Notes under the pieces: model-generated
The model's input: only the letters and a program-made list of their open reading frames with translations
Told to the model about the DNA's origin: nothing
The model's database searches: none
Translations under genes and position numbers: made by a program
Sequence record: PZ386955.1
DNA: 64,000 bases
DNA from: a phage
Direction: 5' to 3' (one strand)
Shown: one piece after another, positions 1 through 64,000 of the stretch
Layout: the number at the start of each line of letters is the position of its first letter
How positions within the stretch are numbered: the first letter of the stretch is position 1

Positions 1-666
1 ACTTACAGAACGAGTAGGCACAGGTTTACGCGGTCGGCGAAAACGTGGTTTTGGTGAAGATTCAGTCTTACTTTCATTTTTTGAATAATACTCCTCAAAC
101 AGTTTAGTAAATGTTTTTACATCAACTACAAACCGATCTTTCCTATATGGAGAATTCTTATGTGCACCATTAATACCACTGTTTTCATCGAAGAAAGTAA
201 TGTTTTCTTCAGTTGAATACATTAGATAATGATCTGCATTTTTCCAATGTGGTTGTGGACAACGAGGATTACAAACGGAAAGCAGATAATTAATATTTTC
301 TTCCGTAGCCTCAGTATCCAGGAAACACGTATTATGCACAGTCAGTTGTACTTTTTCAGTCATATCTTTTTCTTTATCCTCTTTAGCAAGATATTCAGTA
401 CGAATAATCTCCAGAAAACCTTCAGGTGTTACTTCCATAAATTTATATTCAGGATGAAGCTCCATATATTCAAATCCACAACCATCTAATTGCTGTAGGA
501 AGTTAGGGTAGAAGAACAAATCATTAACACTGTGAATCAGATCATTGATTTCTGCTTCAGTTGTGTAACCAAAACTCTTGTGAATTGCTTCGTTAAGAAT
601 ATGCAGGATACCCATCTCTTCTGCTGCTTTTTTAACTTCCAGTTTATTAGCGTAAAATGCAATCAT
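1..666 (-). CDS. hypothetical protein (partial, C-terminus beyond window edge)
   Basis: Minus-strand ORF from ATG at 664-666 with RBS AGAAGGAGAA; runs without stop to position 1, so absent from ORF track. Confidence 0.5.
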   Translation of the reverse strand, partial: MIAFYANKLEVKKAAEEMGILHILNEAIHKSFGYTTEAEINDLIHSVNDLFFYPNFLQQLDGCGFEYMELHPEYKFMEVTPEGFLEIIRTEYLAKEDKEKDMTEKVQLTVHNTCFLDTEATEENINYLLSVCNPRCPQPHWKNADHYLMYSTEENITFFDENSGINGAHKNSPYRKDRFVVDVKTFTKLFEEYYSKNESKTESSPKPRFRRPRKPVPTRSVS

Positions 667-683
667 TATGTTCTCCTTCTAAA

Positions 684-1118
684 TTAGTTTAAAATTTCTT
701 TTGCAATGGTAGAAGCAAGTTTTCCATCATATTGATTCGGATACTCTGCTTTAAGGTGTTTCATCATATCTGGCATTTTCTTGCCTGTCAAGGCAAATTC
801 TTCAGCAATAGCTCGAAGATCATCTTCAGATAGCATTTCTGGCAAATATTTTTCCAGAGTGGTGATATCACGCATAGCTCGCTCACACTTGCTAATGGAG
901 GCATTAACTTTCTTAAGCGAGTCTAGTTCCTCTTTAGCGTGTGCAATACCAATCTTAACAATGTTAATCATAATATCGTCTTCTGATTTATTCAGATTTG
1001 CCTTTTGAGTACGAGCAAGGTCAAACTCACCAATAATATTAGTTAACAAAGCAAAAGCACCCTTATCGGTTGTACGTGCTAAGATACGATCTGCTTTCAT
1101 TTGTGTCACAATAGACAT
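684..1118 (-). CDS. GatB/YqeY-domain protein
   Basis: 144 aa; by-eye similarity to YqeY family (EYLPEMLSEDDLRAIAEE..TGKKMPDMMK..GKLAS..KEIL). Confidence 0.65.
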   Translation of the reverse strand: MSIVTQMKADRILARTTDKGAFALLTNIIGEFDLARTQKANLNKSEDDIMINIVKIGIAHAKEELDSLKKVNASISKCERAMRDITTLEKYLPEMLSEDDLRAIAEEFALTGKKMPDMMKHLKAEYPNQYDGKLASTIAKEILN

Positions 1119-1130
1119 TCTATTCTCCTC

Positions 1131-1703
1131 TTATTTGCTAATGCTTTGAATCTTATTTACAACACGGTTTATTGCCAGTGAAGCCCTAGGTTCCGCAATA
1201 CCTGTTGCATAGATATAAGGATGACCTTTTGGAGACTCCCTCATACCGAATGAACCTAATTCTAAACCATATTCATCCTCTACGTCAACCCCAATATTAG
1301 TGGGTACTAAATATGTTTTAACTCCATAATAAGTAGAGAAGAAACAGCGCATAGAGTTAGCATACTCTTCAATTGTAGCATCAGGGTAGAACTCAATCAA
1401 CTCCAATTTCAAGAAAATATTAAAATGGGTATCATCTAAATTTTCTTCTGTGCGGTAACATGGTGTTAGTGCCATATACGGATTACCTACTGCAAATTCA
1501 AAACCATCCTTCTCCATTTGCAGGAAAGATTGTTCTGCACTAGCTACATAGTATTTACCGTTAGGATGCCCTAATGGGCGATCCTCTTTATTTTCTGGTA
1601 GTGTGTACGCCAGTATATCAGCATCCACGAGATATGGAACTTCCAACATTTGTGCAAACCGACCATAGTAATCAATAGCTTGAGCTATTACTGCAACATT
1701 CAT
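1131..1703 (-). CDS. hypothetical protein
   Basis: 190 aa ORF, co-oriented and tightly packed with neighbours. Confidence 0.6.
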   Translation of the reverse strand: MNVAVIAQAIDYYGRFAQMLEVPYLVDADILAYTLPENKEDRPLGHPNGKYYVASAEQSFLQMEKDGFEFAVGNPYMALTPCYRTEENLDDTHFNIFLKLELIEFYPDATIEEYANSMRCFFSTYYGVKTYLVPTNIGVDVEDEYGLELGSFGMRESPKGHPYIYATGIAEPRASLAINRVVNKIQSISK

Positions 1704-1951
1704 GATCGACCTCCATTGCGGAATGCACGTTTAGTAATGTTTGACATAGTGATCAAATCTTGAAGCGTCATACCAGGAAAATGCTGTTCAAGAACACCTT
1801 CAACAGCGCCTACAATATCTGATAACTCAATAAGTTGCATCAGCTTGCAATCTTGATCAATAGCATCTTGAAGTTCATAAAGCTCTTCTTGAATCTTAGC
1901 AACAGAACCATATTCCTCTTTGCTAATCTCCTTCAAATGATACCCTGCCAC
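1700..1951 (-). CDS. hypothetical protein
   Basis: 83 aa ORF, GTG start with RBS AAGGGGG; T4 late-promoter-like TATAAATA lies just upstream on minus strand (~1972-1979). Confidence 0.5.
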   Translation of the reverse strand: MAGYHLKEISKEEYGSVAKIQEELYELQDAIDQDCKLMQLIELSDIVGAVEGVLEQHFPGMTLQDLITMSNITKRAFRNGGRS

Positions 1952-1961
1952 TTTAACCCCC

Positions 1962-3698
1962 TTAGTTTACCAGTTTATTTATATCTGGTAAAAGATTTAT
2001 TTCACCTAAAAAATCACCTTCACCTTCCTCTAACCAACTCTCATATGCTTGTGCATGATTATAGTTACCATCAAAAGAATCTGCAACAAATTTTTCTACA
2101 GCTTTTCGAGATGTGCCAGCGCCAAATACACCAAGTTTAATACCATTGATCGGTAAAGTGGTACTTGTGGGTACTTTCTCTGTTGCAACACGGTTGATAT
2201 CTATAATCTCCTGTACGGTTGTGTTCCATTGTAAGCATTTAACACAACGGGTATGCGCTACATACAGTAGGTTTCGCTCTGCCTCTTCCAGTCCTACCCA
2301 TTCACCAGTCTTTTTATCATAGTTGGAAGGAAAATCATTAGCAACAATAACCTGATCCCACTCCAAACCTTTAGACTTGTGTGCTGTAGTAAGTGTGACT
2401 TTTGCTGTAGGAGAATTTCTGTGCGTTCTAAGTGTATGTGCTATGGTGTTCGCCTTACCAGAAACTACGATGTTTAACAAGCGTTTAGCATCTGGATCAG
2501 CCTCTGCACACTCAACAAATTCATCCCAGTCTGCGTAAGGTAATACAGTTTCATGTTTTACTTTCTCAATATCTCCTCTACGAAGAGCATTAACACTATC
2601 TACCATAGAGATAAAATCCCTGGTATCTACGTTAATAATAATTTCTTCCCCATCTGCAATACGATCCATTGCCTCCATAAGCAAGGTTAAATTCTTGCGA
2701 AAGATGATAGTGTAAGGTTTTGTATAGTCTACAACATCTGATTTGTAGCTACCTACTACAGTATCAAAGCCTTTACCAACCAAAGGGTGACGCAAAGGTT
2801 CTTTATCGCTTAAAATCATATTGGCAATGTTTGCCACTTTTGGGCCAAAACGGAAGCAAGCAGTTAATGGAAGCTCTGCCCCATATGTAGATGTTTCCTT
2901 CATCATATTTTGGCTTCCACGGAACTGGTAGATGCTCTGATATTCGTCACCCACCACTACTACTTGTTTTGCAGATTTAGCATTTCGCAGAATAGACAAG
3001 AATGCAGGGTTAACATCCTGGAATTCATCACCAAAAATAATATCATAACCAAGATCAGCACCAGACAATTCAAACAATTTTACATAGGTGTCATGCGTCA
3101 TCAAAGTATCTGTGTTAGGATCGATGCGCTCTCGCCACAATTGTTTTGCATACTTAACTACTTCTGTAATTAGTTTGTGTTCGTTAATACCTTTTCTTTT
3201 AATATCTGCAAGATGTACACTAGGAAAATGTTTACGGCTGATAAAAGGATCATCCGAAAATTCAAACTTACCTACGGTTTGTTTGATCATTAAACCAATC
3301 ATAGCACGAGTTAAAAGTGTTTTCCCTCGTTTATCAATAAGATTATTAATCTTAAATTTCTTTGCTATTTCGCTACCTGTACCTGCAACGTTAACATACT
3401 GTCCTTCTGGTCGTGACAGTTTTGCACGTAAACGATGATCCAGGAATTGATAGCAAATAGAATGCAATGTACGGCATTCTACATTTAGTGGCATCTTACG
3501 TCGTGCTTCTTCTGCCATGCTTTTATTGAAAGCTAAGTAAAGAATGCGATCTTCTGTACTGTTAGCCAGCAAATAAAGTGTTGACGTTTTGCCTGATCCA
3601 GATTTAGCTTGGATAGTTAAAAAGCGATGGTCTGGAAAAGCCTCCTTAATAGCTGTTTGCTCTTCTGTTGGAGTGAAGCTCAACTCTTTCTTAGCCAT
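1962..3698 (-). CDS. UvrD/PcrA-like superfamily I helicase (P-loop ATPase)
   Basis: Walker A AKSGSGKTST, motif II FGDEFQD, TLHS motif; start moved to internal ATG (MAKKEL) with RBS AAGAGAGG. Confidence 0.7.
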   Translation of the reverse strand: MAKKELSFTPTEEQTAIKEAFPDHRFLTIQAKSGSGKTSTLYLLANSTEDRILYLAFNKSMAEEARRKMPLNVECRTLHSICYQFLDHRLRAKLSRPEGQYVNVAGTGSEIAKKFKINNLIDKRGKTLLTRAMIGLMIKQTVGKFEFSDDPFISRKHFPSVHLADIKRKGINEHKLITEVVKYAKQLWRERIDPNTDTLMTHDTYVKLFELSGADLGYDIIFGDEFQDVNPAFLSILRNAKSAKQVVVVGDEYQSIYQFRGSQNMMKETSTYGAELPLTACFRFGPKVANIANMILSDKEPLRHPLVGKGFDTVVGSYKSDVVDYTKPYTIIFRKNLTLLMEAMDRIADGEEIIINVDTRDFISMVDSVNALRRGDIEKVKHETVLPYADWDEFVECAEADPDAKRLLNIVVSGKANTIAHTLRTHRNSPTAKVTLTTAHKSKGLEWDQVIVANDFPSNYDKKTGEWVGLEEAERNLLYVAHTRCVKCLQWNTTVQEIIDINRVATEKVPTSTTLPINGIKLGVFGAGTSRKAVEKFVADSFDGNYNHAQAYESWLEEGEGDFLGEINLLPDINKLVN

Positions 3699-3699
3699 T

Positions 3700-4176
3700 T
3701 CAACCTCTCTTAATTTGTTTAACAAGCATAGGAACAAAATCTCGTTTTAAAATTTGTTCAATAATATGATCAGGTAGCTGTTGGAAATTATAATTAAAAG
3801 CTACTGTCTCACCTTTAGGTGTTTCTACCCGCACATATAACATGTTACGAAGTTTATCCACTTGTGCTGTATATTCTAAACCATGTAATTGATGCATTGC
3901 AAACATCAAATCATCAGTTTCAGTTTGGAATCTATCATTTGCTTGCATTAAAGACAAGGTAAAAGGTAGATTTTCCCTAAGAGCCACCTTCTTAGGAACT
4001 AGTGAAGGAAAATACTCACCAATAACTTCCTGTGTAAGCTGGATACACTCTTTTTCAAGTTGGTTTTGTTCCTTAAGTTCACAAACACTTTTTTGTAAAG
4101 TGTTAACCTCTTTTTGCAAAGCTGCTAGTTGAGCACTTAACTTTCTTTTTTGATTACGACCAAAACGTTTAGACAT
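3700..4176 (-). CDS. hypothetical protein
   Basis: 158 aa ORF, coiled-coil-like N-terminus. Confidence 0.55.
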   Translation of the reverse strand: MSKRFGRNQKRKLSAQLAALQKEVNTLQKSVCELKEQNQLEKECIQLTQEVIGEYFPSLVPKKVALRENLPFTLSLMQANDRFQTETDDLMFAMHQLHGLEYTAQVDKLRNMLYVRVETPKGETVAFNYNFQQLPDHIIEQILKRDFVPMLVKQIKRG

Positions 4177-4184
4177 ATTTCCCC

Positions 4185-4700
4185 CTAGTAAAACCCTTTA
4201 ACAATCTGTATTAACTCGGCACAACGGTTGACCAACTTTTCCTCATACAATACACGTTGTGGCATATGTTGTATAATATACTCCATTTGCTCATGCCATG
4301 TCCACTTTTCTTTTTTGTCCGGGATAACATCACTAGCACGAGAATTATCTTTTAATGTTTGTATAATCCAATTGCTTGGAAAGTGCTCTCCACCTTTCTT
4401 AAATGGTTTATAGTGGCCTAGAGTGAATTGAGAATCCCCTGTTAGAGCACCCAATTTATTTAGATGGATAATCAAACTACGAAACACATAGTATTCATAG
4501 ATGTTATCCACCGTATAGCAAGCATAATATTTCAAGATGCCCTTATCTCGCGGATACTTACCAACATCCAGATTGCACCAGTTGACATTTTCTGGATCAT
4601 AGTGGTGTTCCTTAAGCCATATTTCTCTTTCATCAAAGTCTGGATATATTACCGCTCTGCTTACAGAGTCAACAAGTGGAGATTGAGCATCAAAAAACAT
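4185..4700 (-). CDS. hypothetical protein
   Basis: 171 aa ORF, co-oriented. Confidence 0.55.
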   Translation of the reverse strand: MFFDAQSPLVDSVSRAVIYPDFDEREIWLKEHHYDPENVNWCNLDVGKYPRDKGILKYYACYTVDNIYEYYVFRSLIIHLNKLGALTGDSQFTLGHYKPFKKGGEHFPSNWIIQTLKDNSRASDVIPDKKEKWTWHEQMEYIIQHMPQRVLYEEKLVNRCAELIQIVKGFY

Positions 4701-4721
4701 TATATTTTCCTTATTGGTTTG

Positions 4722-5087
4722 TTAAACGTTTTCTAAATCTTTTAAGGCATTACCCAACGTTAGAACAATAACATCGTTTGCTGCCTCTTCCCCATTGATA
4801 TTGGTGAAATTTGGTGTTACAAAAGTAACCATATAAAACTCGTCCACCTGGAAGATAGCAATAACACCATCCATCTTAACATCTTGACGAAAGGAAAAAC
4901 CAATCATCTTCTCTTGCAAAGGCATATCCCCTTCCTTCATTACCGCTAGGGAGTTTTCAGGAATGTTATATTTATCTGCTCCAATGTAGATGTACGTAAT
5001 GTTATCTTTATCGTGATGATACAGGGTTGCTTTTTCCATATCTAAACCTGACAGATCAAATACGTTAATTTCTTGTGTAGTCTTCAT
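4722..5087 (-). CDS. hypothetical protein
   Basis: Track ORF 4722..5162 trimmed to internal ATG (MKTTQE) preceded by RBS GGGAGGA. Confidence 0.5.
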   Translation of the reverse strand: MKTTQEINVFDLSGLDMEKATLYHHDKDNITYIYIGADKYNIPENSLAVMKEGDMPLQEKMIGFSFRQDVKMDGVIAIFQVDEFYMVTFVTPNFTNINGEEAANDVIVLTLGNALKDLENV

Positions 5088-5451
5088 AAATATCCTCCCA
5101 AATCCAATAATCATCTGTGTAAGTAGGATGCCTTTTATCCCACTCTGTTCTAGCCCAAGCAACCGCTGCTACCAACACATCACCATGACAAGGTTGAGGT
5201 GAGCAGAAGCAAACTAAGTCTTTCCCTTCTAATTCTAACAAATCCTCAAGAGTGATTTTACCACAACGAATTTGTTCCCACAACCACTCTTTATATCTTT
5301 GTATAGTTGACCCTCGTGGTTCATCATCCTTTAACTTAAAAGGATTTGCAAACTTTGAGGCTTTTAACCCCATATGAGGCATAGCTCTGCCAATGTAAAC
5401 TGCACCTTCAGGTATTACTTTACCTAAGTGGTAGAAATTCAATACTCTCAT
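5065..5451 (-). CDS. DUF4326-like protein
   Basis: Motif VYIGR...SKFANPF typical of DUF4326; start placed at internal ATG (MRVLNF), track start is TTG. Confidence 0.55.
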   Translation of the reverse strand: MRVLNFYHLGKVIPEGAVYIGRAMPHMGLKASKFANPFKLKDDEPRGSTIQRYKEWLWEQIRCGKITLEDLLELEGKDLVCFCSPQPCHGDVLVAAVAWARTEWDKRHPTYTDDYWIWEDIYEDYTRN

Positions 5452-5452
5452 A

Positions 5453-5803
5453 TTAACCCAAACACATTTGTGCAATCAAGCCCTGTATAAATTTATTAGC
5501 TTCTTTACTGTCGTAGTCAGTTTCTTCTGGATATCCATCTTCATCGTACACAACTGTACCTTCAATATACCCTGCCTCAATTAAGGCGCGGATCATATCA
5601 AATTGCCAGCATGAGTTACCAAATGGACGTTTACCATTAAAACACTCTTCTTCTCTCCATAACGTAGAGAGTAGTTGTCGGAAATATTCCCGTACAGTGA
5701 CAGTACCAAGATCTGAATCCTCAAACATAACATCCAGGGCATCAGGATTGCTTTTCTCTACATAAGGGATATATTTAACACCATTAATAGTTACATCAAG
5801 CAC
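5453..5803 (-). CDS. hypothetical protein
   Basis: 116 aa ORF, co-oriented. Confidence 0.55.
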   Translation of the reverse strand: MLDVTINGVKYIPYVEKSNPDALDVMFEDSDLGTVTVREYFRQLLSTLWREEECFNGKRPFGNSCWQFDMIRALIEAGYIEGTVVYDEDGYPEETDYDSKEANKFIQGLIAQMCLG

Positions 5804-6166
5804 TTATTTCTCCTTATCATCATATTCTAGGAACATATCTGCACGATATGCTTTACGCTCTTCAAACTTAGCAGGATCTACAACAATAAGCAATACAAGG
5901 TTAACATCTAAATACTTCTTAACAAATAGAAATAAATCTTTTCCACAGTTAAAACCTATACCAGTATAGGCATCCCCATATTGATCTACTGATTTGATCT
6001 TCTTACTAACCGTACACTCTATGCTATTCTTTTCTTCTTGGTATAAGGCTTTCCCACCCCAATATGTAAAGAATTTAGTACCGTCAGCACCAAGTTTAAA
6101 ACCCTCTGTTGCATGTCCCGCAAATGAAAGTAAGCATAACCAAGTGATCATCAGGTACTTTAGCAT
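5804..6166 (-). CDS. putative secreted protein
   Basis: Start at internal ATG gives N-terminal signal-peptide-like MLKYLMITWLCLLSFAGHA. Confidence 0.5.
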   Translation of the reverse strand: MLKYLMITWLCLLSFAGHATEGFKLGADGTKFFTYWGGKALYQEEKNSIECTVSKKIKSVDQYGDAYTGIGFNCGKDLFLFVKKYLDVNLVLLIVVDPAKFEERKAYRADMFLEYDDKEK

Positions 6167-6167
6167 T

Positions 6168-6650
6168 TTAACCACCCAATTGCAAATGTTTAGAAAGAAC
6201 AATATCCCACTGATCACCACAACCGTTATCTATGCGGAACATAATGTACGTATCATCTTCTTCTACGACATATAATACTTCATAGGAATTACAACAGCCT
6301 TCCCAATTTTTAACAGCCTCTGGTGTATCATGTGTAAAAATTTCATTACCATCATATGACCAAAACAAAGGGGTAAGGTTTTCGAAGGTCAGTGAAGTAG
6401 GGTTTACTTCATCTTTAACTGCTTCCTCATATTCTTTATGCGTTTGTACTGCTTTAGTTAGTGTACTCATGTCTATCTCCTTTTCTCCTTCTTGACTATG
6501 GAGGATAGCAAACTCTCTAAACTCCACTTCACGCCACGTTTTTAGGTAGTGCTTTATAATTTTATCAACATCTGCCTGTTCAACATTACTTTTCAAGCAA
6601 TAGTAATCATGGTCTTCGCCCATTCTACCCCATATGCTATACATTGTCAT
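6168..6650 (-). CDS. hypothetical protein
   Basis: 160 aa ORF, co-oriented. Confidence 0.55.
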   Translation of the reverse strand: MTMYSIWGRMGEDHDYYCLKSNVEQADVDKIIKHYLKTWREVEFREFAILHSQEGEKEIDMSTLTKAVQTHKEYEEAVKDEVNPTSLTFENLTPLFWSYDGNEIFTHDTPEAVKNWEGCCNSYEVLYVVEEDDTYIMFRIDNGCGDQWDIVLSKHLQLGG

Positions 6651-6918
6651 CTGATTGATCCTTTACATTGTTCTTGGCATACACAGGAATAACATCATTA
6701 TGATCTTTATTACTTTCATCTGTTAAAGCCCAAAACAACTTACCTGCTGGATGTTTAAAGATGTAAGCAATAGGTTCCTCTTCCTGGGCTTCTTTGCTAC
6801 GGATACCATCCCGCCAGGCAAGCCAAGTGTAGATCATCACTTCTTGACGTTCTTCTTCGTTAGGCCACATATGTGATGGAAAGTTTTTATCAAACCATTG
6901 CTTAAATTCTTCAGTCAT
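6637..6918 (-). CDS. hypothetical protein
   Basis: 93 aa ORF, RBS AAGGAG upstream. Confidence 0.55.
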   Translation of the reverse strand: MTEEFKQWFDKNFPSHMWPNEEERQEVMIYTWLAWRDGIRSKEAQEEEPIAYIFKHPAGKLFWALTDESNKDHNDVIPVYAKNNVKDQSDDNV

Positions 6919-6928
6919 AGTCTACTCC

Positions 6929-7093
6929 TTAGCGTACAAAGTTAACTTCTGCTTCTTTCAGCTTTGACACTTCTACATAACCACCATGATCATCTTTAAT
7001 CCATTCTTTTCCTTTACGGATGATAACAGGATATGTAGAGTGAGTAAGTTTAGGTACAGATCTTTTTGTTTTAGTGATAGAAATGTTTTGCAT
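6929..7093 (-). CDS. hypothetical small protein (54 aa)
   Basis: Not in track (<60 aa); ATG with RBS AAGGAGA, fills gap between neighbours. Confidence 0.4.
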   Translation of the reverse strand: MQNISITKTKRSVPKLTHSTYPVIIRKGKEWIKDDHGGYVEVSKLKEAEVNFVR

Positions 7094-7153
7094 AGTAGTC
7101 TCCTTAGTAAATTTTACATAGAGTCTAGATTATTTAGTAGATAGAGTCAATAA

Positions 7154-7420
7154 CTAATTACTGTTAGATCTGTATTCTGTCTTCCATTCACAATGGTAAA
7201 CTTCAACAGGTTCTAACTTCCAATGTTCAGGAACTAATTCAGGGCAATATCTACAAAAGAGAAATAGATAGATAACTAAGACAGGTATTAAATAGTAAAA
7301 TGGTATACGATCATAACCATACTTACGAGATAACATGTAGACATATAGATAGGGTATAACAATTAATCCTATAACTATAAGTAAGAAGAGAAGTATAAAC
7401 CTTAGTGTAGTAACATCCAT
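7154..7420 (-). CDS. putative membrane protein
   Basis: 88 aa, two hydrophobic segments; 7-bp stem-loop then RBS AGGAGA upstream. Confidence 0.5.
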   Translation of the reverse strand: MDVTTLRFILLFLLIVIGLIVIPYLYVYMLSRKYGYDRIPFYYLIPVLVIYLFLFCRYCPELVPEHWKLEPVEVYHCEWKTEYRSNSN

Positions 7421-7498
7421 AGTATTCTCCTATACAGTAATATACTCTGTTCCTGCCCCTCCATGAGTGACAGGAACAATATCTATAGAGAATACTAA

Positions 7499-7559
7499 CT
7501 CGCTTCGCTCGTCACCTTTCAGGTTTAGGGTAGCATGTTTTTCTGAAAAAGTCAATACT
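7499..7559. repeat. conserved ~60-bp intergenic element, copy A (CTCGCTNTCGCTCG ... TTAGGGTAGCATGTTTTT ... GAAAAGT)
   Basis: Near-identical copy at 35662-35719; both on plus strand although flanking genes are on opposite strands. Confidence 0.5.
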
Positions 7560-7583
7560 CTCCACAAAACTTTACAAAATACT

Positions 7584-7856
7584 TTACATAGGTACAACAG
7601 AGTCTGTTTTGAAGTCGTACATATGATTTACACCTGTGATTTTTGACATAGAGATTGCACGTTTAGCACCTGCAATTACCTGGTCTGTCTTCTTAATCTC
7701 TTCACGGAACTTACGTACAGTTAAAGAGAAGAAACGATGATCCATCCATTGACGATTCACACGATCACGCTTGAAGTGACGGAAATCTTCAATCTGTTTA
7801 TTGCGCAATCGGCGCAGTACATGCAATAGTTGATAGTAAGGGTGTTTATTTTTCAT
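7584..7856 (-). CDS. hypothetical protein
   Basis: 90 aa basic ORF. Confidence 0.5.
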   Translation of the reverse strand: MKNKHPYYQLLHVLRRLRNKQIEDFRHFKRDRVNRQWMDHRFFSLTVRKFREEIKKTDQVIAGAKRAISMSKITGVNHMYDFKTDSVVPM

Positions 7857-7859
7857 AAT

Positions 7860-8288
7860 TTATTCTCCAAATCGAAAATCGTCAATATCATCAAACCATA
7901 CACAATGGCGAGTCCTTTCTTTTTCTGTTGCAGACATTGTTTCAACAGCTTTAGGACTAAGCACAACAGGAATGTAACGAACAGGTCGTTCATAATAGTA
8001 GCCATACTTTTCTGTATTAGCTGCCTCAAAGACTTTACGGCGTTCTTCAAGATCTTCTATGGTGAATCCTACCATATAACCATCATGTTTGCTACCCCAT
8101 CCTTCCTCACTTTCAACAATCGGGATATAAAAGCCGTTACGCGTCCCTGACGCTGGTTTTTCTTGAGCCTGAAGGCAAGCCTCCCATCCTGCTTTAAAGA
8201 CGTTATAGAGCGATTTACGCACGTTATGAGTGCCGCTTTCGCTTGCTGGATAGAGTTCATTAAATTTGTCTTGAATTTGTTGTGTCAT
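7860..8288 (-). CDS. hypothetical protein
   Basis: 142 aa ORF. Confidence 0.55.
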   Translation of the reverse strand: MTQQIQDKFNELYPASESGTHNVRKSLYNVFKAGWEACLQAQEKPASGTRNGFYIPIVESEEGWGSKHDGYMVGFTIEDLEERRKVFEAANTEKYGYYYERPVRYIPVVLSPKAVETMSATEKERTRHCVWFDDIDDFRFGE

Positions 8289-8431
8289 ACTCGCCCCTTA
8301 GTGATTATTTGACCAACTAAACAAATAGCTTGTAGTACAATAAAGAAGTAGCCTAATTTTACACTACCCAATACCCAGAATGCAATGTTTGCAAACAAAC
8401 AAAAAGCAATATTAAGTCTAAAGAATAACAT

Positions 8432-8632
8432 TTAATCCCCTTCATATTTAGGTAAAGGCATATATGCCACAATAGGAGGGTAATCAAAGTGAAAATGATG
8501 GTTCACCACAATAATCTTACCAGACATACTTTTATGCACTTCACAATACCCTTTTTCACCATCTTCCATTACCACCACATACTCACCTAGTGGGATATCG
8601 TATGGATCTTCTACTTTTACCCATTCTGTCAT
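8432..8632 (-). CDS. hypothetical protein
   Basis: 66 aa ORF, RBS GAAGGGGA. Confidence 0.5.
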   Translation of the reverse strand: MTEWVKVEDPYDIPLGEYVVVMEDGEKGYCEVHKSMSGKIIVVNHHFHFDYPPIVAYMPLPKYEGD

Positions 8633-8898
8633 TTTGGAAACACCTCTTGTCCATCTTCATGCATTTGTAGTAAAGTTTCACAGATTTCATACACATCTTG
8701 GTATGTTACAACTGAGAGATCAGAGTCTTGATCTTCGACAAGCATAGCACAAAGAGCTTTAATATCAATACCTTTACAATGTTCCGTAGCTATACGGTAC
8801 ATTTCACCATCCTCCCAAACAATTGGTTGCGGAAGCAAAACGTCTGTACCATCTTCACAAGTTACAATGTAATCTGCAATATTATCACGAATTTTCAT
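8629..8898 (-). CDS. hypothetical protein
   Basis: 89 aa ORF, 4-nt overlap with neighbours. Confidence 0.5.
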   Translation of the reverse strand: MKIRDNIADYIVTCEDGTDVLLPQPIVWEDGEMYRIATEHCKGIDIKALCAMLVEDQDSDLSVVTYQDVYEICETLLQMHEDGQEVFPK

Positions 8899-9152
8899 TG
8901 TACTACCCCCTTAAATCCAGATGTGCTGCCAGTTTTAACTTTTGCTTTAAGATGTTCCAACTCTACCATAGGTGTTGCTACTTGTATAGGATTTTCCTCA
9001 ACCTGATGAATATAATATTCATAATAAGCATACTTACCAATAGAGTGCAGATACTTAATTGCATGTTCAGGCGAATCTGCTTCGACATACCCTAAATCTT
9101 TTGTGGTACGACCTTCGCAATCACCTTCGGTAGTTACATGATAAAGTGTCAT
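8895..9152 (-). CDS. hypothetical protein
   Basis: 85 aa ORF, RBS GAGGAGG. Confidence 0.5.
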   Translation of the reverse strand: MTLYHVTTEGDCEGRTTKDLGYVEADSPEHAIKYLHSIGKYAYYEYYIHQVEENPIQVATPMVELEHLKAKVKTGSTSGFKGVVQ

Positions 9153-9281
9153 AAAACCTCCTCATAGTAGGGTAAAGCCTTAATCAGTTGTTCTGAAGTG
9201 CCATTTTGCACCCACGTAACACCATTGTCAACAGAAACATACCCTTTTTTGTCAATAAATTTACGCAGACAGCCAGTGAAC

Positions 9282-9461
9282 TTATTTTTGTAGATCATTT
9301 CTTCTTTCCTTTTTGATTACAGCCCCATCACTCCCTTGCCAAACTTCCGATCTGAATTCCATCTCAAACCACTCACCACCGCAAAAACGGTTATGTTCAA
9401 CACGTCTATCTTCCTTCATTGCTTCTTTAGCTTCGATAGAAGTTAGTTCGATGTTTTGCAT
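9282..9461 (-). CDS. hypothetical small protein
   Basis: Track ORF 9282..9635 crosses the divergent intergenic region; trimmed to internal ATG (MQNIEL) with RBS AAAGGAGA. Confidence 0.4.
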   Translation of the reverse strand: MQNIELTSIEAKEAMKEDRRVEHNRFCGGEWFEMEFRSEVWQGSDGAVIKKERRNDLQK

Positions 9462-9579
9462 TTGTTTTTCTCCTTTCATTTGGTATGCGCTAATCTTAAC
9501 AAAATAAAAATGTATGTCAATACTTGATTTGAAATTAGTTTCTGGTACTCTGTGGGTATCGTAACAAAAGAGGTTAGAT

Positions 9580-9870
9580 ATGAACATCACACTAGCAACT
9601 AAGAATATTACAGAAACTTTTGATGGTTTTGGCATTATTATTGCTGTTCATGGGCATAACGAAAAATGGTTAGCCTCTTTTGAAGAGGACAAAGAACGCA
9701 ATGTACGTTTGAATGCACCAATCAAAGTTTTACACCAGGTAGGTGAGAATAAGAAACAATGGAGATCATACAAAGAGTGGAACATTACGAACGAGTTAAT
9801 ACACAAACTTGACAAAGTGATAAACATGTTCGACAATGCACCAAGCAGTGCAAAACGTGTTTTACTATAA
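9580..9870 (+). CDS. hypothetical protein
   Basis: 96 aa; first gene of plus block after divergent region. Confidence 0.55.
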   Translation: MNITLATKNITETFDGFGIIIAVHGHNEKWLASFEEDKERNVRLNAPIKVLHQVGENKKQWRSYKEWNITNELIHKLDKVINMFDNAPSSAKRVLL

Positions 9871-9881
9871 AGGAGAGTGAT

Positions 9882-10235
9882 ATGAAAATTGTACACGATG
9901 AAATTCAATTTGAAGAGAGTGATCTTCTTGATCTGGATGTGACACTAAGTAAACTGATCTACAACGCACTTTCTGCATATCGTGCAAAAGTGATAGCCAC
10001 AAACAATGTTAAAATTCCTAGTGGGTTACTTCGTCGGATGTACCCACACGCTAAAGGTGACTATCTACCTTATATGGAAGAACGAGCAGCAGAACACTGG
10101 TTAGAAATTCTTGAAAAAATGGAGTCCTCTTTTAAAGATTCAACTCCACCTGAAGAAGTTAATGAAAAACAACGGCAAGAGCGTTTAGAAGGTCGTATTT
10201 TGTTTGCTAAGTATTTCCATAATTTGTGGAGCTAA
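9882..10235 (+). CDS. hypothetical protein
   Basis: 117 aa, RBS AGGAGAG. Confidence 0.55.
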   Translation: MKIVHDEIQFEESDLLDLDVTLSKLIYNALSAYRAKVIATNNVKIPSGLLRRMYPHAKGDYLPYMEERAAEHWLEILEKMESSFKDSTPPEEVNEKQRQERLEGRILFAKYFHNLWS

Positions 10236-10333
10236 ACATATCTGGTAAAATCACTTATATGTTCTTAGTATACTTGTGTAAAGAAGTTATCTAACAGGTG
10301 TTGAGTGGACTATTAAATTAGGAGGGCTTTAAT

Positions 10334-10672
10334 ATGTTTAGTAAAGAAATGAGAGAAGTAATTGCCACTTTGGTAGTTGATCATGGTGTTGAAGTTGAGC
10401 GTCACGTTTGGAACGATGAACCTCCTTTCTTCGATTTGGCATCACGAGCTAAAAGTCATATGCACCTGCTGGAAGACGGTAATGAGTTTGTTCTCCGTAT
10501 GCGTTATGATCGAGAGTTTCGAATTCCGCTTGACACTGAACCAGATGGTGTAGTAATGTGGTTGGCAGAACATTTCGCATACGATGCACTACATGGAAGA
10601 AGTTTTGGTAATGAGCGTTGGGATGCCATTTGTCGTAAGCATAATATTGAACCAGAGTACGGGAGTATGTAA
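10334..10672 (+). CDS. hypothetical protein
   Basis: 112 aa, RBS AGGAGGG. Confidence 0.55.
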   Translation: MFSKEMREVIATLVVDHGVEVERHVWNDEPPFFDLASRAKSHMHLLEDGNEFVLRMRYDREFRIPLDTEPDGVVMWLAEHFAYDALHGRSFGNERWDAICRKHNIEPEYGSM

Positions 10673-10923
10673 TGTTAAGTATCAAACCTAAAATGATAAC
10701 AGAAGACGAAGCAGACTTTATTTTCAAATGTGGACGTGTATGGAGAGAATTCACAAAAGGAAATGAAGTGGTGGTTGTTGTTGAACACAAGATATCTATC
10801 CAGGATCTGTTTGGACAATATATTGATGTTATTAAATTAGGTATTGACAAGGGTTTAGTTGAGGTGTTAACATTAGATCAAGTTGAAGCAGAGCACCTCG
10901 ATAAAGTGGTGGTTGAATTTTAA
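10672..10923 (+). CDS. hypothetical protein
   Basis: 83 aa, start overlaps upstream stop. Confidence 0.5.
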   Translation: MLSIKPKMITEDEADFIFKCGRVWREFTKGNEVVVVVEHKISIQDLFGQYIDVIKLGIDKGLVEVLTLDQVEAEHLDKVVVEF

Positions 10924-10943
10924 AATACAGACGGGAGAAAGGT

Positions 10944-11117
10944 ATGAGTTTCTTTGTTACAGTATTTATGGCTATCTGGATTGTAGTCTCACTCGTTCTT
11001 TTCCTGGTGGGTTGTCTGGAAGAGATTAAGAAAGCGGTTATTTGCGGTTTCTTTGGCTTTATTATCTCTCCTGCCTGGATGTGGTTCTTCATTATGATTG
11101 GTTTCCTTAAAAGGTAA
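10944..11117 (+). CDS. small membrane protein (57 aa)
   Basis: Not in track; RBS GGGAGAAAGG; hydrophobic throughout. Confidence 0.4.
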   Translation: MSFFVTVFMAIWIVVSLVLFLVGCLEEIKKAVICGFFGFIISPAWMWFFIMIGFLKR

Positions 11118-11131
11118 GTGAGGAATAAAGA

Positions 11132-11569
11132 ATGAGTAAAACAAACGTAATCGCAGATAAAGCAACGGATGTACTTCTGAACATGGTTAACGTCACTATT
11201 CAAACAATGAGTGATGTTGTAGAGTTTGGAAAACAACAAATTCCAGAAGTAATCCATCAATTATTAGTGTGGAAAGCAGTATCCGCAGGTTTATGGCAAC
11301 TTTTTAGTATTTGCTTTATGTTTATTACTTTTATTGCTGTGCGGAACCTCGTAAAAGCAATTAAAGATAAAGAATGCCTGTGGTCACGAGATCGCTATGG
11401 TGAAGTATCTGCTTTACCTATTGTTGGTCTTGTTGTCTGTGCTTTCTTTTTCTTTTTAGGATTTGTTATTTTCTTTTCGAATTTTGATTGGCTAAAAATC
11501 ATTATTGCACCAAAAGTGTATCTGATTGAATTTGCTGCTGATTTAATTCGTTCATCTCAACAAAAATAA
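11132..11569 (+). CDS. putative membrane protein
   Basis: 145 aa with several hydrophobic helices. Confidence 0.55.
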   Translation: MSKTNVIADKATDVLLNMVNVTIQTMSDVVEFGKQQIPEVIHQLLVWKAVSAGLWQLFSICFMFITFIAVRNLVKAIKDKECLWSRDRYGEVSALPIVGLVVCAFFFFLGFVIFFSNFDWLKIIIAPKVYLIEFAADLIRSSQQK

Positions 11570-11580
11570 AAGGGGTTAAA

Positions 11581-13191
11581 ATGAAATACACGATTTATGG
11601 TGATATTGTAAGTGTAAATAAAGATATGGGCGTGGAATCTAACTATCTTCCACCTGGATTCTATACTGTTAGTCGTGATCCCCTTGGCAATTATTTTTTA
11701 AGCCGTGGTAATCTAACAGGTGTACCGGATGTTCTGTATGGTGAAACAGAAAAACGAGCAAATCACGTTATCCGTACATTCCATCGCCGGAGTGCACAAG
11801 GTAAAAATACAGGCTTGCTTCTGACAGGAACTAAGGGTAGTGGTAAAACTATGTTAGCCAAACTCATTAGTCGTGATCTTGTAGAAGAAGGTATTCCAAC
11901 TATTATGGTTACTCAAGCCTACAGTGATGCTAATTTCATTGAACTTATTAGCAAGATCACCGACAAAGCAGTGATTATTTTTGACGAGTTTGATAAAGTA
12001 TATGAGAAGAAACAAGATCAAGAAGCACTTCTCACTTTGTTAGATGGTACTGGCAGTGGTAATAAACTGTTTATTCTAACTAAAAACAGTGGCTTTATCT
12101 CTGAATTCTTTCTAAATCGTCCTAGTCGTGTGTTTTATAATTTTAATTATGATAAAATCTCACTAGAAACTATGATTGACTATTTAGATAAAAACCTGGA
12201 TAACAAAGCACACTTTGATAATTTCCAAAGACTTTGGGATGTAAGTTTAGAGTTGTCCTTTGATGTGATCCAAGGTATAGTAGAAGAACTTAATTTCTAC
12301 CCTGATTTATCCTTTAAAGAATGCATCTCTATGATGGGCGTTTCTTTGGGTGGTGGTAATAAATGGGATACTACAAGTATTAACAATTTTAAACGTGGTA
12401 GCGGTTGTCCACAATGTAAGAGGGAGAGACAAACAATGTCCGACGATCAACATATTGCAGATTTCTTTTCTACAGGGGAATTTAAGGAAGGCACTATCTT
12501 CACCAATACAGGGAAACGTAACAAGCGTGATGCAGTATGGATGGTTGAGTGTCCTGTTTGCTCCCATGATGAATATGTTCAAGCAGGTGTTTGTGATGGT
12601 AAATTTTACTCTGCAGGACATAACCTTAAACAAGGGTATATTCCGTGTCGTTGTGGGAACTATCAGTATACAGAAGACCAGATCACCTATAGGGTAAAAA
12701 AGGAAGTAGAAGGGAAAGGGTATGTCTGGGTAGATTGGATTACCAAACCCTCTTCTATAGGTAAGTTTAAATATCTTTGTCTTGTGCATGGTGAGCAGAT
12801 AGGGAGTGCTCGTAATTTATTAAGCCTCGGTCAAGGTTGTCCACAGTGTGCTGGTCATAATCAACAGCAATTATATATTAATATTGTTAAAGATAATGAT
12901 ATTATAGTTGCTCTTAAGTTTGGTATATCTAAAGATAGCGATAGACGATTAAACGGTCAAAATAGCCGTAATCTGTTTTTTATGGAGCGTATTTGTTTAT
13001 ATGATTTTAGCACAGTGAAACAATGTAGGGCTGCTGAAAGAGCTATAAAGAAAAAATTAAAAACTGGTATTTTAACGGCAAGAGAGTTGAAAGATGGTTA
13101 TACAGAAACAGTAAGTGTTTCTGATTTGGAAAATCTTCAAAAAATTATTACACAATATGGTGGCAAATTAGTATACAGTAAGGAGATGTAA
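11581..13191 (+). CDS. AAA-type P-loop ATPase fused to Zn-ribbon repeats and a GIY-YIG-like (T5orf172-like) C-terminal domain
   Basis: Walker A GTKGSGKT, Walker B IIFDEFD; three Cys motifs (GCPQC, CPVC..C, GCPQC); C-terminus YINIVKD..KFGIS..RRL..GYTE resembles GIY-YIG family (tentative). Confidence 0.6.
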   Translation: MKYTIYGDIVSVNKDMGVESNYLPPGFYTVSRDPLGNYFLSRGNLTGVPDVLYGETEKRANHVIRTFHRRSAQGKNTGLLLTGTKGSGKTMLAKLISRDLVEEGIPTIMVTQAYSDANFIELISKITDKAVIIFDEFDKVYEKKQDQEALLTLLDGTGSGNKLFILTKNSGFISEFFLNRPSRVFYNFNYDKISLETMIDYLDKNLDNKAHFDNFQRLWDVSLELSFDVIQGIVEELNFYPDLSFKECISMMGVSLGGGNKWDTTSINNFKRGSGCPQCKRERQTMSDDQHIADFFSTGEFKEGTIFTNTGKRNKRDAVWMVECPVCSHDEYVQAGVCDGKFYSAGHNLKQGYIPCRCGNYQYTEDQITYRVKKEVEGKGYVWVDWITKPSSIGKFKYLCLVHGEQIGSARNLLSLGQGCPQCAGHNQQQLYINIVKDNDIIVALKFGISKDSDRRLNGQNSRNLFFMERICLYDFSTVKQCRAAERAIKKKLKTGILTARELKDGYTETVSVSDLENLQKIITQYGGKLVYSKEM

Positions 13192-13743
13192 ATGCGGATT
13201 ACTGATAAGTATGTGTTCTTCTTCTCGGCAAAAGATGAATTTAGCAACTGGTATCTATCATCTTTTATTGAACCTTTAGCTCCCAAGTATAATAATTCTA
13301 TTACAAGTTCTGTTGAATTTACTTGTGTGGAACAATATATGATGTGGAGAAAAGCATGTTTGTTTTATGATTACAACATTGCATCTTCTATTTTAACCGG
13401 AGATCTAAGATATACAGGAGAAAAAGAACAGGCATATTATAAGCGACTAGGCAGATTAGTTAAAGATTATGATGAAGATACCTGGGCTTCTTTACGGGAG
13501 AAGATTGTCAAGCGTGGTTTGTATCTTAAATACACACAAAATGAAGATCTCAAAAATAAACTTATAGCTTACGCAGATAAGGAGTTTGTAGAGGCAAGTC
13601 CTTATGATTCTATTTATGGTATCAAAATGGGGATGTGGGATCGGGACGTGGAAAATAAGGATTGTTGGAAAGGACAAAATCTTTTAGGAAAATGGCATAC
13701 AGACCTTGCTGTTTATCTAAAATCACAATCTGATATTTCCTGA
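13192..13743 (+). CDS. NADAR (YbiA-like) domain protein
   Basis: FFFSAKDEFSNWY..VEFTCVEQYMMWRKA..LGRLV..W..GQNLLGKWHTDLA pattern; start overlaps upstream stop (TAAATG). Confidence 0.65.
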   Translation: MRITDKYVFFFSAKDEFSNWYLSSFIEPLAPKYNNSITSSVEFTCVEQYMMWRKACLFYDYNIASSILTGDLRYTGEKEQAYYKRLGRLVKDYDEDTWASLREKIVKRGLYLKYTQNEDLKNKLIAYADKEFVEASPYDSIYGIKMGMWDRDVENKDCWKGQNLLGKWHTDLAVYLKSQSDIS

Positions 13744-13961
13744 TATTTTGAAAATTTTTACTTTTATAAAAAGGGGTGTGGGTTTCATGTACGGAAATCC
13801 ACCCTCTGAATAATATATCCAGAGTAAATATTATTCTGTACTCTGTTAATAAAGTATTTAATTTGTTTGTTGGACTATGGTATCTGATCTTTAAAAGGCA
13901 TACTATCTCTTAACTACTATTTATAACAGAACAGTAAAATCATTTTTATAAAAAGGACAAA

Positions 13962-14165
13962 ATTATTTAAAGTTTTTACAGATTTTTGGATACAAATTTT
14001 GAAAATGAAAAGTTCAAGTTTGGTCAAAATTATTTAAAGTTTTTGTACGTATTTCTATCCAGATTTTGAAAATGAAAACTTCAATTTTTTAAAAATTCCC
14101 CAGTTTATTTAAAGTTTTTTTGCCTTTTTCCGTAGAAAAATCAAAAATGAAAAGTTCAATTTCGT
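13962..14165. repeat. three imperfect ~70-bp direct repeats (iteron-like)
   Basis: ATTTAAAGTTTTT ... TTGAAAATGAAAAGTTCAA repeated at ~13962, ~14029 and ~14105. Confidence 0.6.
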
Positions 14166-14180
14166 GTTTTTATAGGTGTG

Positions 14181-14199
14181 TGTATGATAATCATTCTCA
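14181..14199. promoter_or_regulatory. Fur-box-like motif, copy 1
   Basis: TGATAATCATTCTC resembles Fur consensus GATAATGATAATCATTATC; followed by GAGAATGAGAAT and a TGAGAAtttTTCTCA palindrome. Confidence 0.35.
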
Positions 14200-14505
14200 G
14201 TAAGAGAATGAGAATCGTTAGCAAATGAGAATTTTTCTCATTTAGAGAATAACGCGCAGGGGTGGTGTTTGTCTCGCGCTCCCGTGTCCCCTCGCCATAC
14301 AATAAGAATAGCATAACCAACAACAAAAGCAAGCGATTATTTCTATCTTTACATTTCTTTACAAATTTATTTTAGACGAGCTACCGGCGATCAACCTTCC
14401 AACCAGTAGTGCCCTGGTATGTTAGCCCCGCCTTTACGCCGTGGGGGTGGCGCTTCCTCTTCTGTATGTAAAACAGTATAAGCCCGATCCCTGGGCTTGT
14501 CAAGA

Positions 14506-14772
14506 TTATTTTTTGTTTTCTTGCCAGGATAGGACACCTAACCAAAAATACATGTCGCCCCGCGCCCCTGGCGGGATCTTGCTTTCCCCGCCGCCACTGC
14601 AAGCCCATAGATAACCATTTGCGAACGTATCAAAATGATCTATCTCTTCCACCTTATGATCGCCCAGGTTGAGAACGGTTTCAACCTTTAAGCCCGTTGC
14701 GCTTGCTACCTGGTGCACCGTGCCGCCTTGCCAGCCCAATGAGTGCATAAGGTGTAAAGTAGTATTTGTCAT
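14506..14772 (-). CDS. hypothetical protein in GC-rich island
   Basis: 88 aa minus-strand ORF inside plus-strand region, with its own minus-strand promoter, hairpin GCGCCAACCAGGGCGC and RBS AAAGAAAGGG. Confidence 0.4.
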   Translation of the reverse strand: MTNTTLHLMHSLGWQGGTVHQVASATGLKVETVLNLGDHKVEEIDHFDTFANGYLWACSGGGESKIPPGARGDMYFWLGVLSWQENKK

Positions 14773-14850
14773 GGTATCGCCCTTTCTTTGATGTGCGCCC
14801 TGGTTGGCGCGGTAGAAAGATAATAGCCCTTTCCTTTATAGATAGCAAGC
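14773..14850 (-). promoter_or_regulatory. inverted PeSL-like unit (promoter + stem-loop) for ORF 14506..14772
   Basis: Minus-strand TTGCTA-N17-TATTAT followed by GC hairpin and RBS. Confidence 0.4.
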
Positions 14851-15143
14851 AAAAAAGAAATGAAAAAAGATTAAAAAAGGGGGTTGACGTTCCTCACCTG
14901 GTAGCGTATTATTCATCTTGTCGAGGGGGGCGAGGCACAACGACAATAAACAAAAGGAGGGCGCAATGTAGGACGGGCAAAGGTGAGGATCTCCATAATC
15001 CACCGTCACAATAACATTACTTATAAAAGGTTGATAACGATGATCAAGAAAGAAAACAGCTTGACGGTTGGAACGATTAACGCTATCATTCTAGCCGTTC
15101 CATTTTGGATTGTAGTAGCGGTTATTATCTTTTAAAAATATTC

Positions 15144-15200
15144 TTGACAACGTTTTTTAATCTGATAAGATGTATCACATAGGGCGGCAATAGTGCCGCT
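15144..15200 (+). promoter_or_regulatory. PeSL-type early promoter + 5' stem-loop
   Basis: TTGACA, -10-like hexamer, hairpin GGGCGGCAATAGTGCCGCTC, RBS, ATG at 15224. Confidence 0.6.
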
Positions 15201-15223
15201 CATAACAGAAGAGAGAAATAATC

Positions 15224-15496
15224 ATGGCATCATATAGCGCATCAATGATCGTAGCTGGCATCACTGGTAAACCTATGCGCGGTGGCGGATCTTTCGCTAA
15301 TATTAATATTGATGGGCGTTTATCCCTGGACGCAGCGATCACCGTGGCACGGGAAACATTTAAAAAAGAATGTAATTTCAATAAACAAGATTATCTCGGC
15401 TTCGTTATTGAAAAAACCGCGCGCTTTGTTGATTATAAAAGCCCGAAAATGGTTGATACTACACTAAAAGCGCAAGATGTAGCATTTTTGCTTTAA
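15224..15496 (+). CDS. hypothetical protein
   Basis: 90 aa ORF immediately downstream of PeSL unit. Confidence 0.6.
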   Translation: MASYSASMIVAGITGKPMRGGGSFANINIDGRLSLDAAITVARETFKKECNFNKQDYLGFVIEKTARFVDYKSPKMVDTTLKAQDVAFLL

Positions 15497-15499
15497 GGC

Positions 15500-15559
15500 T
15501 TGACACTGAAAAATAATTTGGTAATATCTACTACATAGGGCGGGAAATGGTTTCCCGCC
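15500..15559 (+). promoter_or_regulatory. PeSL-type early promoter + 5' stem-loop
   Basis: TTGACA-N16-TAATAT then GGGCGGGAAATGGTTTCCCGCC hairpin. Confidence 0.65.
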
Positions 15560-15581
15560 AAATCAAAGAAAGGGTAACACA

Positions 15582-15944
15582 ATGAGCAAGCAAATCAATA
15601 CTATCATGTTAAACCTGGTATCTTTCCGCGATGACGTGAAAAATCTTTCGCGTGATGCAGTAGATGCACGGATCGAAAGCTATCGCTCACAGATCGCAAC
15701 ATTACCGCTAAAACGTGATCAACATGCCGCTAATATGATGCTTAATGCTATGCTTAAAAAGATGATTCAATGTGATCTTACCCTGGCTTATGAATATGCT
15801 GGCGATCTCTTTGTAACATACAATAAGCCCGTTCCAGGTATGAGCACAACCAAAGAATTGCATGCCTTAAATCTGCGACAAGATGCATGGGATAATATGC
15901 GCCGCGTTATGGTATGGGTAGAAAGCGGCAAAATTTACGCATAA
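15582..15944 (+). CDS. hypothetical protein
   Basis: 120 aa ORF after PeSL. Confidence 0.6.
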   Translation: MSKQINTIMLNLVSFRDDVKNLSRDAVDARIESYRSQIATLPLKRDQHAANMMLNAMLKKMIQCDLTLAYEYAGDLFVTYNKPVPGMSTTKELHALNLRQDAWDNMRRVMVWVESGKIYA

Positions 15945-15949
15945 AGGCT

Positions 15950-16012
15950 TTACATTACACGAAAACCTGATAAGCTATCTTAAAGCGGGAATAGTTCCCG
16001 CTTTCATAGGAT
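15950..16012 (+). promoter_or_regulatory. PeSL-type promoter + stem-loop
   Basis: TTTACA ... hairpin AGCGGGAATAGTTCCCGCT. Confidence 0.5.
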
Positions 16013-16020
16013 AAAACTTT

Positions 16021-16167
16021 ATGAAACAATATGTAATGAGTATTCACACCAAAAACGGCGCTACTGTTACGACTCCGGCACGGTTTGCACTTGTAAACCG
16101 TTGCAAGAGACTAAAACGAGAGTTAAAAAATAACCGTGCAACGGGCTTTAAACGCTGGGGAGGATAA
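16021..16167 (+). CDS. hypothetical small protein (48 aa)
   Basis: Not in track (<60 aa); follows PeSL hairpin. Confidence 0.4.
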   Translation: MKQYVMSIHTKNGATVTTPARFALVNRCKRLKRELKNNRATGFKRWGG

Positions 16168-16169
16168 TC

Positions 16170-16442
16170 TTGTTTTTTCTAAAAGTTTTTGATAATGTGA
16201 TCGCTTTTGAACATGCTACAACGTTCAACCTGGCGAGATACGCTATCAGGTTTAAAGATAATGTTTATCCCCGTGCTGGAGGCGGTTACACTATTTTTAA
16301 TCATCGTAACGCTCAATTAACGGATATAACGAATCCAGATCCTGGAGTGTATCGCATAGGCTGGCTACCGTCAAAAGACGCGGCAAGCATGTTTAAGGTG
16401 TGTAAACTACTAACAGAAGAGGCGAACGAACATGGGGCGTGA
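16170..16442 (+). CDS. hypothetical protein
   Basis: 90 aa, TTG start after RBS GGAGG. Confidence 0.45.
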   Translation: MFFLKVFDNVIAFEHATTFNLARYAIRFKDNVYPRAGGGYTIFNHRNAQLTDITNPDPGVYRIGWLPSKDAASMFKVCKLLTEEANEHGA

Positions 16443-16986
16443 ATATGTGATCCAGTCCTGGGTAAAGCATGATGCTGATGATCCGCGCATAATACCAGAT
16501 GACATGATCGATCACATGGTAGGGTATAGCGGGGAGCAGATAGGAAATCGAGCGGCAAAGAGCAACGGTCACACAAAAACGCGATCCGTTCGCCCTGGTT
16601 GGCTGGCAAATGGTAACGCTGACATTGCAAGCGCCGCAGATCCAAGCGATGACGCTAAAAATAATCCCTTATACAGCATTGATCCGGCTTTTAAGGTGTT
16701 AGAAGAGTATCCCGCTAAATTAGCCGCACTAGATAAGGCATACGAAGAAAAGCGCATGGCATGGACGGTATACAACACCGCTAAGATGGTGCTAGATGCA
16801 AAATTGATTAAAGCCCAGGAGAAGATCAATAAACTTGTTACCATAGCGCAAGAGGAAGACCAGGACGACCAGGAGGAAGAGGAAGAAATCATGCCTACCC
16901 TGGAAGAGGAAGAGATCCAGCCATACATGCCGACGGAAGAGGAAAAAAGACAAGCTCTAAAAAATTATGAAAATTGTGTTGTGTAA
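16432..16986 (+). CDS. hypothetical protein with acidic C-terminal tail
   Basis: 184 aa; C-terminus EEDQDDQEEEEEIMPTLEEEEIQ. Confidence 0.55.
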   Translation: MGREYVIQSWVKHDADDPRIIPDDMIDHMVGYSGEQIGNRAAKSNGHTKTRSVRPGWLANGNADIASAADPSDDAKNNPLYSIDPAFKVLEEYPAKLAALDKAYEEKRMAWTVYNTAKMVLDAKLIKAQEKINKLVTIAQEEDQDDQEEEEEIMPTLEEEEIQPYMPTEEEKRQALKNYENCVV

Positions 16987-16988
16987 GG

Positions 16989-17046
16989 CTTGACATATAC
17001 AAACAAGCCCCGTAATATGTACCACATAAAGCGGGGCAACGCCCCA
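16989..17046 (+). promoter_or_regulatory. PeSL-type promoter + stem-loop
   Basis: TTGACA ... TAATAT ... hairpin GCGGGGCAACGCCCC. Confidence 0.55.
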
Positions 17047-17067
17047 TAAGGTGAAATAAAAAATCAC

Positions 17068-17095
17068 TTGACACCTGAAATCAGTAAGCTATAAT
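17068..17095 (+). promoter_or_regulatory. sigma70-like promoter
   Basis: TTGACA-N16-TATAAT, near-consensus. Confidence 0.55.
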
Positions 17096-17132
17096 GCTTA
17101 TATAGATTGAAACATTACTAAGGAATAAAAGC

Positions 17133-17312
17133 ATGGCTATTATTGCAAAGACTGAGATCGTAGGTTTAGATTCTATCATCCTGGCATATGAGGAAGCTAT
17201 AGAAATGTATGTGGTTTCCTATGGTGATTATATCCGTGAATATAAATCTATTGATCTAGCTTTTGAATGCTATATTCGCCAGGTCAATAAAGCCTATGAT
17301 GATTATCGTTAA
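17133..17312 (+). CDS. hypothetical small protein (59 aa)
   Basis: Not in track; RBS AAGGAA after tandem promoters. Confidence 0.4.
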   Translation: MAIIAKTEIVGLDSIILAYEEAIEMYVVSYGDYIREYKSIDLAFECYIRQVNKAYDDYR

Positions 17313-17331
17313 AAGTTTTAGTCTTGTGCTA

Positions 17332-17361
17332 TTGACAACGAACGATAGTACAAGCATAATA
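17332..17361 (+). promoter_or_regulatory. sigma70-like promoter (no clear stem-loop)
   Basis: TTGACA ... CATAAT upstream of 17408. Confidence 0.45.
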
Positions 17362-17407
17362 ACTTTTATCGGGAATACTCCTAACTAATCAAAAGAGATC
17401 AAAGACT

Positions 17408-17773
17408 ATGGCTAAAAATATCAATGTTTCTGCTTATGCTACCCTGGCTAACACTGCTAAAATTGAACTATCCAGCATTGAAGCGGTACATATTAGCGCC
17501 CGTCGCTGGTTTCAAAAGTCTTATGGTAACACTTATTTCTCTTTGATGGTTGACGTTGAGATCGGCGGTAAACTGATTGAAGTCGTTAACGTTCCGTTTC
17601 ACTATGGCTACGGGGATCATTTTGATACCGTCGCCCTGGAAGAATTTAGCAAGGTTATCAACCTGGAAGGTAAAGACTTTTCAAATTATGCTTACCTTTC
17701 CCGTTTTTGCCGTGATAATGGGATCGCTGTATACAGTCATGCAAGCGATGTTAAACGTAAAAAAGATTTATAA
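17408..17773 (+). CDS. hypothetical protein
   Basis: 121 aa ORF. Confidence 0.6.
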   Translation: MAKNINVSAYATLANTAKIELSSIEAVHISARRWFQKSYGNTYFSLMVDVEIGGKLIEVVNVPFHYGYGDHFDTVALEEFSKVINLEGKDFSNYAYLSRFCRDNGIAVYSHASDVKRKKDL

Positions 17774-17779
17774 AAAGCA

Positions 17780-17838
17780 TTGACAGCACGAATAAAAAGC
17801 ATATAATACTTATATCGAGAGCGGGAATAGTTCCCGCC
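17780..17838 (+). promoter_or_regulatory. PeSL-type promoter + stem-loop
   Basis: TTGACA-N16-TATAAT then AGCGGGAATAGTTCCCGCC hairpin. Confidence 0.65.
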
Positions 17839-17862
17839 TCACTGAAAAAAGAGATTAACATC

Positions 17863-18102
17863 ATGGCTAAATCTAAAATGTTCTTAGGTCACAAAAACAA
17901 AACTCATTGGAATGTAAGCCTTTGGATCAACAACGATGAAGGTTTTTATAATCTTGCGCGTGAATTTATCGCAGCTAACACCAATAAGAATGACGCAGCG
18001 CGTGATATGATGTTATTTCTTGAAAGTATGGATCAAGATAAAACGCCAGACGGTTACAAGTTCAGTAAAACTGCGATCCGCGCCGCGATGGTTGGAATGT
18101 AA
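17863..18102 (+). CDS. hypothetical protein
   Basis: 79 aa ORF after PeSL. Confidence 0.6.
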   Translation: MAKSKMFLGHKNKTHWNVSLWINNDEGFYNLAREFIAANTNKNDAARDMMLFLESMDQDKTPDGYKFSKTAIRAAMVGM

Positions 18103-18197
18103 AGGAGACATAAAAATGAAACATCGTTCGACCTATCTCACAAAACGTTTTAGCTTAGATCATAAATTGGGCTATTACGGAAGAAATAGAAAATAAT

Positions 18198-18257
18198 TTG
18201 ACACTGTTTAAAATTCTGGTATAGTTTATCACATAGGGCGGGAAATGGTTTCCCGCC
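18198..18257 (+). promoter_or_regulatory. PeSL-type promoter + stem-loop
   Basis: TTGACA-N16-TATAGT then GGGCGGGAAATGGTTTCCCGCC. Confidence 0.65.
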
Positions 18258-18279
18258 AAATGAAAGAAAGGTTATCATT

Positions 18280-18507
18280 ATGGCTATCGTTATTGTTCGT
18301 GTATCCGGCACGGTTGGAATCTCCCAGGTAGTAGCAGTTATCACCGAGAAGAAAGGGGATGATCTTCACTCTTCCTTGAATAGCTGGGCGGTCGCTAACT
18401 TCGGGCAATGGTCGAGCGTTGAGTACATCGAATCCTACCAGGTGCCAACGATTAGCCTAACCGATCTAAATGTTGATCGCTTGTTGTGCCTGGATGGATT
18501 AAACTAA
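18280..18507 (+). CDS. hypothetical protein
   Basis: 75 aa ORF after PeSL. Confidence 0.6.
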   Translation: MAIVIVRVSGTVGISQVVAVITEKKGDDLHSSLNSWAVANFGQWSSVEYIESYQVPTISLTDLNVDRLLCLDGLN

Positions 18508-18515
18508 AAATAATC

Positions 18516-18573
18516 TTGACAAGATAACTAAAATCAGTAAAATGTAATGCATCGGGCGGCAATAGTGCCGCTC
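18516..18573 (+). promoter_or_regulatory. PeSL-type promoter + stem-loop
   Basis: TTGACA-N16-TAAAAT then GGGCGGCAATAGTGCCGCTC. Confidence 0.65.
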
Positions 18574-18594
18574 ATAGTAAGAGAGATTATCAAG

Positions 18595-18810
18595 ATGGCT
18601 AATATCCGCACACTGTTAAAAAATGCAAGTCAAGTTTTATTTTCAGATGACGAGTATTTCAACAAAGACATTACAGGCGTGAAAAATTTAAAAGACGTGA
18701 AGGATGTTATCGGTATCCGTGGATCTTTACGTAAAGGTGACATATACGGTAACAAGGTGCAATATAAACTGTCAAAAGATTATGATTTTACTTTGACAAT
18801 TATCAACTAA
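18595..18810 (+). CDS. hypothetical protein
   Basis: Track ORF 18547..18810 begins inside the hairpin; trimmed to ATG (MANIRT) after RBS. Confidence 0.55.
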   Translation: MANIRTLLKNASQVLFSDDEYFNKDITGVKNLKDVKDVIGIRGSLRKGDIYGNKVQYKLSKDYDFTLTIIN

Positions 18811-18821
18811 GGGATCACAAA

Positions 18822-18980
18822 ATGAAAACTTGCCAATGTGGTAAAAAGTCTATCTCTGGTTTAAAACGTGGCGTTGCTCTTTGTCAATATCACTATAACG
18901 CTCAAACGTGGGGTAAGCAGTGGGCGGATCAGGTGGAAGAGGCAAAGAAAGAAAATATAAAAGTAGTTGCAAAGAAATAA
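18822..18980 (+). CDS. small Cys-rich (Zn-ribbon-like) protein (52 aa)
   Basis: Not in track; CQCGKK...CQYHY motif. Confidence 0.4.
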   Translation: MKTCQCGKKSISGLKRGVALCQYHYNAQTWGKQWADQVEEAKKENIKVVAKK

Positions 18981-19004
18981 AAATAGAGTAAACTGTATTC
19001 ATCA

Positions 19005-19028
19005 AGGCGGTGGAATAGCCAACCGCCT
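19005..19028 (+). promoter_or_regulatory. 5' stem-loop (PeSL-type hairpin without clear -35)
   Basis: AGGCGGTGGAATAGCCAACCGCCT just upstream of RBS and ATG 19052. Confidence 0.45.
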
Positions 19029-19051
19029 AACAAAGAGAAGAGGAAAACACC

Positions 19052-19222
19052 ATGATCACTTTCGCCACCCGTGAAGCCGCTCGCAACGTTGCACGTAAAG
19101 TTAATGCCGCCAACCTGGGCGCTACGCTTAAAGCCCCGGTAAAAGATGAATCAGGAAAATGGATCTTCCCTGGTCTGCGTCACGCTGATAAGCTGGGAAC
19201 ATTAACGTTAAAAAATAAATAA
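19052..19222 (+). CDS. hypothetical small protein (56 aa)
   Basis: Not in track; RBS GAGAAGAGGAA. Confidence 0.45.
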   Translation: MITFATREAARNVARKVNAANLGATLKAPVKDESGKWIFPGLRHADKLGTLTLKNK

Positions 19223-19228
19223 TATCCG

Positions 19229-19288
19229 CTTGACAGTAGCATGATTTATAAGTAAAGTAACAACAACGGCGGGAAATGGTTTCCCGCC
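19229..19288 (+). promoter_or_regulatory. PeSL-type promoter + stem-loop
   Basis: TTGACA-N17-TAAAGT then GGCGGGAAATGGTTTCCCGCC. Confidence 0.65.
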
Positions 19289-19308
19289 AACAATAAAGAG
19301 ATAAGATT

Positions 19309-19668
19309 ATGAAATCAGTAAAAGCAATCAAAACTTACATTGTATCGGCTATTTCTTTTGAAGGTACTACAACCGAAAAAGAAAAAATCACCGAACTGAT
19401 GCGCCGTTTTAATTCTGAATACTGGTATCCCGATAATCAAAAACGTTACAATTATAACGTGATCAAGGCGATAGCCTCATGGTTACAAGGTTTACCGTCA
19501 GACATTAACATCGCCTTTGATTATAACGAGATTGATCATTTATTAATTGAATGGAAGTACATAAAAGAAACAAGCAAAGAAACAACCGTTACCCGTGAGC
19601 GGGAAAATTATTGGTTATATATTGCAAGCATGATCGTAATCCTGGCAAAACAGCATAACGTGGCGTAA
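19309..19668 (+). CDS. hypothetical protein
   Basis: 119 aa ORF after PeSL. Confidence 0.6.
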   Translation: MKSVKAIKTYIVSAISFEGTTTEKEKITELMRRFNSEYWYPDNQKRYNYNVIKAIASWLQGLPSDINIAFDYNEIDHLLIEWKYIKETSKETTVTRERENYWLYIASMIVILAKQHNVA

Positions 19669-19683
19669 TTAAGAGGAAGAAAC

Positions 19684-19905
19684 ATGAACGCATCACAGCA
19701 GATCGAAAAATTCAACCGCAGCAAGGCGCGTAAAGATTGGAACGAAGAGATCACCAAAAAAGGCGACAAGCGGAACAAAACAAAGAGAGATCGCAGCACA
19801 AAAAGATACTGGAACGAATAACAAAAAAGGGCGCAATAAGCGCCCTTTTAGCTTATATAGAGGCTTGTTACCCATAGGCAATGGTAACGCCAGGATAAGC
19901 CTATA
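19684..19905 (+). CDS. questionable ORF (73 aa) reading through a terminator hairpin
   Basis: ATG after RBS AAGAGGAAGAAAC; frame continues through the 19823-19848 hairpin; not in supplied track. Confidence 0.25.
19823..19848 (+). terminator. rho-independent terminator-like hairpin
   Basis: GGGCGC-AATAA-GCGCCC followed by TTTT. Confidence 0.5.
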
Positions 19906-19939
19906 AACCACGTTAGACAGCTTTACAGGAGCTTTAAAA

Positions 19940-20122
19940 ATGAAATTAGACGAAATAAGCAAGGCACTAGCCCAGGGGCAAAGGTTATGCGCCCGATATC
20001 GTGATCAATATGGCTTCATAACTAGCGGCGTGATCCTGGGGATTGAAGGCAATAAGATTTTTATTGACACGTTGAAAAACGTTGTATATAGTGACAATAT
20101 AATCTCAATAAAACATATATGA
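19940..20122 (+). CDS. hypothetical protein
   Basis: 60 aa ORF, RBS CAGGAG. Confidence 0.5.
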   Translation: MKLDEISKALAQGQRLCARYRDQYGFITSGVILGIEGNKIFIDTLKNVVYSDNIISIKHI

Positions 20123-20130
20123 GGCAAGAA

Positions 20131-20532
20131 ATGAAAAAATTATTGATCGCTGGTTTAATCTCTTTTGGCATGGTTGGAACATCTAGCGCGGCGATATCCT
20201 CCACAGTAGCAGAATTAAGCGCCGTTGATGCAATGGAAAACGTCATGCTTATTAATAATGCGATCCCCGATGAAATCATGGAGGATTCACACATGATCGC
20301 TTATGGTGCTGTTACACAACTAACGGCAAAAATAGATAAATCTATTGTTAATGGCTTAAATGAAGATGTACCATGTGAAATTATTACCAGTGTGCTGACT
20401 ACTCAAAATTTTACGCCGTGGTTAAAAAGTATTCAAAAAGTACACAGTACAGCCGCAGATCGTAGCAATGAAAAACTAGTGTCAGCCCTTGCAACGTATA
20501 CCCTAGCAAAATGCACCGAGATAAAAGATTGA
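20131..20532 (+). CDS. putative secreted protein
   Basis: Start at internal ATG (MKKLLIAGLISFGMVGTSSAA signal-peptide-like) after RBS GAGG. Confidence 0.55.
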   Translation: MKKLLIAGLISFGMVGTSSAAISSTVAELSAVDAMENVMLINNAIPDEIMEDSHMIAYGAVTQLTAKIDKSIVNGLNEDVPCEIITSVLTTQNFTPWLKSIQKVHSTAADRSNEKLVSALATYTLAKCTEIKD

Positions 20533-20579
20533 CAACATAGAAAGCACGTTATAAGATACACACAACAAAGGAGAACTAC

Positions 20580-20882
20580 ATGAACGGCATAGCTAAAACG
20601 TTTTTTCTTTTTTCTGGTGTAAATGATCCATCAATAAAAGTCGATAGTGTAAAAGAAAACAATACTATCACCGCTAAATTGTTTCAAGATGAAACAAATA
20701 ACGTGCTAATCATTAATCTTAAAGAAATAACGAAAGGTTATTATACTATTGCTTACCATGCGATTTATCATGCTGGTACTAGTGAGGAAGTGCAAACAAG
20801 CAACAACGAAAGCGCGGCGCTACCTGGTGATCTGGTACTGGGCGTTATCAGTTTAATTGTCAATGATTTTTTTAAGGAGTAA
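20580..20882 (+). CDS. hypothetical protein
   Basis: 100 aa, RBS AAGGAGAA. Confidence 0.55.
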   Translation: MNGIAKTFFLFSGVNDPSIKVDSVKENNTITAKLFQDETNNVLIINLKEITKGYYTIAYHAIYHAGTSEEVQTSNNESAALPGDLVLGVISLIVNDFFKE

Positions 20883-21140
20883 AACCATGCCCTATTTACA
20901 TTTATTTTTCGGTATCTTATTGACGGGATCTTTTTTCTTCTGTATGCTTGTTTCTATTGTAAACCACGTTTTAAGACATTAAGGAAACAGCATGAAAATT
21001 ATTCCCGTACAATATAGCGTAATAAATCCAGCATACGAGGAAGGAAGGAAAACAAGCATGGCTTTATGTTGTATTGCTACTATAGCCATGTTGTTATACA
21101 TTGTGTTTTAATAGGTTTTATAGTTGTACGCTTTAAAGGC

Positions 21141-21169
21141 TTGACAATTTTTTGTTATGCTTTAAACTA
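21141..21169 (+). promoter_or_regulatory. sigma70-like promoter
   Basis: TTGACA-N17-TAAACT upstream of 21212. Confidence 0.4.
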
Positions 21170-21211
21170 TATCTTGAAAACGGCAAAGGCCGCAAACAAA
21201 AGGGTAAAATT

Positions 21212-21535
21212 ATGAAATCTGTGATCGGTGTTTATTTGGATAACTCTGATTTTTTCTATCATCGCGCTCGTTTCCTTGATGCTATTGATATGATAGAATC
21301 AGGCTTTAAAGAGTATCGCCTTGCACATGATGACCTGGAAGCATTACAGGGCAATAGTGTTTTTACATTGCAAGCTAAAGCACTATGCAAAAGCCGGATC
21401 GACATTGCGAGCAAAAAGATAGAACGCGGCATGTCCTGGTTGCGCACCGCAGAAATCAACATGGGGCAATGGTACGGCGAAAACTTAGAAAATAAACATA
21501 CTTTTGTCAATGTAGAAAATATTGAAGATTATTGA
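21212..21535 (+). CDS. hypothetical protein
   Basis: Track ORF 21152..21535 trimmed to ATG (MKSVIG) after RBS AAGGG. Confidence 0.55.
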   Translation: MKSVIGVYLDNSDFFYHRARFLDAIDMIESGFKEYRLAHDDLEALQGNSVFTLQAKALCKSRIDIASKKIERGMSWLRTAEINMGQWYGENLENKHTFVNVENIEDY

Positions 21536-21598
21536 TTGACAGCACACCTAACAGATAGTATATTGTATCTCATAGAGCGGGGAAATGGTTTCCCCGCC
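21536..21598 (+). promoter_or_regulatory. PeSL-type promoter + stem-loop
   Basis: TTGACA ... TAGTAT then GCGGGGAAATGGTTTCCCCGCC. Confidence 0.65.
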
Positions 21599-21617
21599 TT
21601 AACAGAAGAGATAAGAT

Positions 21618-21902
21618 ATGAAGATCACAAAAGCACTTTCCAACTATGCAGCACGTCGCGGATTATGTTTAACCGTTGAAAATTTAGGGAAAGAAGATTT
21701 TTTGTGCTTTTGGGAGCTTGAGAATGATAATGAGTGGATCTTCTCTTATTCTATCTGCGAAGATCAAAACGGTTGTTTATTAACCTGGCGCGGTAATATC
21801 TATTTACCGGAAGAAATCAAGGAAGAATTACCAGGCACGATCATGACTGAGAAACAGCTTAAGGAAGTGATTAATTTTGTAGGGCAAAACATTAAAAAAT
21901 AA
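21618..21902 (+). CDS. hypothetical protein
   Basis: 94 aa ORF after PeSL. Confidence 0.6.
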   Translation: MKITKALSNYAARRGLCLTVENLGKEDFLCFWELENDNEWIFSYSICEDQNGCLLTWRGNIYLPEEIKEELPGTIMTEKQLKEVINFVGQNIKK

Positions 21903-21903
21903 T

Positions 21904-21963
21904 TTGACACCAGGCAAACAACGTAGTAAAGTTTATCACATAGGGCGGGAAATGGTTTCCCGC
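21904..21963 (+). promoter_or_regulatory. PeSL-type promoter + stem-loop
   Basis: TTGACA-N16-TAAAGT then GGGCGGGAAATGGTTTCCCGC. Confidence 0.65.
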
Positions 21964-21985
21964 TCACAACAAAAGAGAACAAATC

Positions 21986-22156
21986 ATGATCCCGACTATG
22001 TTTTACGTATCGCGCAAAGGTCACAATATTTTTTGGTCTGAAGATTTAAATGAAGCCATGACGTTTGCCCGTGATCGTGTTGCTATCGGTGGCGTTAACA
22101 TTACTGTAACCGATGAAAACGGCATTGAATACTATAACGGCGACGATGAAGAGTAA
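21986..22156 (+). CDS. hypothetical small protein (56 aa)
   Basis: Not in track; follows PeSL and RBS AAAGAGAA. Confidence 0.45.
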   Translation: MIPTMFYVSRKGHNIFWSEDLNEAMTFARDRVAIGGVNITVTDENGIEYYNGDDEE

Positions 22157-22163
22157 TTAATGA

Positions 22164-22184
22164 GGCGGGGGAGTATTCCCCGCC
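22164..22184 (+). promoter_or_regulatory. 5' stem-loop (PeSL-type hairpin)
   Basis: GGCGGGGGAGTATTCCCCGCC just upstream of RBS and ATG 22204. Confidence 0.45.
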
Positions 22185-22203
22185 GTCAATAAAGAGGTAA
22201 ATC

Positions 22204-22473
22204 ATGAAAATATCATTGGACGTTGCAATCAAGGCCATCGAATCCGGTTACACCCTGGTAAAAGATGATAAGGCTAAAATAGTGCATCATGTTAACAAGG
22301 AAACAGGCGAAAGCATGATCACATATAAAGCCGCCTACTTTCTCCAATCAGTAGCAGATCCGCGCGTACAGCGCCAGGTCACGGCGGCTATTGCTAAAAA
22401 ATTATGTGCTTTACAGGGCACAAGTTTTAACGAGATCCCGCCGTGTTTTGACTGGTCGAGCTTGAAAAAATAG
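22204..22473 (+). CDS. hypothetical protein
   Basis: 89 aa ORF. Confidence 0.6.
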   Translation: MKISLDVAIKAIESGYTLVKDDKAKIVHHVNKETGESMITYKAAYFLQSVADPRVQRQVTAAIAKKLCALQGTSFNEIPPCFDWSSLKK

Positions 22474-22474
22474 T

Positions 22475-22531
22475 TTGACAAAAATTATAAATCGGGTAGA
22501 ATGTATTTCGTAGGGCGGCAATAGTGCCGCT
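22475..22531 (+). promoter_or_regulatory. PeSL-type promoter + stem-loop
   Basis: TTGACA-N16-TAGAAT then GGGCGGCAATAGTGCCGCTC. Confidence 0.65.
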
Positions 22532-22553
22532 CGCAACTAAAAGAGAAATCATC

Positions 22554-22748
22554 ATGGCGCTTAAAAAACTAACAAGCAATACTCGTTGGGATGAAATCGA
22601 CGGGGAAGTATACATTTTCGCCCGTAAACCAGGTGATCAAAAATGGTCAAAGGCTTTTACTTGTCACCCTGCAACAATAGATCTAATAAAAAGTAAAGGT
22701 TTACGTGAAGCAGTAGCGAGAAGTTTACTGATTCCTTGTAAAAAATAG
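22554..22748 (+). CDS. hypothetical protein
   Basis: Track ORF 22524..22748 trimmed to ATG (MALKKL) downstream of hairpin. Confidence 0.55.
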   Translation: MALKKLTSNTRWDEIDGEVYIFARKPGDQKWSKAFTCHPATIDLIKSKGLREAVARSLLIPCKK

Positions 22749-22749
22749 T

Positions 22750-22811
22750 TTGACAATATGCGGTTATCTGGTAAAGTGTACCACGTAGGGCGGGGCAATA
22801 AGGCAACGCCC
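22750..22811 (+). promoter_or_regulatory. PeSL-type promoter + stem-loop
   Basis: TTGACA-N16-TAAAGT then GC-rich hairpin GGGCGGGGCAATAAGGCAACGCCC. Confidence 0.55.
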
Positions 22812-22944
22812 ACTAATGAGGGTAAAATCATGTTAGAGAAAATTTTCACGGTTGTAATAGTGGGCCTGGCGTTATCGGTTGGAGTGATTGCAACTATGGC
22901 TAACATGATCCTATCTTCCCACGGTATTGGATAAGGTGAATCAA

Positions 22945-23160
22945 ATGATCACGAATAAGACAGGTAAAACGGAATTTTTACGCGGCTTGCAAATAGGTAA
23001 ACCTGAGATCTGGCATTGCACTAAAAGACCACGTGACGAAATGAAAGATTTCACCGCTACTTTACAACGTGTTAAAATATCTATCACACAGAAAAAAGCC
23101 TTGTTAGTAGTAGAAAATGAGATACCGCAAACCATTATTATTGTCGAGCGTACAGCATGA
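22945..23160 (+). CDS. hypothetical protein
   Basis: Track ORF 22927..23160 trimmed to ATG after RBS AAGGTGA; a possible 34-aa membrane peptide ORF (~22830-22934) precedes it. Confidence 0.5.
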   Translation: MITNKTGKTEFLRGLQIGKPEIWHCTKRPRDEMKDFTATLQRVKISITQKKALLVVENEIPQTIIIVERTA

Positions 23161-23543
23161 AAACTGAAATCATTATTGAAATCATCAACGGTTATAAAGA
23201 AGCCTTTATTTTTGCTGAATCAGCCAGGGATCATGAAGGCTATTTTATTGATAACTTAGACGATTATGATTTTTCAGATCAAGCCCATCAGAGGATCATT
23301 CATGACGTAGCGGCTTATTGTGATGCCAATGATGCTGCTATCTCTGAGGCAATGAGCGACGGCGCTACAGCAAACCAGATCGGGAATGATTTACATTTTA
23401 CCCGTAACGGTCACGGCGTAGGCTTTTGGGATCGCCCTGAAATATACACTACTAACACCGCCAACCGCCTAACAAATGCAGCTAAATTAATGCCATCGGT
23501 GCATGCTTACATTGGTGAAGATAATTTGATTTATATTGAATAA
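23157..23543 (+). CDS. hypothetical protein
   Basis: 128 aa, ATGA overlap with upstream gene. Confidence 0.6.
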   Translation: MKTEIIIEIINGYKEAFIFAESARDHEGYFIDNLDDYDFSDQAHQRIIHDVAAYCDANDAAISEAMSDGATANQIGNDLHFTRNGHGVGFWDRPEIYTTNTANRLTNAAKLMPSVHAYIGEDNLIYIE

Positions 23544-23549
23544 AAAGTA

Positions 23550-23608
23550 TTGACACCGATCCCCAGTATGTTATTATTTACCACGTAGGCGGGAAATGGT
23601 TTCCCGCC
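23550..23608 (+). promoter_or_regulatory. PeSL-type promoter + stem-loop
   Basis: TTGACA ... TATTAT then GGCGGGAAATGGTTTCCCGCC. Confidence 0.65.
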
Positions 23609-23631
23609 AGGTAATCAAAAAGGTAAATACT

Positions 23632-24021
23632 ATGCGCAACCTGGTTTCTGTTTCTAACGTTGAAAAATTCCAATCCTTGCAGGGTATCGTTAACAACGTA
23701 GCGCCTTTTTTAGTCAATGGCTTGATTGCAAAGATGAAAAATAAACATCATGCGGCATGGTCTGCTTACTGCTTTGATAATGATGAAAAAGCGGCTGAAA
23801 TGATGTTAAATATGCTGTTAGACAGTGTAGAATCATCTTTACCGGAAAACATCGCAGAAGAGATCACCTATCGTTATAATATGGCGATCACTTACCAGGA
23901 AGTGGCGCAGTTTAACATGATGGATGAAGATGACCAACAGGATCAGGAAATGTTTTGGGAGTATGCAGATCGTCAATCGGCTTTTGATGAAAAGTTAGCG
24001 ATGTATTATAACGAATATTAA
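23632..24021 (+). CDS. hypothetical acidic protein
   Basis: Track ORF 23596..24021 starts inside hairpin; trimmed to ATG (MRNLVS) after RBS AAAAGG. Confidence 0.55.
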   Translation: MRNLVSVSNVEKFQSLQGIVNNVAPFLVNGLIAKMKNKHHAAWSAYCFDNDEKAAEMMLNMLLDSVESSLPENIAEEITYRYNMAITYQEVAQFNMMDEDDQQDQEMFWEYADRQSAFDEKLAMYYNEY

Positions 24022-24033
24022 TACACGGCAAAA

Positions 24034-24062
24034 GAAAGGGGCGCACTAAGCGCCCTTTTTTG
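24034..24062 (+). terminator. rho-independent terminator
   Basis: GGGGCGC-ACTAA-GCGCCCC followed by TTTTTT. Confidence 0.65.
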
Positions 24063-24408
24063 TATTCTTTTTTCACAATGGAAGCGACACGTAAAGAATA
24101 GGCGTAAAGGTGGCGTAAAACCATCTAAAACCGACTGTAACCGCTTAAACAAGGTAGGAATGATTAATCACCTTACCAGGATGAAAAAGCTGTTATAAAG
24201 CTATCTAGAGCGTTTAAAGCACATAGGAAATAATTTGCTTTTTATCTTGCCTTTTGTCCTACTTTTGATTATTATTATGGAACGGGCGGCACCTGGGAGC
24301 AGGGGAAGATAATCACCGGAAGATCCCGCTATATATTGATAGCTAATATCTATTAAACAACAAAACATCAAAGGAATAAACTATCAAATCTTTACAATCT
24401 TATCTATT

Positions 24409-24437
24409 GACCAATAAATCACAATAGTTTAATATTG
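24409..24437 (+). promoter_or_regulatory. sigma70-like promoter
   Basis: TTGACC-N17-TAATAT upstream of 24484. Confidence 0.4.
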
Positions 24438-24483
24438 TTTTTAGAGGGTAGAATATTCCCCGAACGAAAACAGGAAAAAGAAA

Positions 24484-24720
24484 ATGAAAGAAGTCATGAT
24501 CCTCAAAAAATCACCTATTTTACGTGGCGGTTTTATCGCTTACTCTGATGATCTGTTAATTGCAACAGTTGCAAAAATACTAAAATCAGAAGATGACAGT
24601 AAAAACGGCGTTTATCGTATCTGTTTCACCCGTGGAAAATTACAAGGCAAGATCGCTTATGCCTTTGATTTACAAGATGTAAACGATAAAATATGCGCTG
24701 TTATTGATTATGCAAAATAA
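24484..24720 (+). CDS. hypothetical protein
   Basis: 78 aa ORF, RBS AGGAAAAAG. Confidence 0.55.
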   Translation: MKEVMILKKSPILRGGFIAYSDDLLIATVAKILKSEDDSKNGVYRICFTRGKLQGKIAYAFDLQDVNDKICAVIDYAK

Positions 24721-24732
24721 TTAATTTTCTTA

Positions 24733-24760
24733 TTGACACCGGATCACGCTTACATTATTA
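24733..24760 (+). promoter_or_regulatory. sigma70-like promoter
   Basis: TTGACA ... CATTAT upstream of 24808. Confidence 0.45.
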
Positions 24761-24807
24761 TTTATCACGTAGGGCAAATCATTTTAAACGGTAAACGAGG
24801 AATCACC

Positions 24808-25191
24808 ATGAGCAATATCATCAACCTGGCGGCTACTGTAAACGGTAAAGATTTTAACGGCGCTGTAGATCGTGATCCTATGTGGTGCTTATCAGTGTTT
24901 AAAGGCGATCTGGTTGAAGTTAGAACAACCGAAGGTTATAGCGACGATTATAAATGCGAGATTCATTTACACAACTGGTACACGGGTAAAACTTATGCGC
25001 TGAATCATGCGTTTATCGGGAAAATTGAATATCGCGAGATGATCGACGAGGAAACCGGGCAAGATTTTAGCGAAAACGTTTATATTCGTTCCGAGACATT
25101 AGCCGAACGTTTGATCGAGAAGATGAAAGCAAAAAATAAAATTAATTTAGCTCATTGGATTGATATAACAAACGATCCAGCTTATCAATAA
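24808..25191 (+). CDS. hypothetical protein
   Basis: Track ORF 24733..25191 overlaps promoter; trimmed to ATG (MSNIIN) after RBS ACGAGGAA. Confidence 0.55.
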   Translation: MSNIINLAATVNGKDFNGAVDRDPMWCLSVFKGDLVEVRTTEGYSDDYKCEIHLHNWYTGKTYALNHAFIGKIEYREMIDEETGQDFSENVYIRSETLAERLIEKMKAKNKINLAHWIDITNDPAYQ

Positions 25192-25205
25192 ATAACATTT
25201 CACAC

Positions 25206-25232
25206 CAGGGCGCACAAAGCGCCCTTTCTTTT
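25206..25232 (+). terminator. rho-independent terminator
   Basis: GGGCGC-ACAAA-GCGCCC followed by TTTCTTTT. Confidence 0.6.
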
Positions 25233-25490
25233 ACCTCAATAAAGATGATAGCTTTTACCTATCAAAAACGTTCACCGAAAAAAGTGAATAGATCGCGGTA
25301 TCGAGCTAATCAAGGAGCAGATGAACAACCATACCATGAAGATCATAAGGCGCTTACAACGCGTTTTAGACCGCTTGTTTTTAATTTCTCCATGTAACTA
25401 TCTGGCAAAAACAGCCTTTTTCTTGTCTTTCCTCTTAAATAATAATCATTCTCATTTGTAGCTGATTATTTATGCAATAAACTGAATAAT

Positions 25491-25514
25491 GCAATAATGA
25501 TAATCATTCTTAAC
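25491..25514. promoter_or_regulatory. Fur-box-like motif, copy 2
   Basis: AATAATGATAATCATTCTT, 16 of 19 matches to GATAATGATAATCATTATC; partial copy at 25441-25458. Confidence 0.4.
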
Positions 25515-25885
25515 TTAAGACCATCTAACCTATAAAATAATAAGCTATCTAACTAAATTAAAGCTAATTATCTCACCTTTATTTATAACTTACTGTTACT
25601 ATCTCATTGATAACCTTATATTAAACAACAATAACTAATATAAATCATTACCAAGCTAAAGATAAGCTATCTAACCTTTAAAACTATAACTATAATCTAT
25701 CGAATTGTTGCACAAAGTAACTATTAAATTGTTAGTAACATTACTAAATAATTAATATCCTATCTATTTATGATCTAATCTTTACCTTCCTATCTATTAC
25801 CTAAATAATCATTTCATACAATAACTATAACAAGAAATATAATTCGCAAGCGTATCATTAGCAGCCTATGCCGGACACATAGGCG

Positions 25886-26031
25886 GCTAATAATAACGCA
25901 ACTACACACCCCACATAATAACCATCACCGATAGTTATTATTTGTGCTTATGTAGCTTGCAACAATTGCAAGCGCAACAATATACATGGTATATTGTATC
26001 CCTTACATTGTTGCGGTGCGTTATTATTAGC
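25886..26031. repeat. nested inverted repeats / palindromes in non-coding region
   Basis: Perfect 15-nt arms GCTAATAATAACGCA inverted ~110 bp apart; internal palindromes GCTTGCAA-CAA-TTGCAAGC and ACAATATAC-ATG-GTATATTGT. Confidence 0.6.
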
Positions 26032-26360
26032 TAATGTTTAGAACATTGGCTATAATATAAGCTATCCAATAATAATAAGCTATACAATAATAAACATAGT
26101 GAATAATGACCCCCGATGATCATAATGCGCCACCTTCCAGGGGGCGCTATGTGAACACAAAGAAACCTTTCTTGTCAAGAAAAATATTGCCACTATTGCG
26201 CAAAATTATTTATATCTGAATAGATGATTTTTCATACTATTGCCCCCAATACTATCCCTATTTGTTGCCCTAACTATTGTCATTTGTTGAGCCTACTTTC
26301 TTAAAAGCGCAATAAATCAGAATTATCTTGATTTTTAGGGCGTTTTATAGTATAGAAAAT

Positions 26361-26384
26361 ATGCAAATGATAATCATTATCAGC
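26361..26384. promoter_or_regulatory. Fur-box-like motif, copy 3
   Basis: GCAAATGATAATCATTATC, 17 of 19 matches to Fur consensus. Confidence 0.4.
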
Positions 26385-26548
26385 TATCTTCCACGGGTGG
26401 CACTATTTCACGCAGGATCATTTCATTTGGCAAGGTGTATATAGATGTTTAGACTTGCCAAGCCATTGATTTACTTAGAATTTATCTGTTTTGTTGTGAG
26501 TAGTACCTTTCTTGCTCAGAAAATAATCAAAAGTCTTATAAGTCATTG

Positions 26549-26577
26549 AATGATAATGCAAATGATAATTATTCTCA
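26549..26577. promoter_or_regulatory. Fur-box-like motif, copy 4 (tandem half-sites)
   Basis: GATAATGCAAATGATAATTATTCTC. Confidence 0.35.
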
Positions 26578-26950
26578 TTGATATTTGAGGGGGACGGTCG
26601 GCAGAAATCGGGGGGCGCTGAAAATCGCGTTAAGCACCTCTCGCAAGCGAGCAGTATTTTGCGGCAAGTTATTGATATTATTGACTTTACGCTTATGAAA
26701 AGGGGGTGTGTCGAAATAAATCGGGTATACCGGAAAAATTTTGTGGCATAGATATTTATTTGTCTATATTATGTACAAAGGGGTGTGTTAAAAATAATAG
26801 GTATATATAGAATAATTGATAGGGAATACCTATACTAATTCCTATACTAAATCCTTCATTAATGATGTTTCTATGGTGCTGTTCTTGTAATAGATGAAAA
26901 GACGCTGTATGATGTGTGGCATGAAACGTAAATTTATAAAGGAGTCTGAT

Positions 26951-27310
26951 ATGTGTGTTCCTATTAGCAGTCCACTGCTGTTAGAATTTTACAAAGCATG
27001 GATGGAAGATCATTCCTCAATGCATCGTGAGAATGTTGGTTTGTGTATTTGCCTTATGGATTATCTGGCAACCACTATGTCAAAGAAAAAACCTACGCAA
27101 GAAGATATAGAACATTTCAAGATGGTTCGCAGTAAAACGCTAGAAGAGATGAAATTGCAATTCACGTGTGCTGGGCTATCATCATTCCTGCCCTTTAATG
27201 ATGACCTTCTGTGTTATGAAGATGAAGGTAAGAAACATTCTTGCCATACTAACCCAGGGAGATTGCAGTGGGTGAAAGATCGTATTGCCGATTCATGTAA
27301 GGGTGTGTAG
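26951..27310 (+). CDS. hypothetical protein, paralog family A member 1
   Basis: Trimmed to ATG after RBS AAGGAG; shares LxFY, GLCxCL, FTCAGL..LPFN, CHTN..RLQWVKDRI with three paralogs. Confidence 0.6.
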   Translation: MCVPISSPLLLEFYKAWMEDHSSMHRENVGLCICLMDYLATTMSKKKPTQEDIEHFKMVRSKTLEEMKLQFTCAGLSSFLPFNDDLLCYEDEGKKHSCHTNPGRLQWVKDRIADSCKGV

Positions 27311-27311
27311 A

Positions 27312-27467
27312 ATGTGGGAATTGGTTGGAATAGTTTGGTTAATGATAAAAGCAGGTTTTGTCGGTTTCGGACTTCTTATAATTTTGTGTATGTTCCTTAG
27401 TGCAATACAGGCATTCTTTTATCTGCTAGGTAGAATACTTAAGTTAGGAGGTGATCATGAAAAGTAA
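27312..27467 (+). CDS. small membrane protein (51 aa)
   Basis: Trimmed from track ORF 27285..27467 to ATG (MWELVG); hydrophobic. Confidence 0.4.
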   Translation: MWELVGIVWLMIKAGFVGFGLLIILCMFLSAIQAFFYLLGRILKLGGDHEK

Positions 27468-27825
27468 TATTCCGTTGAGTAGTGCAGCTTTAATACGATT
27501 CTATAAAGCATGGATTGCCAACCATCCGGCAATGAATCGCACAACGAGTGGCTTGTGTGGTTGTCTGGTAGATTATGTAGATGATTTTGTTGGTGAGGTA
27601 ACTAGAGAAGAAGATAAAAGATGGCGTGATCGTTTGTTGGATAGTTTGAAATACGAAATGAGGAAACAATTTACATGTGCAGGACTGGACTACAATCTTC
27701 CGTTCAATGCAGATTGCATGGATTACCTTTCAGAGTGTATAGACTTGGCGTGTCATACCAACACGTTACGTCTTCAATGGGTGAAAGACAGAATCGAAGA
27801 TGCAAATAATGCTTGCATTGAATAG
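27457..27825 (+). CDS. hypothetical protein, paralog family A member 2
   Basis: RBS AGGAGGTG; motifs FYKAW, GLCGCL, FTCAGL..LPFN, CHTN..RLQWVKDRI. Confidence 0.6.
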   Translation: MKSNIPLSSAALIRFYKAWIANHPAMNRTTSGLCGCLVDYVDDFVGEVTREEDKRWRDRLLDSLKYEMRKQFTCAGLDYNLPFNADCMDYLSECIDLACHTNTLRLQWVKDRIEDANNACIE

Positions 27826-27895
27826 AAATGTCTGTACACTGTGTTCCATAAGATATGCAATATCGCGCATAACAAACTACTAATGAGAGGTGTAA

Positions 27896-28354
27896 ATGAA
27901 AACTGTATCTTTGTATCTTGCTAACACGGAGCGTGTACATAATCTTGTAAAAGAATGCGGTGTGAGTGTTCAATTTAACATAGGAAAGCCTTCCGTGGTG
28001 ACAGGCAGTGAGATGTGTGTTATTGATTTCCTCAATGAATATTTTCGTGGAAAACCTATTGCTCGTCACTTCATTCAAGAAATGCGAGATGTACTACAGG
28101 CTTATGAATTCTACCCAGAAATTTGTGAACGCTATGAAACTATTCTTAGTTCTGTAGAAGATCCAGATACTAGTGAAACAGGTGTTTCCCACTTACTGTG
28201 GATGTTGAATGAAATTCAGGATGGGTGTAATGGTATGTCTGAAACCAAACGCCATCGTTGGCTAGGCTATATTCAGGGTGTTATGGTTATGAAAAACCTT
28301 ATTACCGTTGATGATGAACGTAATGCTACACGCCCCGTCTTTAATGGAGCATAA
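27896..28354 (+). CDS. hypothetical protein
   Basis: 152 aa, RBS GAGAGG. Confidence 0.55.
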   Translation: MKTVSLYLANTERVHNLVKECGVSVQFNIGKPSVVTGSEMCVIDFLNEYFRGKPIARHFIQEMRDVLQAYEFYPEICERYETILSSVEDPDTSETGVSHLLWMLNEIQDGCNGMSETKRHRWLGYIQGVMVMKNLITVDDERNATRPVFNGA

Positions 28355-28355
28355 C

Positions 28356-28571
28356 ATGAAAAGCATTCAGGTGTGTATTGAAAATAATTGTGGTTATCTG
28401 GGGTTGACACATGTTGCTTTCCCTCTTATGTTAGATGCTGATATCGCTTACAGCGGAGTTGCTTATGTGTCATTCAAGACAATGAGCCAAGTACCTGGCT
28501 GGAAGTGGGAAGTAGTTGATGTTGTTGAAGGAGAAGATTATGTTTTCCTTCCACACGAATATACTGTTTAA
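28356..28571 (+). CDS. hypothetical protein
   Basis: Trimmed from 28308 to ATG (MKSIQV) after RBS GGAGC. Confidence 0.5.
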   Translation: MKSIQVCIENNCGYLGLTHVAFPLMLDADIAYSGVAYVSFKTMSQVPGWKWEVVDVVEGEDYVFLPHEYTV

Positions 28572-28586
28572 AGAGAGGAAAAGAAG

Positions 28587-28763
28587 ATGGATAAACAAAC
28601 TACTGTGTACTTAGTAACAAAGAATACCCCAGGCTGGAGCCAATGCAGCACTGTACCTTACAAGATCTGTGCAACATTAGAACTAGCACAACGCGCAGAA
28701 GCAGAAGTGGATGCCATGCAATACAGCTATGGTGAAATCATTCCTTTTACTCTTGAACAATAA
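28587..28763 (+). CDS. hypothetical small protein (58 aa)
   Basis: Not in track; RBS AGAGGAAAAGAAG. Confidence 0.45.
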   Translation: MDKQTTVYLVTKNTPGWSQCSTVPYKICATLELAQRAEAEVDAMQYSYGEIIPFTLEQ

Positions 28764-28774
28764 GGATTTGTGTA

Positions 28775-29227
28775 ATGTTTGAAATTGGTAAAGTGTATCG
28801 TTTTAAAAACCCATCTTATATCCGTAAGTTTGCTAACATGTCTGAGTGCAATAGCAGGATTGCTTCTTTTTTAGGTGATTCCTATTTTCGTGTATTAGAT
28901 GTGGATGATTGGTATGGTGTCACTGCTTTGCAATCCTTAGCAGGAGAACAAGAAATTATCGCTCAAAATGAAGGAGACTTTCTTCAGTGTTACACGTTGC
29001 TTGCAAAAAGTGAGTTTGAGTATTTTGTAGAAGTCTTAGAGGAAGCACCAAAAAGTAAACACGAAGAGAAATACCTGCTTGTAGTGGATGGAGTTCCGAT
29101 CATGGAAACCATCTCCCGTGAGGAAGTTGAAAAAGAGGCGAAACGTTACAAGCTGGATCGTACACAGAGTGTAGTTGAAGTCTATTCTCTTGTTGGTGTT
29201 GCAGATATTAGTGTGAACATCGTATAA
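28775..29227 (+). CDS. hypothetical protein
   Basis: 150 aa ORF. Confidence 0.55.
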   Translation: MFEIGKVYRFKNPSYIRKFANMSECNSRIASFLGDSYFRVLDVDDWYGVTALQSLAGEQEIIAQNEGDFLQCYTLLAKSEFEYFVEVLEEAPKSKHEEKYLLVVDGVPIMETISREEVEKEAKRYKLDRTQSVVEVYSLVGVADISVNIV

Positions 29228-29230
29228 TAT

Positions 29231-29443
29231 ATGTGTAATGACAGATACATTCTTCGTGTATCTGATAAGTCTCCTATGTTTGACTGGCGGGGCTGGTGGC
29301 TACTAGCTCCGATGCAAGGTCTGACAGACGTGGAAAAGGAGGCTTATGTGTATACAAAAGAAGAGATAGAAGATAGCCTTTATTTGACAGATAACATTAA
29401 GAATGGTATCTTTGAGTGTAAATTGAAAGGAGAGGAAGAATGA
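29231..29443 (+). CDS. hypothetical protein
   Basis: 70 aa ORF. Confidence 0.5.
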   Translation: MCNDRYILRVSDKSPMFDWRGWWLLAPMQGLTDVEKEAYVYTKEEIEDSLYLTDNIKNGIFECKLKGEEE

Positions 29444-29739
29444 CTATTACAGAAAAACTGCGCTGTATTGCAAAGCAAAGTGGAGAAGGTTTATGGTTTC
29501 CTATTGAGGAAATTATTCAGGACTGTTATGATCAGGCTAAGACTGGCAAATACTCCAAAGCATTTAAACCATCTGTTTTCGGTTTGGATGACTATCCAAA
29601 AAATGAACAAGCAAAGAAACGACAAGTTGATTTGATTGATCTTGCTATGGAAGCACTACGAGAGCATGGGCTTAGTAAGGTGTATGCTTTAAACACCAAA
29701 GAGGGCTTTGTAGATTCAGTGATCGTAGACTGGTATTAA
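29440..29739 (+). CDS. hypothetical protein
   Basis: 99 aa, ATGA overlap, RBS GGAGAGGAAG. Confidence 0.55.
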   Translation: MTITEKLRCIAKQSGEGLWFPIEEIIQDCYDQAKTGKYSKAFKPSVFGLDDYPKNEQAKKRQVDLIDLAMEALREHGLSKVYALNTKEGFVDSVIVDWY

Positions 29740-29748
29740 GGAGAAGTC

Positions 29749-30117
29749 ATGCAAGAGAATAATAAAGTGTGTAACATGAAAAGCAGCCCCTATTTGCTAC
29801 AATTTTATGAATGGTGGTTAGAACAAGAAGATACAAACTTTAGCAAAAAGCACTATGGTCTTTGCACGTGTCTTGTAGACTTCTTATACAATATTGCTTG
29901 GATAAAAGATGTTGAGAATCTAGCAAACCTTCAGTCCTCTGTACGAGAGGAAATGAAGGAACAATTTAAGAAAGCGGGTTTGAACCATTTACATCCGTTT
30001 AATACGGATTTCTCGCACTACTTTACGGAAACAGAGCTAGGCATTGCACACCTTAACAAAGAACGTGTACAATGGGTGATTGATCGTATTCGTGATATGG
30101 AGGAATATAATGGTTAA
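29749..30117 (+). CDS. hypothetical protein, paralog family A member 3
   Basis: RBS AGGAGAAG; motifs LQFYEWW, GLCTCL, AGLNHLHPFN, RVQWVIDRI. Confidence 0.6.
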   Translation: MQENNKVCNMKSSPYLLQFYEWWLEQEDTNFSKKHYGLCTCLVDFLYNIAWIKDVENLANLQSSVREEMKEQFKKAGLNHLHPFNTDFSHYFTETELGIAHLNKERVQWVIDRIRDMEEYNG

Positions 30118-30319
30118 GTTTAAAACTTTCTGTGCAATCTCTGTTTGTCTTATTCTTGCATACGTGTTATTCTCTGGTATCATTCGTTTAGGTGAGTATA
30201 TGGCAAGAGAAGCTCGTGAAAGTGAAGCTAAAAAAGAACAGTGCATCGTGTTAAAGCACCAAAGGGATGCTGAAAAATTTCTTGAACAGGATTGTGGGCG
30301 CTATGTGAATTATAATTAG
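30110..30319 (+). CDS. membrane-anchored protein, paralog family B member 1
   Basis: Trimmed to ATG after RBS GGAGGAA; N-terminal TM segment; C-terminus KEQCIVLKHQRDAEKFLEQDC resembles 35108..35332. Confidence 0.5.
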   Translation: MVKFKTFCAISVCLILAYVLFSGIIRLGEYMAREARESEAKKEQCIVLKHQRDAEKFLEQDCGRYVNYN

Positions 30320-30328
30320 GAGGGAAGT

Positions 30329-30577
30329 ATGTTAGATATTTTTACCTTTGATCGTGTTGGTACACCGATTACCGAAGAAGAACGTACCAAAATTGAACAA
30401 GAATTGGATGCTTTACGTGCGTCTCTTACAGACACAGTCTCACTACAACGTGAAGCTGCACATCTCACAGAGATCACTGGTATTCAGTGGAGCACGGAGT
30501 GGGTTGTAATTACAATTGAAGCGGATATTTGGGGACATGAAGAGACGCTACGTACCGGAGTAGTAACGGTTTGGTGA
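30329..30577 (+). CDS. hypothetical protein
   Basis: 82 aa, RBS TAGGAGGGAAG. Confidence 0.55.
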   Translation: MLDIFTFDRVGTPITEEERTKIEQELDALRASLTDTVSLQREAAHLTEITGIQWSTEWVVITIEADIWGHEETLRTGVVTVW

Positions 30578-30623
30578 TAGATGTTATTCTTTTGTGTTTC
30601 TTGATATATAAATAGGAGGGTTT

Positions 30624-30848
30624 ATGGTAAAACGTCTGGAATGGGATGCGTGTACTGCTCACGCTTGTCACTGTGATATTGTTGAAGATCCTAATGGAGA
30701 GATGGTGTATTATGAGGATTACGAAGCATTGCACAATGCTGTGATTGCTTTACTGGATGATATTAGCTCACGCTATCCAGGACAACAATTCACGTGTCCA
30801 CATATCCAACTATTAGCCGAACTTACGGAGTATCCAAGTGTTCCATAA
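30624..30848 (+). CDS. hypothetical protein
   Basis: 74 aa, RBS AATAGGAGGG. Confidence 0.55.
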   Translation: MVKRLEWDACTAHACHCDIVEDPNGEMVYYEDYEALHNAVIALLDDISSRYPGQQFTCPHIQLLAELTEYPSVP

Positions 30849-30849
30849 T

Positions 30850-31017
30850 ATGGGTGTCCCTGAACAACTGCTCTTTATTGTAGGATTAGTAGGCTTATTG
30901 GCGGCTGGCGCTAAAGCCGCTTCTCACACGCATCACATAATGTTAAGATTTCTATTCCTACTCCCTTCTATCCTCGTACTATTAGTCATACTGATCGATA
31001 ACATTTTTCACAATTAA
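30850..31017 (+). CDS. small membrane protein (55 aa)
   Basis: Not in track; hydrophobic; fills gap between track ORFs. Confidence 0.35.
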   Translation: MGVPEQLLFIVGLVGLLAAGAKAASHTHHIMLRFLFLLPSILVLLVILIDNIFHN

Positions 31018-31026
31018 GGAGAGGTT

Positions 31027-31611
31027 ATGAGTAAAATTATACCAAGCAGTTATGAATTATTACAGTTTTATGTATATTATATAGACTGGGTTAGTAGATT
31101 GAATGTTAAAGACAATGCGATGTTTAGTAAAAACATCTGTTTAACAGAAAGTATCTTCCGTTACTGGCACACAGGTAGAAAGTGTACACACAGTGAAGCT
31201 ATGCGCATTGTAGGAGAATATCTGGAGCAATTGCAAAAAGCAGAACTTCCTGTCCTTCACCCATTCAACGAATCTAAAGAAGAATTAGAACAAGAATGTA
31301 GGGAAGGTAAGTGCCATTTGAATGAAAAACGTATCGAATGGGTGAGGCAACGTTTAGCCGATGCAGGGAATCCTCCTAGTGACTCTGACTATACGTGGTA
31401 TGATGTAGAGGGTTTAGTTCAAGGTTTTGAGGCTTGTGCTATAGGTAATACCAACTTTGCCAAAGTTTTATGCGAGGTTTATGATCTGGCAGATAAAATC
31501 CGAAATCACGGATGGAAACAAGAGCATAAAGAATCATATGAACGCCTTGACAAGATTTTCAAACAGATCTATTCTAACCACAAAGAGATGTTCCAAATGG
31601 AGGATGTGTAA
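31027..31611 (+). CDS. hypothetical protein, paralog family A member 4 (extended C-terminus)
   Basis: RBS AAGGAGAGG; motifs LLQFY, LPVLHPFN, CHLNEKRIEWVRQRL. Confidence 0.55.
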   Translation: MSKIIPSSYELLQFYVYYIDWVSRLNVKDNAMFSKNICLTESIFRYWHTGRKCTHSEAMRIVGEYLEQLQKAELPVLHPFNESKEELEQECREGKCHLNEKRIEWVRQRLADAGNPPSDSDYTWYDVEGLVQGFEACAIGNTNFAKVLCEVYDLADKIRNHGWKQEHKESYERLDKIFKQIYSNHKEMFQMEDV

Positions 31612-32297
31612 TGAAAGAGATTATGTTTGAAGGGCATCGTTACGAAGTTCCAGACAATGCAAATTTCATGGCTCGTGATATCACTGGAGATGTGTTCTGG
31701 TTTGAAGATGAACCTGTGTTTTCTTCGAACAAACACTGGTTTTCACAACAATCTTCCTCGGAAAATATGACTTTTGGCTACGTAGAGCCTAAAGTGCGCT
31801 GCAAAGCAGCTTCTTCTTTGGTAAAAATTTCCCAAGATGATCAAGAAAATACTCCAGATGTTGTTAGTGCACTACTGAAGTACATTGCAGAACTTGAGAA
31901 GAAAATTAAAGAAGCAGAAACTAAGGTGAAAGCACGATCAGCCATCATTGAAGCTATGTCTGAACGTATCTTAGAGCTAGAAGATTTGTGTGGAGAGGCT
32001 TATCAAGTGGTTGGTGCGCTGGCTTGTGAAGCACAAATGTTTGAAACTTCAGAACAAGTTTCACATATGTTAGATAATTTGAGTGAATGTAAAATGATTC
32101 ATGATGATGTATTGCCATTTTGTTGCAATGTTAACAAAACAGAGCAAACACAAGATTCAGAAACAGTTTATGTTCCGCTAATGTGTGTTCCAGATCATCT
32201 AAAAGGTGTATTCTCTTGTAAATGGTCGCTGTTGAGCGTTACTAATTGTGGTGAAAACTATTCTGCCAACATTGAATTGCTAAAACACGTTAAATAA
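31611..32297 (+). CDS. hypothetical protein
   Basis: 228 aa, start overlaps upstream stop. Confidence 0.55.
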   Translation: MKEIMFEGHRYEVPDNANFMARDITGDVFWFEDEPVFSSNKHWFSQQSSSENMTFGYVEPKVRCKAASSLVKISQDDQENTPDVVSALLKYIAELEKKIKEAETKVKARSAIIEAMSERILELEDLCGEAYQVVGALACEAQMFETSEQVSHMLDNLSECKMIHDDVLPFCCNVNKTEQTQDSETVYVPLMCVPDHLKGVFSCKWSLLSVTNCGENYSANIELLKHVK

Positions 32298-32307
32298 GGA
32301 GAGTAAT

Positions 32308-32712
32308 ATGTGGTCTGTTAAAATCAAATATAATGCGCAGTATTATGGTGGAAAGCCTTACGAAGTTGTTATTTGTGACTGTATCTCTAAAGAAGTTGCA
32401 CAGCTTTGTGGCGCTGGTGTTAGTGAAGCTATGAACAAAATGCATAACTCTACTGTGCGTTACTTGGATCAAGATATTCCAGAAGATGTAAATGACTATG
32501 CTTACGAAGTTATTTACAGTGAAGGTAAGAAGCTCTCTATTGAAGATGCACTTAAAGCACTACCTGCTATGTGCAGCCCAACACCAGAAGCAGTTAAAGA
32601 GATTTTACCAGAATCCAACCCCGATGAATATGCTGCTATGGTTGCTTCGGACATGTGGAATCTCTGTCGAGAAACTATGATTAAAAATCTGGTGGAAATG
32701 GCGCATGAGTAA
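32308..32712 (+). CDS. hypothetical protein
   Basis: 134 aa, RBS AAGGAGAG. Confidence 0.55.
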   Translation: MWSVKIKYNAQYYGGKPYEVVICDCISKEVAQLCGAGVSEAMNKMHNSTVRYLDQDIPEDVNDYAYEVIYSEGKKLSIEDALKALPAMCSPTPEAVKEILPESNPDEYAAMVASDMWNLCRETMIKNLVEMAHE

Positions 32713-32923
32713 AACGCACTTTATACATCCGTTTGATCCAAAGAACAAGGCGGTTATACACCGCCGTTGGACTGAAACGCGCATTACAAAATGTCCTGTG
32801 CCAGCAGCACAGGAATATAACAAAACATATAAAGCAGAATTTGTGGAGTACACCTTTGTAAATAACAAAGGGAAGGAGGTTTATGTTCCAGAATACTGCC
32901 TTTGGATAAAATGGGAGGAATAA
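32705..32923 (+). CDS. hypothetical protein
   Basis: 72 aa ORF. Confidence 0.5.
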   Translation: MSKTHFIHPFDPKNKAVIHRRWTETRITKCPVPAAQEYNKTYKAEFVEYTFVNNKGKEVYVPEYCLWIKWEE

Positions 32924-33090
32924 TGCAAACATTTTTTATCGACAAGTTCAATAAAAGTATGAACACGTGGATGGCAACATTCACTATGCAATTTGCGTCA
33001 TTTAAAGAAGCTCAAGAATGGTGCGATCAACACAAGGATTTTGATTTTTACTATCAAGTTAATGCAAATCTTTCTCCAGAGGAGAAATAA
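32923..33090 (+). CDS. hypothetical small protein
   Basis: Trimmed from 32902 to ATG in TAATG overlap after RBS GGGAGGAA. Confidence 0.45.
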   Translation: MQTFFIDKFNKSMNTWMATFTMQFASFKEAQEWCDQHKDFDFYYQVNANLSPEEK

Positions 33091-33091
33091 T

Positions 33092-33436
33092 ATGTTAGCT
33101 GATATTGAAATCCTTATGTACCGACAAGGTATGATCAAAATGTGGCTAGATTCTTTTAGCAACATCTACTGTACAGTGCGATCAGCAGACGAGCGTAAAA
33201 CGCTTATTTTATCTGCTATTGTTGATAAACAACGTTTCTTCAAAGAAATTTTGCAAACAGGCTTCTCCGATGCAGGAGTAGAGATTGCAACGCTTAGTCT
33301 TGGAGTGCTGTCTTACTTGGAATCCGTTGTTTTATATGTCTTCTCTTTAGAAGAACACTTGCAATTTGAAGCATTAAAACTTATCTTAGATGCTGCAATT
33401 GACATAGAACAAAATCGAATTGATTCTTTTGAATAA
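33092..33436 (+). CDS. hypothetical protein
   Basis: Trimmed from 32993 to ATG (MLADIE) after RBS AGAGGAGAAA. Confidence 0.5.
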   Translation: MLADIEILMYRQGMIKMWLDSFSNIYCTVRSADERKTLILSAIVDKQRFFKEILQTGFSDAGVEIATLSLGVLSYLESVVLYVFSLEEHLQFEALKLILDAAIDIEQNRIDSFE

Positions 33437-33452
33437 AAATAAGGAGGAAACT

Positions 33453-33911
33453 ATGCAAGAGGTTAAACATTATCCACATGGTCGTAGTTTTGTAGCTGTA
33501 TGGCATGTTCCTGCTCGTAATGAACTATTTTGCGCATCTTTTCATTACAAAGATGGACAATATTTCACCTATGACGAGACGATGGATGATTTTATCCCAG
33601 AGTGCGATCATGGGTATACACCAATGTTCTTTAAACGTATGAAAGCTCGTTTCTTCGTTACAGATGTTGATGGTGAACCTACTTGGCACATCGAAGAAGA
33701 TTGGCAAGATTCTGTGGATATTAAAGAAGCCCCAGAATGGGCTACATTACTGGTACACGTCAAAACCCCTACTCTTGACGTTATGGCGTGGGTTAATCAT
33801 GATGATACCCATTACCAATACATAAATGGTAGCACAGAGATTTCTGGTGAGATTATTGGTCGTTGGAAGCCTACGAATCAGGTTGCTATTGTCGGGTATA
33901 AGACAGTATAA
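33453..33911 (+). CDS. hypothetical protein
   Basis: Trimmed from 33420 (TTG) to ATG (MQEVKH) after RBS AAGGAGGAAA. Confidence 0.55.
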   Translation: MQEVKHYPHGRSFVAVWHVPARNELFCASFHYKDGQYFTYDETMDDFIPECDHGYTPMFFKRMKARFFVTDVDGEPTWHIEEDWQDSVDIKEAPEWATLLVHVKTPTLDVMAWVNHDDTHYQYINGSTEISGEIIGRWKPTNQVAIVGYKTV

Positions 33912-33912
33912 T

Positions 33913-34107
33913 ATGAAAAATAGTGTAGATTGGGATGATTTATCCGATTTTGAAAAATGGTTCTTAGGTAGTGGTTGTTATGCAGACGGGGATCTCGAAA
34001 GAGATCCTTCTGGAAACTACACTATGCCATTAACCCAAGGTTTTTATGAGTGCTGGTGCGCAGCACAAAACAACGTACTGAATAAGGAGACAACACAATG
34101 CAATTAA
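33913..34107 (+). CDS. hypothetical small protein
   Basis: Track ORF 33826..34107 overlaps upstream gene; trimmed to ATG (MKNSVD). Confidence 0.45.
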   Translation: MKNSVDWDDLSDFEKWFLGSGCYADGDLERDPSGNYTMPLTQGFYECWCAAQNNVLNKETTQCN

Positions 34108-34337
34108 ACATCGGACAACCAATTTTTGATGCAGATACTGGTCAATATGCAGTGATTGTTGCTCGTATGAGCGGTGATGACCTTATTGTTTCAGAACTAC
34201 TCGGATCAGATCCGCAACTCCGCGTAGTATGTGACCTATATCTTCGAGACGAAAGTGATCGCATTGCACTGAAAGAAGATGGTATGCTCTACTACACCTG
34301 GACTAGAGATCCTGGGGTAACGGAGGTAGAGGTATAA
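34098..34337 (+). CDS. hypothetical protein
   Basis: 79 aa, RBS AAGGAGA. Confidence 0.55.
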   Translation: MQLNIGQPIFDADTGQYAVIVARMSGDDLIVSELLGSDPQLRVVCDLYLRDESDRIALKEDGMLYYTWTRDPGVTEVEV

Positions 34338-34636
34338 TGGTAAGGAATAGGGGTTTACATAAAAGAAGACACCTTACTTACTGGCATCGTAAAGTACATG
34401 AACCTGTATCAAAGAAAGAATGGCAATATCTGCCTTATGGGAAGGAGCGAAGAAAGTATCTGTTAGCTCATTTAAGGGTACATGGTTCTCTTCCTGTTAA
34501 CAGTAAGTGGCAATTGCAAACAGCTTATGACGAAGATATGAAATATCTGTTAAAGAGAGGCATTATTTGCCTTGTTAAGATAGGGCGATGGAAATCTCGT
34601 CAATCTTATATCGTACTTAAACAGGAGAAACCATGA
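34337..34636 (+). CDS. hypothetical basic protein
   Basis: 99 aa, Lys/Arg-rich. Confidence 0.5.
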   Translation: MVRNRGLHKRRHLTYWHRKVHEPVSKKEWQYLPYGKERRKYLLAHLRVHGSLPVNSKWQLQTAYDEDMKYLLKRGIICLVKIGRWKSRQSYIVLKQEKP

Positions 34637-34884
34637 ATATCAAAGATGTTGTAGCATATGTAGAAGATGAAGTTAAAAACCATACAAGTTTACTGAAAGT
34701 AATGGTTGTGGTTAAAAATGGCATTGGACAAGTAAACGTACAACATGTCTTATCTGATACTGTATATAATGTGTTTGAATGTAAAGACACACCTCATGGA
34801 GTACGTGTGGTGTATATTGATAACAATTTCAAAGAGTGTGTGAGACATACCTTAGAAAATGAGCTAAGGATCACAATCTTATGA
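34633..34884 (+). CDS. hypothetical protein
   Basis: 83 aa, ATGA overlap. Confidence 0.5.
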   Translation: MNIKDVVAYVEDEVKNHTSLLKVMVVVKNGIGQVNVQHVLSDTVYNVFECKDTPHGVRVVYIDNNFKECVRHTLENELRITIL

Positions 34885-35054
34885 GTTATTATGTTGTACC
34901 CTATGCCAATAAGTGGAGAGTAAGAGAAACTTGTTTTCTATTCTCCTGGTGGGCTACGTTCGGAGATGGTTGTGGAAATGATACAGGGAAGCCTGTAGAG
35001 TACGACACAAAAGAAGAATGTGAACAGTGGATAAAATTAACACAAAGATGTTGA
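34881..35054 (+). CDS. hypothetical small protein (57 aa)
   Basis: Not in track; ATGA-coupled to upstream gene. Confidence 0.4.
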   Translation: MSYYVVPYANKWRVRETCFLFSWWATFGDGCGNDTGKPVEYDTKEECEQWIKLTQRC

Positions 35055-35080
35055 CACGATCTTAACTTCTTGTTAGTATC
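35051..35080 (+). promoter_or_regulatory. sigma70-like promoter with short inverted repeat
   Basis: TTGACA-N17-TAGTAT then TTAGTA...TACTAA, upstream of 35108. Confidence 0.5.
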
Positions 35081-35107
35081 AATGTGTACTAACGATAAGG
35101 AGGGTTT

Positions 35108-35332
35108 ATGAAGTCTGTAAACAAGTTGCAACAATTTTTGTTATCAACAGCAATCTTTTTGCTTTTGTTAATTGGTATTCTGTATGGTGCATCTAACTTA
35201 TACAATCTACATAATGATGTAGAACAGAATAAAGAGAAGTGCATCATTCTAAAACACAAGAAACAAGCAGAAGATTTCTTAAAGAATAAGTGTTACAACT
35301 ACATTGATTATGAGGAGACAAACAATGATTAA
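35108..35332 (+). CDS. membrane-anchored protein, paralog family B member 2
   Basis: RBS AAGGAGGG; TM segment; C-terminus KEKCIILKHKKQAEDFLKNKC. Confidence 0.55.
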   Translation: MKSVNKLQQFLLSTAIFLLLLIGILYGASNLYNLHNDVEQNKEKCIILKHKKQAEDFLKNKCYNYIDYEETNND

Positions 35333-35567
35333 AGAATTAGGTATGCGAGTATACAGTGAGTGGACTCCAAGCAATGGCCCAGGAGTTGTTGCAGCTAAAT
35401 GTATCAATGGTCGTATTGAGTACCTGGAAGGGTATGAAGATAATGAAGAGTTAGTAGATTATGCTAAATCTTTTATTGAAGATGATACAGACTTTATTGT
35501 ATTATATGATACAGGAGAGTTAGAGTATGGATATGATGGAGATGGGGATATCTTTGAACTTCAATAA
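35325..35567 (+). CDS. hypothetical acidic protein
   Basis: Trimmed from 35304 to ATG after RBS GAGGAG. Confidence 0.5.
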   Translation: MIKELGMRVYSEWTPSNGPGVVAAKCINGRIEYLEGYEDNEELVDYAKSFIEDDTDFIVLYDTGELEYGYDGDGDIFELQ

Positions 35568-35661
35568 GAGTAGTAAGTAAGGTATAAAGAGTATATAGTT
35601 AGTTATAGAGTTAGTAACATTACATATACTCTTTCCATGTATAACATGGAATATTCTCTAC

Positions 35662-35719
35662 CTCGCTATCGCTCGGTATATAAGATTAGGGTAGCATGTT
35701 TTTTACGAAAAGTAAAACT
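35662..35719. repeat. conserved ~60-bp intergenic element, copy B
   Basis: CTCGCTATCGCTCGG ... TTAGGGTAGCATGTTTTT ... GAAAAGTAAAACT; matches 7499-7559. Confidence 0.5.
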
Positions 35720-35774
35720 GTTTATACCGATTGATAGCAGGTTTTTAATAGATTCTATCTATGAGGAGTAGAAA

Positions 35775-35993
35775 GTGTACAAATTATATAAAGGAAAAGA
35801 TAAGTTTACGGGTAATACATCTGGTTTCTATGTAACACCACGTGGTGTTGCTGTGTTCGATTGGATCTCTGGTACGCCAGATCGTGAAATGATCTCTCTT
35901 GTAAAACTGTCAGAACAAGATTATACTTACGGTGACATTACAACATTCTATTCTCGTGCAGAAAATCCAAAACTGATTGCGGAGTGGGAATAA
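35775..35993 (+). CDS. hypothetical protein
   Basis: 72 aa, GTG start after RBS GAGGAG. Confidence 0.5.
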   Translation: MYKLYKGKDKFTGNTSGFYVTPRGVAVFDWISGTPDREMISLVKLSEQDYTYGDITTFYSRAENPKLIAEWE

Positions 35994-36256
35994 TGGTTAC
36001 ACGATATGATTTAGAGGTGTACAGCCAAGGTGCTGCTGGTCAATGTGATATTGTACCAGATCCAGAAGGGGATTATGTTCTTCTTGCTGATTACAATAAG
36101 CTAGAAGAAAGACTTCTGGCTGTGTATGCTAAAGAGAACAAAACAATCTGTCCTTATTGCAGTGGAATGGGTTGGGTTGTTGCAGATGTTGGACAAATGT
36201 ATGAATGTGTACCTTGTAAAACCACAGGATTTATTGAAAAGGATACTAACAAATGA
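35993..36256 (+). CDS. hypothetical Cys-containing protein
   Basis: Trimmed from 35984 to ATG in TAATG overlap; CPYCSG...CVPC motif. Confidence 0.5.
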   Translation: MVTRYDLEVYSQGAAGQCDIVPDPEGDYVLLADYNKLEERLLAVYAKENKTICPYCSGMGWVVADVGQMYECVPCKTTGFIEKDTNK

Positions 36257-36501
36257 CTGTAGCAGATAAAATGAGAGAACTGGCAGAAAACGCAGAACTT
36301 AACAAAGCAAAGGAGAGTCTACAAAGTATCTACTCGTATATTGAGAGAGCAGCTAAAGATGGAGACAGAGAAGTTGCTATCTACACGCTTTATCCAACTT
36401 TTGTAAAAGTTAACTTGGATGCTGAAGGTTTTTCAACTTTTATTGATACAGAAACATCTCATTACGATGAAAACTTTACTCGAATAGTTATTCGATGGTA
36501 A
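36253..36501 (+). CDS. hypothetical protein
   Basis: 82 aa, ATGA overlap. Confidence 0.5.
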   Translation: MTVADKMRELAENAELNKAKESLQSIYSYIERAAKDGDREVAIYTLYPTFVKVNLDAEGFSTFIDTETSHYDENFTRIVIRW

Positions 36502-36606
36502 ATTTCTGACATTTATGCGCCCTGGCTACCTGGGCGTAATAAATTCAGCTTATATTTGATCCGCGCCTTCGGCGCTTAGGCAAAGCCACGCCACATAGGA
36601 GAGTTT

Positions 36607-37017
36607 ATGTTCAAATGGTTAAAAGAGTTTCTAACATCTTTGGCAGAACCTAAGCAAGATGTTATTAAAAGCTCTATCACAGGAAAACCGCTTGTTATAG
36701 TTACAGGCGGCTTTGGTCATGGGTTTTCTCTTAAACAAACAGACATAGGTTTACAGGGATGTTTGATTAGTTTTAGAATCACTCAATTAGGAGATAATAG
36801 ACAAACAATCTTAGACCTTTTCAATGGGGAGTTTGATGATTATTTATCTAAGAGTGGTAAAGAACGTCTGATCGAACATATAAAACACCGCTATGAGCAT
36901 GGTGGTTACTACTTAGATACAAAACGTAATGCACAAGGTGATCTTGACATAGTTCGTATAGCGTGGGATAATGAATTTAAAACTAAACTTGGTAAACTTC
37001 TGGAGGAGTTATGGTAA
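36607..37017 (+). CDS. hypothetical protein
   Basis: 136 aa, RBS AGGAGAG; GC hairpin GCGCCTTCGGCGC upstream. Confidence 0.55.
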   Translation: MFKWLKEFLTSLAEPKQDVIKSSITGKPLVIVTGGFGHGFSLKQTDIGLQGCLISFRITQLGDNRQTILDLFNGEFDDYLSKSGKERLIEHIKHRYEHGGYYLDTKRNAQGDLDIVRIAWDNEFKTKLGKLLEELW

Positions 37018-37193
37018 ATATTAAAACAGGTGATATTGTACGTCTTGCCAGTGAAGAAATGTTAATGACTGTAATGGTATCTACCTATGATACTTGCGAA
37101 GTGGTATGGTTTGATGTTAATGAACAACTACAGAAAGCTACATTTGATAAACGTATGCTTCGTAAAGTTGAAGAAGTGAAGGAGGAAGAATAA
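37011..37193 (+). CDS. hypothetical protein
   Basis: 60 aa, RBS GGAGGAG. Confidence 0.45.
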   Translation: MVNIKTGDIVRLASEEMLMTVMVSTYDTCEVVWFDVNEQLQKATFDKRMLRKVEEVKEEE

Positions 37194-37194
37194 T

Positions 37195-37407
37195 ATGACA
37201 ATGTTGCTTCGTATGTTTGTGTTTCTTATGTTCTGGATTATCGTTGGTAACGGTATTGTGTTTTTGATTTTTCCTGAAGTAATGACAGGTAATGAAAATA
37301 AGGCAGTGCCTTACATTATGCTTATCGGTTACGGTATTGGTACACTTGGATTACTGTTTGCTGACTGGTTAGTCAATACTTTGTTCTCTAAGTACAGGAA
37401 CAACTAA
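37195..37407 (+). CDS. small membrane protein
   Basis: 70 aa, two hydrophobic helices. Confidence 0.5.
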   Translation: MTMLLRMFVFLMFWIIVGNGIVFLIFPEVMTGNENKAVPYIMLIGYGIGTLGLLFADWLVNTLFSKYRNN

Positions 37408-37408
37408 T

Positions 37409-37681
37409 ATGTCGGAAAAATTACCTAATGTTTTCTTTTGTTTTGTAGATTGTGTTACACAAGAAATTATAGTTGATGAAGAAGGTATGTTTACTTATTT
37501 TGCATCTGAAGAAGAGGCAAAACTATCAGCTATGAAATGTATAAGCCAATTGTCAGTACCTGCTGTCAACAGGTTCGGTATTGCACAGGTGTATAAAACA
37601 GTAACAGAGTTTACACCAGATCGAAAACTAACTTTTCTTAACGTTCACTTTGTTTGTAAGTTTAGTGAACTACGACATTAA
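37409..37681 (+). CDS. hypothetical protein
   Basis: 90 aa ORF. Confidence 0.5.
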   Translation: MSEKLPNVFFCFVDCVTQEIIVDEEGMFTYFASEEEAKLSAMKCISQLSVPAVNRFGIAQVYKTVTEFTPDRKLTFLNVHFVCKFSELRH

Positions 37682-37694
37682 AGCAGGAGTAAAA

Positions 37695-38294
37695 ATGAAA
37701 GAATATTGGAGTGGTGAGAAGGGCTTACTAAAGCCAGGAATGCTTTTGCGAGTAAAGAATATGTTGATCACACAAGATTACATAATGCCTAACCCTGGAG
37801 CATTAGTAGAATTCCTTACTGCGCGAGATCAACCTGGGGTTGGTGAAATGTGGATTGTAACGTGGATATCTCTCGATGGTAAATTGCGCGTTGCTCCTAT
37901 TGACCCAAAACACCTAGAATCTCCTTACGCCAGTATTGATCCTCGGATCATAGATTTGGCTAGAGTTTATAAAGCTCGGACTGGTGTAGAATTAAATGTG
38001 GAAATTTTAAATCAATGTATTGACTTCTTACCGGAAAAAGTGCATAATGCACAACAAGAAGGTAACGGTTTAGAAGTTGTTCTTCTTAATGATGGGATGT
38101 TCTCTGGTTTGGCATCCGTAGATTTTCCAATAACATTAAGATTGTTACCTGGAGAATATGTACTGGATGAAGATACTATTGCTATATCCTCTAAAATTTT
38201 AGAACTCATTCCAGGTGCAAGGTGTGTTGGTGATACATCTTCCTTGCTGTTTACTCTGAATGAAGAAGCCATTATAGTTAAAAAGGAGAAGTAA
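37695..38294 (+). CDS. hypothetical protein
   Basis: Trimmed from 37650 to ATG (MKEYWS) after RBS AGCAGGAG. Confidence 0.55.
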   Translation: MKEYWSGEKGLLKPGMLLRVKNMLITQDYIMPNPGALVEFLTARDQPGVGEMWIVTWISLDGKLRVAPIDPKHLESPYASIDPRIIDLARVYKARTGVELNVEILNQCIDFLPEKVHNAQQEGNGLEVVLLNDGMFSGLASVDFPITLRLLPGEYVLDEDTIAISSKILELIPGARCVGDTSSLLFTLNEEAIIVKKEK

Positions 38295-38449
38295 ATGATG
38301 ACGTTTATTGTTGGTGTTGTTGTTGGTTATTTTGGTCACAAGTACCAAGATGTTATCATCGCTAAAGTTGACGAAGTAATCGAAAAATTTAAACACTAAT
38401 TTTTAAAAGGCTGTACTGCTGTGCAGCCTATCTTTCAAAGGAGAGTAAA

Positions 38450-38623
38450 ATGTTCAAAGATACCAATTATAAATGTGTACATTGTGGTAAATCTTTTGGT
38501 GATCACAAAGCTAAAACATTCAATTGTCCACGAAAAGGGCGAGGTAGCTTTAAAGGTTTTAATCCATCCCACGTTTATTCTCCCAACTACGAGAAACCAG
38601 AAGAAGAAAAATTTGTAATCTGA
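38450..38623 (+). CDS. small Zn-ribbon-like protein (57 aa)
   Basis: RBS AAAGGAGAG; CVHCGK...NCPRKG; preferred over overlapping track ORF 38421..38618, which lacks an RBS. Confidence 0.45.
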   Translation: MFKDTNYKCVHCGKSFGDHKAKTFNCPRKGRGSFKGFNPSHVYSPNYEKPEEEKFVI

Positions 38624-38632
38624 GGAGGCAAT

Positions 38633-38920
38633 ATGGAACTAGTGCAAGAAGTTTATGAAAAACTGAAAGAAGAGAATCTTGATTGGCCTGAACATGCTCT
38701 TATTGTCGTCAAAGATACTAATGGTGAAATAAAATTCTCAAGTGTAAGTGAAGATGATGTTGTTTTAAGTCCTACAGGATATTATATGAGAGGTGTTACG
38801 TGTCTATTCAACACCAAAGTGTATCCTGAAATTAAACTTAGTTACGGTGAACCTGATCATCCAGAAATCGTTACACGTAATGAATATGAAAATTATTATT
38901 TTGCTCGTGAAAGCAAATAA
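38633..38920 (+). CDS. hypothetical protein
   Basis: 95 aa, RBS GAGGAGG. Confidence 0.55.
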   Translation: MELVQEVYEKLKEENLDWPEHALIVVKDTNGEIKFSSVSEDDVVLSPTGYYMRGVTCLFNTKVYPEIKLSYGEPDHPEIVTRNEYENYYFARESK

Positions 38921-38928
38921 GGAAAACT

Positions 38929-39252
38929 ATGCAAAAAATAAACACTGGTTCTCGTCCTAAACAGAAGCAAACAAAAGCAAGGGTATCTTATGTTGACAAC
39001 TCTTGTTATAATTTCAAAAATGTTAAAGAAGTTATCATTGATGAAAAAGAAGGTTTGATTCACATTTCATCTGAACGTTTGAAAGGTAGTGTTACTCTTC
39101 GTGAGAATGTATCTATACCTATGAAAGTTGTGGCTACACTCTGTGTTGATAAACCAGATGTTGTTAACTACTATGTGTTCCGTGATAGTTGTATTTCATT
39201 ACATAATAAGATTTTTAAATCTTCGCACGTTAAAACAAAACACATTGTATAA
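38929..39252 (+). CDS. hypothetical protein
   Basis: 107 aa, RBS AAGGAAA. Confidence 0.55.
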   Translation: MQKINTGSRPKQKQTKARVSYVDNSCYNFKNVKEVIIDEKEGLIHISSERLKGSVTLRENVSIPMKVVATLCVDKPDVVNYYVFRDSCISLHNKIFKSSHVKTKHIV

Positions 39253-39258
39253 CACATA

Positions 39259-39280
39259 AACCCGCTTCGGCGGGTTTTCT
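39259..39280 (+). terminator. rho-independent terminator
   Basis: AAACCCGC-TTCG-GCGGGTTT followed by TCTTGT. Confidence 0.6.
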
Positions 39281-39326
39281 TGTATGTGTGTTTTTATTTG
39301 TCTTAGCATAAACAATAGGAGGTATT

Positions 39327-39548
39327 ATGTCTGTAGTTGTAGAAGGTAGTATTGGCTTCTTAGTAGATAACCCTCACCCTTTCGTGGTTAAGGTTCATAT
39401 TCAAGAAAAGGTAAGCAACAATACGTGGTTGTGCTTGTTAGATAGTAAGATACACTCTTATACAGAGGTTTATCTTCATACTTGGCAAATTGGTACGATA
39501 ACAGCAGAGGATGAATTGATAATTGAATTATATGAACGAGATCTATAG
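39327..39548 (+). CDS. hypothetical protein
   Basis: 73 aa, RBS ATAGGAGG. Confidence 0.55.
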   Translation: MSVVVEGSIGFLVDNPHPFVVKVHIQEKVSNNTWLCLLDSKIHSYTEVYLHTWQIGTITAEDELIIELYERDL

Positions 39549-39625
39549 ATGACTTTACTAGAGAGTATCGTAGTGTTAATCATCTTTATCATTGTTGTCA
39601 TAGGATATTTTACAGAAGACTAAAA

Positions 39626-39655
39626 TAAAGCCCCTAGAAGCGATTCTAGGGGCTT
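39626..39655. terminator. bidirectional rho-independent terminator at convergence of plus and minus blocks
   Basis: AAAGCCCCTAGAAGCGATTCTAGGGGCTTTT with A/T runs on both sides. Confidence 0.6.
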
Positions 39656-39723
39656 TTGTTTGCATTAGATAGGGAAACGTATTACTAAAATAAAAAGTGC
39701 GTTAGAATGCGTTACAGGAGGTT

Positions 39724-39981
39724 TTAGGAATGCATAAAATCTTCTTCAGGGCAGGTTGAGAGATAAGAGATGCACGTTGGGACAACAACAACATTATCTT
39801 TAAGGTTTGCAACCAAGCCTTTTGTAATTCCAGCCACTGCCCCGTTAATATCTGCTTGACGGATACCAAAACCTTGTTGTGCGGATAGATAACAAAATCC
39901 CTCACCTTTCTGTTGATTATTATTGAAGTAATAAACGTAGTGCATCATAAAATGGTCTTTAACGATTTGTTCTGTGGTCAT
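39724..39981 (-). CDS. hypothetical protein
   Basis: 85 aa, RBS AGGAGAA; last gene of minus block. Confidence 0.5.
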   Translation of the reverse strand: MTTEQIVKDHFMMHYVYYFNNNQQKGEGFCYLSAQQGFGIRQADINGAVAGITKGLVANLKDNVVVVPTCISYLSTCPEEDFMHS

Positions 39982-39997
39982 AATATTCTCCTATAAG

Positions 39998-40020
39998 AAA
40001 AAGGGGCTTTCGCCCCTTGG
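39998..40020 (-). terminator. rho-independent terminator after sirtuin gene
   Basis: Minus strand GGGGCGAAAGCCCC followed by TTTTTCTT. Confidence 0.6.
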
Positions 40021-40025
40021 TCAAG

Positions 40026-40838
40026 TTACTTAGTCAAATGATCTTCTATCATTTTTATGAAAGCAGGATTGCTAAAAGCATCTGCTGCCTTTTCTCTATA
40101 AACAAAGACTCCTCTATCTTCGTAAAGAAGAGTTTCTTCGTAATTAATTCCTGGGTTAACAACAATCATTTTTGTACCCATAGTAAGTGCAGGGAATAAT
40201 TCCCAATTAAAATTGATAACTTGGTTTGAACATCCTACTACAACAACCAAATCTTGCATGGTCAAAGTATCAAACAAGTGAGCCATATCTGCATACAAAG
40301 GTGCAGCCTCACCAAAAAATACAACATTAGGCTTCACCCAGTTATAATCATCTATGTTTATACTATTGTAACCAATGTCTACCAGTGTTTTGTAATCTCC
40401 AGGGTGCATACGGTAAACTACTTCAGGAAGATACCCGTGCACGTGAATAACAGAATCCCTGTCCACACCTGCTCGCTCTAGTAGATCATCAACGTTTGTT
40501 GTCAAGTTTACTACTTGGTTAGGATATTCCTTAAACCACTTTGCTATTTGAATATGTGCAGCATTAGGTTGTACATCTTTAAGCTCAACACGTCTTTTGT
40601 TATAAAATTCGTGTGTTTTGGCATACAAGTCCATACCGTTCTCGTCTACACCACCGACCACTGGAAGATCTGGAGATGTTCTCACACGATAACCTGCTTG
40701 GAAAGCTCCAATATCGCAGACCTCTTCTAAATCATATTCTTCCCACAAGGCACGACCACTATCTGTGTCTGTTCGGAATGTTCGAATCCCACTGTCTGCA
40801 CTTAAACCTGCGCCACTAACAAAAATTACTCTTCGCAT
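40026..40838 (-). CDS. Sir2-family (CobB-like) NAD-dependent protein deacylase homolog lacking the Zn-binding cysteines
   Basis: GAGLSADSGIRTFR, QPNAAH, TTNVDDLLERAG, HVHG, VVFFGE match sirtuin catalytic motifs; no CxxC...CxxC module. Confidence 0.75.
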   Translation of the reverse strand: MRRVIFVSGAGLSADSGIRTFRTDTDSGRALWEEYDLEEVCDIGAFQAGYRVRTSPDLPVVGGVDENGMDLYAKTHEFYNKRRVELKDVQPNAAHIQIAKWFKEYPNQVVNLTTNVDDLLERAGVDRDSVIHVHGYLPEVVYRMHPGDYKTLVDIGYNSINIDDYNWVKPNVVFFGEAAPLYADMAHLFDTLTMQDLVVVVGCSNQVINFNWELFPALTMGTKMIVVNPGINYEETLLYEDRGVFVYREKAADAFSNPAFIKMIEDHLTK

Positions 40839-41380
40839 TCAATATCCTCTTCGTAATCATCATCCCAAGAAGATGCGTCGTAACGCTCTTCCTCTTCGAA
40901 ATCCCAATTAATTTCTACTCCAAAATCTAAAAACAATTTAACAATGTTTTCTGTAGAGTAGTATTTATCATAAGCGTCAGCTAGTTCCCAATACTTGTCA
41001 CTCAATTTTTTATATTTAGGATCATTATAGTCATAATCTACTTTATAACCATAATCATACATCTCTTGTTCAGCTTTAAGCATAGCTTCTGGTGTAAGAA
41101 GATTAGGGAACGGACGATTTCTTTCTTTTAACTTAGAAACAATCCAGTTTGCAACATTTGCCACTTCACCATCTTGATTATCACCTAAACAACTTGCATA
41201 ATCTCCATCTTGGTAAGTGCCTAAATCCCCACAGACTTCATGTACAATAGATGAATACGATCCACACGTTTCACAATCTGAAAAAGTGTCTACTGTTGTA
41301 ATATCAATAGATAAAACTGGTAAAGCCATAGCTTCTTTCACACAAGCCTCCTCATATAATAACATATCATCAAAACCCAT
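40826..41380 (-). CDS. acidic Cys-containing hypothetical protein, translationally coupled to sirtuin gene
   Basis: Trimmed from track TTG start to ATG (MGFDDM) after RBS GGAGGA; overlaps sirtuin start by 13 nt; poly-acidic C-terminus. Confidence 0.55.
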   Translation of the reverse strand: MGFDDMLLYEEACVKEAMALPVLSIDITTVDTFSDCETCGSYSSIVHEVCGDLGTYQDGDYASCLGDNQDGEVANVANWIVSKLKERNRPFPNLLTPEAMLKAEQEMYDYGYKVDYDYNDPKYKKLSDKYWELADAYDKYYSTENIVKLFLDFGVEINWDFEEEERYDASSWDDDYEEDIECEE

Positions 41381-41397
41381 ATATCCTCCACACAAAT

Positions 41398-41463
41398 AAA
41401 GCCCCTGATTGGGGCTTTGGTTAAGTTTTACAGATTATACCAGACTTTTAAGGTACTTGTCAA
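41398..41463 (-). promoter_or_regulatory. promoter + stem-loop (PeSL-type) driving acidic-protein/sirtuin operon; hairpin also acts as upstream terminator
   Basis: Minus strand TTGACA-N18-TATAAT overlapping stop of upstream gene, then AAAGCCCC-AATCA-GGGGCTTT and RBS. Confidence 0.55.
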
Positions 41464-42043
41464 GGGCTTCTTGATCACCTTGACAAACATAGCAACGGAA
41501 GTCTTGAGCAGAAGGTTCTTTGTCCTCGTCCCAATCCCAATAAACAGTACCTTTATAACGTGAGCCTGGGAACTCGAAATATGCTGTATGAGTAATATGA
41601 TGTGGGCCACCCCAAAACTGTGTAAAAGTAAATTGAGGATACGCTGCTTTAACTGTATTTTCAAACCAAGTTTTACGATCTAATGCTTCGTTTATAAAAT
41701 AAGCATGGCGTTCCATTTCATCCCAGTTTTTCCAAACGCATTTTTCATCCAGAGAAAAAACAAAATCTTCACTGTTGAATTCATCTGTATCTTCCAAAAT
41801 ATCATAATCATGTGCACTAGGTATCCACCATCCAGCTTCTAATAGTGCTTTCACGGGTACAAAACCTTTTTCAGCATATTGATCAAATTCTTTTACTCTA
41901 CGTACAGTGCAGTATTCATCTTCACCACCAATGTCCAGTAGACAAGCACCTTTGCGTCTTGCTGCAAGACCATGTGTATCAAAAACTACAACACTACCTT
42001 CACCGTCTTCACGATCTACTTGATATGCAACTTTTTGAGTCAT
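41435..42043 (-). CDS. hypothetical protein
   Basis: 202 aa ORF. Confidence 0.55.
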   Translation of the reverse strand: MTQKVAYQVDREDGEGSVVVFDTHGLAARRKGACLLDIGGEDEYCTVRRVKEFDQYAEKGFVPVKALLEAGWWIPSAHDYDILEDTDEFNSEDFVFSLDEKCVWKNWDEMERHAYFINEALDRKTWFENTVKAAYPQFTFTQFWGGPHHITHTAYFEFPGSRYKGTVYWDWDEDKEPSAQDFRCYVCQGDQEALDKYLKSLV

Positions 42044-42044
42044 A

Positions 42045-42167
42045 TTACCCCCAATGTATATGGGAAATTAACCAAAAGATAAATTCCCAAAAACACCAAC
42101 CAAGAAAAGTTAATGGAATTATAAAAGCTATCAGAGCAGTCTTCCAGCCTTTCCACAATGTTTCCAT
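42045..42167 (-). CDS. small membrane peptide (40 aa)
   Basis: Not in track; ATGA-coupled to dcm stop, RBS GGAGGAA; hydrophobic. Confidence 0.3.
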   Translation of the reverse strand: METLWKGWKTALIAFIIPLTFLGWCFWEFIFWLISHIHWG

Positions 42168-43156
42168 CATTCCTCCATACACTTAAGAATATGTGCAATG
42201 ACAGGTATAGTCCAACCATTACCTAACATCTTATATGCTTGTGTGTTACTACTCACTTTAAAGTAATCATCTGGAACACCTTGTAAGCGGCAACACTCTT
42301 TAACAGTTAACTTTCTATAATGCACGCCTTCACTCAATTTTTCAAAGGCATCCAGATATCTTCCAGGTGGAATGTAAGCTAATAGTACGTCTTTCGGCAC
42401 AGTCGTGAGGCAACGAGTTTTTTCACTGTCCTGAACTTCCAAGCAATGTACCAAACGATCAGTTTTAGATGTACTACGTTTGCCATTTTCATTAATTCTA
42501 CGCCCATATATTGCTGCTGGATAAAAAACCAGTTGTCTGCGACTCTTTTCAAAATACTGTTCTATATTACCACCTTTGGCATAATTTGCGTCTATGCAAT
42601 AAGCCTTATCTCTGTCTACAATACTGTCATCTTCAATGATATCTTGCAACACTTCATTGGTAATATCCCAAGGTTTTATTTCCCAATTGCACCAGTATAA
42701 ACGTTGTCTATTCTGTGCAGTGAAATCTGCGGAGTTAATGAATACGGGATTAACACCTAAGTAACTTGTGATCACATTTTCCCACTCCACCTTCATCTTA
42801 ACGTTTTCAAGCATGAACTTAACATTAGGGTTAAACTTTTTAATATGTTCAAGAATTTCAACATATTCAAAGAACAGTTTAGATCGCGGATCTTGAAAGT
42901 TCAAACCCTTACCAGAAGAAGAGAAGCCTTGGCACGGGCTACCACCTAACAAAAGATCAATTTCTCCCCACGGGATATTCCATTCTCTCCATTTTGTAAC
43001 ATCACCTAATTGAACAATATCTGGAAAATTGGCTTGGCTTTCAGCTATGGCAAATTTGTCCAACTCTGAAGCATAATACTTATCTACTTCAATACCTGCA
43101 CTTTTTAGTGCAAGCATTCCTCCTGACATACCATCAAAAAGACTTAAAACTTTCAT
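42167..43156 (-). CDS. DNA (cytosine-5)-methyltransferase
   Basis: Motif I LFDGMSGG, motif IV GGSPCQGFS, ENV motif MLENVKM. Confidence 0.8.
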   Translation of the reverse strand: MKVLSLFDGMSGGMLALKSAGIEVDKYYASELDKFAIAESQANFPDIVQLGDVTKWREWNIPWGEIDLLLGGSPCQGFSSSGKGLNFQDPRSKLFFEYVEILEHIKKFNPNVKFMLENVKMKVEWENVITSYLGVNPVFINSADFTAQNRQRLYWCNWEIKPWDITNEVLQDIIEDDSIVDRDKAYCIDANYAKGGNIEQYFEKSRRQLVFYPAAIYGRRINENGKRSTSKTDRLVHCLEVQDSEKTRCLTTVPKDVLLAYIPPGRYLDAFEKLSEGVHYRKLTVKECCRLQGVPDDYFKVSSNTQAYKMLGNGWTIPVIAHILKCMEE

Positions 43157-43569
43157 TATTGCTTCTTCTCCTTAACACTAGCTGGTAATTCTGCCTTAAG
43201 ACAGAAGTTTAAACGGTAAGCCTCATTTTCATTTAAAAGTACAGATTCGCACGATAACCAAAACAAGAGATCCTCAATACTAGGACTGTGAAGCCAACAG
43301 TGCAGAAGAGAATGTTGTTCTATATCAATGTAATTTAGCAACAAGCCTTGTAAGGCATAGCTAGTTCCTGTCGTTTTTGCTTTTTCAAGGATGATATTGT
43401 GTTTACTAACAACCTTCTTTCTAAGACCAAACCATTTACTAACAACAACAGTCTCTTCTTGCAGTTGTTTTCTTATTTTCTCACATTCTTTAACTACAAT
43501 CTGCATCTTATCCACTGCTGATTGAAGTTGTTCTTTTGTTGGGTTTACAAAATAGTCACTATAGTACAT
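43156..43569 (-). CDS. hypothetical protein
   Basis: 137 aa, coupled upstream of dcm. Confidence 0.55.
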   Translation of the reverse strand: MYYSDYFVNPTKEQLQSAVDKMQIVVKECEKIRKQLQEETVVVSKWFGLRKKVVSKHNIILEKAKTTGTSYALQGLLLNYIDIEQHSLLHCWLHSPSIEDLLFWLSCESVLLNENEAYRLNFCLKAELPASVKEKKQ

Positions 43570-43620
43570 GCTAATCTCCTCTTCTGTTTTTCTGTAGTTT
43601 ATTCGAAAAAACTAGTGTTG

Positions 43621-43648
43621 TCAACAAAAAACCCGCCGAAGCGGGTTT
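43621..43648 (-). terminator. rho-independent terminator
   Basis: Minus strand AAACCCGC-TTCG-GCGGGTTT followed by TTTTTT. Confidence 0.6.
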
Positions 43649-43651
43649 ATA

Positions 43652-43909
43652 TTATTCTACAGGAACTTCTTCACCAAGAGAAACTTCTAAACGGAATGCT
43701 TTACTTTCAATACATTCACTACCTTTTAGAAAATCAAATTGCACTATAGACTGACTTAATAGAATAGATAGAATCACATCGCAATCTTCACTAGGAGCTA
43801 GATGTTTGTATTCTTCCTTCAAGGTAACATCATAAAAACATAAATCCCCTACTCCTAGTTCATCCCATCCTTCCCACGCATCTACAAAGTTAAACTCTAA
43901 ACCTTTCAT
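43652..43909 (-). CDS. hypothetical protein
   Basis: 85 aa ORF. Confidence 0.5.
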   Translation of the reverse strand: MKGLEFNFVDAWEGWDELGVGDLCFYDVTLKEEYKHLAPSEDCDVILSILLSQSIVQFDFLKGSECIESKAFRLEVSLGEEVPVE

Positions 43910-44430
43910 ACAACCTCCTCGTAATTGTTATTGTGTTTTACTGTCTCAACATACAATAAAGATTCCATCTGTAATACATTACCAGAAATAATAAACCCAT
44001 AAGCCATTTCAGATGTGTCTATATCATATGCCCCGTCTTCCGGTTTAGCAAAGTGTAAAACTATTTCATCTGGGTTTTCTTCATCCCATAGTTTAGAAAT
44101 TTTCCGAACCAGAATGTTAGCTAAAATAGTTGACATTCGGGATAAAGCTGTATCCTCATATCTTTTAAAACCTAGCCAATAGAGGTTAAGAATTTCTACT
44201 TCTTCTTGTGTTAAGTTTTTGTCTAAAGTAATCAGATCTGTAGAGCACGGCGTTTTTGTTGAACCTACGGTTACAAAACCTGGAGTGTTATGAAAAACAA
44301 TCTTAACTTTATCACGTATAAAGTTTAAACCTTGTGCCTCAACTATATATTGTATTGTAGGTACAATATCGTTTGTTACATCAATAAAACTATCTTTAAT
44401 GACGCTTATATTATTTCTGGACAAGACCAT
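43906..44430 (-). CDS. hypothetical protein
   Basis: 174 aa ORF. Confidence 0.55.
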   Translation of the reverse strand: MVLSRNNISVIKDSFIDVTNDIVPTIQYIVEAQGLNFIRDKVKIVFHNTPGFVTVGSTKTPCSTDLITLDKNLTQEEVEILNLYWLGFKRYEDTALSRMSTILANILVRKISKLWDEENPDEIVLHFAKPEDGAYDIDTSEMAYGFIISGNVLQMESLLYVETVKHNNNYEEVV

Positions 44431-44989
44431 TCTCCTCTAAGATAGGCTTAATAAATTCGAAAATTTGTTTTTTACTTTTACCTCGAATATTAAAACAAGG
44501 AACATTAAACTTTTTAGCCAACATCCAAGCTGTTCTTGTACCACCTAAAGGATCTCCATTTTTATCTGTATTTGCACAAGCTAAAAGAAAACAAGATGGT
44601 TTTGGATTCTCAAGATCTCTGCCAAGAACTTGGTGGATATTTCTTTGATGTAATTTTTTAGCACCTTGAGATAATCTGTCCCAAGCTGGATGCAATTCTT
44701 TTGCATATTGCAAGGTTAGAGCATAGTTTACACTATCTGGTCTGTCAAGAACAATAACCTCTCCCTCTATCTCATTACCTTTAAACGAAGGCCAAGGAAT
44801 GTATATTTCTTTCTTTGTATTGTTTCCACTATCATACACCCCGCATTCAAATGCGGAATCTGCACCTTCTGCTTTACCAGATCGTAAAATGAACCATGTA
44901 GATAACCATTTTGCAACAGCTACCATAGTGTCCCATTCTTCGTCTGTAATATCTCTGCTACCAACACCTGTGTAGAATAAATCGCTCAT
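44411..44989 (-). CDS. DprA/Smf-like (SLOG-type Rossmann) protein
   Basis: Trimmed to ATG (MSDLFY) after RBS AGGAGAA; motif GVGSRD...SGKAEGADSAFECG resembles DprA/SLOG nucleotide-binding fold. Confidence 0.5.
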   Translation of the reverse strand: MSDLFYTGVGSRDITDEEWDTMVAVAKWLSTWFILRSGKAEGADSAFECGVYDSGNNTKKEIYIPWPSFKGNEIEGEVIVLDRPDSVNYALTLQYAKELHPAWDRLSQGAKKLHQRNIHQVLGRDLENPKPSCFLLACANTDKNGDPLGGTRTAWMLAKKFNVPCFNIRGKSKKQIFEFIKPILEENGLVQK

Positions 44990-44999
44990 GGTTTTCTCC

Positions 45000-45320
45000 T
45001 TAACAAGTAATATTGGGAATAATACTGGGAGTAACAATTGGAGTAATAGGGTACGTAAACCAAGGGCTTCCAATTTCCCAAGGACTATAAGGTGTACGAG
45101 GATCAAATGGAGGCGTTACTTGAGGCTTTTTCCAAATCTCCGCTAGTTGTTTCTTCCATTTATCCCTTGCTGTATCGTTATCTTCATCCAACTGTTCGTC
45201 ATTATCTTTTATTTCTGATTTTGGAAATAAAAGCTCTTTGACTAACTCAACGTCTTCCGTTTCAATAGTAGTTTCTTTCGTAATATTCCCTACCGTCTCT
45301 TTAATTGTGACTTTATACAT
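45000..45320 (-). CDS. hypothetical protein
   Basis: 106 aa, Pro-rich C-terminus. Confidence 0.5.
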   Translation of the reverse strand: MYKVTIKETVGNITKETTIETEDVELVKELLFPKSEIKDNDEQLDEDNDTARDKWKKQLAEIWKKPQVTPPFDPRTPYSPWEIGSPWFTYPITPIVTPSIIPNITC

Positions 45321-46066
45321 TAGTCCTCCTCTAAAGTAGAATAAAATTGTAACGTATTTGAATCATCAAAATATGCAAAGGTTAAATTACCATTGAAGCA
45401 AGATCCTGTGTCCATATATACCCTATTACTGCTAATTACAGGTTTAGGAACATAAGAATGCCCGTGAAATACATAATCTACTCCTGAAACTCTAGGAAGA
45501 AGAATCCCTTCAAGGGCGCAATCTATCATATCACGATCCCACATTAAAGATTCTGTGAATCGAGATACTTGCTCTTTATTCATATTCAAACAAAATGGCA
45601 AAACTTCTGTCACTGGTAAATGTTCCAAAACTGAAGGATACCCACCGTGAATAAAGCCTAGTTTCATATCACGATAATTGACAACAAGTACAACAGGTAA
45701 ATCTTCTAGCATCAAAGCAAGAGCAGTTGCACCCTCTTCTCCACACTCGTCTAGAACTGTATGGCCTCCGTTCTGAAACCAACATTCGTAATATCGTCTA
45801 TCACCTTCTAGCAACCCTTTAATCATCATATCTTCATGATTTCCACGAATACCATAACGATTTAGCTTTCTGGTGAATTCAACAACACAACGAAAATTCT
45901 GCTTGCCGCGATCTGTAAGATCTCCTAAAGATACAACAACATCTTGATCTCGGATACCTAAAGTATTAACACCTTTCTGGTACAAATCAAAGCAACCATG
46001 TAAATCACCAATAATAAACAAGTCTTGATCATCTTTTACACTAATTTCTTGATATACTAGCATCAA
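45320..46066 (-). CDS. PPP-family Ser/Thr protein phosphatase (calcineurin-like metallophosphoesterase)
   Basis: GDLHGC, GDLTDRG, GNHE metallophosphatase motifs. Confidence 0.8.
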   Translation of the reverse strand: MMLVYQEISVKDDQDLFIIGDLHGCFDLYQKGVNTLGIRDQDVVVSLGDLTDRGKQNFRCVVEFTRKLNRYGIRGNHEDMMIKGLLEGDRRYYECWFQNGGHTVLDECGEEGATALALMLEDLPVVLVVNYRDMKLGFIHGGYPSVLEHLPVTEVLPFCLNMNKEQVSRFTESLMWDRDMIDCALEGILLPRVSGVDYVFHGHSYVPKPVISSNRVYMDTGSCFNGNLTFAYFDDSNTLQFYSTLEED

Positions 46067-46389
46067 CTCTCCTCAAAATCCATAAGTATAAAGATATTAA
46101 CTTTACCTTCTATATTATGTTCTACAACAAGATCTGCAAATTCTTTGTAGGCTTTTTCTTCTATTTGTTCAATGTGAGACGCTACATCTTTGTATATAGC
46201 GTCACCATCTACTTTAACAAGGAGGAATAGAGATCTTACTTCAATCTCTTTATTTTTACGGGGTAGAAAATCGACGGCTTCTTGTATACGCCAGCCGAGA
46301 TACCCTGGAGTCCTTTGAATATCCTCCAAATGACTTTCTAAGATTTCCCTTCCTTTGTCTATTAAAGCCTGTTCTGTCGTTATTTTCAT
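46063..46389 (-). CDS. hypothetical protein
   Basis: 108 aa ORF. Confidence 0.55.
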   Translation of the reverse strand: MKITTEQALIDKGREILESHLEDIQRTPGYLGWRIQEAVDFLPRKNKEIEVRSLFLLVKVDGDAIYKDVASHIEQIEEKAYKEFADLVVEHNIEGKVNIFILMDFEES

Positions 46390-46399
46390 CCCCTTCTCC

Positions 46400-46972
46400 T
46401 TAATGTGTTAATGAAACTGCGTAACTAAACACAGGTTCAGATATTACATCGGCTACAGTAATAAAAACGTCTTCGTCTTGAGTTGTTTCTACACGACATA
46501 CAGTTACACCATTCACCACGAATTCAACGCAATGTGGAATATCTTCACAAACGAAGGTAGTGTAAGTAACACCCAAAGCATCATACAAAGATTTAACAGT
46601 GTTTGCAAGTGCCGCAGTTTCTTCTTTTTCTGAGACAATGAATGCTGTAACAACAAGATTGTTTGCATAGTTTAGACTGTCCTCTATAGCCAATGATTTA
46701 CAAGGTAGTAATGCAAAATATTTACCTGGTTTAATCAGACCTGCTTCCCATTGATTCAAAATTGCTTGGGATGGTTTAGTAATATAAAACAGATTTTCAC
46801 TTGGGTTATCAATATTACTTCTGGCGATACAACGTGAAGGATTATTAATATCAAACACATGATCAAAATCTACACAAACTGGTAAACTGAAAGGTGTGAA
46901 TTTTTTACCTAATAATCCTACTGCTGACAATATGTTTGCTGTGCTTATCTTCCCGTTAAAAGCTAAACGCAT
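46400..46972 (-). CDS. hypothetical protein
   Basis: 190 aa ORF. Confidence 0.55.
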   Translation of the reverse strand: MRLAFNGKISTANILSAVGLLGKKFTPFSLPVCVDFDHVFDINNPSRCIARSNIDNPSENLFYITKPSQAILNQWEAGLIKPGKYFALLPCKSLAIEDSLNYANNLVVTAFIVSEKEETAALANTVKSLYDALGVTYTTFVCEDIPHCVEFVVNGVTVCRVETTQDEDVFITVADVISEPVFSYAVSLTH

Positions 46973-46983
46973 ATTTAACTCCT

Positions 46984-47187
46984 TTAACTAGCAACCGTAA
47001 CTTCCGAACTTTCTTCTTTCGTACTGTCTACGATATGCCTGGTGGCAATATACGAGACTTGCCAGTTACCATCTGGTGTAGTCTCAATAAGTACCCTATC
47101 TACTTCGAGAAAATGCAAAAATTCAACCATCGCTCGCTTCGATAGGAATTGTTTTTTAACAGTCTCCTCAAAAGATTGAACTGCCAT
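46984..47187 (-). CDS. hypothetical protein
   Basis: 67 aa ORF. Confidence 0.5.
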   Translation of the reverse strand: MAVQSFEETVKKQFLSKRAMVEFLHFLEVDRVLIETTPDGNWQVSYIATRHIVDSTKEESSEVTVAS

Positions 47188-47196
47188 GTTTCCTCC

Positions 47197-47859
47197 TTAT
47201 TTAATATTCAATTTTGCACAAAGACGTTGTACCGCTTTGGCATCGAACAAACTCCCACGAATAGTTCTCTTTCCTGATTCATTCAGATGCTTTGCAATCG
47301 TCATATATGGCGTTTTACAAGCTCTGTATGCAACTAAAGAATCTTTTAAAGAAAGCGCAAACTCTTTTGAGCGTTTTGCTTCTTCCGTTTTCGTATAATC
47401 TGTTCTTTTGTATTTAGGGTTTGCTGCACCAAGAAGCGTTCCCTTCGCTTTTGCTACTTTAAGGCTCTTCTTAACACGATCAGATATTGCACGAGCCTCT
47501 TCTTCTGCCAGAACTGCTAAAATATTTATTATCATATTTTCAGCGGAGGGCATAGTTGCTATTCGTACATTAATCATCTCTAACAAGGTTGCAACAGAAG
47601 CTGTGTTACGTCCAAGACGGTCAACCTTAGCAACAACAAGTGTAGCACCTGTTTCTTTGCAAAGATTAACAGCTTTCACAAGCTCTCTACGTTGCTTCCA
47701 ATCGCCTTTACCCGAATAAAACTCTGCAAAGCTACCTACAATAGTATAATTTTCTTGTGAATCCAGGAAGCGTTGGATATCTGCTTCCTGTGATTCTATA
47801 CCATACTGGTTGCCTTGTTGTTTCTTCTTAGAAAGTCGATGATATAGTACAAACTTCAT
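47197..47859 (-). CDS. serine recombinase (resolvase/invertase family)
   Basis: N-terminal YHRLSKKKQQ..GIESQ catalytic-Ser region, VVAKVDRLGRN, C-terminal HTH-like tail. Confidence 0.7.
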   Translation of the reverse strand: MKFVLYHRLSKKKQQGNQYGIESQEADIQRFLDSQENYTIVGSFAEFYSGKGDWKQRRELVKAVNLCKETGATLVVAKVDRLGRNTASVATLLEMINVRIATMPSAENMIINILAVLAEEEARAISDRVKKSLKVAKAKGTLLGAANPKYKRTDYTKTEEAKRSKEFALSLKDSLVAYRACKTPYMTIAKHLNESGKRTIRGSLFDAKAVQRLCAKLNIK

Positions 47860-47916
47860 AATACCCTCCTGTTCTGTTACAGGAAGTATGCACTACCTTA
47901 ATGTTAAAGTCAACAG

Positions 47917-48120
47917 TTAAGTAGTGGTAATATCATCTTCTTGAATACCAGGGTCAACTTCTGCAAAGATAGCCTCTACAGGAATTTCTTCACCTGCTAT
48001 TCTAGAAAGAAGCACTGAACCAATAGCTTTTGCGTGTTCTTCAGATTCCGCATAAACATTAGTTCCTGTGTCTTTTTTCTTAGTTTCGTTAAAATATACC
48101 AGATAGTAATTGTATGCCAT
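47917..48120 (-). CDS. hypothetical protein
   Basis: 67 aa ORF. Confidence 0.5.
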   Translation of the reverse strand: MAYNYYLVYFNETKKKDTGTNVYAESEEHAKAIGSVLLSRIAGEEIPVEAIFAEVDPGIQEDDITTT

Positions 48121-48371
48121 TATTCATCCCAATCGCCGTTACGAGCACTTTCAAGAACCTTGACAACTTCTGCATACTCTACAGCTAAACCAGCACATAC
48201 TTCAGCTTGTTTTGCAATTGCTTGTTTAAAGAACATAGCGATTGCAACACTCTGTGTTGTATGAATGTTATCTGCTTTAGTTGATACATGAAGATCAAAA
48301 TCTTCTTCATCAAAGGTGAGTTCCATAGTAACAATAAATTTCTCGGTCATAAAAATGCTCCTCTTAAACAA
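48120..48371 (-). CDS. hypothetical protein
   Basis: 83 aa ORF. Confidence 0.5.
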   Translation of the reverse strand: MFKRSIFMTEKFIVTMELTFDEEDFDLHVSTKADNIHTTQSVAIAMFFKQAIAKQAEVCAGLAVEYAEVVKVLESARNGDWDE

Positions 48372-48873
48372 AATAGAAAGGTTGAGTTAAACCCAGCCTG
48401 TTTTTTGGGTCGTAGACGTACCAAGCATATGCTGTCTTATCAGTACCACCTGCAACAAAAGATGGTCGTTCAGAAAGAACAATCAAATTTGTTGGTGGAT
48501 TCTGTTTATGGAATTCCCTTCGTTTAATAGACTCTAGGAACCCAAGACGCAACAAGTATATGCAAACGTCTGCTTCTTTTAAGCTCTTTTGCAAGAACTC
48601 AAGTGCAAGTTTGAATGGGGGATTTGTGATTATAATATCCGGCTTAGTATGCCATTCGTGGTTAAAATAATCTTTCCCTTCTTCTAACTCACAATATTCT
48701 GATCCTTCTGGAAAATGTTGATAAATTGCAGCAGCAGCGCCTTTACACGGTTCTGCAAAAATAAAACCTTCTTCTTTAAGGTTATTAAAATCTATTACAC
48801 TAAATAATGCATTTATACATTTTTGTGGAGTAGGATAGTAATCAGTTGGTGGACGATCATACTTATTTACCAC
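48364..48873 (-). CDS. DNA N6-adenine methyltransferase (phage Dam-like)
   Basis: NPPF catalytic motif (IIITNPPFKLA), small single-domain size. Confidence 0.65.
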   Translation of the reverse strand: MVNKYDRPPTDYYPTPQKCINALFSVIDFNNLKEEGFIFAEPCKGAAAAIYQHFPEGSEYCELEEGKDYFNHEWHTKPDIIITNPPFKLALEFLQKSLKEADVCIYLLRLGFLESIKRREFHKQNPPTNLIVLSERPSFVAGGTDKTAYAWYVYDPKNRLGLTQPFYFV

Positions 48874-49291
48874 TACTTAAAATCTCCTCTTTTGTGATTT
48901 CAGGGTCTTCTTCAAAAACCATAATATCTCTTAAGAACGTTAATTCTTCCATAGATACTGGTATTGTATCTTCTTCTGTTTTTCGTTTACATAAATCGTC
49001 AAGAAAGTTTTTAAAGTTTTCTGACAAATCGTAAAATTTCAACAGTTGATAATCACAGGAGGAGATCCTATCTAGTTCTAACATTCTTTCTAAGATATTT
49101 TCTGTGTTGCCATACAGCACACGAACTTCTCCGAAAGGGTTGACTGAATATTGTGAAGTTCTGAACCATCCCTTTTTAGATACAGTGTAACGCTGTTCTG
49201 CTAAACTTTCAATAAAATTTTTAGCTCTTTTACAGTTTTGTTCTAAAGAGTAGTAGGCTTTTTCTACAAAGGTTACAGGTACTGGTAACAT
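48863..49291 (-). CDS. hypothetical protein
   Basis: 142 aa ORF. Confidence 0.55.
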   Translation of the reverse strand: MLPVPVTFVEKAYYSLEQNCKRAKNFIESLAEQRYTVSKKGWFRTSQYSVNPFGEVRVLYGNTENILERMLELDRISSCDYQLLKFYDLSENFKNFLDDLCKRKTEEDTIPVSMEELTFLRDIMVFEEDPEITKEEILSSGK

Positions 49292-49331
49292 ATCTCCTCC
49301 TAATAACCCCCTTGCTGGGGTTTATACTAGA

Positions 49332-49985
49332 TTAATTATCAGAGGACACTTTATCAAGTTTTTCAGAGACTGTCAATACTTTTTCTTGTGATTCTTTCAT
49401 TTCTGCTAAAATACTTTCAGCTTCATCACTATCAGGATCACCAGTCAACAGCATACTAATCAGTTGCTCCTTGCTGAAGTTCAGAATATCTTCCGCTGTT
49501 AACTCCAGTTGTTCTTCGATCTCTTCGATAAAAGTTTCACCGCCTGAAAAAGCATCTCGTAGTTTTGCAACTTCCATCGCTTCTTCTGGAGTTGCCCCAG
49601 CGTCTAAAGCTGCTAAAGCAAAATCTGCCCCACTACCAACAGCATAGTAGTCTTCAGTTAAAGGATATGCTCGCGTTGGATTATTACCCTCGTGCATATA
49701 AATTTTACCGTCTGGGTGAACAACCAATGCCACAAACTCTTCATCTTCTTTGTCAGGATCTGACTGGATCACCAAACCTGGGATTGTCTCTTGTGCTGCT
49801 TGGCATTGTAAATTTTGTTCGAACCAAGAAAAGAAAGTCAGGATAGAAGATAGACGTCCTGCACCACCAACGAGGTAGTCCCCAATTTTACGCACTTTCT
49901 TGAAATTTAAAGTGTCTACACGACTACCTACTGTTACCTTACCGTCAGACAGAATTTTGTTACGTGTTGCAATAATTGTTGTCAT
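49332..49985 (-). CDS. HslV/proteasome-beta-like N-terminal-nucleophile peptidase with acidic C-terminal extension
   Basis: N-terminus MTTIIATRN (Thr nucleophile), FKKVRKIG, VGSGADFALAA resemble HslV. Confidence 0.65.
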   Translation of the reverse strand: MTTIIATRNKILSDGKVTVGSRVDTLNFKKVRKIGDYLVGGAGRLSSILTFFSWFEQNLQCQAAQETIPGLVIQSDPDKEDEEFVALVVHPDGKIYMHEGNNPTRAYPLTEDYYAVGSGADFALAALDAGATPEEAMEVAKLRDAFSGGETFIEEIEEQLELTAEDILNFSKEQLISMLLTGDPDSDEAESILAEMKESQEKVLTVSEKLDKVSSDN

Positions 49986-50476
49986 TATACTTCCTCCTGT
50001 AGTGTTTTAAGGACTGCTTTACCACCGCTTACATATTTACGGAGGTAGTCAATAGCTCTTAGTGTTTCTTTATCCACAAGAATTTTATTAGTTCTTGTTA
50101 GTGGATGATTTAGTAAATCACTGCAATTTCTTACTAACATAGATTTCTTGTGAAAAATACTACTAAGAAAAAGAAGTTTAGAATCTTCTTCATCAATCAG
50201 GAGTAACTCTGAATTAGACCCAGCTACATTTATTATACACTCAAACAAGCCTTCTTGACTATCAGATAATTCCTGGTAATATTTAGTTAGCCAATCCTCT
50301 CCTTTCAACCAACTAAAAAACATCTGAACTTTTTGCAAAGTTGTCATGTTCTCTAAACGAAGAGATATTTCTTTTTCAATCTTGTCAATATAAATCTGTC
50401 TAAACTCATTCGGCTTAACTAAGCCAGCTTGATAGCATTCATCAATACCATTGCGATCAATCTCAATTAGCGTCAT
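49985..50476 (-). CDS. hypothetical protein (coupled upstream of HslV-like gene)
   Basis: 163 aa, ATGA overlap. Confidence 0.55.
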   Translation of the reverse strand: MTLIEIDRNGIDECYQAGLVKPNEFRQIYIDKIEKEISLRLENMTTLQKVQMFFSWLKGEDWLTKYYQELSDSQEGLFECIINVAGSNSELLLIDEEDSKLLFLSSIFHKKSMLVRNCSDLLNHPLTRTNKILVDKETLRAIDYLRKYVSGGKAVLKTLQEEV

Positions 50477-50512
50477 TTAACCTCCATAACAGGCATCCTT
50501 GCCTTGTAATTA

Positions 50513-51265
50513 TTAATATACTTCCGTGATGAACTGAGACAAACGGGAACGTTGGTTATCAGCAGTTGTCATTTCAACATAACCAATAAAATCCACAATA
50601 GCTTCCCTTTCTCCTTCTTCATTAATAGGAACAACACGATCTAACAAATCACCTAAACCGTTAGCTCTTCGTTTAATTGCATATGTTTGATTAACATCAC
50701 CCATAATGACAATACGTGTATTAAGACCTGCTCGCTCAAGGAGAAGTTTTATTGTATTTGGTGACATAAGTTGAACTTCATCAATAAGAATAATGCTGTT
50801 ATCCCACGTAGCACCTAGTGCATAGTTTGGAATATTAAGTTCAATTTTGCCACTTGCAATATCGTTTTCCAATTTATTTGCAGTCATAAACTGTTGGAAA
50901 ATTCTTTTAGTTGATTCGTAGTGTGCTGCTAGTTTATCAGTCTTATCTCCAGATAAGAAACCAATTTGATCATCACCTACTTCTGTCGGGTTTTTAAGGA
51001 AAATCAACTTTCTGAAATCACCAGCTTTAAGCATTTGCAATGCTTTCCACAATGCTGTTGTCGTTTTTCCTGTTCCTGCTGGGGCATTAACAATGGTTAA
51101 ATCATTCCAAACCATGCTTCTTACAATAGCTTCTTGATTCCCAACAGGGGTAAATTCATCAAGACGGTAATCATCATTTCCTACTGCTTTAGCCGCATAA
51201 CGACTGGCACGTTTGTCATCATTGGCTGCTGATTGACGACGAGCCTTTGCGGTTTTGTTTCCCAT
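50513..51265 (-). CDS. phoH: PhoH-like ATPase
   Basis: Walker A NAPAGTGKTT and PhoH-like core. Confidence 0.8.
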   Translation of the reverse strand: MGNKTAKARRQSAANDDKRASRYAAKAVGNDDYRLDEFTPVGNQEAIVRSMVWNDLTIVNAPAGTGKTTTALWKALQMLKAGDFRKLIFLKNPTEVGDDQIGFLSGDKTDKLAAHYESTKRIFQQFMTANKLENDIASGKIELNIPNYALGATWDNSIILIDEVQLMSPNTIKLLLERAGLNTRIVIMGDVNQTYAIKRRANGLGDLLDRVVPINEEGEREAIVDFIGYVEMTTADNQRSRLSQFITEVY

Positions 51266-51280
51266 GTTTGCACTCCTTAT

Positions 51281-51303
51281 AAAAGGGGCTTTCGCCCCTT
51301 TGT
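51281..51303 (-). terminator. rho-independent terminator after lysozyme gene
   Basis: Minus strand GGGGCGAAAGCCCC followed by TTTTAT. Confidence 0.6.
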
Positions 51304-51804
51304 TTAGTTATAAGCGTCTAATGTTCCAGTTTTAAGTACCTGAATTACACGCTCTGCGCGATTAGGCGTTTGGCGATACCATTTACTTTTACGTAAATTT
51401 ATAGAGGCTTGAGTATAATATGAATTACTCACTAAAGTCAAGCTATTTTTGAAAGATTCTGCACCTTTCAATCCCATTTGAAATACCATATTGATAATAG
51501 CCATTTTACGATTAGGACTTACTTTATCGTAAATAGGAGATAATATGGTGCTTGAATGGATCTGTTGTATCGCTTTCTTTACGTCACTCTCAAAGATTTT
51601 TCTAGCTTCCGCTTCAGTAATAACCCCATTGGTTTTTCTACCTACTAAGTTATCAAGAATGCGTATAGCTTCTGCTTTATCTTTGCGTTTTGTCAGAAGG
51701 TGTCCAATACCAACTGTCCAATACCCTTCGGTATCAGGATACACAGTTAGCTTTAGTCCTTCATCAAAACGTAACATATCAAACACATCAACTACTTTAG
51801 CCAT
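51304..51804 (-). CDS. e: T4-type lysozyme (endolysin, glycoside hydrolase family 24)
   Basis: MLRFDEGLKLTVYPDTEGYWTVGIGHLL closely matches T4 lysozyme N-terminus with catalytic Glu/Asp/Thr. Confidence 0.9.
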   Translation of the reverse strand: MAKVVDVFDMLRFDEGLKLTVYPDTEGYWTVGIGHLLTKRKDKAEAIRILDNLVGRKTNGVITEAEARKIFESDVKKAIQQIHSSTILSPIYDKVSPNRKMAIINMVFQMGLKGAESFKNSLTLVSNSYYTQASINLRKSKWYRQTPNRAERVIQVLKTGTLDAYN

Positions 51805-51816
51805 GTTTTCCTTATA

Positions 51817-51960
51817 TTAGTCGCCCTCCCCATGATCTAGCTCTTGAAACAGTAGGTGTTCAGGAGACATTTCACGTTTAGGCTTCGTCTTTTTAGTTTG
51901 GGACTTAAGCTCTGTTGCCAAAGCACGAGAAAAGATCTTACGTTTCTGTTTACCTTTCAT
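51817..51960 (-). CDS. small basic protein (47 aa)
   Basis: Not in track; fills gap between lysozyme and glutaredoxin; Lys/Arg-rich. Confidence 0.3.
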   Translation of the reverse strand: MKGKQKRKIFSRALATELKSQTKKTKPKREMSPEHLLFQELDHGEGD

Positions 51961-51964
51961 ATTG

Positions 51965-52231
51965 TTACTCCGCAATCTGAGCCATGAATTCACGTAGTTC
52001 GGAAAAACCTCCTACGTGGGTTAGATGTTCACCATCTTCCACAAAAATTTGAGGAAAGGTACGTGGCAGAACACCTGTTTTCTCTAAAACCAGATTCTGA
52101 ATCTGATCTAAAGAATAGTCTTCATCTAAGGTAAGATATTTAAAATCCTGTTCACGCTGTTCCAGTAGAATCTTAGCGTTAGTGCAGAAAGGACAATTTG
52201 GTTTACCGTAGATAATAAAATTCATTTTCAC
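51965..52231 (-). CDS. glutaredoxin (NrdC/NrdH-like)
   Basis: CPFC active site in YGKPNCPFCTNAK, ~88 aa. Confidence 0.8.
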   Translation of the reverse strand: MKMNFIIYGKPNCPFCTNAKILLEQREQDFKYLTLDEDYSLDQIQNLVLEKTGVLPRTFPQIFVEDGEHLTHVGGFSELREFMAQIAE

Positions 52232-53058
52232 TCCTTGTTTAAAAGTATAGTTAAAGTTTTTACAATACCGCTATCAACACTTCGCGGATTTAAAGTAGGA
52301 TCTGTTTTTAAATAAGATGTTGCTGGTCTGACTGCTTTGGAATTATAGGTTGAAGCAGATACAGGATTAACTGTAACAGACAAATCTATAACAAGAAATA
52401 TCTTTCGTGCAAAATCGTACCAAGAAATATAATCTGCACCTGCATAGTGTACAATTTTACTATTTACACCATCTTTTACAAGTTTAAAAATTGTTTCTGC
52501 AAGATCAGGTGCATAAGTAGGACACGACAAATGATCACATACTACATTAAATTCTTTTTGACCACCATTGTAGCGTTCCAACATAGTTTTCAAAAAGTTA
52601 TGTCCAAATTCACTATAAACAGAAGCTGTTCTGATAATAAGTGCTGTAGGACAAACTGCTTGTACTAAAGTTTCACCTAATTGTTTACTGTAACCGTAGG
52701 TGTTCAAGGGGTTTGTTTTACTCTCTTCTGTGCCAGCAACATGTCCATCAAAAACATAGTCTGTTGAAATATGTACAAACTGTATCAGTAAATCATTACA
52801 TGCTTTGGCAATGTTTGTTGCACCGTATGCATTAACATTTATACAGGTGTTAACATCTTCTTCAGCTTTATCTACTGCCGTGTAAGCCGCACAATTCACA
52901 ACAACATCAGGCACATGCTGTACAAGACTATTCATAACATCTTTAAAGTTGGTAATGTCTACATCACTTGCTTCAATCAAAATAACATCTTCGGGCGCAA
53001 CTTTTGCCAAAGACTGTCCTAATTGACCTTTTGAACCAAAGACTAAAAATTTTGTCAA
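52228..53058 (-). CDS. rmlD: dTDP-4-dehydrorhamnose reductase
   Basis: N-terminal Rossmann LVFGSKGQLGQSL, RmlD-like length and pathway context. Confidence 0.75.
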   Translation of the reverse strand: MTKFLVFGSKGQLGQSLAKVAPEDVILIEASDVDITNFKDVMNSLVQHVPDVVVNCAAYTAVDKAEEDVNTCINVNAYGATNIAKACNDLLIQFVHISTDYVFDGHVAGTEESKTNPLNTYGYSKQLGETLVQAVCPTALIIRTASVYSEFGHNFLKTMLERYNGGQKEFNVVCDHLSCPTYAPDLAETIFKLVKDGVNSKIVHYAGADYISWYDFARKIFLVIDLSVTVNPVSASTYNSKAVRPATSYLKTDPTLNPRSVDSGIVKTLTILLNKE

Positions 53059-53609
53059 AATATGATCTCCTTTAGTGTTTTGGCTTCCTGATCTTTTTGT
53101 GACAAGATAGGTTTAAAATTAATATCATTAAAGATTAAATCAAAACCCCAATCTATATTGATATCTGGATCATTCCACGCAAGACTACACTCTGAAGTCG
53201 GATCGTAATATTCTGTACATTTGTATTCAAAATCAGCAATATCACTAATCACAACAAAGCCATGAGCGAAACCAGGAGGAATCCAAAATTGTGTTTTATT
53301 CTTTTCAGATAAGAGAACACCTACCCATTCTCCAAATGTTGGACTACCAACCCTAATATCTACAGCAACATCATAAACTTCACCACGAACACAACGTACT
53401 AACTTCCCTTGTGGGTTTTTCTTTTGAAAATGAAGCCCACGTAGAACTCCTCGGATAGAACGTGAATGGTTATCTTGGACAAAGTTTTGTTTACCTATGT
53501 ATTGATCATATAAAGCCTGATTAAAACTTTCTAAGAAAAAGCCACGTTCATCTCCGTAAACGTCAGGTTGAATGATCAACAAATCTTCGATTTTTGTTGC
53601 TTGAATCAT
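53055..53609 (-). CDS. rmlC: dTDP-4-dehydrorhamnose 3,5-epimerase
   Basis: DERGFFLESF and RGLHFQ motifs, ~184 aa cupin. Confidence 0.8.
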   Translation of the reverse strand: MIQATKIEDLLIIQPDVYGDERGFFLESFNQALYDQYIGKQNFVQDNHSRSIRGVLRGLHFQKKNPQGKLVRCVRGEVYDVAVDIRVGSPTFGEWVGVLLSEKNKTQFWIPPGFAHGFVVISDIADFEYKCTEYYDPTSECSLAWNDPDINIDWGFDLIFNDINFKPILSQKDQEAKTLKEIIF

Positions 53610-53621
53610 TTAATTCCCCCT

Positions 53622-54491
53622 TTATTTTAATTTAAGTAAATACTTACCGTAGTCTGTTTTACTTAAAACCTCTCCAGAACTTTTTACAGAGTCTAAAGTA
53701 ATCCATTCATTTTTAAAAGCAATCTCTTCCAGGCAAGCAACCTTCATACCTTGTTGCTTTTCTATTGCATGAACAAATTGAGATGCTTCCATAAGACTTT
53801 CATGTGTTCCTGTATCCAGCCAAGTGAAACCTCTTCCTAGCTTACAGACACGTAAAGCCTTTTCTTTCCAGTACATCTCATTTATATCTGTGATCTCTAA
53901 CTCCCCTCTAGCAGAAGGCTTAACGCTTTTAGCTTTCTGTATAACAGAATTATCGTAAAAGTACAAGCCTGTAATTGCATAGTTGCTTTTTGGTGCTTTT
54001 GGTTTTTCTTCAATACTTACCACTGTACCTTCAGAATCAAACTCAACAACACCAAATCTTTCAGGATCATTTACGTGATACCCAAAAATATTAGCTCCAC
54101 CATTCTTTTCAATATGTTCTTTAGCAGAATCTAAAATGCTACCAAAACTCTGACCAAAGAATAAATTATCACCTAGCACAAGTGCTACAGAATCTTCACC
54201 AATAAAGTTCTCACCAATAATAAACGCTTCTGCTAAACCTTTTGGGCTATCCTGTATTGCATACTGTAGGGAAATACCAAAAGAAGAACCGTCACCTAGA
54301 AGATTTACAAAATTAATTTGATCTTCTGGTGTTGTAATTATTAGTATTTCCCTAATTCCAGAAAGCATTAGGACAGAGAGTGGATAATAAATCATAGGTT
54401 TATCGTAAATTGGTAATAGTTGTTTACTAACCCCTTTAGTAACTGGGTAAAGTCTTGTTCCACTACCACCTGCTAAGATAATACCTTTCAT
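53622..54491 (-). CDS. rmlA: glucose-1-phosphate thymidylyltransferase
   Basis: [36 protein letters not shown] matches RmlA N-terminus. Confidence 0.9.
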
Positions 54492-54499
54492 ACTCCTCC

Positions 54500-55489
54500 T
54501 TAAACTTTATTTTCCCACCACTCTTTGTTATCTACATACCAATCAATGGTTGAATAAAGTTTTTCTTCAAATGTGCCTTTAGCTTTCCACCCTAATTCCT
54601 TTTCAATCTTATAAGGATTCACTTCATATCTTAGATCATGCCCAGGCCTATCTGTAACCATCTCAATGAGGCTACAAGCATCTGTTTCAGATGGATATAC
54701 CGCATCCATATAATCACAAATCATATAGATTACATCAATATTAGTTCTAGGGTTTCTGCTCCCAATATTATATGTCTCTCCAGATTTGCCTTTAGTTACT
54801 ACTAGGTGTAATGCTTCTGCGTGATCGTCAACGTATAGCCAGTCTCTTACTTGAAGACCATTACCATAAACAGGGATTGGTTTATTCATTAAGATATTTG
54901 TTATCGTCTTAGGTATTAGTTTTTCTGGATGATGATATGCTCCAAAATTATTTGAACAATTTGTTATAACTGTCGGAATACCATAAGTACGATGCCACGC
55001 TCTTACCAAATGATCGCTTGCAGCTTTAGATGCAGCATATGGACTACTTGGTTTATAAGGATTCTGTTCTGTAAACGGATAATCCCCTTCTTCCAGATCA
55101 CCATACACTTCATCTGTTGAAATATGATGGAACATTTTAAGATTTGATTTATCTCCCATTAAACGAACAGCTTCTAGAAGATTAAATGTCCCAACAATAT
55201 TTGAATTTATAAAAACACTCGGTGATGCTATTGAATTATCTACGTGACTTTCTGCTGCAAGATGCATTATATAATCTGGATTAACATCTGCCACAATCTT
55301 AGCAGTTAACTGAGCATTTGTCAAGTCAACACGACAAAACTTTACATTAGGTGTTTCTGATAAATTTCTAGGGTCTGAAGCGTAACCCCATTTATCTATA
55401 ACGTAAATATCATTCTTAGTGTTTTTAGCCAGGAAACGAACTACCGCACTTCCAATAAAGCCTAAACCACCTGTTACTAAGTATTTCAT
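54500..55489 (-). CDS. rmlB: dTDP-glucose 4,6-dehydratase
   Basis: [12 protein letters not shown] Rossmann, [15 protein letters not shown] catalytic YxxxK signature. Confidence 0.9.
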
Positions 55490-55683
55490 TTAGTCTCCTT
55501 CCAATTATTCCCTTCAGTAAAAATAATACCTTCATAAAACAACCATCTGGAACCTTTTTCAACAGGAACAGGAATCTCTTCTTCAGTAAAGTTATAAACC
55601 TCTCTAGCATCTTCTAAAAGTGATGCAAATGTTTTTGGACTTACTGTTACGCGAGGAGCATTGATCAGTTGATCTAGCATCAT
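55486..55683 (-). CDS. hypothetical protein
   Basis: Trimmed from 55776 to internal ATG after RBS AAGGAGGA, avoiding overlap with upstream gene. Confidence 0.45.
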   Translation of the reverse strand: MMLDQLINAPRVTVSPKTFASLLEDAREVYNFTEEEIPVPVEKGSRWLFYEGIIFTEGNNWKETK

Positions 55684-55696
55684 TCTACTATCCTCC

Positions 55697-56023
55697 TTAC
55701 CAAACGTGTTGAGAAATAATAGTTTCCGTTTCAATGTTATATTTTTCAAGAAGTTGTGCATAGGCTTCTTTTGCATTCTTATTTAGTTGCTCAAGATCTA
55801 CAGCTACACTTCCTTCGCCACCTTCTAAATAAATCCCATATATGCAATAAGATGCATCAGCGTCATAGAAAGGTGAGATACGGCTTAAATCAAGACCTTC
55901 TTGTAAGAACCAATTAAAATCTCCATCAAATTCTTCTTCAATTCTAGGATCTTCTCCTACAGCCTCTTCCCATTTATTAAAAGGTGCACCCTGTAACATA
56001 CGCCATTCAGTGGCAACTCCCAT
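55697..56023 (-). CDS. hypothetical acidic protein
   Basis: 108 aa ORF. Confidence 0.55.
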   Translation of the reverse strand: MGVATEWRMLQGAPFNKWEEAVGEDPRIEEEFDGDFNWFLQEGLDLSRISPFYDADASYCIYGIYLEGGEGSVAVDLEQLNKNAKEAYAQLLEKYNIETETIISQHVW

Positions 56024-56159
56024 TATCTTCCTCCTCTTCTTTTTCTTCCGTGTGAACGAAGCCTAAACCGTTACAATTCCAACACGGAATAAATTGTTCC
56101 ATACTAACAATAAAATTCCCAGTACCACCGCAGATAGGACAAATACTTACATCGTCCAT
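56007..56159 (-). CDS. small Zn-ribbon protein (50 aa)
   Basis: Not in track; RBS GAGGAG; CPICGG...CWNC. Confidence 0.4.
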   Translation of the reverse strand: MDDVSICPICGGTGNFIVSMEQFIPCWNCNGLGFVHTEEKEEEEDNGSCH

Positions 56160-56161
56160 TA

Positions 56162-56368
56162 TTAAAGCTCCTCAATCTTTTCTAACATCTGTTTTAACTC
56201 ATTCTCTGTTAATAGAATTTCTGTGATACCATCATAAGTTTCTACCATCAGAGTAAAACATTTCTCTCCATCTGAACATACAAAAGCACCACCTTCATCT
56301 TCTGTTAAGTCAGAATTAATATCTACATCAACAAAATCAATCATCTTTTTCTCCTTTGATAATTTCAA
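56162..56368 (-). CDS. hypothetical protein
   Basis: 68 aa ORF. Confidence 0.5.
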   Translation of the reverse strand: MKLSKEKKMIDFVDVDINSDLTEDEGGAFVCSDGEKCFTLMVETYDGITEILLTENELKQMLEKIEEL

Positions 56369-56555
56369 ACTTGGCTACACCATTAACTATAATATGACCG
56401 CAAGACATAACTCCTAGCCAATGATCACCATTCTTTTTTAAACGTTTGCCGTAAACATCACAGAAACCATTCTGTAATTCGGAAGCCTCATAAGAGGCTC
56501 CCTTTTCGAAAACGTCTTTGAAGTCAGAAATTAATCCAACACAAAGTAGTTTCAT
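56337..56555 (-). CDS. hypothetical protein
   Basis: 72 aa ORF. Confidence 0.5.
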   Translation of the reverse strand: MKLLCVGLISDFKDVFEKGASYEASELQNGFCDVYGKRLKKNGDHWLGVMSCGHIIVNGVAKFEIIKGEKDD

Positions 56556-57640
56556 TAAAAGTCTAACTCCTCGTCATCACTTACATCTTTATTTGCTGAA
56601 TTTAGTTTGTAAGCTGTAATTTGGATCTCCTGTGCTGCTGCTTGAATTTGATCTGGATTTAACCAAACATCCATCCAAGGCAGTGGACTTTTCTTCGGTG
56701 CACGGAATTTGTGTTTCATTTTCAGTCTGCGATAGATAGGCGCAGCATTGAAGTAAACCCAAAGTTTGAACAGCTCTGCGTTACCACCAACGATAATCCT
56801 TCCTTCACTAAACAGATAGTCACACCAATCTTCCTCTTGTCCAACTACCGTGTCAAGAATTTCTGTCAGAACGTCGATATTATCTTCGTATACTTTTCTC
56901 CAGACAGGATCTTTCAGCAGTGCATCAATAATAGCATAATCCATTTTAACGTGCAATAGTTCATCCAACATAATTTTTTGAATGAGTTTAGCTGCACCTA
57001 CAAACAGTTGCTGCTCTGCTAAGGCAAATGTTGCAGCAAAAGATGATATGAATTGAATGCCTTCCAGACCGATAAGTGCAATCATTCCTTTCAGAATCAG
57101 TAGACGAAGGTTATCATCCTTCTCAATCAGACCTAGAGCATATTTATGCCCTGCCTCTGCCAGATCACTCATTATCTCTTCAACTATACCCATCCTCTGG
57201 AAGATTCTTTCGTTCTCCATAATCTGATCGATAACTTCATTTGGATTAGGGATACACTGACGAATAATTTCAGAATATGTCAAAGCGTGTAAAACTTCCA
57301 TTTCTGATTGCTTCATCATCATTGCACATGCTTCGTTGTTGCTTAAAAATGGTGCAAACAAAGTGATGATTGATTTAGCAAGTGAATCATTTTCCCACTG
57401 GAAAGATAGGTTTTTGATCATAACATCATAGTTGCTTTTAGAACAAGCTACGAAATCTTTTCGTGTCTGATCTAAGTTTACTTCGTTTTCATCCCAGTCT
57501 TGCTGTTTTTGTAGTTTGTACAGACGATGCATTTCTGGGTATGTTACATTAATAGAATCAAAAATACCTAACTGTTCTCCCAAAAACACAGGGTAGAAAC
57601 CTTCTTTGTAAGTGTCGTTGTATAAGTTAATTGCTGCCAT
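56555..57640 (-). CDS. nrdB: ribonucleotide reductase class Ia beta subunit
   Basis: 361 aa; Fe-ligand/tyrosyl-radical region SEMEVLHALTYSEIIR; adjacent to nrdA. Confidence 0.85.
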   Translation of the reverse strand: MAAINLYNDTYKEGFYPVFLGEQLGIFDSINVTYPEMHRLYKLQKQQDWDENEVNLDQTRKDFVACSKSNYDVMIKNLSFQWENDSLAKSIITLFAPFLSNNEACAMMMKQSEMEVLHALTYSEIIRQCIPNPNEVIDQIMENERIFQRMGIVEEIMSDLAEAGHKYALGLIEKDDNLRLLILKGMIALIGLEGIQFISSFAATFALAEQQLFVGAAKLIQKIMLDELLHVKMDYAIIDALLKDPVWRKVYEDNIDVLTEILDTVVGQEEDWCDYLFSEGRIIVGGNAELFKLWVYFNAAPIYRRLKMKHKFRAPKKSPLPWMDVWLNPDQIQAAAQEIQITAYKLNSANKDVSDDEELDF

Positions 57641-57962
57641 TTAAATCCTCCACAATATCGTACATTGCTTTTATTGTATCAATGTGTTCTCTCTCCATAC
57701 CATGCTCTATGTAAGCCTTCTCTAATGCGTCCCATACACTCTTTGTGAGTAGCACAGTAACCTCTCCCTCATACCTTGCCCTGGTTAAAGCATACCAGGT
57801 AGCTATGGGATCATTGGAAGCCCATATTTCAACACTGGAAAATTGAAAACCTGCAATATAATGACAACACCAATCGAATGTAAAATCTTTACTATCTACC
57901 AGTGTATAATTTCCCCAGCGTCTTTGTGGTGTTGCCCCAGGTAATACAACTAATGTAGGCAT
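57627..57962 (-). CDS. hypothetical protein between nrdA and nrdB
   Basis: Trimmed to ATG (MPTLVV) after RBS AAGGAGG. Confidence 0.5.
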   Translation of the reverse strand: MPTLVVLPGATPQRRWGNYTLVDSKDFTFDWCCHYIAGFQFSSVEIWASNDPIATWYALTRARYEGEVTVLLTKSVWDALEKAYIEHGMEREHIDTIKAMYDIVEDLNGSN

Positions 57963-57975
57963 ATTCCTCCTTAAG

Positions 57976-57995
57976 AAAGGGGGACAAAGCCCCCT
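57976..57995 (-). terminator. terminator-like hairpin after nrdA
   Basis: Minus strand GGGGGCTTTGTCCCCC followed by TTTCTT. Confidence 0.5.
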
Positions 57996-58002
57996 AGTTT
58001 CA

Positions 58003-60264
58003 TTACATCTTACAAGCCTCACAACCGGATTCTTCATCCTCTTGAGCGAGTGAGGTTGCCGATTTTGTTCTGCTATTTAGATAGTACAAAGATTTACCAC
58101 CAAGTTTTGCAAACTGAAGAATATATTGCATTTCTGATTTAATGGATAAACGACCACCTTCCATCTTAGAATAGTCAATCCACTTATCACATGATGCACC
58201 TTGATCTAAGAATTTAGTCAACAGTCCATATGCTTCAGCCATATCTTTATCTGGTGTATCCCAAGCCGATTGGTAAATATCTTTTAGTTTATCGTAGTCT
58301 GGCACAATAAACAGAACATTACCCTTTTGGCTTTGTTTATAAACTATAGTATCACGTACAGGATACACAGAGTTAGTCGTATTACTTACAAGACTACTGG
58401 ACTCATTTGGAGCAATAGCTGCTAATACGCTATTTCGGATACCACCTTGTGCAATGATATCTTGTCGTAAACCTTCCCAATCCATTTTAAGTTTAAAATT
58501 GCCAATATCGTCTACAGCTTTAGCGTAGGTGTCAATAGGCAACCATCCTTCAGGCCATTTGGTTTTATGCATCCATTCTGCATTACCTTTCTCTTTTGCC
58601 AAACGAAGAGAAGCTCTTGCTAACCAATAATAATGTCTTTCTGCTAATTCGTGAATTAGTTTTTTGCCGTAAGGATCTGAATAAGTAACAAAATTACTTG
58701 CCAGATAATGTGCAAGGTTTGTAATACCTACGCCGATAGACCTACGTGCTTTAGCAGTGATTTCGTTATGTTTAAACGGATACTGCATTGTTTCAATAAC
58801 ATTATCAATAGTCAGAACGGTATAATATGCAACATCTTCATATTCTTCTGGTGTAACACGACCAGCTACAATAGAAGACAGGAAGCATAATGCCAATTCT
58901 TGATCTTCTGTATTCTCACCTGTGAAAAGATCAGTCATATTGTGAAATGCTTTCGTAGGTAAGAAAATTTCTTGGCACAAGTTTGACTGGTAAATAACAT
59001 CCTTAAACGGAGTATGCTTATTAGCATTATCCGCAAAGAACATATAAATACGTCCTGTCTCTGCTCTTTGTGTAATAATTTCTGCCAGAAGATCTCGTGC
59101 TTTTACAAACTTCTTCTTAATTCGTTTGCGACTAACTTTTTCATATACTTCTTCAAACTCTTCCTCGCTTTTATAAAGCGCCTCATAGAGTTCTGGTGCT
59201 TCGTCATAACTGACTAGCATCCAATCTTTACCTTTTGCTGCACGGCGCAGGAAAGCATTGTTTACTACGATAGAGTAATCAAGTTTATCTACTCGTTTTT
59301 CACTAACAGTAGTTGGGTTTTTCAAACGTACCAGATCTTCAAAATCAGGTTCTAGTATTGTAAACGTTACCGTTGCACTTCCACCACGACTGGCTTGTTT
59401 TGATGCTCCAACACTTGTTTCCATCCATTTCAGATATGGTAAAAGACCACCGTGAACGATACGGTTGTTCTTAACACCTTGTCCTGTAGCACGGGTTTGG
59501 AGGTTAACACCAATACCTGCATTATTCAATGTATATTCATGAGCAAGATAGTTAGCAATTGCTAAAGATTCTGCTGTATCATCTGCTCTAAACAGACAAC
59601 AAGAAGCACTACCTTTAATCTTAGTACGCAAAGTTGTTAAATAAGGCGATGGTAAATTAATCTTAAGATCACTTACGTAGGTATATAGACGTTTAATGTC
59701 TTCTACTCTGCGATCTTTTGGTTGAATTTCCATTACCTTCATTGCTACACCAATGAATAAAAACTGTGGTGATTCAAAAACAACATCATTGATCGCATCT
59801 TTCACAAGATACTTATCAACCATCTGGCGCAGTACGGAATAACCATAAGTTAAGTTTTTATCGTGATTGACAATTTTACCAATCTCAATAATTTCTTCTT
59901 CTGTATAATCCATTTTTCCCCAATAGCCTTTACTTACAGACATATTGTAGAAATCCAGGAGGGAGGGGATATTGTGATATCCCCCATGAGCCTGTTTATA
60001 AATCATACCAAGAAGTAACCGACCTGCCATATCACTATATGCCTGATCTTTCTTATCAATACATGCTGCTATCATAGCTTTATGTAAATCACGAGTAGGC
60101 ACACCGTCGTAACAACGTTTAACAGCTTCGAGTTCAATTTCAGACCAATTTAATTTACCAGCAGCAAACTCTGACCATTTACGAAGTTTTTCTGGATTAA
60201 ATTCTTCTTTCTTGCCGTTTGTTTTTGTTACATAACGGATAGATTTGCTTAGATACTGAGTCAC
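58003..60264 (-). CDS. nrdA: ribonucleotide reductase class Ia alpha subunit
   Basis: 753 aa; ATP-cone N-terminus, catalytic core (PSPYLTTLRT, SNLCQEI) and C-terminal Cys pair GCEACKM. Confidence 0.9.
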   Translation of the reverse strand: MTQYLSKSIRYVTKTNGKKEEFNPEKLRKWSEFAAGKLNWSEIELEAVKRCYDGVPTRDLHKAMIAACIDKKDQAYSDMAGRLLLGMIYKQAHGGYHNIPSLLDFYNMSVSKGYWGKMDYTEEEIIEIGKIVNHDKNLTYGYSVLRQMVDKYLVKDAINDVVFESPQFLFIGVAMKVMEIQPKDRRVEDIKRLYTYVSDLKINLPSPYLTTLRTKIKGSASCCLFRADDTAESLAIANYLAHEYTLNNAGIGVNLQTRATGQGVKNNRIVHGGLLPYLKWMETSVGASKQASRGGSATVTFTILEPDFEDLVRLKNPTTVSEKRVDKLDYSIVVNNAFLRRAAKGKDWMLVSYDEAPELYEALYKSEEEFEEVYEKVSRKRIKKKFVKARDLLAEIITQRAETGRIYMFFADNANKHTPFKDVIYQSNLCQEIFLPTKAFHNMTDLFTGENTEDQELALCFLSSIVAGRVTPEEYEDVAYYTVLTIDNVIETMQYPFKHNEITAKARRSIGVGITNLAHYLASNFVTYSDPYGKKLIHELAERHYYWLARASLRLAKEKGNAEWMHKTKWPEGWLPIDTYAKAVDDIGNFKLKMDWEGLRQDIIAQGGIRNSVLAAIAPNESSSLVSNTTNSVYPVRDTIVYKQSQKGNVLFIVPDYDKLKDIYQSAWDTPDKDMAEAYGLLTKFLDQGASCDKWIDYSKMEGGRLSIKSEMQYILQFAKLGGKSLYYLNSRTKSATSLAQEDEESGCEACKM

Positions 60265-60275
60265 TTCCTCTCCTA

Positions 60276-60536
60276 TTAATTATGCATATTTAGAACATCT
60301 ACATCATAACCGCCACGCATCTCATTATATAAGCCATTTGCGTATAGAAAACCTTCAAAATGATCTATACCTTCAAAACCTTTTGCCTTTGCTTTGCGGT
60401 CTGCTTCTTGTCTTTTTGGGGATAATCTTTTAGATGTATCAAGGATAACTGTTACATTGCAACCTAATGTTTCATCAAAATAGACTTCAATTTCACAGCC
60501 TTCATATTTATTACTTTCTGTCATTTGGCCTCTCAA
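60276..60536 (-). CDS. hypothetical protein
   Basis: 86 aa ORF. Confidence 0.5.
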   Translation of the reverse strand: MRGQMTESNKYEGCEIEVYFDETLGCNVTVILDTSKRLSPKRQEADRKAKAKGFEGIDHFEGFLYANGLYNEMRGGYDVDVLNMHN

Positions 60537-60947
60537 TTAGAATTCAGAATCATCATCTCGTGATGGATCATGTTCATTTCCGAAGTCTTCCATTTTGATA
60601 TGAGAGCTACCCCAACCTGTAAAATCTTCTTCTCCAAAGTGCAAAATATCTACACCTTGATAGATTCGCTTATATTTATAGTCTTGTCGAACTGGGAAAG
60701 TATACAATGTAGTATTTGCAAACACCACACGTCGATTGTTGTTACTACGAATATTAACACCACGTTCTACTGTATAATGTCCATCGGTAGACATACCAAG
60801 CATTACTAATGCTGCTCGCAATGTAGTGTTATGATACTCATGAGGAATTTTTCCTCCGTGCTTTTTAGCCATTTCTTTCCAGATCGGTGTAGCCTTAATG
60901 GTAGACATACTTACGGTCGCCCAAATGGTTGTATTAATTAGTGACAT
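60537..60947 (-). CDS. hypothetical protein
   Basis: 136 aa, RBS GAAGGAGAA. Confidence 0.55.
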   Translation of the reverse strand: MSLINTTIWATVSMSTIKATPIWKEMAKKHGGKIPHEYHNTTLRAALVMLGMSTDGHYTVERGVNIRSNNNRRVVFANTTLYTFPVRQDYKYKRIYQGVDILHFGEEDFTGWGSSHIKMEDFGNEHDPSRDDDSEF

Positions 60948-60969
60948 AAATTCTCCTTCTCTCTTTTAA

Positions 60970-61027
60970 GGAGAGCATAGCTCTCCTAACGTTAGCCTAT
61001 ACTACACGAATCTCAATTAAAAGTCAA
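60970..61027 (-). promoter_or_regulatory. PeSL-type promoter + stem-loop on minus strand
   Basis: Minus strand TTGACT-N17-TAGTAT then GGAGAGC-TAT-GCTCTCC hairpin and RBS. Confidence 0.55.
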
Positions 61028-61044
61028 CTATAATTTTAAGTTGA

Positions 61045-62016
61045 TCACCATTTTGTATGGTTAGTCAAAAGTTGACGATGTTGAATCCAACCACAGAAGT
61101 TTCCACTCCACAAACGATGTTTACGATCCATATGTGTAATACCTTCCTCCCAAGAAGAAGGGAACGGAGGCATATTAATACCATCTTTCTGTTGTTTTAA
61201 TCCTGACAGATCCATTTCTTTCATTGGCGTTGCCTGGTGTTCAAACGGAGATGCATGTACTTTTTGTCCAGACAGCAAACGAGAATAGATATCCAATGCT
61301 TTATCTTTAGTATCATTCAATTTACGATAACTTACCTGAGCGCAACAAGAAGCTGAAATAGCTTTTGCTTCCTCTTCTGTCAACATTTTCTCGTTGGAGA
61401 AGGTTTCACCCAAGAAATAACGGATCATACCAGTTTCTGGATCTCGATCACGATTAACGTAAGGTGTATGCCATTCCCCTGGGAAAAGAAGATATGATTC
61501 AGAAGATTCATACAGTTTTTTAATTTCTTTAGCAAGAGCCTCAATAGTAGGATCTGCATCAGCATCTACGCGCAACCACAAGAAGTTTTCTAGCTCTGTA
61601 GTGGTTACTACAGTCTTCATACGTTGGAATGGTTCTAGTAGGCGGTTTGCAACCTGTTTATGATAACCAGCAAGGGCAAACTCTTCTGCAAAACGTGCAG
61701 CACTTAGCGCAGCTAAGTCCCACCATTCTTTTGCAGTGTAACCTGCATCAATCAGGGCATCGTGATCTGTGCCTTTATCTTGCATACCTGGTTGGTTAGC
61801 ACCAAAACGATAAGGACGTGCTGGAGATTGCCGTACCATTTCAATTAGAGTTTTAACAGGAATAGCTCGACTTGATGCGGCATTACGAGAAAACAAACGA
61901 TGCGTCATCAATTCAGAGTGAATGATTCGGGGATATTCAAGTTCAAAGGTAACAATATCCTTACCTTCAGATGTTTGAGAGTGTGCAATAATTTTTGCTG
62001 AAATAGAATTTGTCAT
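61045..62016 (-). CDS. thyX: flavin-dependent thymidylate synthase (ThyX-like)
   Basis: ThyX-type motif THRLFSRNAASSR (RHR-x7-S-x-R with first R replaced by T); 323 aa, longer than usual. Confidence 0.7.
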   Translation of the reverse strand: MTNSISAKIIAHSQTSEGKDIVTFELEYPRIIHSELMTHRLFSRNAASSRAIPVKTLIEMVRQSPARPYRFGANQPGMQDKGTDHDALIDAGYTAKEWWDLAALSAARFAEEFALAGYHKQVANRLLEPFQRMKTVVTTTELENFLWLRVDADADPTIEALAKEIKKLYESSESYLLFPGEWHTPYVNRDRDPETGMIRYFLGETFSNEKMLTEEEAKAISASCCAQVSYRKLNDTKDKALDIYSRLLSGQKVHASPFEHQATPMKEMDLSGLKQQKDGINMPPFPSSWEEGITHMDRKHRLWSGNFCGWIQHRQLLTNHTKW

Positions 62017-62025
62017 TATTTCTCC

Positions 62026-62616
62026 TTAAGGTAGTAAAATACTTTCAATTTCTTCCCACTGATTATCTAAACCAGTGATAATTACATTAGGAAGTTTCTT
62101 TAACTCTTCCAAGTATGGATCTTCGTAAATAGTGTTGAAATATATTTTCAACGTTTCATCTGGAAATAGGACAAGATTTTCAGCCCTATCGTCAATAGTT
62201 ACGTCGCAAGGTAATAAGTATTTTTCTTTTGTTGCGAAAAAGCCATTACCAGATGTTCTACTAAAGTCCACTTTATCTAAAGATCGTGTTACGTGTCTAT
62301 ATTTAGAACTAAGGTGTCCACCCTTAGTGTGGCTTGCTATAGATATATTAGCTCCATTTGCAATTATACGATGAACAACATCTGTACTATTAGGTACTAC
62401 TCCCATAGTATCATATAGATGTTGGTTATCCCAAAAAGAGTAAGGATCTACACCAAATTGCTTTTTAAAATCGGGAAAATATTTCGTAATATCATAATGC
62501 ACAGTCTTATGTGCCTTATCAAATTTGATATTAGATCTACTTACCGCATTTAACCAATTTAACCATTCTATATCCGCAGGAGCTATTACTAAATCCCAAT
62601 CACATACTAGACGCAT
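62026..62616 (-). CDS. hypothetical protein, possibly HAD-like nucleotidase (weak)
   Basis: Trimmed to ATG (MRLVCDWDLV) after RBS AGGAGA; DxD near N-terminus and TIDDR near C-terminus; assignment tentative. Confidence 0.4.
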   Translation of the reverse strand: MRLVCDWDLVIAPADIEWLNWLNAVSRSNIKFDKAHKTVHYDITKYFPDFKKQFGVDPYSFWDNQHLYDTMGVVPNSTDVVHRIIANGANISIASHTKGGHLSSKYRHVTRSLDKVDFSRTSGNGFFATKEKYLLPCDVTIDDRAENLVLFPDETLKIYFNTIYEDPYLEELKKLPNVIITGLDNQWEEIESILLP

Positions 62617-63163
62617 TATTTCTCCTGTTATAACATTTTCTACACATCGTTTCGTAAATGTCTTCTCCCCCAATAACAATCTGTTCTTTAGAGTCGATAA
62701 GTCTAGCATTGAAAATAGCTTTTCTTCCACATTTACAAATGCTTTTCAATTCCGTAATTGAATCTGCTATGGCTAATAACCGTTCAGAACCTTCAAACAA
62801 TTCTGTAGCAAAATCTGTTTTAAGTCCATAGCAGAATACAGGAATATCGTAATTATCTACCACATCTCCAAGAATGTCAACCATATCTTTAGTTAGGAAT
62901 TGTGATTCATCCACAAATACTGCATCTACTGGATTTTCTTTAAGCTGTGTATAAATTTCCAGCATATCTTCTTTCGTTTTAACTGGTTTTGCTTCCTCTT
63001 TAATACCTATCCTAGAAGCAATAGCACAACCAGATCTGGTATCTAAAGCCGAAGTTAAAAGAAGAACTTTCATATTTCTTTCTTTATAGTTCCAAGCTGT
63101 TTGTAAAAGATGTGTGCTTTTACCACTGTTCATTGGACTATATCGGAAATAAAGTTTAGCCAT
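62600..63163 (-). CDS. tk: thymidine kinase
   Basis: P-loop YSPMNSGKST, VDESQF, CxCG...C Zn-finger; strong by-eye match to T4 Tk. Confidence 0.9.
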   Translation of the reverse strand: MAKLYFRYSPMNSGKSTHLLQTAWNYKERNMKVLLLTSALDTRSGCAIASRIGIKEEAKPVKTKEDMLEIYTQLKENPVDAVFVDESQFLTKDMVDILGDVVDNYDIPVFCYGLKTDFATELFEGSERLLAIADSITELKSICKCGRKAIFNARLIDSKEQIVIGGEDIYETMCRKCYNRRNNASSM

Positions 63164-63176
63164 ATTTTCTCCTCTA

Positions 63177-63225
63177 ACGCTCCCATTTGTGGGAGCGATA
63201 ATACTTTATTATTTCTCTTCGTCAA
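63177..63225 (-). promoter_or_regulatory. promoter + stem-loop upstream of tk
   Basis: Minus strand TTGACG-N16-TATTAT inside 3' end of upstream gene, then CGCTCCCA-CAAA-TGGGAGCG and RBS. Confidence 0.5.
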
Positions 63226-63784
63226 GAAGAATTTTTACTATTTGTTTTCTTCGCTTACTTACTGTACTTTCTGGTGAAATTCCGCGCTTCGTTAGCCAAT
63301 TTTTATCCTTTTTAGACTGGCATAAAGCTATCGCTTCTTTCTCCGCTTTTGCTTCCCTGAATGTCATATCGTGCTTGTCAGCATAAGCCAGGATAGCGTT
63401 ACACTGCTTACAAACTACACGCAGGTCGTCTTCTGTTACATACAATAGGCGTAAAACAAAACTTGGGATATCTTCATAACAGGTTAATGTACCTGCTGCA
63501 TTAATATGGTCTACTTGAAAGTCTTTCATACCTCCTGTATGTCCACACAATTCACATTTACAATTCCAAACCTGTTTCGGTTTGCCTGTTTTCTTATCTA
63601 AAACTACATTGCCATCTTTATCCAACCTATCGGCTTTAAATCGTACAGATTGGATCTTTTTTATCTTATTCGGGTGTCTCACCCATGCTTTCCTTAAGCA
63701 ACCCCTTAAATATGTATAAAAGGCTGCTTGAGTTTTCCAAGGTGTTCCATCTCCCCAAATAACTTTAGGTTCTTTATTTTCCAA
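63209..63784 (-). CDS. HNH endonuclease-like protein
   Basis: CKCELCGH...QVDHINAAG...CKQCN pattern typical of HNH nucleases. Confidence 0.55.
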   Translation of the reverse strand: MENKEPKVIWGDGTPWKTQAAFYTYLRGCLRKAWVRHPNKIKKIQSVRFKADRLDKDGNVVLDKKTGKPKQVWNCKCELCGHTGGMKDFQVDHINAAGTLTCYEDIPSFVLRLLYVTEDDLRVVCKQCNAILAYADKHDMTFREAKAEKEAIALCQSKKDKNWLTKRGISPESTVSKRRKQIVKILLDEEK

Positions 63785-63968
63785 TAGTGCTCACCTTTTT
63801 AGCTACATAATCTCCAGGTGGAATGTTATATTTAAAGAAAAGCATACGGTCTAAACCAGCCTTACACATATTTTCTGGGATTGTGATTGTATATAGGAGT
63901 TTATCTCCGCGTTTATTGTATATTTTATATACTTCACCCTCTCCGTATTGTTTACCGTGAGAAGCCAT
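63774..63968 (-). CDS. hypothetical protein
   Basis: 64 aa, RBS GAAGGAGAG. Confidence 0.5.
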   Translation of the reverse strand: MASHGKQYGEGEVYKIYNKRGDKLLYTITIPENMCKAGLDRMLFFKYNIPPGDYVAKKVSTIGK

Positions 63969-64000
63969 CTACACTCTCCTTCAATTGTTCAATAGCATCT

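What the first reader, a model, noticed from the sequence alone, without database searches (positions are those of the whole stretch)
25233..26893. 1.7-kb AT-rich non-coding region with nested inverted repeats, iterated short motifs and Fur-box-like sequences
No ORF with an RBS is seen here, unusual in such a compact genome. It contains a nest of inverted repeats at 25886-26031 (15-nt perfect arms plus two internal palindromes), repeated AATAAGCTATC and CTATTG(C/T)C motifs, three copies of AAAGGGGTGTG (26700, 26779; another at 13772) and Fur-box-like motifs. The region sits at the boundary between the PeSL array and the early block. It may be a replication origin, a packaging site or a cluster of small regulatory RNAs.
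Basis: seen in the sequence. Interest (0 to 1): 0.55.

Follow-up and report, generated by a model that had tools for sequence, protein, structure and literature searches.

The report
Phage genome-end region with Fur boxes
This gene-free 1.76 kb stretch is the region around the physical ends of a phi92-like coliphage genome: it holds the 343-bp terminal repeat and its two conserved cut sites, promoter-like units carrying binding sites for the host iron sensor Fur, and a conserved multi-hairpin element, and its right cut site is copied in a family of E. coli chromosomal islands.

Summary
Window 25192-26950 has no ORF that survives in the sister genus. The nested inverted repeat and the Fur-box matches are real and far above chance.

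The window is a Justusliebigvirus (phi92-like myovirus). The 343-bp direct terminal repeat annotated in phi92 maps to 26290-26632. Both boundaries lie in a shared box, GTTR|AGCAC-YTCT, and a Phapecoctavirus record has its 329-bp repeat at exactly homologous positions. So this is the genome-end and packaging region, collapsed to one repeat copy.

Three things appear undescribed in the searched literature:
- **Fur operators.** Fur-box arrays score 14-17 of 19, against 16 for E. coli ryhB. They sit in paralogous promoter-like units and keep their positions in most of the sampled clades of the subfamily.
- **Structured element.** A ~170-nt multi-hairpin element at 25864-26031 has 10 compensatory pairs and no Rfam match.
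- **E. coli island family.** About 8% of complete E. coli genomes carry an integrase-bearing island with a 40-nt perfect copy of the right cut site. The island's tail-protein homologues match this phage subfamily specifically or best, which suggests a satellite that mimics the packaging signal.

The packaging-site reading is supported. An origin or small-RNA role is neither shown nor excluded.

The parts
25207..25232 (+). Intrinsic terminator hairpin (AGGGCGCACAAAGCGCCCT followed by TTCTTTT) that closes the upstream gene block.
   Evidence: Terminator scan. Annotated as a terminator in phage Paula. The same hairpin family occurs at 19829 and 24039. Conserved in all genera.
25246..25264 (.). 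Operator-like palindrome TGATAG-N7-CTATCA at the left edge of the gap.
   Evidence: The pattern TGATAG-N7-CTAT gives 4 strand-hits at 3 sites (24337, 25246, 26817) against 0.2 expected; 0 of 100 shuffles reach 4. Conserved at both edges of the gap in Phapecoctavirus.
25435..25511 (.). Upstream pair of Fur-box matches (25435-25453, 14/19; 25493-25511, 16/19) with ATGCAAT repeats. The second match forms a promoter-like unit, ATGCAA + Fur box.
   Evidence: A Fur-box match of 15/19 or 16/19 lies at the homologous position in the five Phapecoctavirus genomes and in KP2025; none was found there in Citrobacter Tr1.
25515..25855 (+). AT-rich, G-depleted spacer (A 41%, T 36%, C 18%, G 5.6%) with ATAAGCTATC repeats.
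   Evidence: The sequence cannot be aligned between genera, but the G depletion is kept (G 9-12% in seven relatives).
25864..26031 (.). Conserved multi-hairpin element. It comprises hairpin P0 (25864-25884), a 15-bp closing stem P1 (25886-25900 / 26017-26031), an inner hairpin P2 (25912-25944), an invariant hairpin P3 (GCTTGCAA-NNN-TTGCAAGC, 25955-25973) and a variable hairpin P4 (25973-26015).
   Evidence: RNAalifold predicts 40 pairs, 10 with compensatory changes. The covariation score is 0.194 against 0.067 in shuffles (0 of 500 reach it) and at most 0.041 when partners are slid. No Rfam match.
26052..26093 (+). Tandem 18-mer (ATAATAATAAGCTATACA, 2.4 copies).
26107..26150 (+). Degenerate paralogue of the Fur-box promoter-like unit. 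In relatives it still scores 14/19.
   Evidence: Repeat family D1.
26290..26632 (.). Single copy of the 343-bp direct terminal repeat. The left end of the virion DNA lies at 26290 and the right end at 26632.
   Evidence: Alignment to both annotated phi92 repeats. BME3 has a 342-bp repeat by PhageTerm. The repeat occurs once in the window.
26282..26303 (+). Left cut box, CATTTGTTG|AGCCTACTTTCTT.
   Evidence: The box GTTG|AGCA..TTCTCTTAAA is conserved in all clades. Schickermooser's repeat starts at exactly this position.
26361..26400 (+). Promoter-like unit P1: ATGCAA, a Fur box (26363-26381, 17/19), TATCTT, then a G-rich start CCACGGGTGG. A possible leftward promoter GTGCCA-N16-GATAAT overlaps it.
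   Evidence: (D1). A Fur-box match lies at the homologous position in all sampled clades.
26546..26595 (+). Promoter-like unit P2: a conserved TTGAAT, then ATGCAA, a Fur-box array (26552/26558/26564, in 6-nt steps), GATATT, then GAGGGGG.
   Evidence: In ukendt, ASO2A and ZCKP1 the array is exactly one 6-nt unit shorter.
26579..26646 (+). Right-end element TGATATTTG...GAAAATCGCGTTA|AGCACCTCTCGCAA, containing the right cut site (26632|26633). Positions 26607-26646 are identical to the E. coli islands.
   Evidence: The stretch is unstructured as RNA, z = +0.94.
26670..26790 (+). Two promoter-like units without Fur boxes, each ending in GGGGTGTG: TTGATA-N16-TATGAA at 26670-26710, and GTGGCA-N18-TATTAT at 26743-26790.
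   Evidence: (D2). The motif GGGGTGT-AAAAATAA-GGTATATAT is conserved in Phapecoctavirus.
26817..26833 (.). Second operator-like palindrome, TGATAG-N7-CTAT, about 120 nt upstream of the first gene.
   Evidence: (I1).
26940..26953 (+). Ribosome-binding site AGGAG and the ATG (26951) of the first rightward gene. This gene is a paralogue of the next gene, 27451-27825.
   Evidence: The two proteins are 46% identical, E = 4e-33.

Best explanation
The region is the genome-end module of a phage that packages DNA with short, exact direct terminal repeats.

Shown:
- The 343-bp terminal repeat of phi92 maps to 26290-26632.
- Its two boundaries lie in a shared, subfamily-wide box, GTTR|AGCAC-YTCT.

Inferred (T7-type model): in replicating concatemers one repeat copy joins neighbouring genomes. 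The terminase recognises and cuts at the two boxes, and the repeat is duplicated, so each virion DNA starts at 26290 and ends at 26632. The 1.1 kb to the left of the repeat is then the right-end leader. It consists of an upstream Fur-box pair, a G-depleted AT-rich tract and a covarying multi-hairpin element. The hairpin element most likely acts in cis as folded single-stranded DNA during end processing or packaging.

Inferred from consensus matches only: the repeat and the 320 nt to its right carry four or five tandem rightward promoter-like units that would drive the first genes. Two units inside the repeat, one upstream and one in the other large gap at 14180-14270 have a Fur operator array between the -35-like and -10-like hexamers. 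Fe-Fur of the host would therefore bind there and shut these units when iron is plentiful, tying part of early transcription to iron status.

The right cut box is probably the essential packaging signal, because an E. coli island family that also encodes divergent tail proteins of this phage subfamily keeps a 40-nt perfect copy of it.
For: Identity. The best match is 95% to Justusliebigvirus genomes.

Terminal repeat.
- The query ends exactly at the right end of the phi92 record, under the annotated right terminal repeat.
- The annotated 343-bp left and right repeats align to 26290-26632.
- BME3 has a 342-bp repeat by PhageTerm (PMC12210895).
- All Stephanstirmvirinae are reported to end in direct terminal repeats (PMC12695924).
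- The Schickermooser record carries an exact 329-bp repeat bounded by ATGTTG|AGCAAG and CGCGTTA|AGCACT, at homologous positions.
- Both boundaries share GTTR|AGCAC-YTCT in the clades sampled.

Fur boxes.
- Enrichment: 0 of 1000 shuffles reach the observed counts.
- Matches at 6-nt steps, as in footprinted Fur clusters (PMC2189734).
- Calibration with the same metric: E. coli ryhB scores 16/19 and the fepA-fes region 13/19.
- Positional conservation across the sampled clades, most complete for the two boxes inside the repeat, despite 70-80% or unalignable flanks.
- Paralogous units, including the one at 14216-14273, where 19 of 22 core bases match P2 by my count from the sequences printed.

Structured element. 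z = -7 to -8, 10 compensatory pairs, and far above the shuffled and slid controls.

Island.
- 40-nt perfect match, about 78-nt homology, in 428-451 of 5,426 genomes.
- The island's tape-measure homologue hits only this subfamily.
- Its Dit-like protein is 53% identical to Phapecoctavirus proteins.

Non-coding status..
Against: - The termini were not mapped for this phage. The window holds one repeat copy, so the ends are inferred by homology at about 94% identity.
- Promoters are only consensus matches. The scan found 24 against 17.6 expected. The -35/-10 assignments are not consistent between genera, and leftward promoters overlapping the same Fur boxes are equally possible.
- Fur binding is untested. 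Chen et al. note that some consensus-predicted Fur boxes do not bind.
- GTTRAGC alone is not rare: 9 copies in the window against 14.8 expected. Recognition must therefore use a wider context.
- The island lacks the left cut box, which a simple T7-like two-cut model would require.
- The role of the hairpin element is a guess. Departures from Watson-Crick pairing do not identify a strand. On the + strand there are 7 A-C cells and 3 G-U cells.
Confidence: 0.7

Rival explanations
1. Fur-regulated non-coding RNA locus. The Fur-box units are promoters for non-coding transcripts. The 170-nt multi-hairpin element is a structured RNA, made either rightward from the 25489 unit or leftward from a promoter in the repeat, and it acts in trans or in packaging.
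For: - Strong covariation and stability of the element.
- The - strand RNA fold is more stable than the + strand fold, -81.6 against -63.5 kcal/mol.
- Fur-box promoter-like units lie about 350 nt away on either side.
- The host sRNA ryhB has the same architecture of a Fur box placed within its promoter.
Against: - No intrinsic terminator follows the element on either strand.
- No Rfam family matches.
- About 98% of cells are Watson-Crick outside one mis-registered helix, and G-U-type departures occur on both strands. This fits DNA-level symmetry as well as RNA.
- No expression data are available.
Confidence: 0.25
2. Replication origin. Transcription from a flanking promoter enters the AT-rich, G-depleted tract (25515-25855), which serves as the unwinding or R-loop zone. 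The hairpin element loads a primase or helicase, as in transcription-primed phage origins.
For: - A 341-nt tract that is 77% AT with G at 5.6%. The skew is conserved in every clade although the sequence is not.
- Promoter-like units lie on both sides.
- The hairpins would fold in single-stranded DNA, z = -8.3.
Against: - DnaA boxes are not enriched.
- The short repeats are not conserved between genera.
- Cumulative GC skew simply follows gene orientation.
- There is no replication data.
- The location next to the termini is explained already by packaging.
Confidence: 0.2
3. Fur decoy. The many high-affinity Fur sites, doubled by the terminal repeat and multiplied by replication, titrate host Fur and derepress the host iron-uptake regulon. 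They would not regulate phage promoters.
For: - There are at least nine overlapping matches in four clusters within 64 kb, and the two best-scoring clusters lie inside the repeat.
- Their quality equals or exceeds host operators.
- Multicopy Fur boxes are known to titrate Fur. This is the Fur titration assay, cited from established knowledge.
Against: - The boxes sit specifically inside paralogous promoter-like units with fixed spacing to conserved flanking hexamers. A pure decoy would not need this.
- There is no evidence on Fur copy number or on host derepression.
Confidence: 0.1
4. The right-end element shared with the islands is a regulatory site, namely a promoter, leader or operator for a phage early factor. 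The islands would use it to sense infection. It would not be a packaging signal.
For: - In the islands the element precedes a Shine-Dalgarno sequence and a 24-codon hydrophobic ORF, and it forms a conserved module with it.
- In the phage it lies between promoter-like units P2 and P3.
Against: - The invariant core TCGCGTTAA(G/A)CA is centred exactly on the mapped DNA end.
- The same box recurs at the left end, where no such module exists.
Confidence: 0.2
5. The region encodes small proteins missed by gene callers.
For: - Some records annotate 8-10 tiny CDS here.
- ORF 25321-25461 follows AAGGAG and is intact in Justusliebigvirus, with several synonymous differences from Paula.
Against: - None of the 13 ORFs survives in Phapecoctavirus, although the nucleotide blocks are conserved.
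- No PHROG family matches.
Confidence: 0.04

Closest known systems
Annotated direct terminal repeats of phage phi92 (NC_023693) and relatives (BME3, Schickermooser, UAB_1)
   Same: It is the same element. The sequence is about 94% identical, has the same 343-bp extent and the same boundaries.
   Different: Those records annotate only the repeat. The cut boxes, Fur operators, hairpin element and island homology are not annotated there, and were not found in the papers searched.
T7/T3-type concatemer junction. It has short exact terminal repeats, terminase cuts at fixed sites, and a hairpin at an inverted repeat next to the repeat as a processing intermediate (Chung, Nardone and Hinkle 1990, recalled from memory)
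   Same: - A short exact repeat with fixed ends.
- An inverted-repeat structure just left of the repeat at the right genome end.
- Tandem host-type early promoters at the left end.
   Different: - The phage is a 146-kb myovirus with no sequence relation to T7.
- The repeat is twice as long.
- The structure is a five-helix element, not a single palindrome.
- The promoter-like units lie inside the repeat and carry Fur boxes.
- The mechanism is inferred, not tested.
Fur-repressed E. coli promoters (ryhB, fepA-fes, iucA), and Fur boxes upstream of sitABCD in lambdoid prophages (PMC6969025)
   Same: - The same 19-bp consensus and 6-nt phased overlapping sites.
- Placement across promoter hexamers.
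- Scores equal to or better than ryhB.
   Different: - Here the boxes are in a virulent phage, inside its terminal repeat and in front of early genes of unknown function. They do not precede an iron-uptake cargo operon.
- Binding is untested.
Satellites that carry the helper's packaging site (P4 with P2 cos; cos-type PICIs such as SaPIbov5). Cited from established knowledge
   Same: A small integrase-bearing island keeps a short stretch identical to the helper phage's DNA-end recognition sequence.
   Different: - The helper would be a virulent terminal-repeat myovirus.
- Only one of the two cut boxes is present.
- The island encodes tape-measure-like and Dit-like proteins related to the helper.
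- No induction or transfer has been shown.
PeSL (promoter-early stem-loop) cassettes of T4-type phages (Arbiol et al. 2010, recalled from memory)
   Same: Repeated regulatory cassettes, consisting of a promoter-like unit plus a terminator hairpin, between small early genes.
   Different: The units here are defined by a Fur box and a G-rich start, not by the PeSL consensus. There is no evidence that they mediate shuffling.

Membership tests
Short direct terminal repeat (fixed-end) phage genome terminus | The same sequence is present at both ends of the linear virion DNA. | tested here: met
   Met in relatives. phi92 has a 343-bp repeat at both record ends, and Schickermooser has an exact 329-bp repeat. 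The window itself holds one collapsed copy, so for this phage the feature is inferred by homology.
Short direct terminal repeat (fixed-end) phage genome terminus | Termini lie at fixed positions and are not permuted. | not testable with these tools
   This needs read-start data. The literature reports PhageTerm repeats for BME3 and repeats for the whole subfamily.
Short direct terminal repeat (fixed-end) phage genome terminus | Conserved recognition or cut sequence at the repeat boundaries. | tested here: met
   GTTR|AGCAC-YTCT occurs at both boundaries in the clades sampled, and the boundary positions are identical in two genera.
Fur operator (Fur regulon) | Match to the 19-bp Fur box, above chance. 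| tested here: met
   Scores of 17, 16 and 15 of 19. None of 1000 shuffles reaches the observed counts. With the same metric ryhB scores 16.
Fur operator (Fur regulon) | Clusters of overlapping sites phased by 6 (or 3) bases. | tested here: met
   Sites at 26552/26558/26564, 26363/26369, 25435/25441 and 14180/14186. The criterion comes from PMC2189734.
Fur operator (Fur regulon) | The site overlaps a functional promoter. | tested here: inconclusive
   Only consensus-level promoters were found, and the assignments differ between genera.
Fur operator (Fur regulon) | Fe-Fur binds the site and represses transcription. | not testable with these tools
   This needs a gel shift or footprint, a Fur titration assay, or transcript mapping in a fur mutant.
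Structured non-coding RNA | A conserved secondary structure supported by compensatory changes. | tested here: met
   10 of 40 pairs are compensatory. The covariation score is 0.194, against 0.067 in shuffles and at most 0.041 with slid partners.
Structured non-coding RNA | A defined transcript, with its own promoter and terminator or processing sites. | tested here: not met
   There is no terminator on either strand, and only weak promoter matches lie nearby.
Structured non-coding RNA | Membership of a curated RNA family. | tested here: not met
   No Rfam match reaches E < 0.1.
Bacterial-type replication origin | A cluster of DnaA boxes or initiator iterons. | tested here: not met
   DnaA boxes number 99 against 101 expected in the window, with no perfect box in the gap. 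The short repeats are not conserved across genera.
Bacterial-type replication origin | An AT-rich unwinding element. | tested here: met
   25515-25855 is 77% AT, and this composition is conserved.
Phage satellite carrying the helper's packaging signal (applies to the E. coli island) | An integrase-bearing island of about 10-15 kb that holds a copy of the helper's DNA-end recognition sequence. | tested here: met
   A roughly 13.5-kb island runs from an integrase gene to tRNA-Thr. It has a 40-nt perfect match across the cut site.
Phage satellite carrying the helper's packaging signal (applies to the E. coli island) | Helper-dependent induction, packaging and transfer. | not testable with these tools
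   This needs infection experiments.

The most novel reading that the evidence does not exclude
The right cut box of the terminal repeat (26579-26646) is the packaging signal of phi92-like and phAPEC8-like virulent myoviruses. It has been captured by a previously undescribed family of E. coli satellites, present in about 8% of complete genomes and encoding tape-measure-like and Dit-like proteins related to the helper. At the same time, the phage gates the promoters in its terminal repeat with host Fur, so that the first transcription after DNA entry reads the cell's iron status.
Probability: 0.35. Interest if true: 0.8.

Novelty: new variant of a known kind. Interest (0 to 1): 0.62.

Why it matters
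phi92-like and phAPEC8-like phages are broad-host-range candidates for phage therapy, yet their packaging signals, early promoters and regulation are essentially uncharted.

- **Cut boxes.** Fixing the two cut boxes gives a correct genome start for annotation and a handle for engineering.
- **Fur operators.** Fur operators in the terminal repeat of a virulent phage would mean that infection is tuned to iron availability, the main nutritional stress in the gut and in infected tissue. This could affect therapeutic efficacy and is directly testable.
- **Hairpin element.** The covarying hairpin element is a new conserved nucleic-acid structure with no assigned family.
- **Island family.** If the islands are satellites, they would be the first described parasites of this phage group. 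They would also be a natural resistance or interference factor in about 8% of E. coli strains.

Tried and rejected
- **Rfam scans.** Scans of 13000-30000 and of the gap alone found nothing significant.
- **tRNA and tmRNA scan.** None found.
- **DnaA boxes.** Not enriched.
- **Coding potential of small ORFs.** Rejected by loss of the ORFs in the sister genus and by the absence of PHROG hits.
- **CTATTG(C/T)C motif.** At chance level.
- **GTTRAGC as a unique signal.** Rejected, because it is not rare in the window.
- **Right-end element as a structured sRNA.** Rejected, z = +0.94.
- **Strand of the hairpin element from G-U against A-C departures.** Inconclusive. My first version of helix 3 was off by one column and paired 0%, so I dropped it; all its bases are invariant and it carries no covariation evidence.
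- **More distant copies of the hairpin element in IMG/VR.** A palindromic-stem pattern returned only unrelated AT-rich contigs. The P3 pattern found only members of the subfamily.
- **Left cut box, Fur boxes or hairpin element in the island.** All absent.
- **Island capsid-like protein against phages.** No match.
- **Literature.** Searches for Fur boxes in these phages, for satellites of this subfamily and for promoter maps found nothing. The phi92 genome paper (PMC3457257) is not held.
Full report
**What the window is.** The 1.9 kb around the finding matches 80 phage records by megablast. The best matches are at 95% (Escherichia phages VivaForever and KKE7M), and nearly all are Justusliebigvirus, the phi92-like myoviruses of about 146 kb in the Stephanstirmvirinae. 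In relatives the flanking genes are the phi92 gp248 homologue upstream and small rightward genes downstream. Careful annotations leave the space between them empty, whereas automatic ones fill it with 8-10 tiny CDS.

**Check of the observation.** The gene-free stretch runs from 25192 to 26950. The ATG used in relatives is 26951, behind AGGAG. It contains 13 mechanical ORFs of 30-57 aa. On an alignment with Paula and four Phapecoctavirus genomes, none of them is kept in the sister genus, where they show stops, frameshifts or lost starts. None hits a PHROG family. The one ORF with a Shine-Dalgarno-like sequence (25321-25461) is restricted to Justusliebigvirus.

The gap is nevertheless conserved in length (about 1.5-1.75 kb) and contains blocks of strong nucleotide conservation in both genera. 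The 15-nt perfect arms at 25886-25900 / 26017-26031 and the inner palindromes exist.

The Fur-box matches are strong: 17/19 at 26363, 16/19 at 25493, 14/15/14 at 26552/26558/26564 and 14/19 at 25435. In 1000 dinucleotide shuffles of the region, none reaches the observed counts at any threshold from 14 to 17 matches. All matches of at least 16 in the 64-kb window lie here.

For the short motifs:
- ATAAGCTATC is clustered, 14 against 6 expected.
- AAAGGGGTGTG is marginal on its own, 3 against 0.74 expected.
- CTATTG(C/T)C is at chance.

**The region contains the terminal repeat.** In a sensitive search, the query stops matching phi92 exactly at the last base of the record, under the feature 'right end direct terminal repeat'. 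phi92 carries annotated 343-bp repeats at both ends. Aligned to the window, they cover 26290-26632.

Independent support:
- BME3 has a 342-bp repeat determined with PhageTerm.
- A 2025 paper states that members of the subfamily end in direct terminal repeats.
- Many records start 285 nt before window position 26575, that is, at the left boundary.

The Phapecoctavirus Schickermooser record has an exact 329-bp repeat. Its limits, ATGTTG|AGCAAG and CGCGTTA|AGCACT, fall on the columns homologous to TTTGTTG|AGCCTAC (26289|26290) and CGCGTTA|AGCACC (26632|26633).

Printing both boundaries for ten genomes shows one common box, GTTR|AGCAC-YTCT. It is followed at the left end by TCTTAAA and preceded at the right end by GAAAAT(T)CGC. 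GTTRAGC alone is not rare, so recognition must use this wider context. The window holds the repeat once, as expected for an assembly that collapses the two copies.

The identity of the region as the genome-end module is therefore well supported. The mechanism is inferred by analogy with T7-type phages: terminase cuts at both boxes in concatemers and the repeat is then duplicated.

**Layout of the module.** The same order of anchors is found in Justusliebigvirus and Phapecoctavirus (including phiWec179). The two more distant genomes, Citrobacter phage Tr1 and Klebsiella phage KP2025, keep the hairpin element, both cut boxes and Fur-box matches, but lack some of the exact anchor strings. The order is:
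1. terminator hairpin;
2. TGATAG-N7-CTATCA palindrome;
3. an upstream pair of Fur-box matches;
4. an AT-rich tract;
5. the multi-hairpin element;
6. left cut box;
7. Fur box;
8. Fur-box array;
9. TGATATTTG;
10. right cut box;
11. GGGGTGT motifs;
12. a second TGATAG-N7-CTAT palindrome;
13. the first gene.

The palindrome occurs at three sites in the window against 0.2 expected. The AT-rich tract (25515-25855) cannot be aligned between genera, but it keeps a striking depletion of G: 5.6% here and 9-12% in seven relatives.

**Fur boxes.** Four points speak for real Fur operators.
- **Quality.** With the same metric, the E. coli K-12 ryhB promoter scores 16/19, with a second site 6 nt away. The footprinted fepA-fes region scores only 13/19.
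- **Phasing.** The matches come in overlapping sets exactly 6 nt apart. Chen et al. describe this arrangement for footprinted Fur clusters.
- **Conservation.** The two boxes inside the repeat have matches of 14-17 of 19 at homologous positions in all sampled clades. The upstream box is matched in Phapecoctavirus and KP2025 but not in Tr1. This holds although the flanks are 70-80% identical or unalignable. Three of the Phapecoctavirus genomes (ukendt, ASO2A, ZCKP1) differ in the second array by exactly one 6-nt unit.
- **Context.** The boxes belong to paralogous units, each with (A)TGCAA(A/T), a Fur box filling the next 17-18 nt, a -10-like hexamer and a G-rich start. The units are at 25489, 26107 (decayed), 26361 and 26556. 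A further unit lies in the other large gap at 14216-14273, where 19 of 22 core bases equal the 26556 unit by my count.

Two units without Fur boxes but with the same GGGGTGTG start follow at 26670-26710 and 26743-26790.

My reading is an array of tandem rightward early promoters at the left genome end, of which those inside the repeat are Fur-repressed. This is inference. The promoter scan is barely above its shuffles (24 against 17.6). The hexamer assignments are not consistent between genera, and leftward promoters overlapping the same boxes are possible. Chen et al. also warn that some consensus-predicted boxes do not bind.

I found no paper describing Fur boxes in these or other virulent coliphages. 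The nearest precedent is a Fur box upstream of sitABCD in lambdoid prophages.

**The multi-hairpin element.** The element at 25864-26031 is among the best-conserved parts of the gap. Apart from the terminator block at its left edge, it is the only part of the gap that blastn still detects in Citrobacter phage Tr1. Twelve non-identical sequences from five clades align over 183 columns. RNAalifold gives 40 pairs, 10 of which have compensatory changes:
- In the closing stem, ACGCA/TGCGT becomes AGCCA/TGGCT, CCGCA/TGCGG or ACACA/TGTGT.
- In P0, GCCTATG/CATAGGC becomes CGCTATG/CATAGCG or GCCTACG/CGTAGGC.
- The inner hairpin P2 changes sequence almost entirely but stays a hairpin.

On my named structure the covariation score is 0.194, against 0.067 in column shuffles (0 of 500 reach it) and at most 0.041 when partners are slid. 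One helix I added was mis-registered and is discarded.

The segment folds far better than shuffles on either strand, as RNA or as DNA. Departures from Watson-Crick pairing are all single transitions and occur in both senses, so the strand cannot be called. There is no terminator and no Rfam family.

The element lies about 260 nt left of the repeat, that is, at the right end of the virion DNA. I therefore favour a cis-acting DNA structure used in end processing or packaging. T7 forms a hairpin at an inverted repeat beside its repeat during concatemer processing; I cite this from memory, not from a tool. A structured RNA or an origin element remain open alternatives.

**An unexpected relative in E. 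coli chromosomes.** Searching 26290-26900 against 5,426 complete E. coli genomes gave hits in 451 of them, always on the chromosome and in unannotated DNA. The match is a perfect 40-mer, ATCGGGGGGCGCTGAAAATCGCGTTAAGCACCTCTCGCAA. It equals window 26607-26646 and spans the right cut site.

Homology extends to about 78 nt, starting at TGATATTTG. The middle part resembles other clades of the phage subfamily. The invariant core across phages and islands is TCGCGTTAA(G/A)CA, centred on the DNA end.

In strain M9682-C1 the element lies in a roughly 13.5-kb island between a tyrosine integrase gene and tRNA-Thr. In strain M8, a degraded copy sits at tRNA-Leu next to a BREX system. The island encodes:
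- a Dit-like tail protein;
- a 613-aa protein resembling a tape measure;
- a weak capsid-like protein;
- a protein resembling a replication initiator;
- a 2.3-2.9-kb iteron-rich non-coding region.

By tblastn, the tape-measure-like protein hits only Stephanstirmvirinae: 134 records at about 30% identity to their tape measure. The Dit-like protein is closest to Phapecoctavirus proteins, at 53% identity and E = 1e-58. The island lacks the left cut box, the Fur boxes and the hairpin element. As RNA, the shared stretch is unstructured.

The simplest reading is that the islands are satellites, or interference elements, of this phage subfamily that keep the helper's packaging signal, as P4 and cos-type PICIs do. 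This in turn supports the right cut box as the essential packaging signal. A rival reading is that the element is a regulatory leader, because in the islands it precedes a Shine-Dalgarno sequence and a 24-codon hydrophobic ORF. I found no description of such satellites.

**Verdict.** 'Packaging site' is right, 'origin' has only compositional support, and 'sRNA cluster' is unproven. The terminal repeat itself is already annotated in phi92. The following appear new and are testable:
- the shared cut box;
- the Fur-box promoter units conserved across the subfamily;
- the covarying hairpin element;
- the island family.

Noticed in passing
L012 2847-16363 (NZ_CP024275, E. coli O6:H16 M9682-C1); L010/L011 (NZ_CP019953, strain M8); L013, L023, L024: A family of integrase-bearing islands, about 13.5 kb long, sits at tRNA-Thr or tRNA-Leu in 428-451 of 5,426 complete E. 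coli genomes. The islands carry a 40-nt perfect copy of the phage right cut site, a tape-measure-like protein whose only phage homologues are in this subfamily, a Dit-like protein closest to Phapecoctavirus, and a 2.3-2.9-kb iteron-rich non-coding region. This is a candidate undescribed satellite of virulent phi92-like and phAPEC8-like phages.
   Followed up: partly
window 13744-14380: A second large non-coding gap contains a 67-nt tandem repeat (13958-14088), TGATATTT repeats followed by AAAGGGGTGTG (13729-13780), and a Fur-box cluster (14180-14222, scoring 15/14/15 of 19). The cluster belongs to a unit paralogous to the one at 26556. If that unit is a rightward promoter, its transcript would be antisense to the - strand ORF at 14381/14506-14772.
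   Followed up: partly
window 24337-24353, 25246-25264, 26817-26833: An operator-like palindrome, TGATAG-N7-CTAT(CA), occurs at three intergenic sites (4 strand-hits against 0.2 expected). It is conserved at both edges of the gap in Phapecoctavirus. This suggests a dimeric regulator of unknown identity.
   Followed up: partly
window 19829-19845, 24039-24055, 25208-25224: The same GC-rich terminator hairpin, GGGCGCA-NNN-AGCGCCC, is reused three times between small rightward genes (0 expected by chance).
   Followed up: no
L006 2405-2432, L008, L009, L014 2460-2491, L016 2085-2183: In Phapecoctavirus, Citrobacter Tr1 and Klebsiella KP2025, a short GC-rich hairpin with compensatory changes lies 4-6 nt before the left cut site (for example CCGCC-ACA-GGCGG and TACCGC-ATA-GCGGTA). 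It is absent in Justusliebigvirus. Tr1 and KP2025 carry two left-type boxes 67 nt apart.
   Followed up: no
window 26951-27310 and 27451-27825: The first two genes to the right of the terminal repeat are paralogues (46% identity, E = 4e-33) of unknown function. They share conserved cysteines and an FYKAW motif. A further family member is annotated downstream in relatives (VOG7392).
   Followed up: partly
L010 2575-2649: In the islands the shared element is followed by a Shine-Dalgarno sequence and a 24-codon hydrophobic ORF (MYLDVFIAIYGYLFFIYLYLKITL). CCTCTC inside the shared element could pair with that Shine-Dalgarno sequence, a layout reminiscent of type I toxin mRNAs.
   Followed up: no
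MG065639, MG065645, MG065656, MG065689: Four records labelled 'Campylobacter phage', with host C. jejuni, are about 93% identical to this coliphage region. They carry the same E. coli-type Fur boxes and cut sites, so the host label looks doubtful.
   Followed up: no

Follow-up and report, generated by a model that had tools for sequence, protein, structure and literature searches.

Short sequences resembling the operators of the iron-responsive regulator Fur are repeated in the non-coding DNA of a strictly virulent coliphage, which raises the question of whether they are genuine protein-binding sites and, if so, which protein reads them and to what end. The locus was examined in a window of 64,000 nucleotides (record PZ386955.1; all coordinates count from the first letter of this stretch). 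An original prediction, made from the same letters, had named four such motifs and proposed control by host Fur or mimicry by a phage-encoded regulator.

The phage and its relatives

The window phage is a Justusliebigvirus (phi92-like) coliphage with a GC content of 37%, and its closest relative is phage arall (99%). Relatives within the Stephanstirmvirinae are large virulent E. coli myoviruses with genomes of about 146–150 kb. The 3 kb around the boxes matched 122 phage records, the best of which belong to Justusliebigvirus and other Stephanstirmvirinae. Scans of IMG/VR and of metagenomes for relatives each yielded only four to five true homologues, the remainder being mostly chance matches. 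Across 5,426 complete E. coli genomes no similarity was found except for matches of box length, and the window phage is therefore not a prophage; capture of the region from a host promoter was rejected because these matches stop at the box edge. Records labelled as Campylobacter, Pseudomonas and Acinetobacter phages (MG065639, MG065645, MG065656, MG065689; OR584014; OP562383) are 88–94% identical over the non-coding DNA, and their host labels look doubtful.

Small early-type ORFs occupy the plus strand across about 10–40 kb of the window. The leftmost early gene products match PHROG families of unknown function, and searches of Pfam and PHROGs assigned no function to the early proteins downstream of the boxes. 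A scan of the window for tRNA genes found none, and neither non-coding region matched an Rfam family at the gathering threshold or at E values up to 1.

Fur-type boxes in the non-coding DNA

To avoid circularity, the Fur matrix was limited to host sites. It is symmetric and was built solely from 11 E. coli K-12 operator sites (3–7 mismatches to the consensus) taken from the fepA-fes, fepD-entS, fepB-entC, fhuA, cirA, fecA, fecI and ryhB regions. Under their own matrix the 11 host operators score 8–18.6 bits, or 3.5–15.7 bits with each left out in turn. The phage sites, in order of score, are as follows.

26363–26381: box A, GCAAATGATAATCATTATC, 21.4 bits, 17/19 to the consensus
26558–26576: box B, GCAAATGATAATTATTCTC, 18.4 bits, 15/19 to the consensus
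25493–25511: box C, AATAATGATAATCATTCTT, 17.3 bits, 16/19 to the consensus
14204–14222: box E2, GAGAATGAGAATCGTTAGC, 17.2 bits
14180–14198: box E1, GTGTATGATAATCATTCTC, 16.4 bits, 15/19 to the consensus
25435–25453: box D, 14.5 bits
14221–14242: box E3, with the palindrome AATGAGAATTTTTCTCATT at 14224–14242, 11.4 bits
Starting at 26552, 26564, 25441 and 14221 (the last being E3): overlapping or weaker boxes

With the overlapping and weaker copies included, about nine boxes form three clusters (14180–14242, 25435–25511 and 26363–26585), and all of them lie outside ORFs. The four motifs first noticed are all present within 1–3 nt of the positions given for them, their non-coding location was borne out, and the consensus scores of 17/19 for box A and 16/19 for box C were reproduced. 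The count of four was too low, as further boxes occur at 25435–25453, 14204–14222 and 14221–14242. TGCAAA, said to stand often before the motifs, does so at boxes A and B and, in approximate form, at C and E3.

Box A outscores every one of the 11 E. coli operators used and includes a perfect 7-1-7 palindrome, TGATAATCATTATCA, at 26368–26382. Measured against the Fur-box consensus GATAATGATAATCATTATC, the phage sites carry 2–5 mismatches versus 3–7 in the eight K-12 promoters, which places them at the level of host operators. Matches of at least 14 bits number seven in the window compared to 0.3 in Markov shuffles, in agreement with the earlier judgement that such motifs are unlikely to arise by chance. 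Six of them fall in the two non-coding stretches (2133 nt, 31% GC), for which composition-matched shuffles of the same DNA give an expectation of 0.03. The shared core ATGATAATYATTMTC, with one mismatch allowed, occurs five times where 0.06 occurrences were expected from shuffles. The ~82 kb of the arall genome beyond the window contain no match of at least 14 bits (maximum 13.9).

One further match of at least 14 bits is found in the whole ~146 kb genome, at 52211–52229 (GATAATAAAATTCATTTTC, 17.7 bits). It overlaps the first codon of a glutaredoxin gene that is on the minus strand and belongs to the same cluster as the ribonucleotide reductase genes, and the match could be due to chance because it spans an AT-rich translation-initiation region.

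For the clustered boxes, the 31% GC content of their surroundings and the AT-rich Fur consensus would favour coincidental matches, but AT-richness does not explain six sites where 0.03 are expected, and the boxes are conserved across genera and subfamilies. We consider chance a negligible explanation. The sequence evidence points strongly to Fur-type operators, and the boxes are very probably selected protein-binding sites.

Boxes A and B in the terminal repeat

The phi92 record begins at window position 26290, and from there the window aligns without gaps to the annotated 343-bp DTR-L (1–343) of phi92 and to its DTR-R. The record of Klebsiella phage phi1_175008, from another lineage, starts at the nucleotide homologous to the phi92 start. 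Boxes A and B lie 74–92 and 263–293 nt from the phi92 left end and, being located within the direct terminal repeat, are present at both ends of the virion DNA. The original prediction had not remarked on this location, the most telling part of their context. The following elements were recognised in this region.

26290–26632: direct terminal repeat, by homology to that of phi92
26328–26360, plus strand: candidate promoter P_A (TTGATT at 26328–26333, 17 nt, TATAGA at 26351–26356)
26546–26585, plus strand: composite operator B (hexamers TTGAAT, GATAAT, GCAAAT, GATAAT, TATTCT, CATTGA)

The predicted +1 of P_A falls within box A, and GAAAAT at 26355–26360 is an alternative −10 for this promoter; neither −10 candidate is a strong one. 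In three genera ATCTTGATTT, upstream of box A, is unchanged despite diverged surroundings. Composite B contains three overlapping 19-mers (26552–26570, 26558–26576 and 26564–26582) that score 11.5, 18.4 and 11.6 bits, respectively, and it overlaps an invariant −10-like GATATT (26580–26585). Since it ends in this element, the composite would take up the −35 and spacer of a promoter directed rightward, P_B. A similar geometry is found at the ryhB operator, where the Fur box lies between −35 and −10. In classical Fur repression the boxes overlap −35, −10 or +1, and the phage boxes overlap predicted elements of the same kind. Both P_A and P_B are putative promoters with moderate sigma-70 consensus matches, and both are absent from the list returned by a generic promoter scan. 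Strong box-free sigma-70 promoters are found nearby, for example at 14884, 15061 and 15144, so that Fur would affect no more than part of early transcription.

Between box B and the first gene, a G-rich repeat of the form (A)AGGGGGTGTGT...AAATCGG occurs at 26587–26611, 26700–26724 and 26777–26801. It is also present at 13768–13785, and in phage A7_1 GGGGGTG stands just before a Fur-type box.

Box positions are conserved across genera while their sequence turns over. Lineages were compared using the invariant CATTGATATTTG as the position anchor; across six phages from three lineages, no part of the upstream region is better conserved than the segment TAAGTYATTGAAT ... CATTGATATTTG. Box B is found at −18 from this anchor in Justusliebigvirus, Phapecoctavirus and the Klebsiella-phage lineage, and its lineage-specific changes retain Fur-type hexamers (GATAAT to GAGAAT). 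Inside the terminal repeat, BLAST similarity between genera does not extend beyond box B and the 50 nt that follow it. The position of box A is −213 for Justusliebigvirus and −203 for Phapecoctavirus, with diverged flanks, and the Phapecoctavirus box at this place has a different sequence (CTGAATAATAATCATTCTC versus GCAAATGATAATCATTATC). One or two boxes corresponding to C and D are found at −930 to −1200 from the anchor in every lineage examined. Within the genus, variable columns make up 7% of box positions versus 12.4% of the flanks, a difference that is not significant (p = 0.15).

Boxes C, D and E in untranslated regions

Box D lies directly 3' of the last small ORF and opens a 0.9-kb untranslated right-end region, which contains nested inverted repeats and precedes the right terminal repeat. 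The 19 nt at 25438–25456, AATAATAATCATTCTCATT, are identical to the E. coli ryhB operator. Box C overlaps the −35 of a predicted promoter of moderate quality (TTAACT-17-TAAAAT, 25510–25538). Further into the region, at 25840–26035, a perfect 15-nt inverted pair (GCTAATAATAACGCA / TGCGTTATTATTAGC) is separated by 116 nt and encloses two further palindromes, the whole being flanked by repeats of ATAAGCTATCTAAC. These nested inverted repeats may be an origin or a packaging element.

Boxes E1–E3 lie in a second stretch devoid of annotated genes (13744–15224, 1.5 kb), where E1 and E2 form an inverted repeat. The number of boxes in this cluster varies among relatives from one to five or six. The homologue of E3 in SSE121 and pEa_SNUABM_55, which belong to a different subfamily, the Vequintavirinae, is a perfect 19-bp palindrome (AATGAGAATCATTCTCATT), and A7_1 has a near-perfect core (TGAGAATTATTCTCA) at this site. 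TTGAAT precedes the box in SSE121 and pEa_SNUABM_55, and NRRAAT follows it in all lineages. This arrangement suggests a plus-strand promoter, with a −10-like element that is poor (CGGAAT) in two lineages. The E boxes adjoin the following features.

14250–14468 (about 220 nt): conserved non-coding element, its left edge abutted by the E boxes
14503–14475, minus strand: strong sigma-70-type promoter reading into this element (TTGACA at 14503–14498, 17 nt, TATACT at 14480–14475), with an upstream A-tract

Identity across the conserved element ranges from 67 to 98% between Stephanstirmvirinae and Vequintavirinae. The minus-strand promoter retains a good −10 in every lineage (CATAAT, TATAGT, TACAAT), and the element is more likely to be transcribed from the minus strand, opposite to the TTGAAT-box-NRRAAT arrangement. 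RNAalifold on ten sequences gave weak covariation on both strands, and in single-sequence folding neither strand was better than shuffles (z +0.9 and +1.3); we therefore make no claim of a structured RNA. A RyhB-like sRNA was also considered for this element and rejected, similarity to RyhB being no more than expected by chance.

Two further observations concern the surroundings of the element. A hairpin in the spacer of the minus-strand promoter doubles as the terminator of an upstream minus-strand gene of 88 aa (14506–14772, PHROG 19316). Immediately upstream of the E boxes, 13942–14162 comprises three direct repeats of 67–79 nt, each including ATTATTTAAAGTTTTT and a small palindrome, TTGAAAATGAAAAGTTCAA; related repeats occur in Phapecoctavirus and another form in the Vequintavirinae, and they could be iterons or promoter arrays.

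Host Fur as the likely binding protein

In architecture the phage sites are like the E. coli Fur operators (ryhB, entC, cirA, fhuA and iucA), which also combine a 19-bp palindrome with a hexamer array. Box B resembles the cirA operator (GATAATGCAAAYGATAA), in addition to the ryhB match at box D. The phage boxes differ from the E. coli operators in their setting, as they precede early genes of unknown function, not iron-uptake genes, and are situated in untranslated DNA and the terminal repeat of a virulent phage.

The phage-encoded regulator offered in the original prediction as an alternative could be a Fur-family mimic, and this version was not upheld. A tblastn search with E. coli Fur found no homologue in the window or elsewhere in the arall genome (lowest E value 3.6), and the motif is also carried by unrelated T5-like phages. 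A phage protein from outside the Fur family might still recognise the palindrome, with the likeness to Fur boxes arising by mimicry or coincidence. Most early proteins here have no known function, and the preferred phage half-site ATTCTCATT is slightly unlike the textbook ATTATCATT, as this explanation would allow. However, a matrix derived from host operators alone puts these sites at the top, ATTCTC half-sites are also present in bona fide host operators (fhuA and ryhB), and the motif recurs in contigs of jumbo-phage size as well as in T5-like phages, with which the window phage has no pre-early protein in common. We regard recognition by such a protein as improbable.

The distribution of the motif in other phages was examined in IMG/VR, where the exact palindrome AATGAKAATCATTMTCATT was found in at least 120 viral contigs, including contigs of 345–347 kb (loci L081 and L120). 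Many of these contigs may be prophages carrying iron-related cargo. Among the large matches listed, T5-like genomes carry box arrays outside long ORFs. In T5-like Salmonella and Escherichia phages, tandem Fur-like boxes spaced about 35 nt apart, each after AAAAAGCGGAAT, are located in the terminal repeat (loci L092 4877–5063, L085 3162–3676 and L154 240–264), and 554 phage records match this stretch. The first of these loci corresponds to Salmonella phage SP01, whose array spans genome positions 326–926. Phage T5 itself (NC_005859) has five matches of at least 14 bits in its left repeat, compared to 0.06 expected. Six Fur-like boxes of TTAAATGAGAATCATT units, the best three scoring 15–17 bits, lie at 9549–9718 within the annotated injection stop signal, beside DnaA boxes and near the calculated shear point, and another strong box occurs at 228–252, some 230 nt inside the left end. 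Homologues of the 17 proteins encoded in the T5 left repeat are all absent from the window phage. A motif that is common to unrelated phages of the same hosts, and that matches the operators of host Fur, points to host Fur, which is probably the protein that binds the boxes.

A broader reading is that Fur-box arrays are a convergent cis-element in the terminal and untranslated control regions of unrelated large virulent enterobacterial phages, with Fur as a general host factor at DNA entry and the palindromes of the T5 injection-stop region as Fur sites. It would embrace the phi92-like and phAPEC8-like Stephanstirmvirinae, the rV5-like Vequintavirinae and the T5-like Demerecviridae including the T5 injection-stop region, and possibly jumbo phages. 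We put this forward as a possibility that is on the whole unlikely.

Possible roles of the boxes

Of the roles that host Fur could have here, we favour repression of P_A and P_B, the promoters of the terminal repeat, in response to iron, because what relatives share is the location of boxes A and B on promoter elements; this preference is a tentative one, held with slightly less than even confidence. In this model, Fur dimers loaded with Fe2+ would occupy the boxes and assemble into oligomers on site B with its several hexamers. Fur on box A would cover the predicted start of P_A, and on composite B the spacer and −35 of P_B. These promoters, at the left end of the packaged DNA, would read into the leftmost early genes, so that an iron-replete host would damp the terminal early promoters and an iron-starved host would release them. 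The bulk of early expression would come from the other, strong box-free sigma-70 promoters. Boxes C and D and the E cluster would be further Fur sites with less clear targets. Repression of this kind cannot be essential, since these phages plate on iron-replete laboratory media.

The boxes could instead act in bulk, titrating host Fur as the phage DNA replicates and derepressing the host Fur regulon. The dose would be about nine boxes per genome (about 12 per virion DNA, the repeat being duplicated) multiplied by hundreds of copies, and the benefit would be iron uptake, RyhB iron sparing and expression of nrdHIEF, with iron supplied to the iron-dependent ribonucleotide reductases of the phage. 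The phage does encode NrdA/NrdB, NrdD/NrdG and glutaredoxin. Box quality above that of host operators, the variable number of E-cluster boxes among relatives and the lack of an obvious promoter link for some boxes all agree with titration, and a precedent is available in the Fur titration assay (FURTA, Stojiljkovic et al. 1994), in which a single Fur box on a high-copy plasmid reportedly suffices to derepress Fur-controlled genes. Titration, however, does not require boxes A and B to keep their positions on promoter elements, and its benefit depends on ongoing host transcription and translation in a short lytic cycle. T5, with a similar array, degrades host DNA early (A1 annotation), and titration therefore cannot be a shared role in that phage. 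For the window phage we judge it to be a rather remote prospect.

A third role would be architectural, with Fur on arrays in or beside the terminal repeat aiding a DNA transaction in cis and not iron-regulated transcription. Candidates include DNA entry or pausing, end protection, circularisation or concatemer formation, replication initiation and terminase recognition, with IHF at lambda cos and the DnaA boxes of the T5 injection-stop region as analogies. Several placements agree with this: boxes A and B are 74–293 nt from the phi92 genome end and duplicated at both ends, boxes C and D open the inverted-repeat-rich untranslated region before the right repeat, and the arrays of SP01 and T5 are in the terminal repeat and inside the injection stop signal, respectively. 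The T5 arrays are not at obvious promoters, and operator function may thus not be the general role. The T5 injection-stop region is also like the locus studied here in being untranslated, repeat-rich, situated in the terminal repeat and furnished with boxes for host factors; it spans about 1.2 kb at a distance of about 9.6 kb from the end, and 7–8 DnaA boxes are found in it. Against an architectural role, the E cluster is 12 kb away from the repeat, we know of no way in which Fur could take part in packaging or injection, and DnaA boxes (TTWTNCACA) are not enriched in the window, with 11 found versus 10.9 expected and none in the non-coding regions. To our knowledge, two-step injection has not been reported for phi92-like phages. 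We consider the architectural role unlikely, and repression of P_A and P_B remains our preferred reading.

Comparison with known systems and significance

Fur boxes on phage DNA are known from temperate phages, where the stx1 promoter is one case. Another is sitABCD on lambdoid phages (PMC6969025). These temperate-phage boxes control lysogenic-conversion cargo of the host iron economy, whereas those described here are in the core regulatory DNA of a strictly virulent phage. The closest functional analogy is provided by the Bacillus phages phi29 and Nf, which have Spo0A boxes at early promoters and near the genome ends; in phi29 their function has been shown by experiment, the boxes suppressing the lytic cycle when the host is in a poor physiological state (PMC2731898). 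In both cases a lytic phage carries several operators for one global regulator of its host, at early promoters and near its ends, and keeps them in its relatives. The likeness is one of analogy and not of homology, with the function in the window phage being a predicted one, and the signals differ: phi29 reads the sporulation phosphorelay and the window phage would read iron, active Fur reporting iron sufficiency.

A 2020 preprint on T5 injection describes the palindromes of the stop region as having an unknown function, one that it says cannot be guessed, and mentions neither Fur nor iron (Davison 10.1101/866236); the rV5 genome paper likewise mentions neither. Fur boxes in phi92-, phAPEC8-, rV5- or T5-like phages are not described in the full-text literature searched, which covered only a minority of subscription journals, and an earlier mention may exist. 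Fur boxes on temperate-phage cargo were thus known already, and we found no prior description of such boxes in the terminal repeat and untranslated regions of a virulent phage.

If Fur binds these boxes, a strictly lytic phage would sense the iron status of its host within the first few hundred bp of its DNA, and the efficiency of infection would differ with iron and with fur. This would bear on how phages fare in infected tissue and in the gut, where iron is limited; several relatives, among them the phAPEC8-like phages obtained on avian pathogenic E. coli, have been investigated for possible therapeutic use. The motif also gives a testable identity to the conserved terminal-region repeats of T5-like phages. 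If the interpretation is correct, Fur would join Spo0A, LexA, DnaA and IHF on the short list of host regulators in phage control DNA.

Follow-up and report, generated by a model that had tools for sequence, protein, structure and literature searches.

The four genes A to D (Table 1) in the 64,000-nucleotide stretch of phage DNA analysed here (the window; PZ386955.1) are true, anciently diverged paralogs of a large phage-only family. The likeliest reading is that they encode early, individually dispensable host-directed effectors with a conserved functional site, serving host takeover or counter-defence, and we give it a probability of roughly one half. Such a role can reasonably be inferred from what follows. 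The genes themselves were already known, having been deposited in GenBank as 'hypothetical proteins'; what is described here is the link between three PHROG groups, the conserved site, the occurrence in several copies per genome and the location at the genome end.

Table 1. Positions in the window of the family members and associated features
Feature	Coordinates	Strand	Details
Collapsed single copy of direct terminal repeat (physical genome end)	26290-26632		Placed by phi92 alignment
Indel cassette: A, 51-aa membrane ORF and most of B	26844-27774	+	Missing from phi92
Member A	26951-27310	+	119 aa; RBS AGGAG at 26941; phrog_2510 E 2.6e-21
Member B	27457-27825	+	122 aa; RBS GGAGG at 27447; phrog_2510 E 4.1e-24
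Member C	29749-30117	+	122 aa; phi92 gp006 ortholog; phrog_2510 E 1.6e-25
Member D, whole ORF	31027-31611	+	phi92 gp010 ortholog
Member D, N-terminal family domain	31027-31377	+	Residues 1 to ~117; phrog_27059 E 1.6e-137, phrog_2510 E 3.1e-17
Member D, C-terminal helical extension	31378-31611	+	~77 aa; fused companion module

A sequence-only reading of the window had proposed a four-member paralogous family from shared motifs, and this proposal was borne out. The proteins are 25-46% identical to one another and were aligned colinearly with MAFFT, with 23 invariant columns across A-D. Smith-Waterman scores stood far above shuffled controls (z against 500 shuffles of 45 for A-B, 32 for A-C, 27 for B-C and 12-16 for the pairs that include D), and for each pair the observed local-alignment score was reached by none of the 500 shuffles. 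BLASTP comparisons among the four gave E values of 2e-30 to 5e-6. When an HMM built from A-D was run against all six-frame ORFs of the window, it recovered exactly these four (E 1e-51 to 1e-55), the best non-family ORF scoring E 0.086. Strong Shine-Dalgarno sites precede all four plus-strand ORFs. A and B carry the motifs as first written, and degenerate versions occur in C (FKKAGL, HPFN, AHLN..RVQWVIDRI) and D (NICL, LQKAEL, HPFN, CHLNEKRIEWVRQRL); the extended C-terminus claimed for the fourth member is real.

The nearest nucleotide matches of the window are phages of the phi92 group, at 95-98% identity (~97%), and not Tevenvirinae, so that the T4-like framing given to the sequence earlier had to be abandoned. 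By nucleotide similarity, the source is a phi92-like E. coli phage (Stephanstirmvirinae; Justusliebigvirus, as in the taxonomy line of phi92). Alignment to phi92 also puts the physical genome end inside the window: positions 26290-26843 align to phi92 1-556 at 97.7%, the left direct terminal repeat of phi92 (DTR-L) being 1-343, and positions 24759-26632 align to phi92 146727-148612, DTR-R included. Past the left repeat, credible genes begin with member A, and the positions of the repeat and of the A start together place the family at the leading (left) genome end. A-D lie in an early-type run of small same-strand genes right behind that repeat, in agreement with their earlier assignment to an early block.

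Leading-end early gene sets include the class I genes of T7 (with 0.3/Ocr among them), the pre-early genes of T5, the host-takeover module of SPO1 and the early genes of N4; such genes are small, mostly non-essential and located right after the terminal repeat. A-D resemble them as small genes just behind a terminal repeat at one end, a likeness of genome position; early expression, and entry of this end first, are presumptive for phi92-like phages. Family members are also found in the early left-end region of the N4-like phage Ea9-2 (gp07, at 2.4 kb) and of the T7-like phage RHEph03 (gp008 and gp009, upstream of the primase). Unlike this positional likeness, no sequence or fold relation links the family to Ocr or to other early proteins solved in the PDB.

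All four proteins gave significant whole-domain matches to HMMs of the PHROG 2510/27059/6418 superfamily, phrog_6418 being matched by each of them. The domain is ~105 aa long, and the three PHROGs, all 'unknown function', are catalogue entries with no attached function, structure or Pfam domain. A full scan with the family HMM returned 1,242 clusters (defined at 50% identity) at E<=1e-3 and 491 at E<=1e-10; one apparent member of 2,115 aa with 22 'hits' (P0046) was rejected as the spurious translation of a repeat. The family is present in 181-219 GenBank phage records, with alpha-, beta- and gamma-proteobacterial hosts, and in one of 72,556 plasmids. Pattern-based scans located one locus in genome contigs and three in viral contigs. 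Further carriers are rV5-like and jumbo phages, and a P22-like contig with the domain in its PL 'ea' region, flanked by Ead/Ea22-like and DUF551 genes. An early or accessory context recurs across unrelated phages. Genomes carry 0-7 copies. Twelve proteins with two domains and one with three were seen among the top 150 representatives.

Annotation resources offered no function. Pfam, NCBIfam and PADLOC scans of A-D gave matches at chance level, none above a curated threshold; a Pfam scan of 100 diverse members found no family recurring at E<=1, and PDB sequence searches with two profiles found no match. As regards anti-defence proteins, the PADLOC scan covers defence models only, and searches of the PDB, where solved anti-defence proteins should be represented, returned nothing. 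Source names of ten representative clusters were 'hypothetical' throughout. Literature searches on Phapecoctavirus paralogs, Stephanstirmvirinae early genes, phrog_2510, phi92 anti-defence and Justusliebigvirus RNA-seq yielded nothing on the family; no paper or library was found that ties PHROG 2510/6418/27059 to a function, and the published gene-essentiality screens found cover other phage groups.

The extension of D is, judged by homology, a fused companion gene. It is colinearly homologous to a free-standing 75-aa ORF of phiWec186 (L009:21171-21395; BLASTP E 3e-8, phmmer E 1.9e-5) that lies directly 3' of a family member. The extension was predicted by AF2 to be helical at low confidence (pLDDT ~50-60), the full-length D model (pLDDT 67.7) was too poor for a fold search, and a word-index search with the extension found no match. 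The domain also sits inside 250-400-aa mosaic proteins of P22-like phage, of the lambdoid 'ea'-region type (Ead/Ea22-like, Eaa-like, DUF551), and in one case is fused to DUF551. The family domain is itself neither DUF551 nor Ead/Ea22, however, and the fusion partners (all unknown PHROGs or DUF551) gave no clue to function or mechanism. The two genes 3' of D are labelled Eaa-like in the phi92 annotation.

Members differ in how constant they are among relatives. The blastn alignment to phi92 is interrupted between phi92 556 and 566, and phi92 566-641 corresponds to window positions 27775-27850, which hold the last 17 codons of B and downstream sequence; phi92 is without A and B and retains a 3' remnant of B. 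By megablast, A was found in 35 phage records versus 56 for C and D. B was found in 111: full length in 78 and partial in the others, several of which retain only a ~50-nt 3' remnant. C and D, which are 95-96% identical to phi92 gp006 (2315-2683) and gp010 (3307-3891), were each full length in 56 of 56 matching records; C is core to the genus, and both are constant in all 56 close relatives. An accessory nature can thus be upheld in part, for the A/B cassette, which other relatives besides phi92 also lack. PHB05 and VEcB are, like phi92, naturally A/B-minus phages, and Nernie and Eryne are A/B-plus. B is common to Phapecoctavirus genomes, at 92-99.7% DNA identity, and its protein is 97.5% identical to one phiWec186 copy, with flanking DNA 78-90% identical. 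In the same slot, phiWec186 has three tandem members right past a gene-free stretch that is syntenic with the repeat region of the window. Near-identical 21-nt repeats occur at the QWV(K/I)DRI codons and could support recombination.

The family had been described as diversifying, and for sequence evolution this did not hold. Most pairwise dN/dS values between orthologs fell at 0.04-0.23 and a single low-count pair gave 0.60, values that point to purifying, not diversifying, selection on orthologs; a constellation of six polar residues is also kept family-wide. Variation among B-type proteins clusters at residues 42-62 and 94-101. The family became diverse through ancient paralogy, through the gain and loss of cassettes and through exchange between genera.

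The AlphaFold model of B is all-alpha, with five helices, and confident (pLDDT 93.1, pTM 0.86); a fold search with it against solved structures found no structural relative. A family-wide residue set was defined from 190 domains: Y16, C34, E67, Q71, P82-F83, N102, R105 and W108 (B numbering). Six of these form the polar constellation: Y16 (183/183), C34 (184/187), E67 (170/189), Q71 (174/189), N102 (174/187) and R105 (187/187). All six are kept jointly in 142 of 190 domains (75%), and in the model they lie on, or at the edge of, core-facing helix faces. A, B and C hold the complete family-wide set. D keeps Y, E, Q, PF, N, R and W, and the alignment of its first cysteine is ambiguous (NICL vs GLCxN/C). 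A universal structural zinc site was rejected, since C34 is the sole near-invariant ligand: the set C34, C36, C99 and H100 is found in A and B alone among the four and in 20 of 190 domains, Asn occupies position 36 in 121 of 183, and C99 is present in 103 of 185. A DNA-mimic anti-restriction protein of the Ocr, ArdA or Arn type was rejected on pI (6.2, 5.2, 5.3 and 5.6 for A-D, family median 5.2, vs ~4 expected) and on the lack of a solved structural match. HNH and other free-standing homing endonucleases were rejected on the all-alpha five-helix model and the absence of nuclease Pfam matches.

In the effector reading, the proteins would act through the putative semi-buried polar site, with C34 at the N-terminus of helix 2. 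Most differences between the paralogs lie in the hairpin of helices 2 and 3 and in the loop preceding helix 5, regions that may set partner or target specificity. The domain may work as a dimer or oligomer, because two- and three-domain fusions recur, and in D it is linked with a small helical companion. A role in catalysis or small-ligand binding, with Cys34 as the reactive residue, is slightly favoured over that of a purely steric inhibitor of proteins. A bolder version, which we regard as unlikely, is that the domain is a hitherto unrecognised all-alpha cysteine-dependent enzyme or covalent ligand trap, sent in with the first-entering DNA of proteobacterial phages as several target-specific paralogs, in which Cys34, activated by R105, E67, N102, Q71 and Y16, would modify or capture a conserved host molecule. 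The T4 ADP-ribosyltransferases Alt, ModA and ModB, which have an alpha/beta fold, are several paralogs per phage that share a site, differ elsewhere and act at the start of infection. The family is like them, by analogy only, in its multiple paralogs in one phage, conserved site and divergent remainder; unlike them it is all-alpha, with no R-S-E motif and no Pfam ART match, and catalysis here is hypothetical.

A different possibility is that the proteins are small regulators or adaptors of the phage's own early-to-middle transcription or replication start. The presence of C and D in all 56 close relatives and the purifying selection on them would fit this, as would the neighbours gp005, gp026 and gp027, labelled putative transcription regulators in the phi92 annotation. 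The family nevertheless spans phages with different transcription strategies (N4-like, T7-like, lambdoid, rV5-like and jumbo), it is present in 0-7 copies per genome, and phi92 has nothing in place of the lost A and B. Neither a helix-turn-helix nor any other DNA-binding fold was detected, and the pI of 5.2-6.2 is not basic. Direction at the phage's own programme is accordingly considered quite unlikely.

Next to each of A-D is a small ORF predicted to have a membrane segment (27312-27467, 30110-30319, 30850-31017), in a region where 12 of 62 genes have one, and A and B carry the Cys3His ligand set. The proteins might on these grounds be cytoplasmic partners of adjacent small membrane proteins, acting in superinfection exclusion or envelope remodelling, perhaps with a zinc site in phi92-type members. 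However, no such conserved membrane-gene neighbours accompany the family in phiWec186, Ea9-2, SeSz-2, the P22-like contig or L003, and zinc binding is not a family-wide property because 16 domains have a single cysteine and most have Asn at position 36. This membrane partnership is held to be very unlikely.

Slightly less probable again is that the genes are selfish cassettes, homing-endonuclease-like or addiction-type, which move between co-infecting phages, so that patchiness reflects mobility and not benefit to the phage. The A/B unit is indeed an indel, B is closer across two genera than its flanks, and the 21-nt repeats would suit such movement. Against this, no GIY-YIG, HNH or LAGLIDADG domain was found by Pfam among 100 members, the ~105-aa all-alpha model is without a beta-beta-alpha-metal element, C and D hold a fixed place in 56 of 56 genomes, and tandem fusions and insertion into mosaic lambdoid proteins are atypical of homing genes. 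Finally, the notion that the motif similarity is due to chance, or that the ORFs are not genes, has a negligible probability and nothing found in its favour, being refuted by the shuffle z-scores (12-45), the HMM E values (1e-51 to 1e-55), homologs numbering in the hundreds, dN/dS well under 1 and a strong RBS on all four ORFs.

The proposed host-directed effectors belong to a family of more than 1,200 clusters that is absent from Pfam, confidently foldable and without a solved structural relative, and that has enzyme-like invariant polar residues. In phage lineages unrelated to each other it has grown, shrunk and formed fusions again and again, at the leading end or within early accessory regions. 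This makes it tractable for function discovery in phage 'dark matter', through natural knock-outs (phi92 without A and B) and point mutants of C34, R105 and E67, and multi-copy genomes can be used to test the specificity of paralogs. If the host-takeover or counter-defence reading is true, the family would partly account for the variable left end found in a group of phages used in therapy collections.

The four plus-strand ORFs, designated A to D in the table below, each carry a good Shine-Dalgarno sequence upstream of the start codon picked in the sequence-only reading, and their products aligned colinearly with 23 invariant columns. When compared with 500 shuffles, Smith-Waterman alignment gave z-scores of 45.5 (A-B), 32.3 (A-C) and 27.2 (B-C), and of 12.3 (A-D), 12.2 (B-D) and 16.0 (C-D) for the pairs involving D; in every pair the observed score was attained by 0 of 500 shuffles. 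All-against-all BLASTP of the window's ORFs also linked the four (E 2e-30 to 5e-6), and an HMM built from them and run against every six-frame ORF of the window recovered only A to D, the next best match having an E-value of 0.086. The motif similarity is therefore significant throughout (z 12.2-45.5), which excludes chance and confirms the four-member paralogous family proposed from sequence. The ordered motifs by which that family had been recognized are exact in A and B and degenerate in C and D.

Coordinates of the ORFs and associated features
Feature	Position	Strand	Comment
Member A	26951-27310	+	ORF; Shine-Dalgarno AGGAG upstream of 26951
Member B	27457-27825	+	ORF; Shine-Dalgarno GGAGG upstream of 27457
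Member C	29749-30117	+	ORF; Shine-Dalgarno AAGGAG upstream of 29749
Member D	31027-31611	+	ORF; Shine-Dalgarno AAGGAG upstream of 31027
Small ORF, predicted membrane segment (TM)	27312-27467		Order A, TM, B
Small ORF, predicted membrane segment (TM)	30110-30319		Order C, TM
Small ORF, predicted membrane segment (TM)	30850-31017		Order TM, D
A, 51-aa membrane ORF and most of B	26844-27774		Without counterpart in phi92
Collapsed terminal repeat, single copy	~26290-26632		From overlap of phi92 end matches
Family members in phiWec186	11914-13103, 17519-17812, 20845-21168, 21598-21927, 23715-24098

The extended C-terminus ascribed to D is present and comprises 77 residues. It showed colinear homology to a free-standing 75-aa ORF of phage phiWec186 (BLASTP E 3e-8; phmmer E 1.9e-5 against about 1,900 ORFs), which starts at a family member's stop codon; thus either D is a fusion of the domain with a companion or the phiWec186 arrangement is a fission. 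The model of full-length D was poor (pLDDT 67.7), with a C-terminal part at about 50-60 that is predicted to be helical.

No Pfam family was matched by A to D or by 100 diverse relatives, and NCBIfam and PADLOC scans of the four gave matches at chance level only. Among the PHROGs, A, B and C matched phrog_2510 (E 1e-21 to 1e-25), D matched phrog_27059 (E 1.6e-137) and all four matched phrog_6418 more weakly; each of the three is labeled ‘unknown function’. A word-index protein search returned 31 clusters, and a full HMMER scan of a 22-sequence profile against 1.84 billion representatives returned 1,242 proteins at E<=1e-3, with 491 at E<=1e-10. These are mostly single-domain proteins of 100-125 aa, all annotated ‘hypothetical’ where named. 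Among the best 150, 12 carry two tandem copies of the domain and one (BcepSaruman) carries three; about a dozen fusions join it to other domains without assigned function, one of them DUF551. The domain occurs in 181-219 GenBank phage records and in only 1 of 72,556 plasmids, and the host genera (GenBank and BFVD) are Escherichia, Salmonella, Klebsiella, Erwinia, Pectobacterium, Pseudomonas, Acinetobacter, Rhizobium, Burkholderia, Delftia and Achromobacter.

AlphaFold2 modeled B with confidence from a 22-sequence alignment (pLDDT 93.1, pTM 0.86) as five helices (10-20, 33-45, 51-74, 87-95 and 103-121). Conservation, counted over 190 domain instances in B numbering, was seen at F15 (179/184), Y16 (183/183), W19 (174/184), G32 (177/187), L33 (175/187), C34 (184/187), E67 (170/189), Q71 (174/189), F72 (181/189), P82 (187/188), F83 (187/188), N84 (145/182), Y90 (158/188), E93 (155/184), N102 (174/187), R105 (187/187) and W108 (181/186). 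The sextet Y16-C34-E67-Q71-N102-R105 is complete in 142 of the 190 domains. C34 lies at the N-terminus of helix 2, and helical phase places the conserved polar residues on or at the edge of core-facing faces, where they would form a semi-buried polar cluster. A and B hold a full CCCH set. In the family, position 36 is N in 121 domains and C in 36, C99 is found in 103/185, H100 in 130/187 (otherwise often Y or F) and 16 of the 190 domains contain just one Cys, so that neither a universal zinc site nor a classical Cys-His dyad is likely. Nor do the proteins resemble DNA mimics, being only mildly acidic (pI 5.2-6.2 for A to D; family median 5.2).

The region is 95-98% identical to E. coli myoviruses of the phi92 group, among them Eryne, Nernie, Paula and EmilieFrey. 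As phi92 is classified in Stephanstirmvirinae / Justusliebigvirus, the earlier description of the genome as T4-like was wrong. Four unannotated GenBank records labeled ‘Campylobacter phage A145/A110a/A150/C3’ (MG065645, MG065689, MG065639 and MG065656) are 96.7% identical over 96% of the 7 kb region, and their host label looks doubtful. The phi92 annotation gives direct terminal repeats of 343 bp. Its positions 1-556, including the left repeat, correspond to window 26290-26843 (97.7% identity), and its right end (146727-148612, including the right repeat) to 24759-26632; the window therefore crosses the physical genome end, and its sequence is a circularized or permuted assembly. Within or just past the repeat, ATGCAAATGATAAT... 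is present twice (26361 and 26556) and (A/G)AGGGG(G)TGTGT... three times (26587, 26700 and 26777). The block at 26766-26826 (61 nt, 90% conserved with phiWec186) is a candidate early promoter or packaging signal.

The first credible gene past the terminal repeat is A. C and D are orthologs of phi92 gp006 and gp010; phi92 566-641 matches only the last 17 codons of B and downstream sequence, and so is a deletion remnant. The slot following the repeat holds A and B in the window, two other members and B in phiWec186, and none in phi92. Megablast found C and D at full length in 56/56 matching records each, A in 35 records and B in 111, of which 78 are full length; several of the listed partial matches (VEcB, AV126 and PHB05) cover the last ~50 nt only. 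Some of the B matches, at 92-94% identity, are to Phapecoctavirus genomes, and the B protein is 97.5% identical to the third tandem phiWec186 copy (dS 0.07) within flanking DNA at 78-90%. Domain copies number two in phi92, three to four in close relatives of the window, three in RHEph03, two in a metagenomic contig and seven within 12 kb of phiWec186, the largest expansion seen here.

Pairwise Nei-Gojobori dN/dS was 0.04-0.23 for orthologs of A, C and D and for most B pairs, with 0.6 in one B pair having very few changes. The orthologs are under purifying selection, and no positive selection was detectable in these comparisons, so that ‘diversifying’, as the family had been called, does not describe its sequence evolution. 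Its diversity instead reflects old paralogy together with cassette gain, loss and exchange. B-type variation clusters at residues 42-62 (from the end of helix 2 through the loop into the start of helix 3) and 94-101 (the loop preceding helix 5). Near-identical 21-nt direct repeats encode QWV(K/I)DRI in A, B and C (27266-27286, 27775-27795 and 30070-30090) and are potential substrates for inter-paralog recombination; the phi92 deletion has its right-hand edge at the B copy.

Wherever the context can be interpreted, the location of the domain gene is early or accessory: gp07 of N4-like Ea9-2 is 2.4 kb from the left end, gp008 and gp009 of T7-like RHEph03 are upstream of primase, and three overlapping tandem copies in phiWec186 directly follow a stretch that contains no genes and is syntenic with the repeat region of the window. 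A P22-like contig has the domain in its PL ‘ea’ region, flanked by an Ead/Ea22-like gene and a DUF551 gene, and the two genes 3' of D (31611-32712) are phi92 gp011 and gp012, annotated ‘potential Eaa-like’; lytic and lambdoid early accessory regions therefore share a module pool. Elsewhere in the window, small membrane ORFs at 30080-30319 and 35108-35332 have a conserved C-terminal segment in common, with 50% identity over 30 aa (...KEQCIVLKHQRDAEKFL...), and appear to be a second, two-member paralog pair of the early block. Two minus-strand ORFs, 52228-53058 (276 aa) and 54500-55489 (329 aa), share 29% identity over 163 N-terminal residues (E 3e-8), probably as a paralog pair unrelated to A to D. 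A terminator-like bidirectional hairpin with a perfect 13-bp stem (39627-39656) marks the junction of the plus-strand early block and the minus-strand block, and a second lies at 39258-39277.

These observations suggest that the domain is an early, host-directed effector, acting in host takeover or counter-defence, whose single copies are dispensable. This is argued by its leading-end or early accessory position in unrelated phage lineages, the dispensability of individual copies, the restriction to phages, recurrent expansion and tandem fusion, and purifying selection. The invariant polar constellation across phages of three proteobacterial classes points to a functional site, probably centered on C34 and R105. 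The two variable segments would provide paralog-specific surfaces, and the tandem fusions suggest a dimer as the working unit. To our knowledge, narrow protein-inhibitor families rarely retain six polar residues across such host breadth, and a catalytic or ligand-binding role is therefore slightly favored over a steric inhibitor (about 55:45). That the domain represents a new all-alpha Cys-dependent enzyme fold is doubtful.

Phage-internal regulation would agree with the fixation of C and D, but fits poorly with spread over phages of unrelated transcription strategies and with the free loss of A and B, and is unlikely. A membrane-partner or zinc model is more improbable: every family member in the window adjoins a small predicted-membrane ORF, against a background of 12/62 genes in the region (Eryne annotation), but this neighborhood is seen in this lineage only and was not kept in the other family-carrying phages compared. 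Similarly improbable are selfish cassettes, which would agree with the indel and with the identity of B between genera, but the family has no nuclease fold or motif.

The sequences of A to D were already known, being catalogued PHROG members near-identical to phi92 gp006 and gp010; for the domain, neither a described function nor a relative that is solved or described in Pfam was found. These multi-copy early accessory phage genes constitute a solid, well-delimited family of phage dark matter, for which natural knock-outs exist and the residues to mutate are clear.
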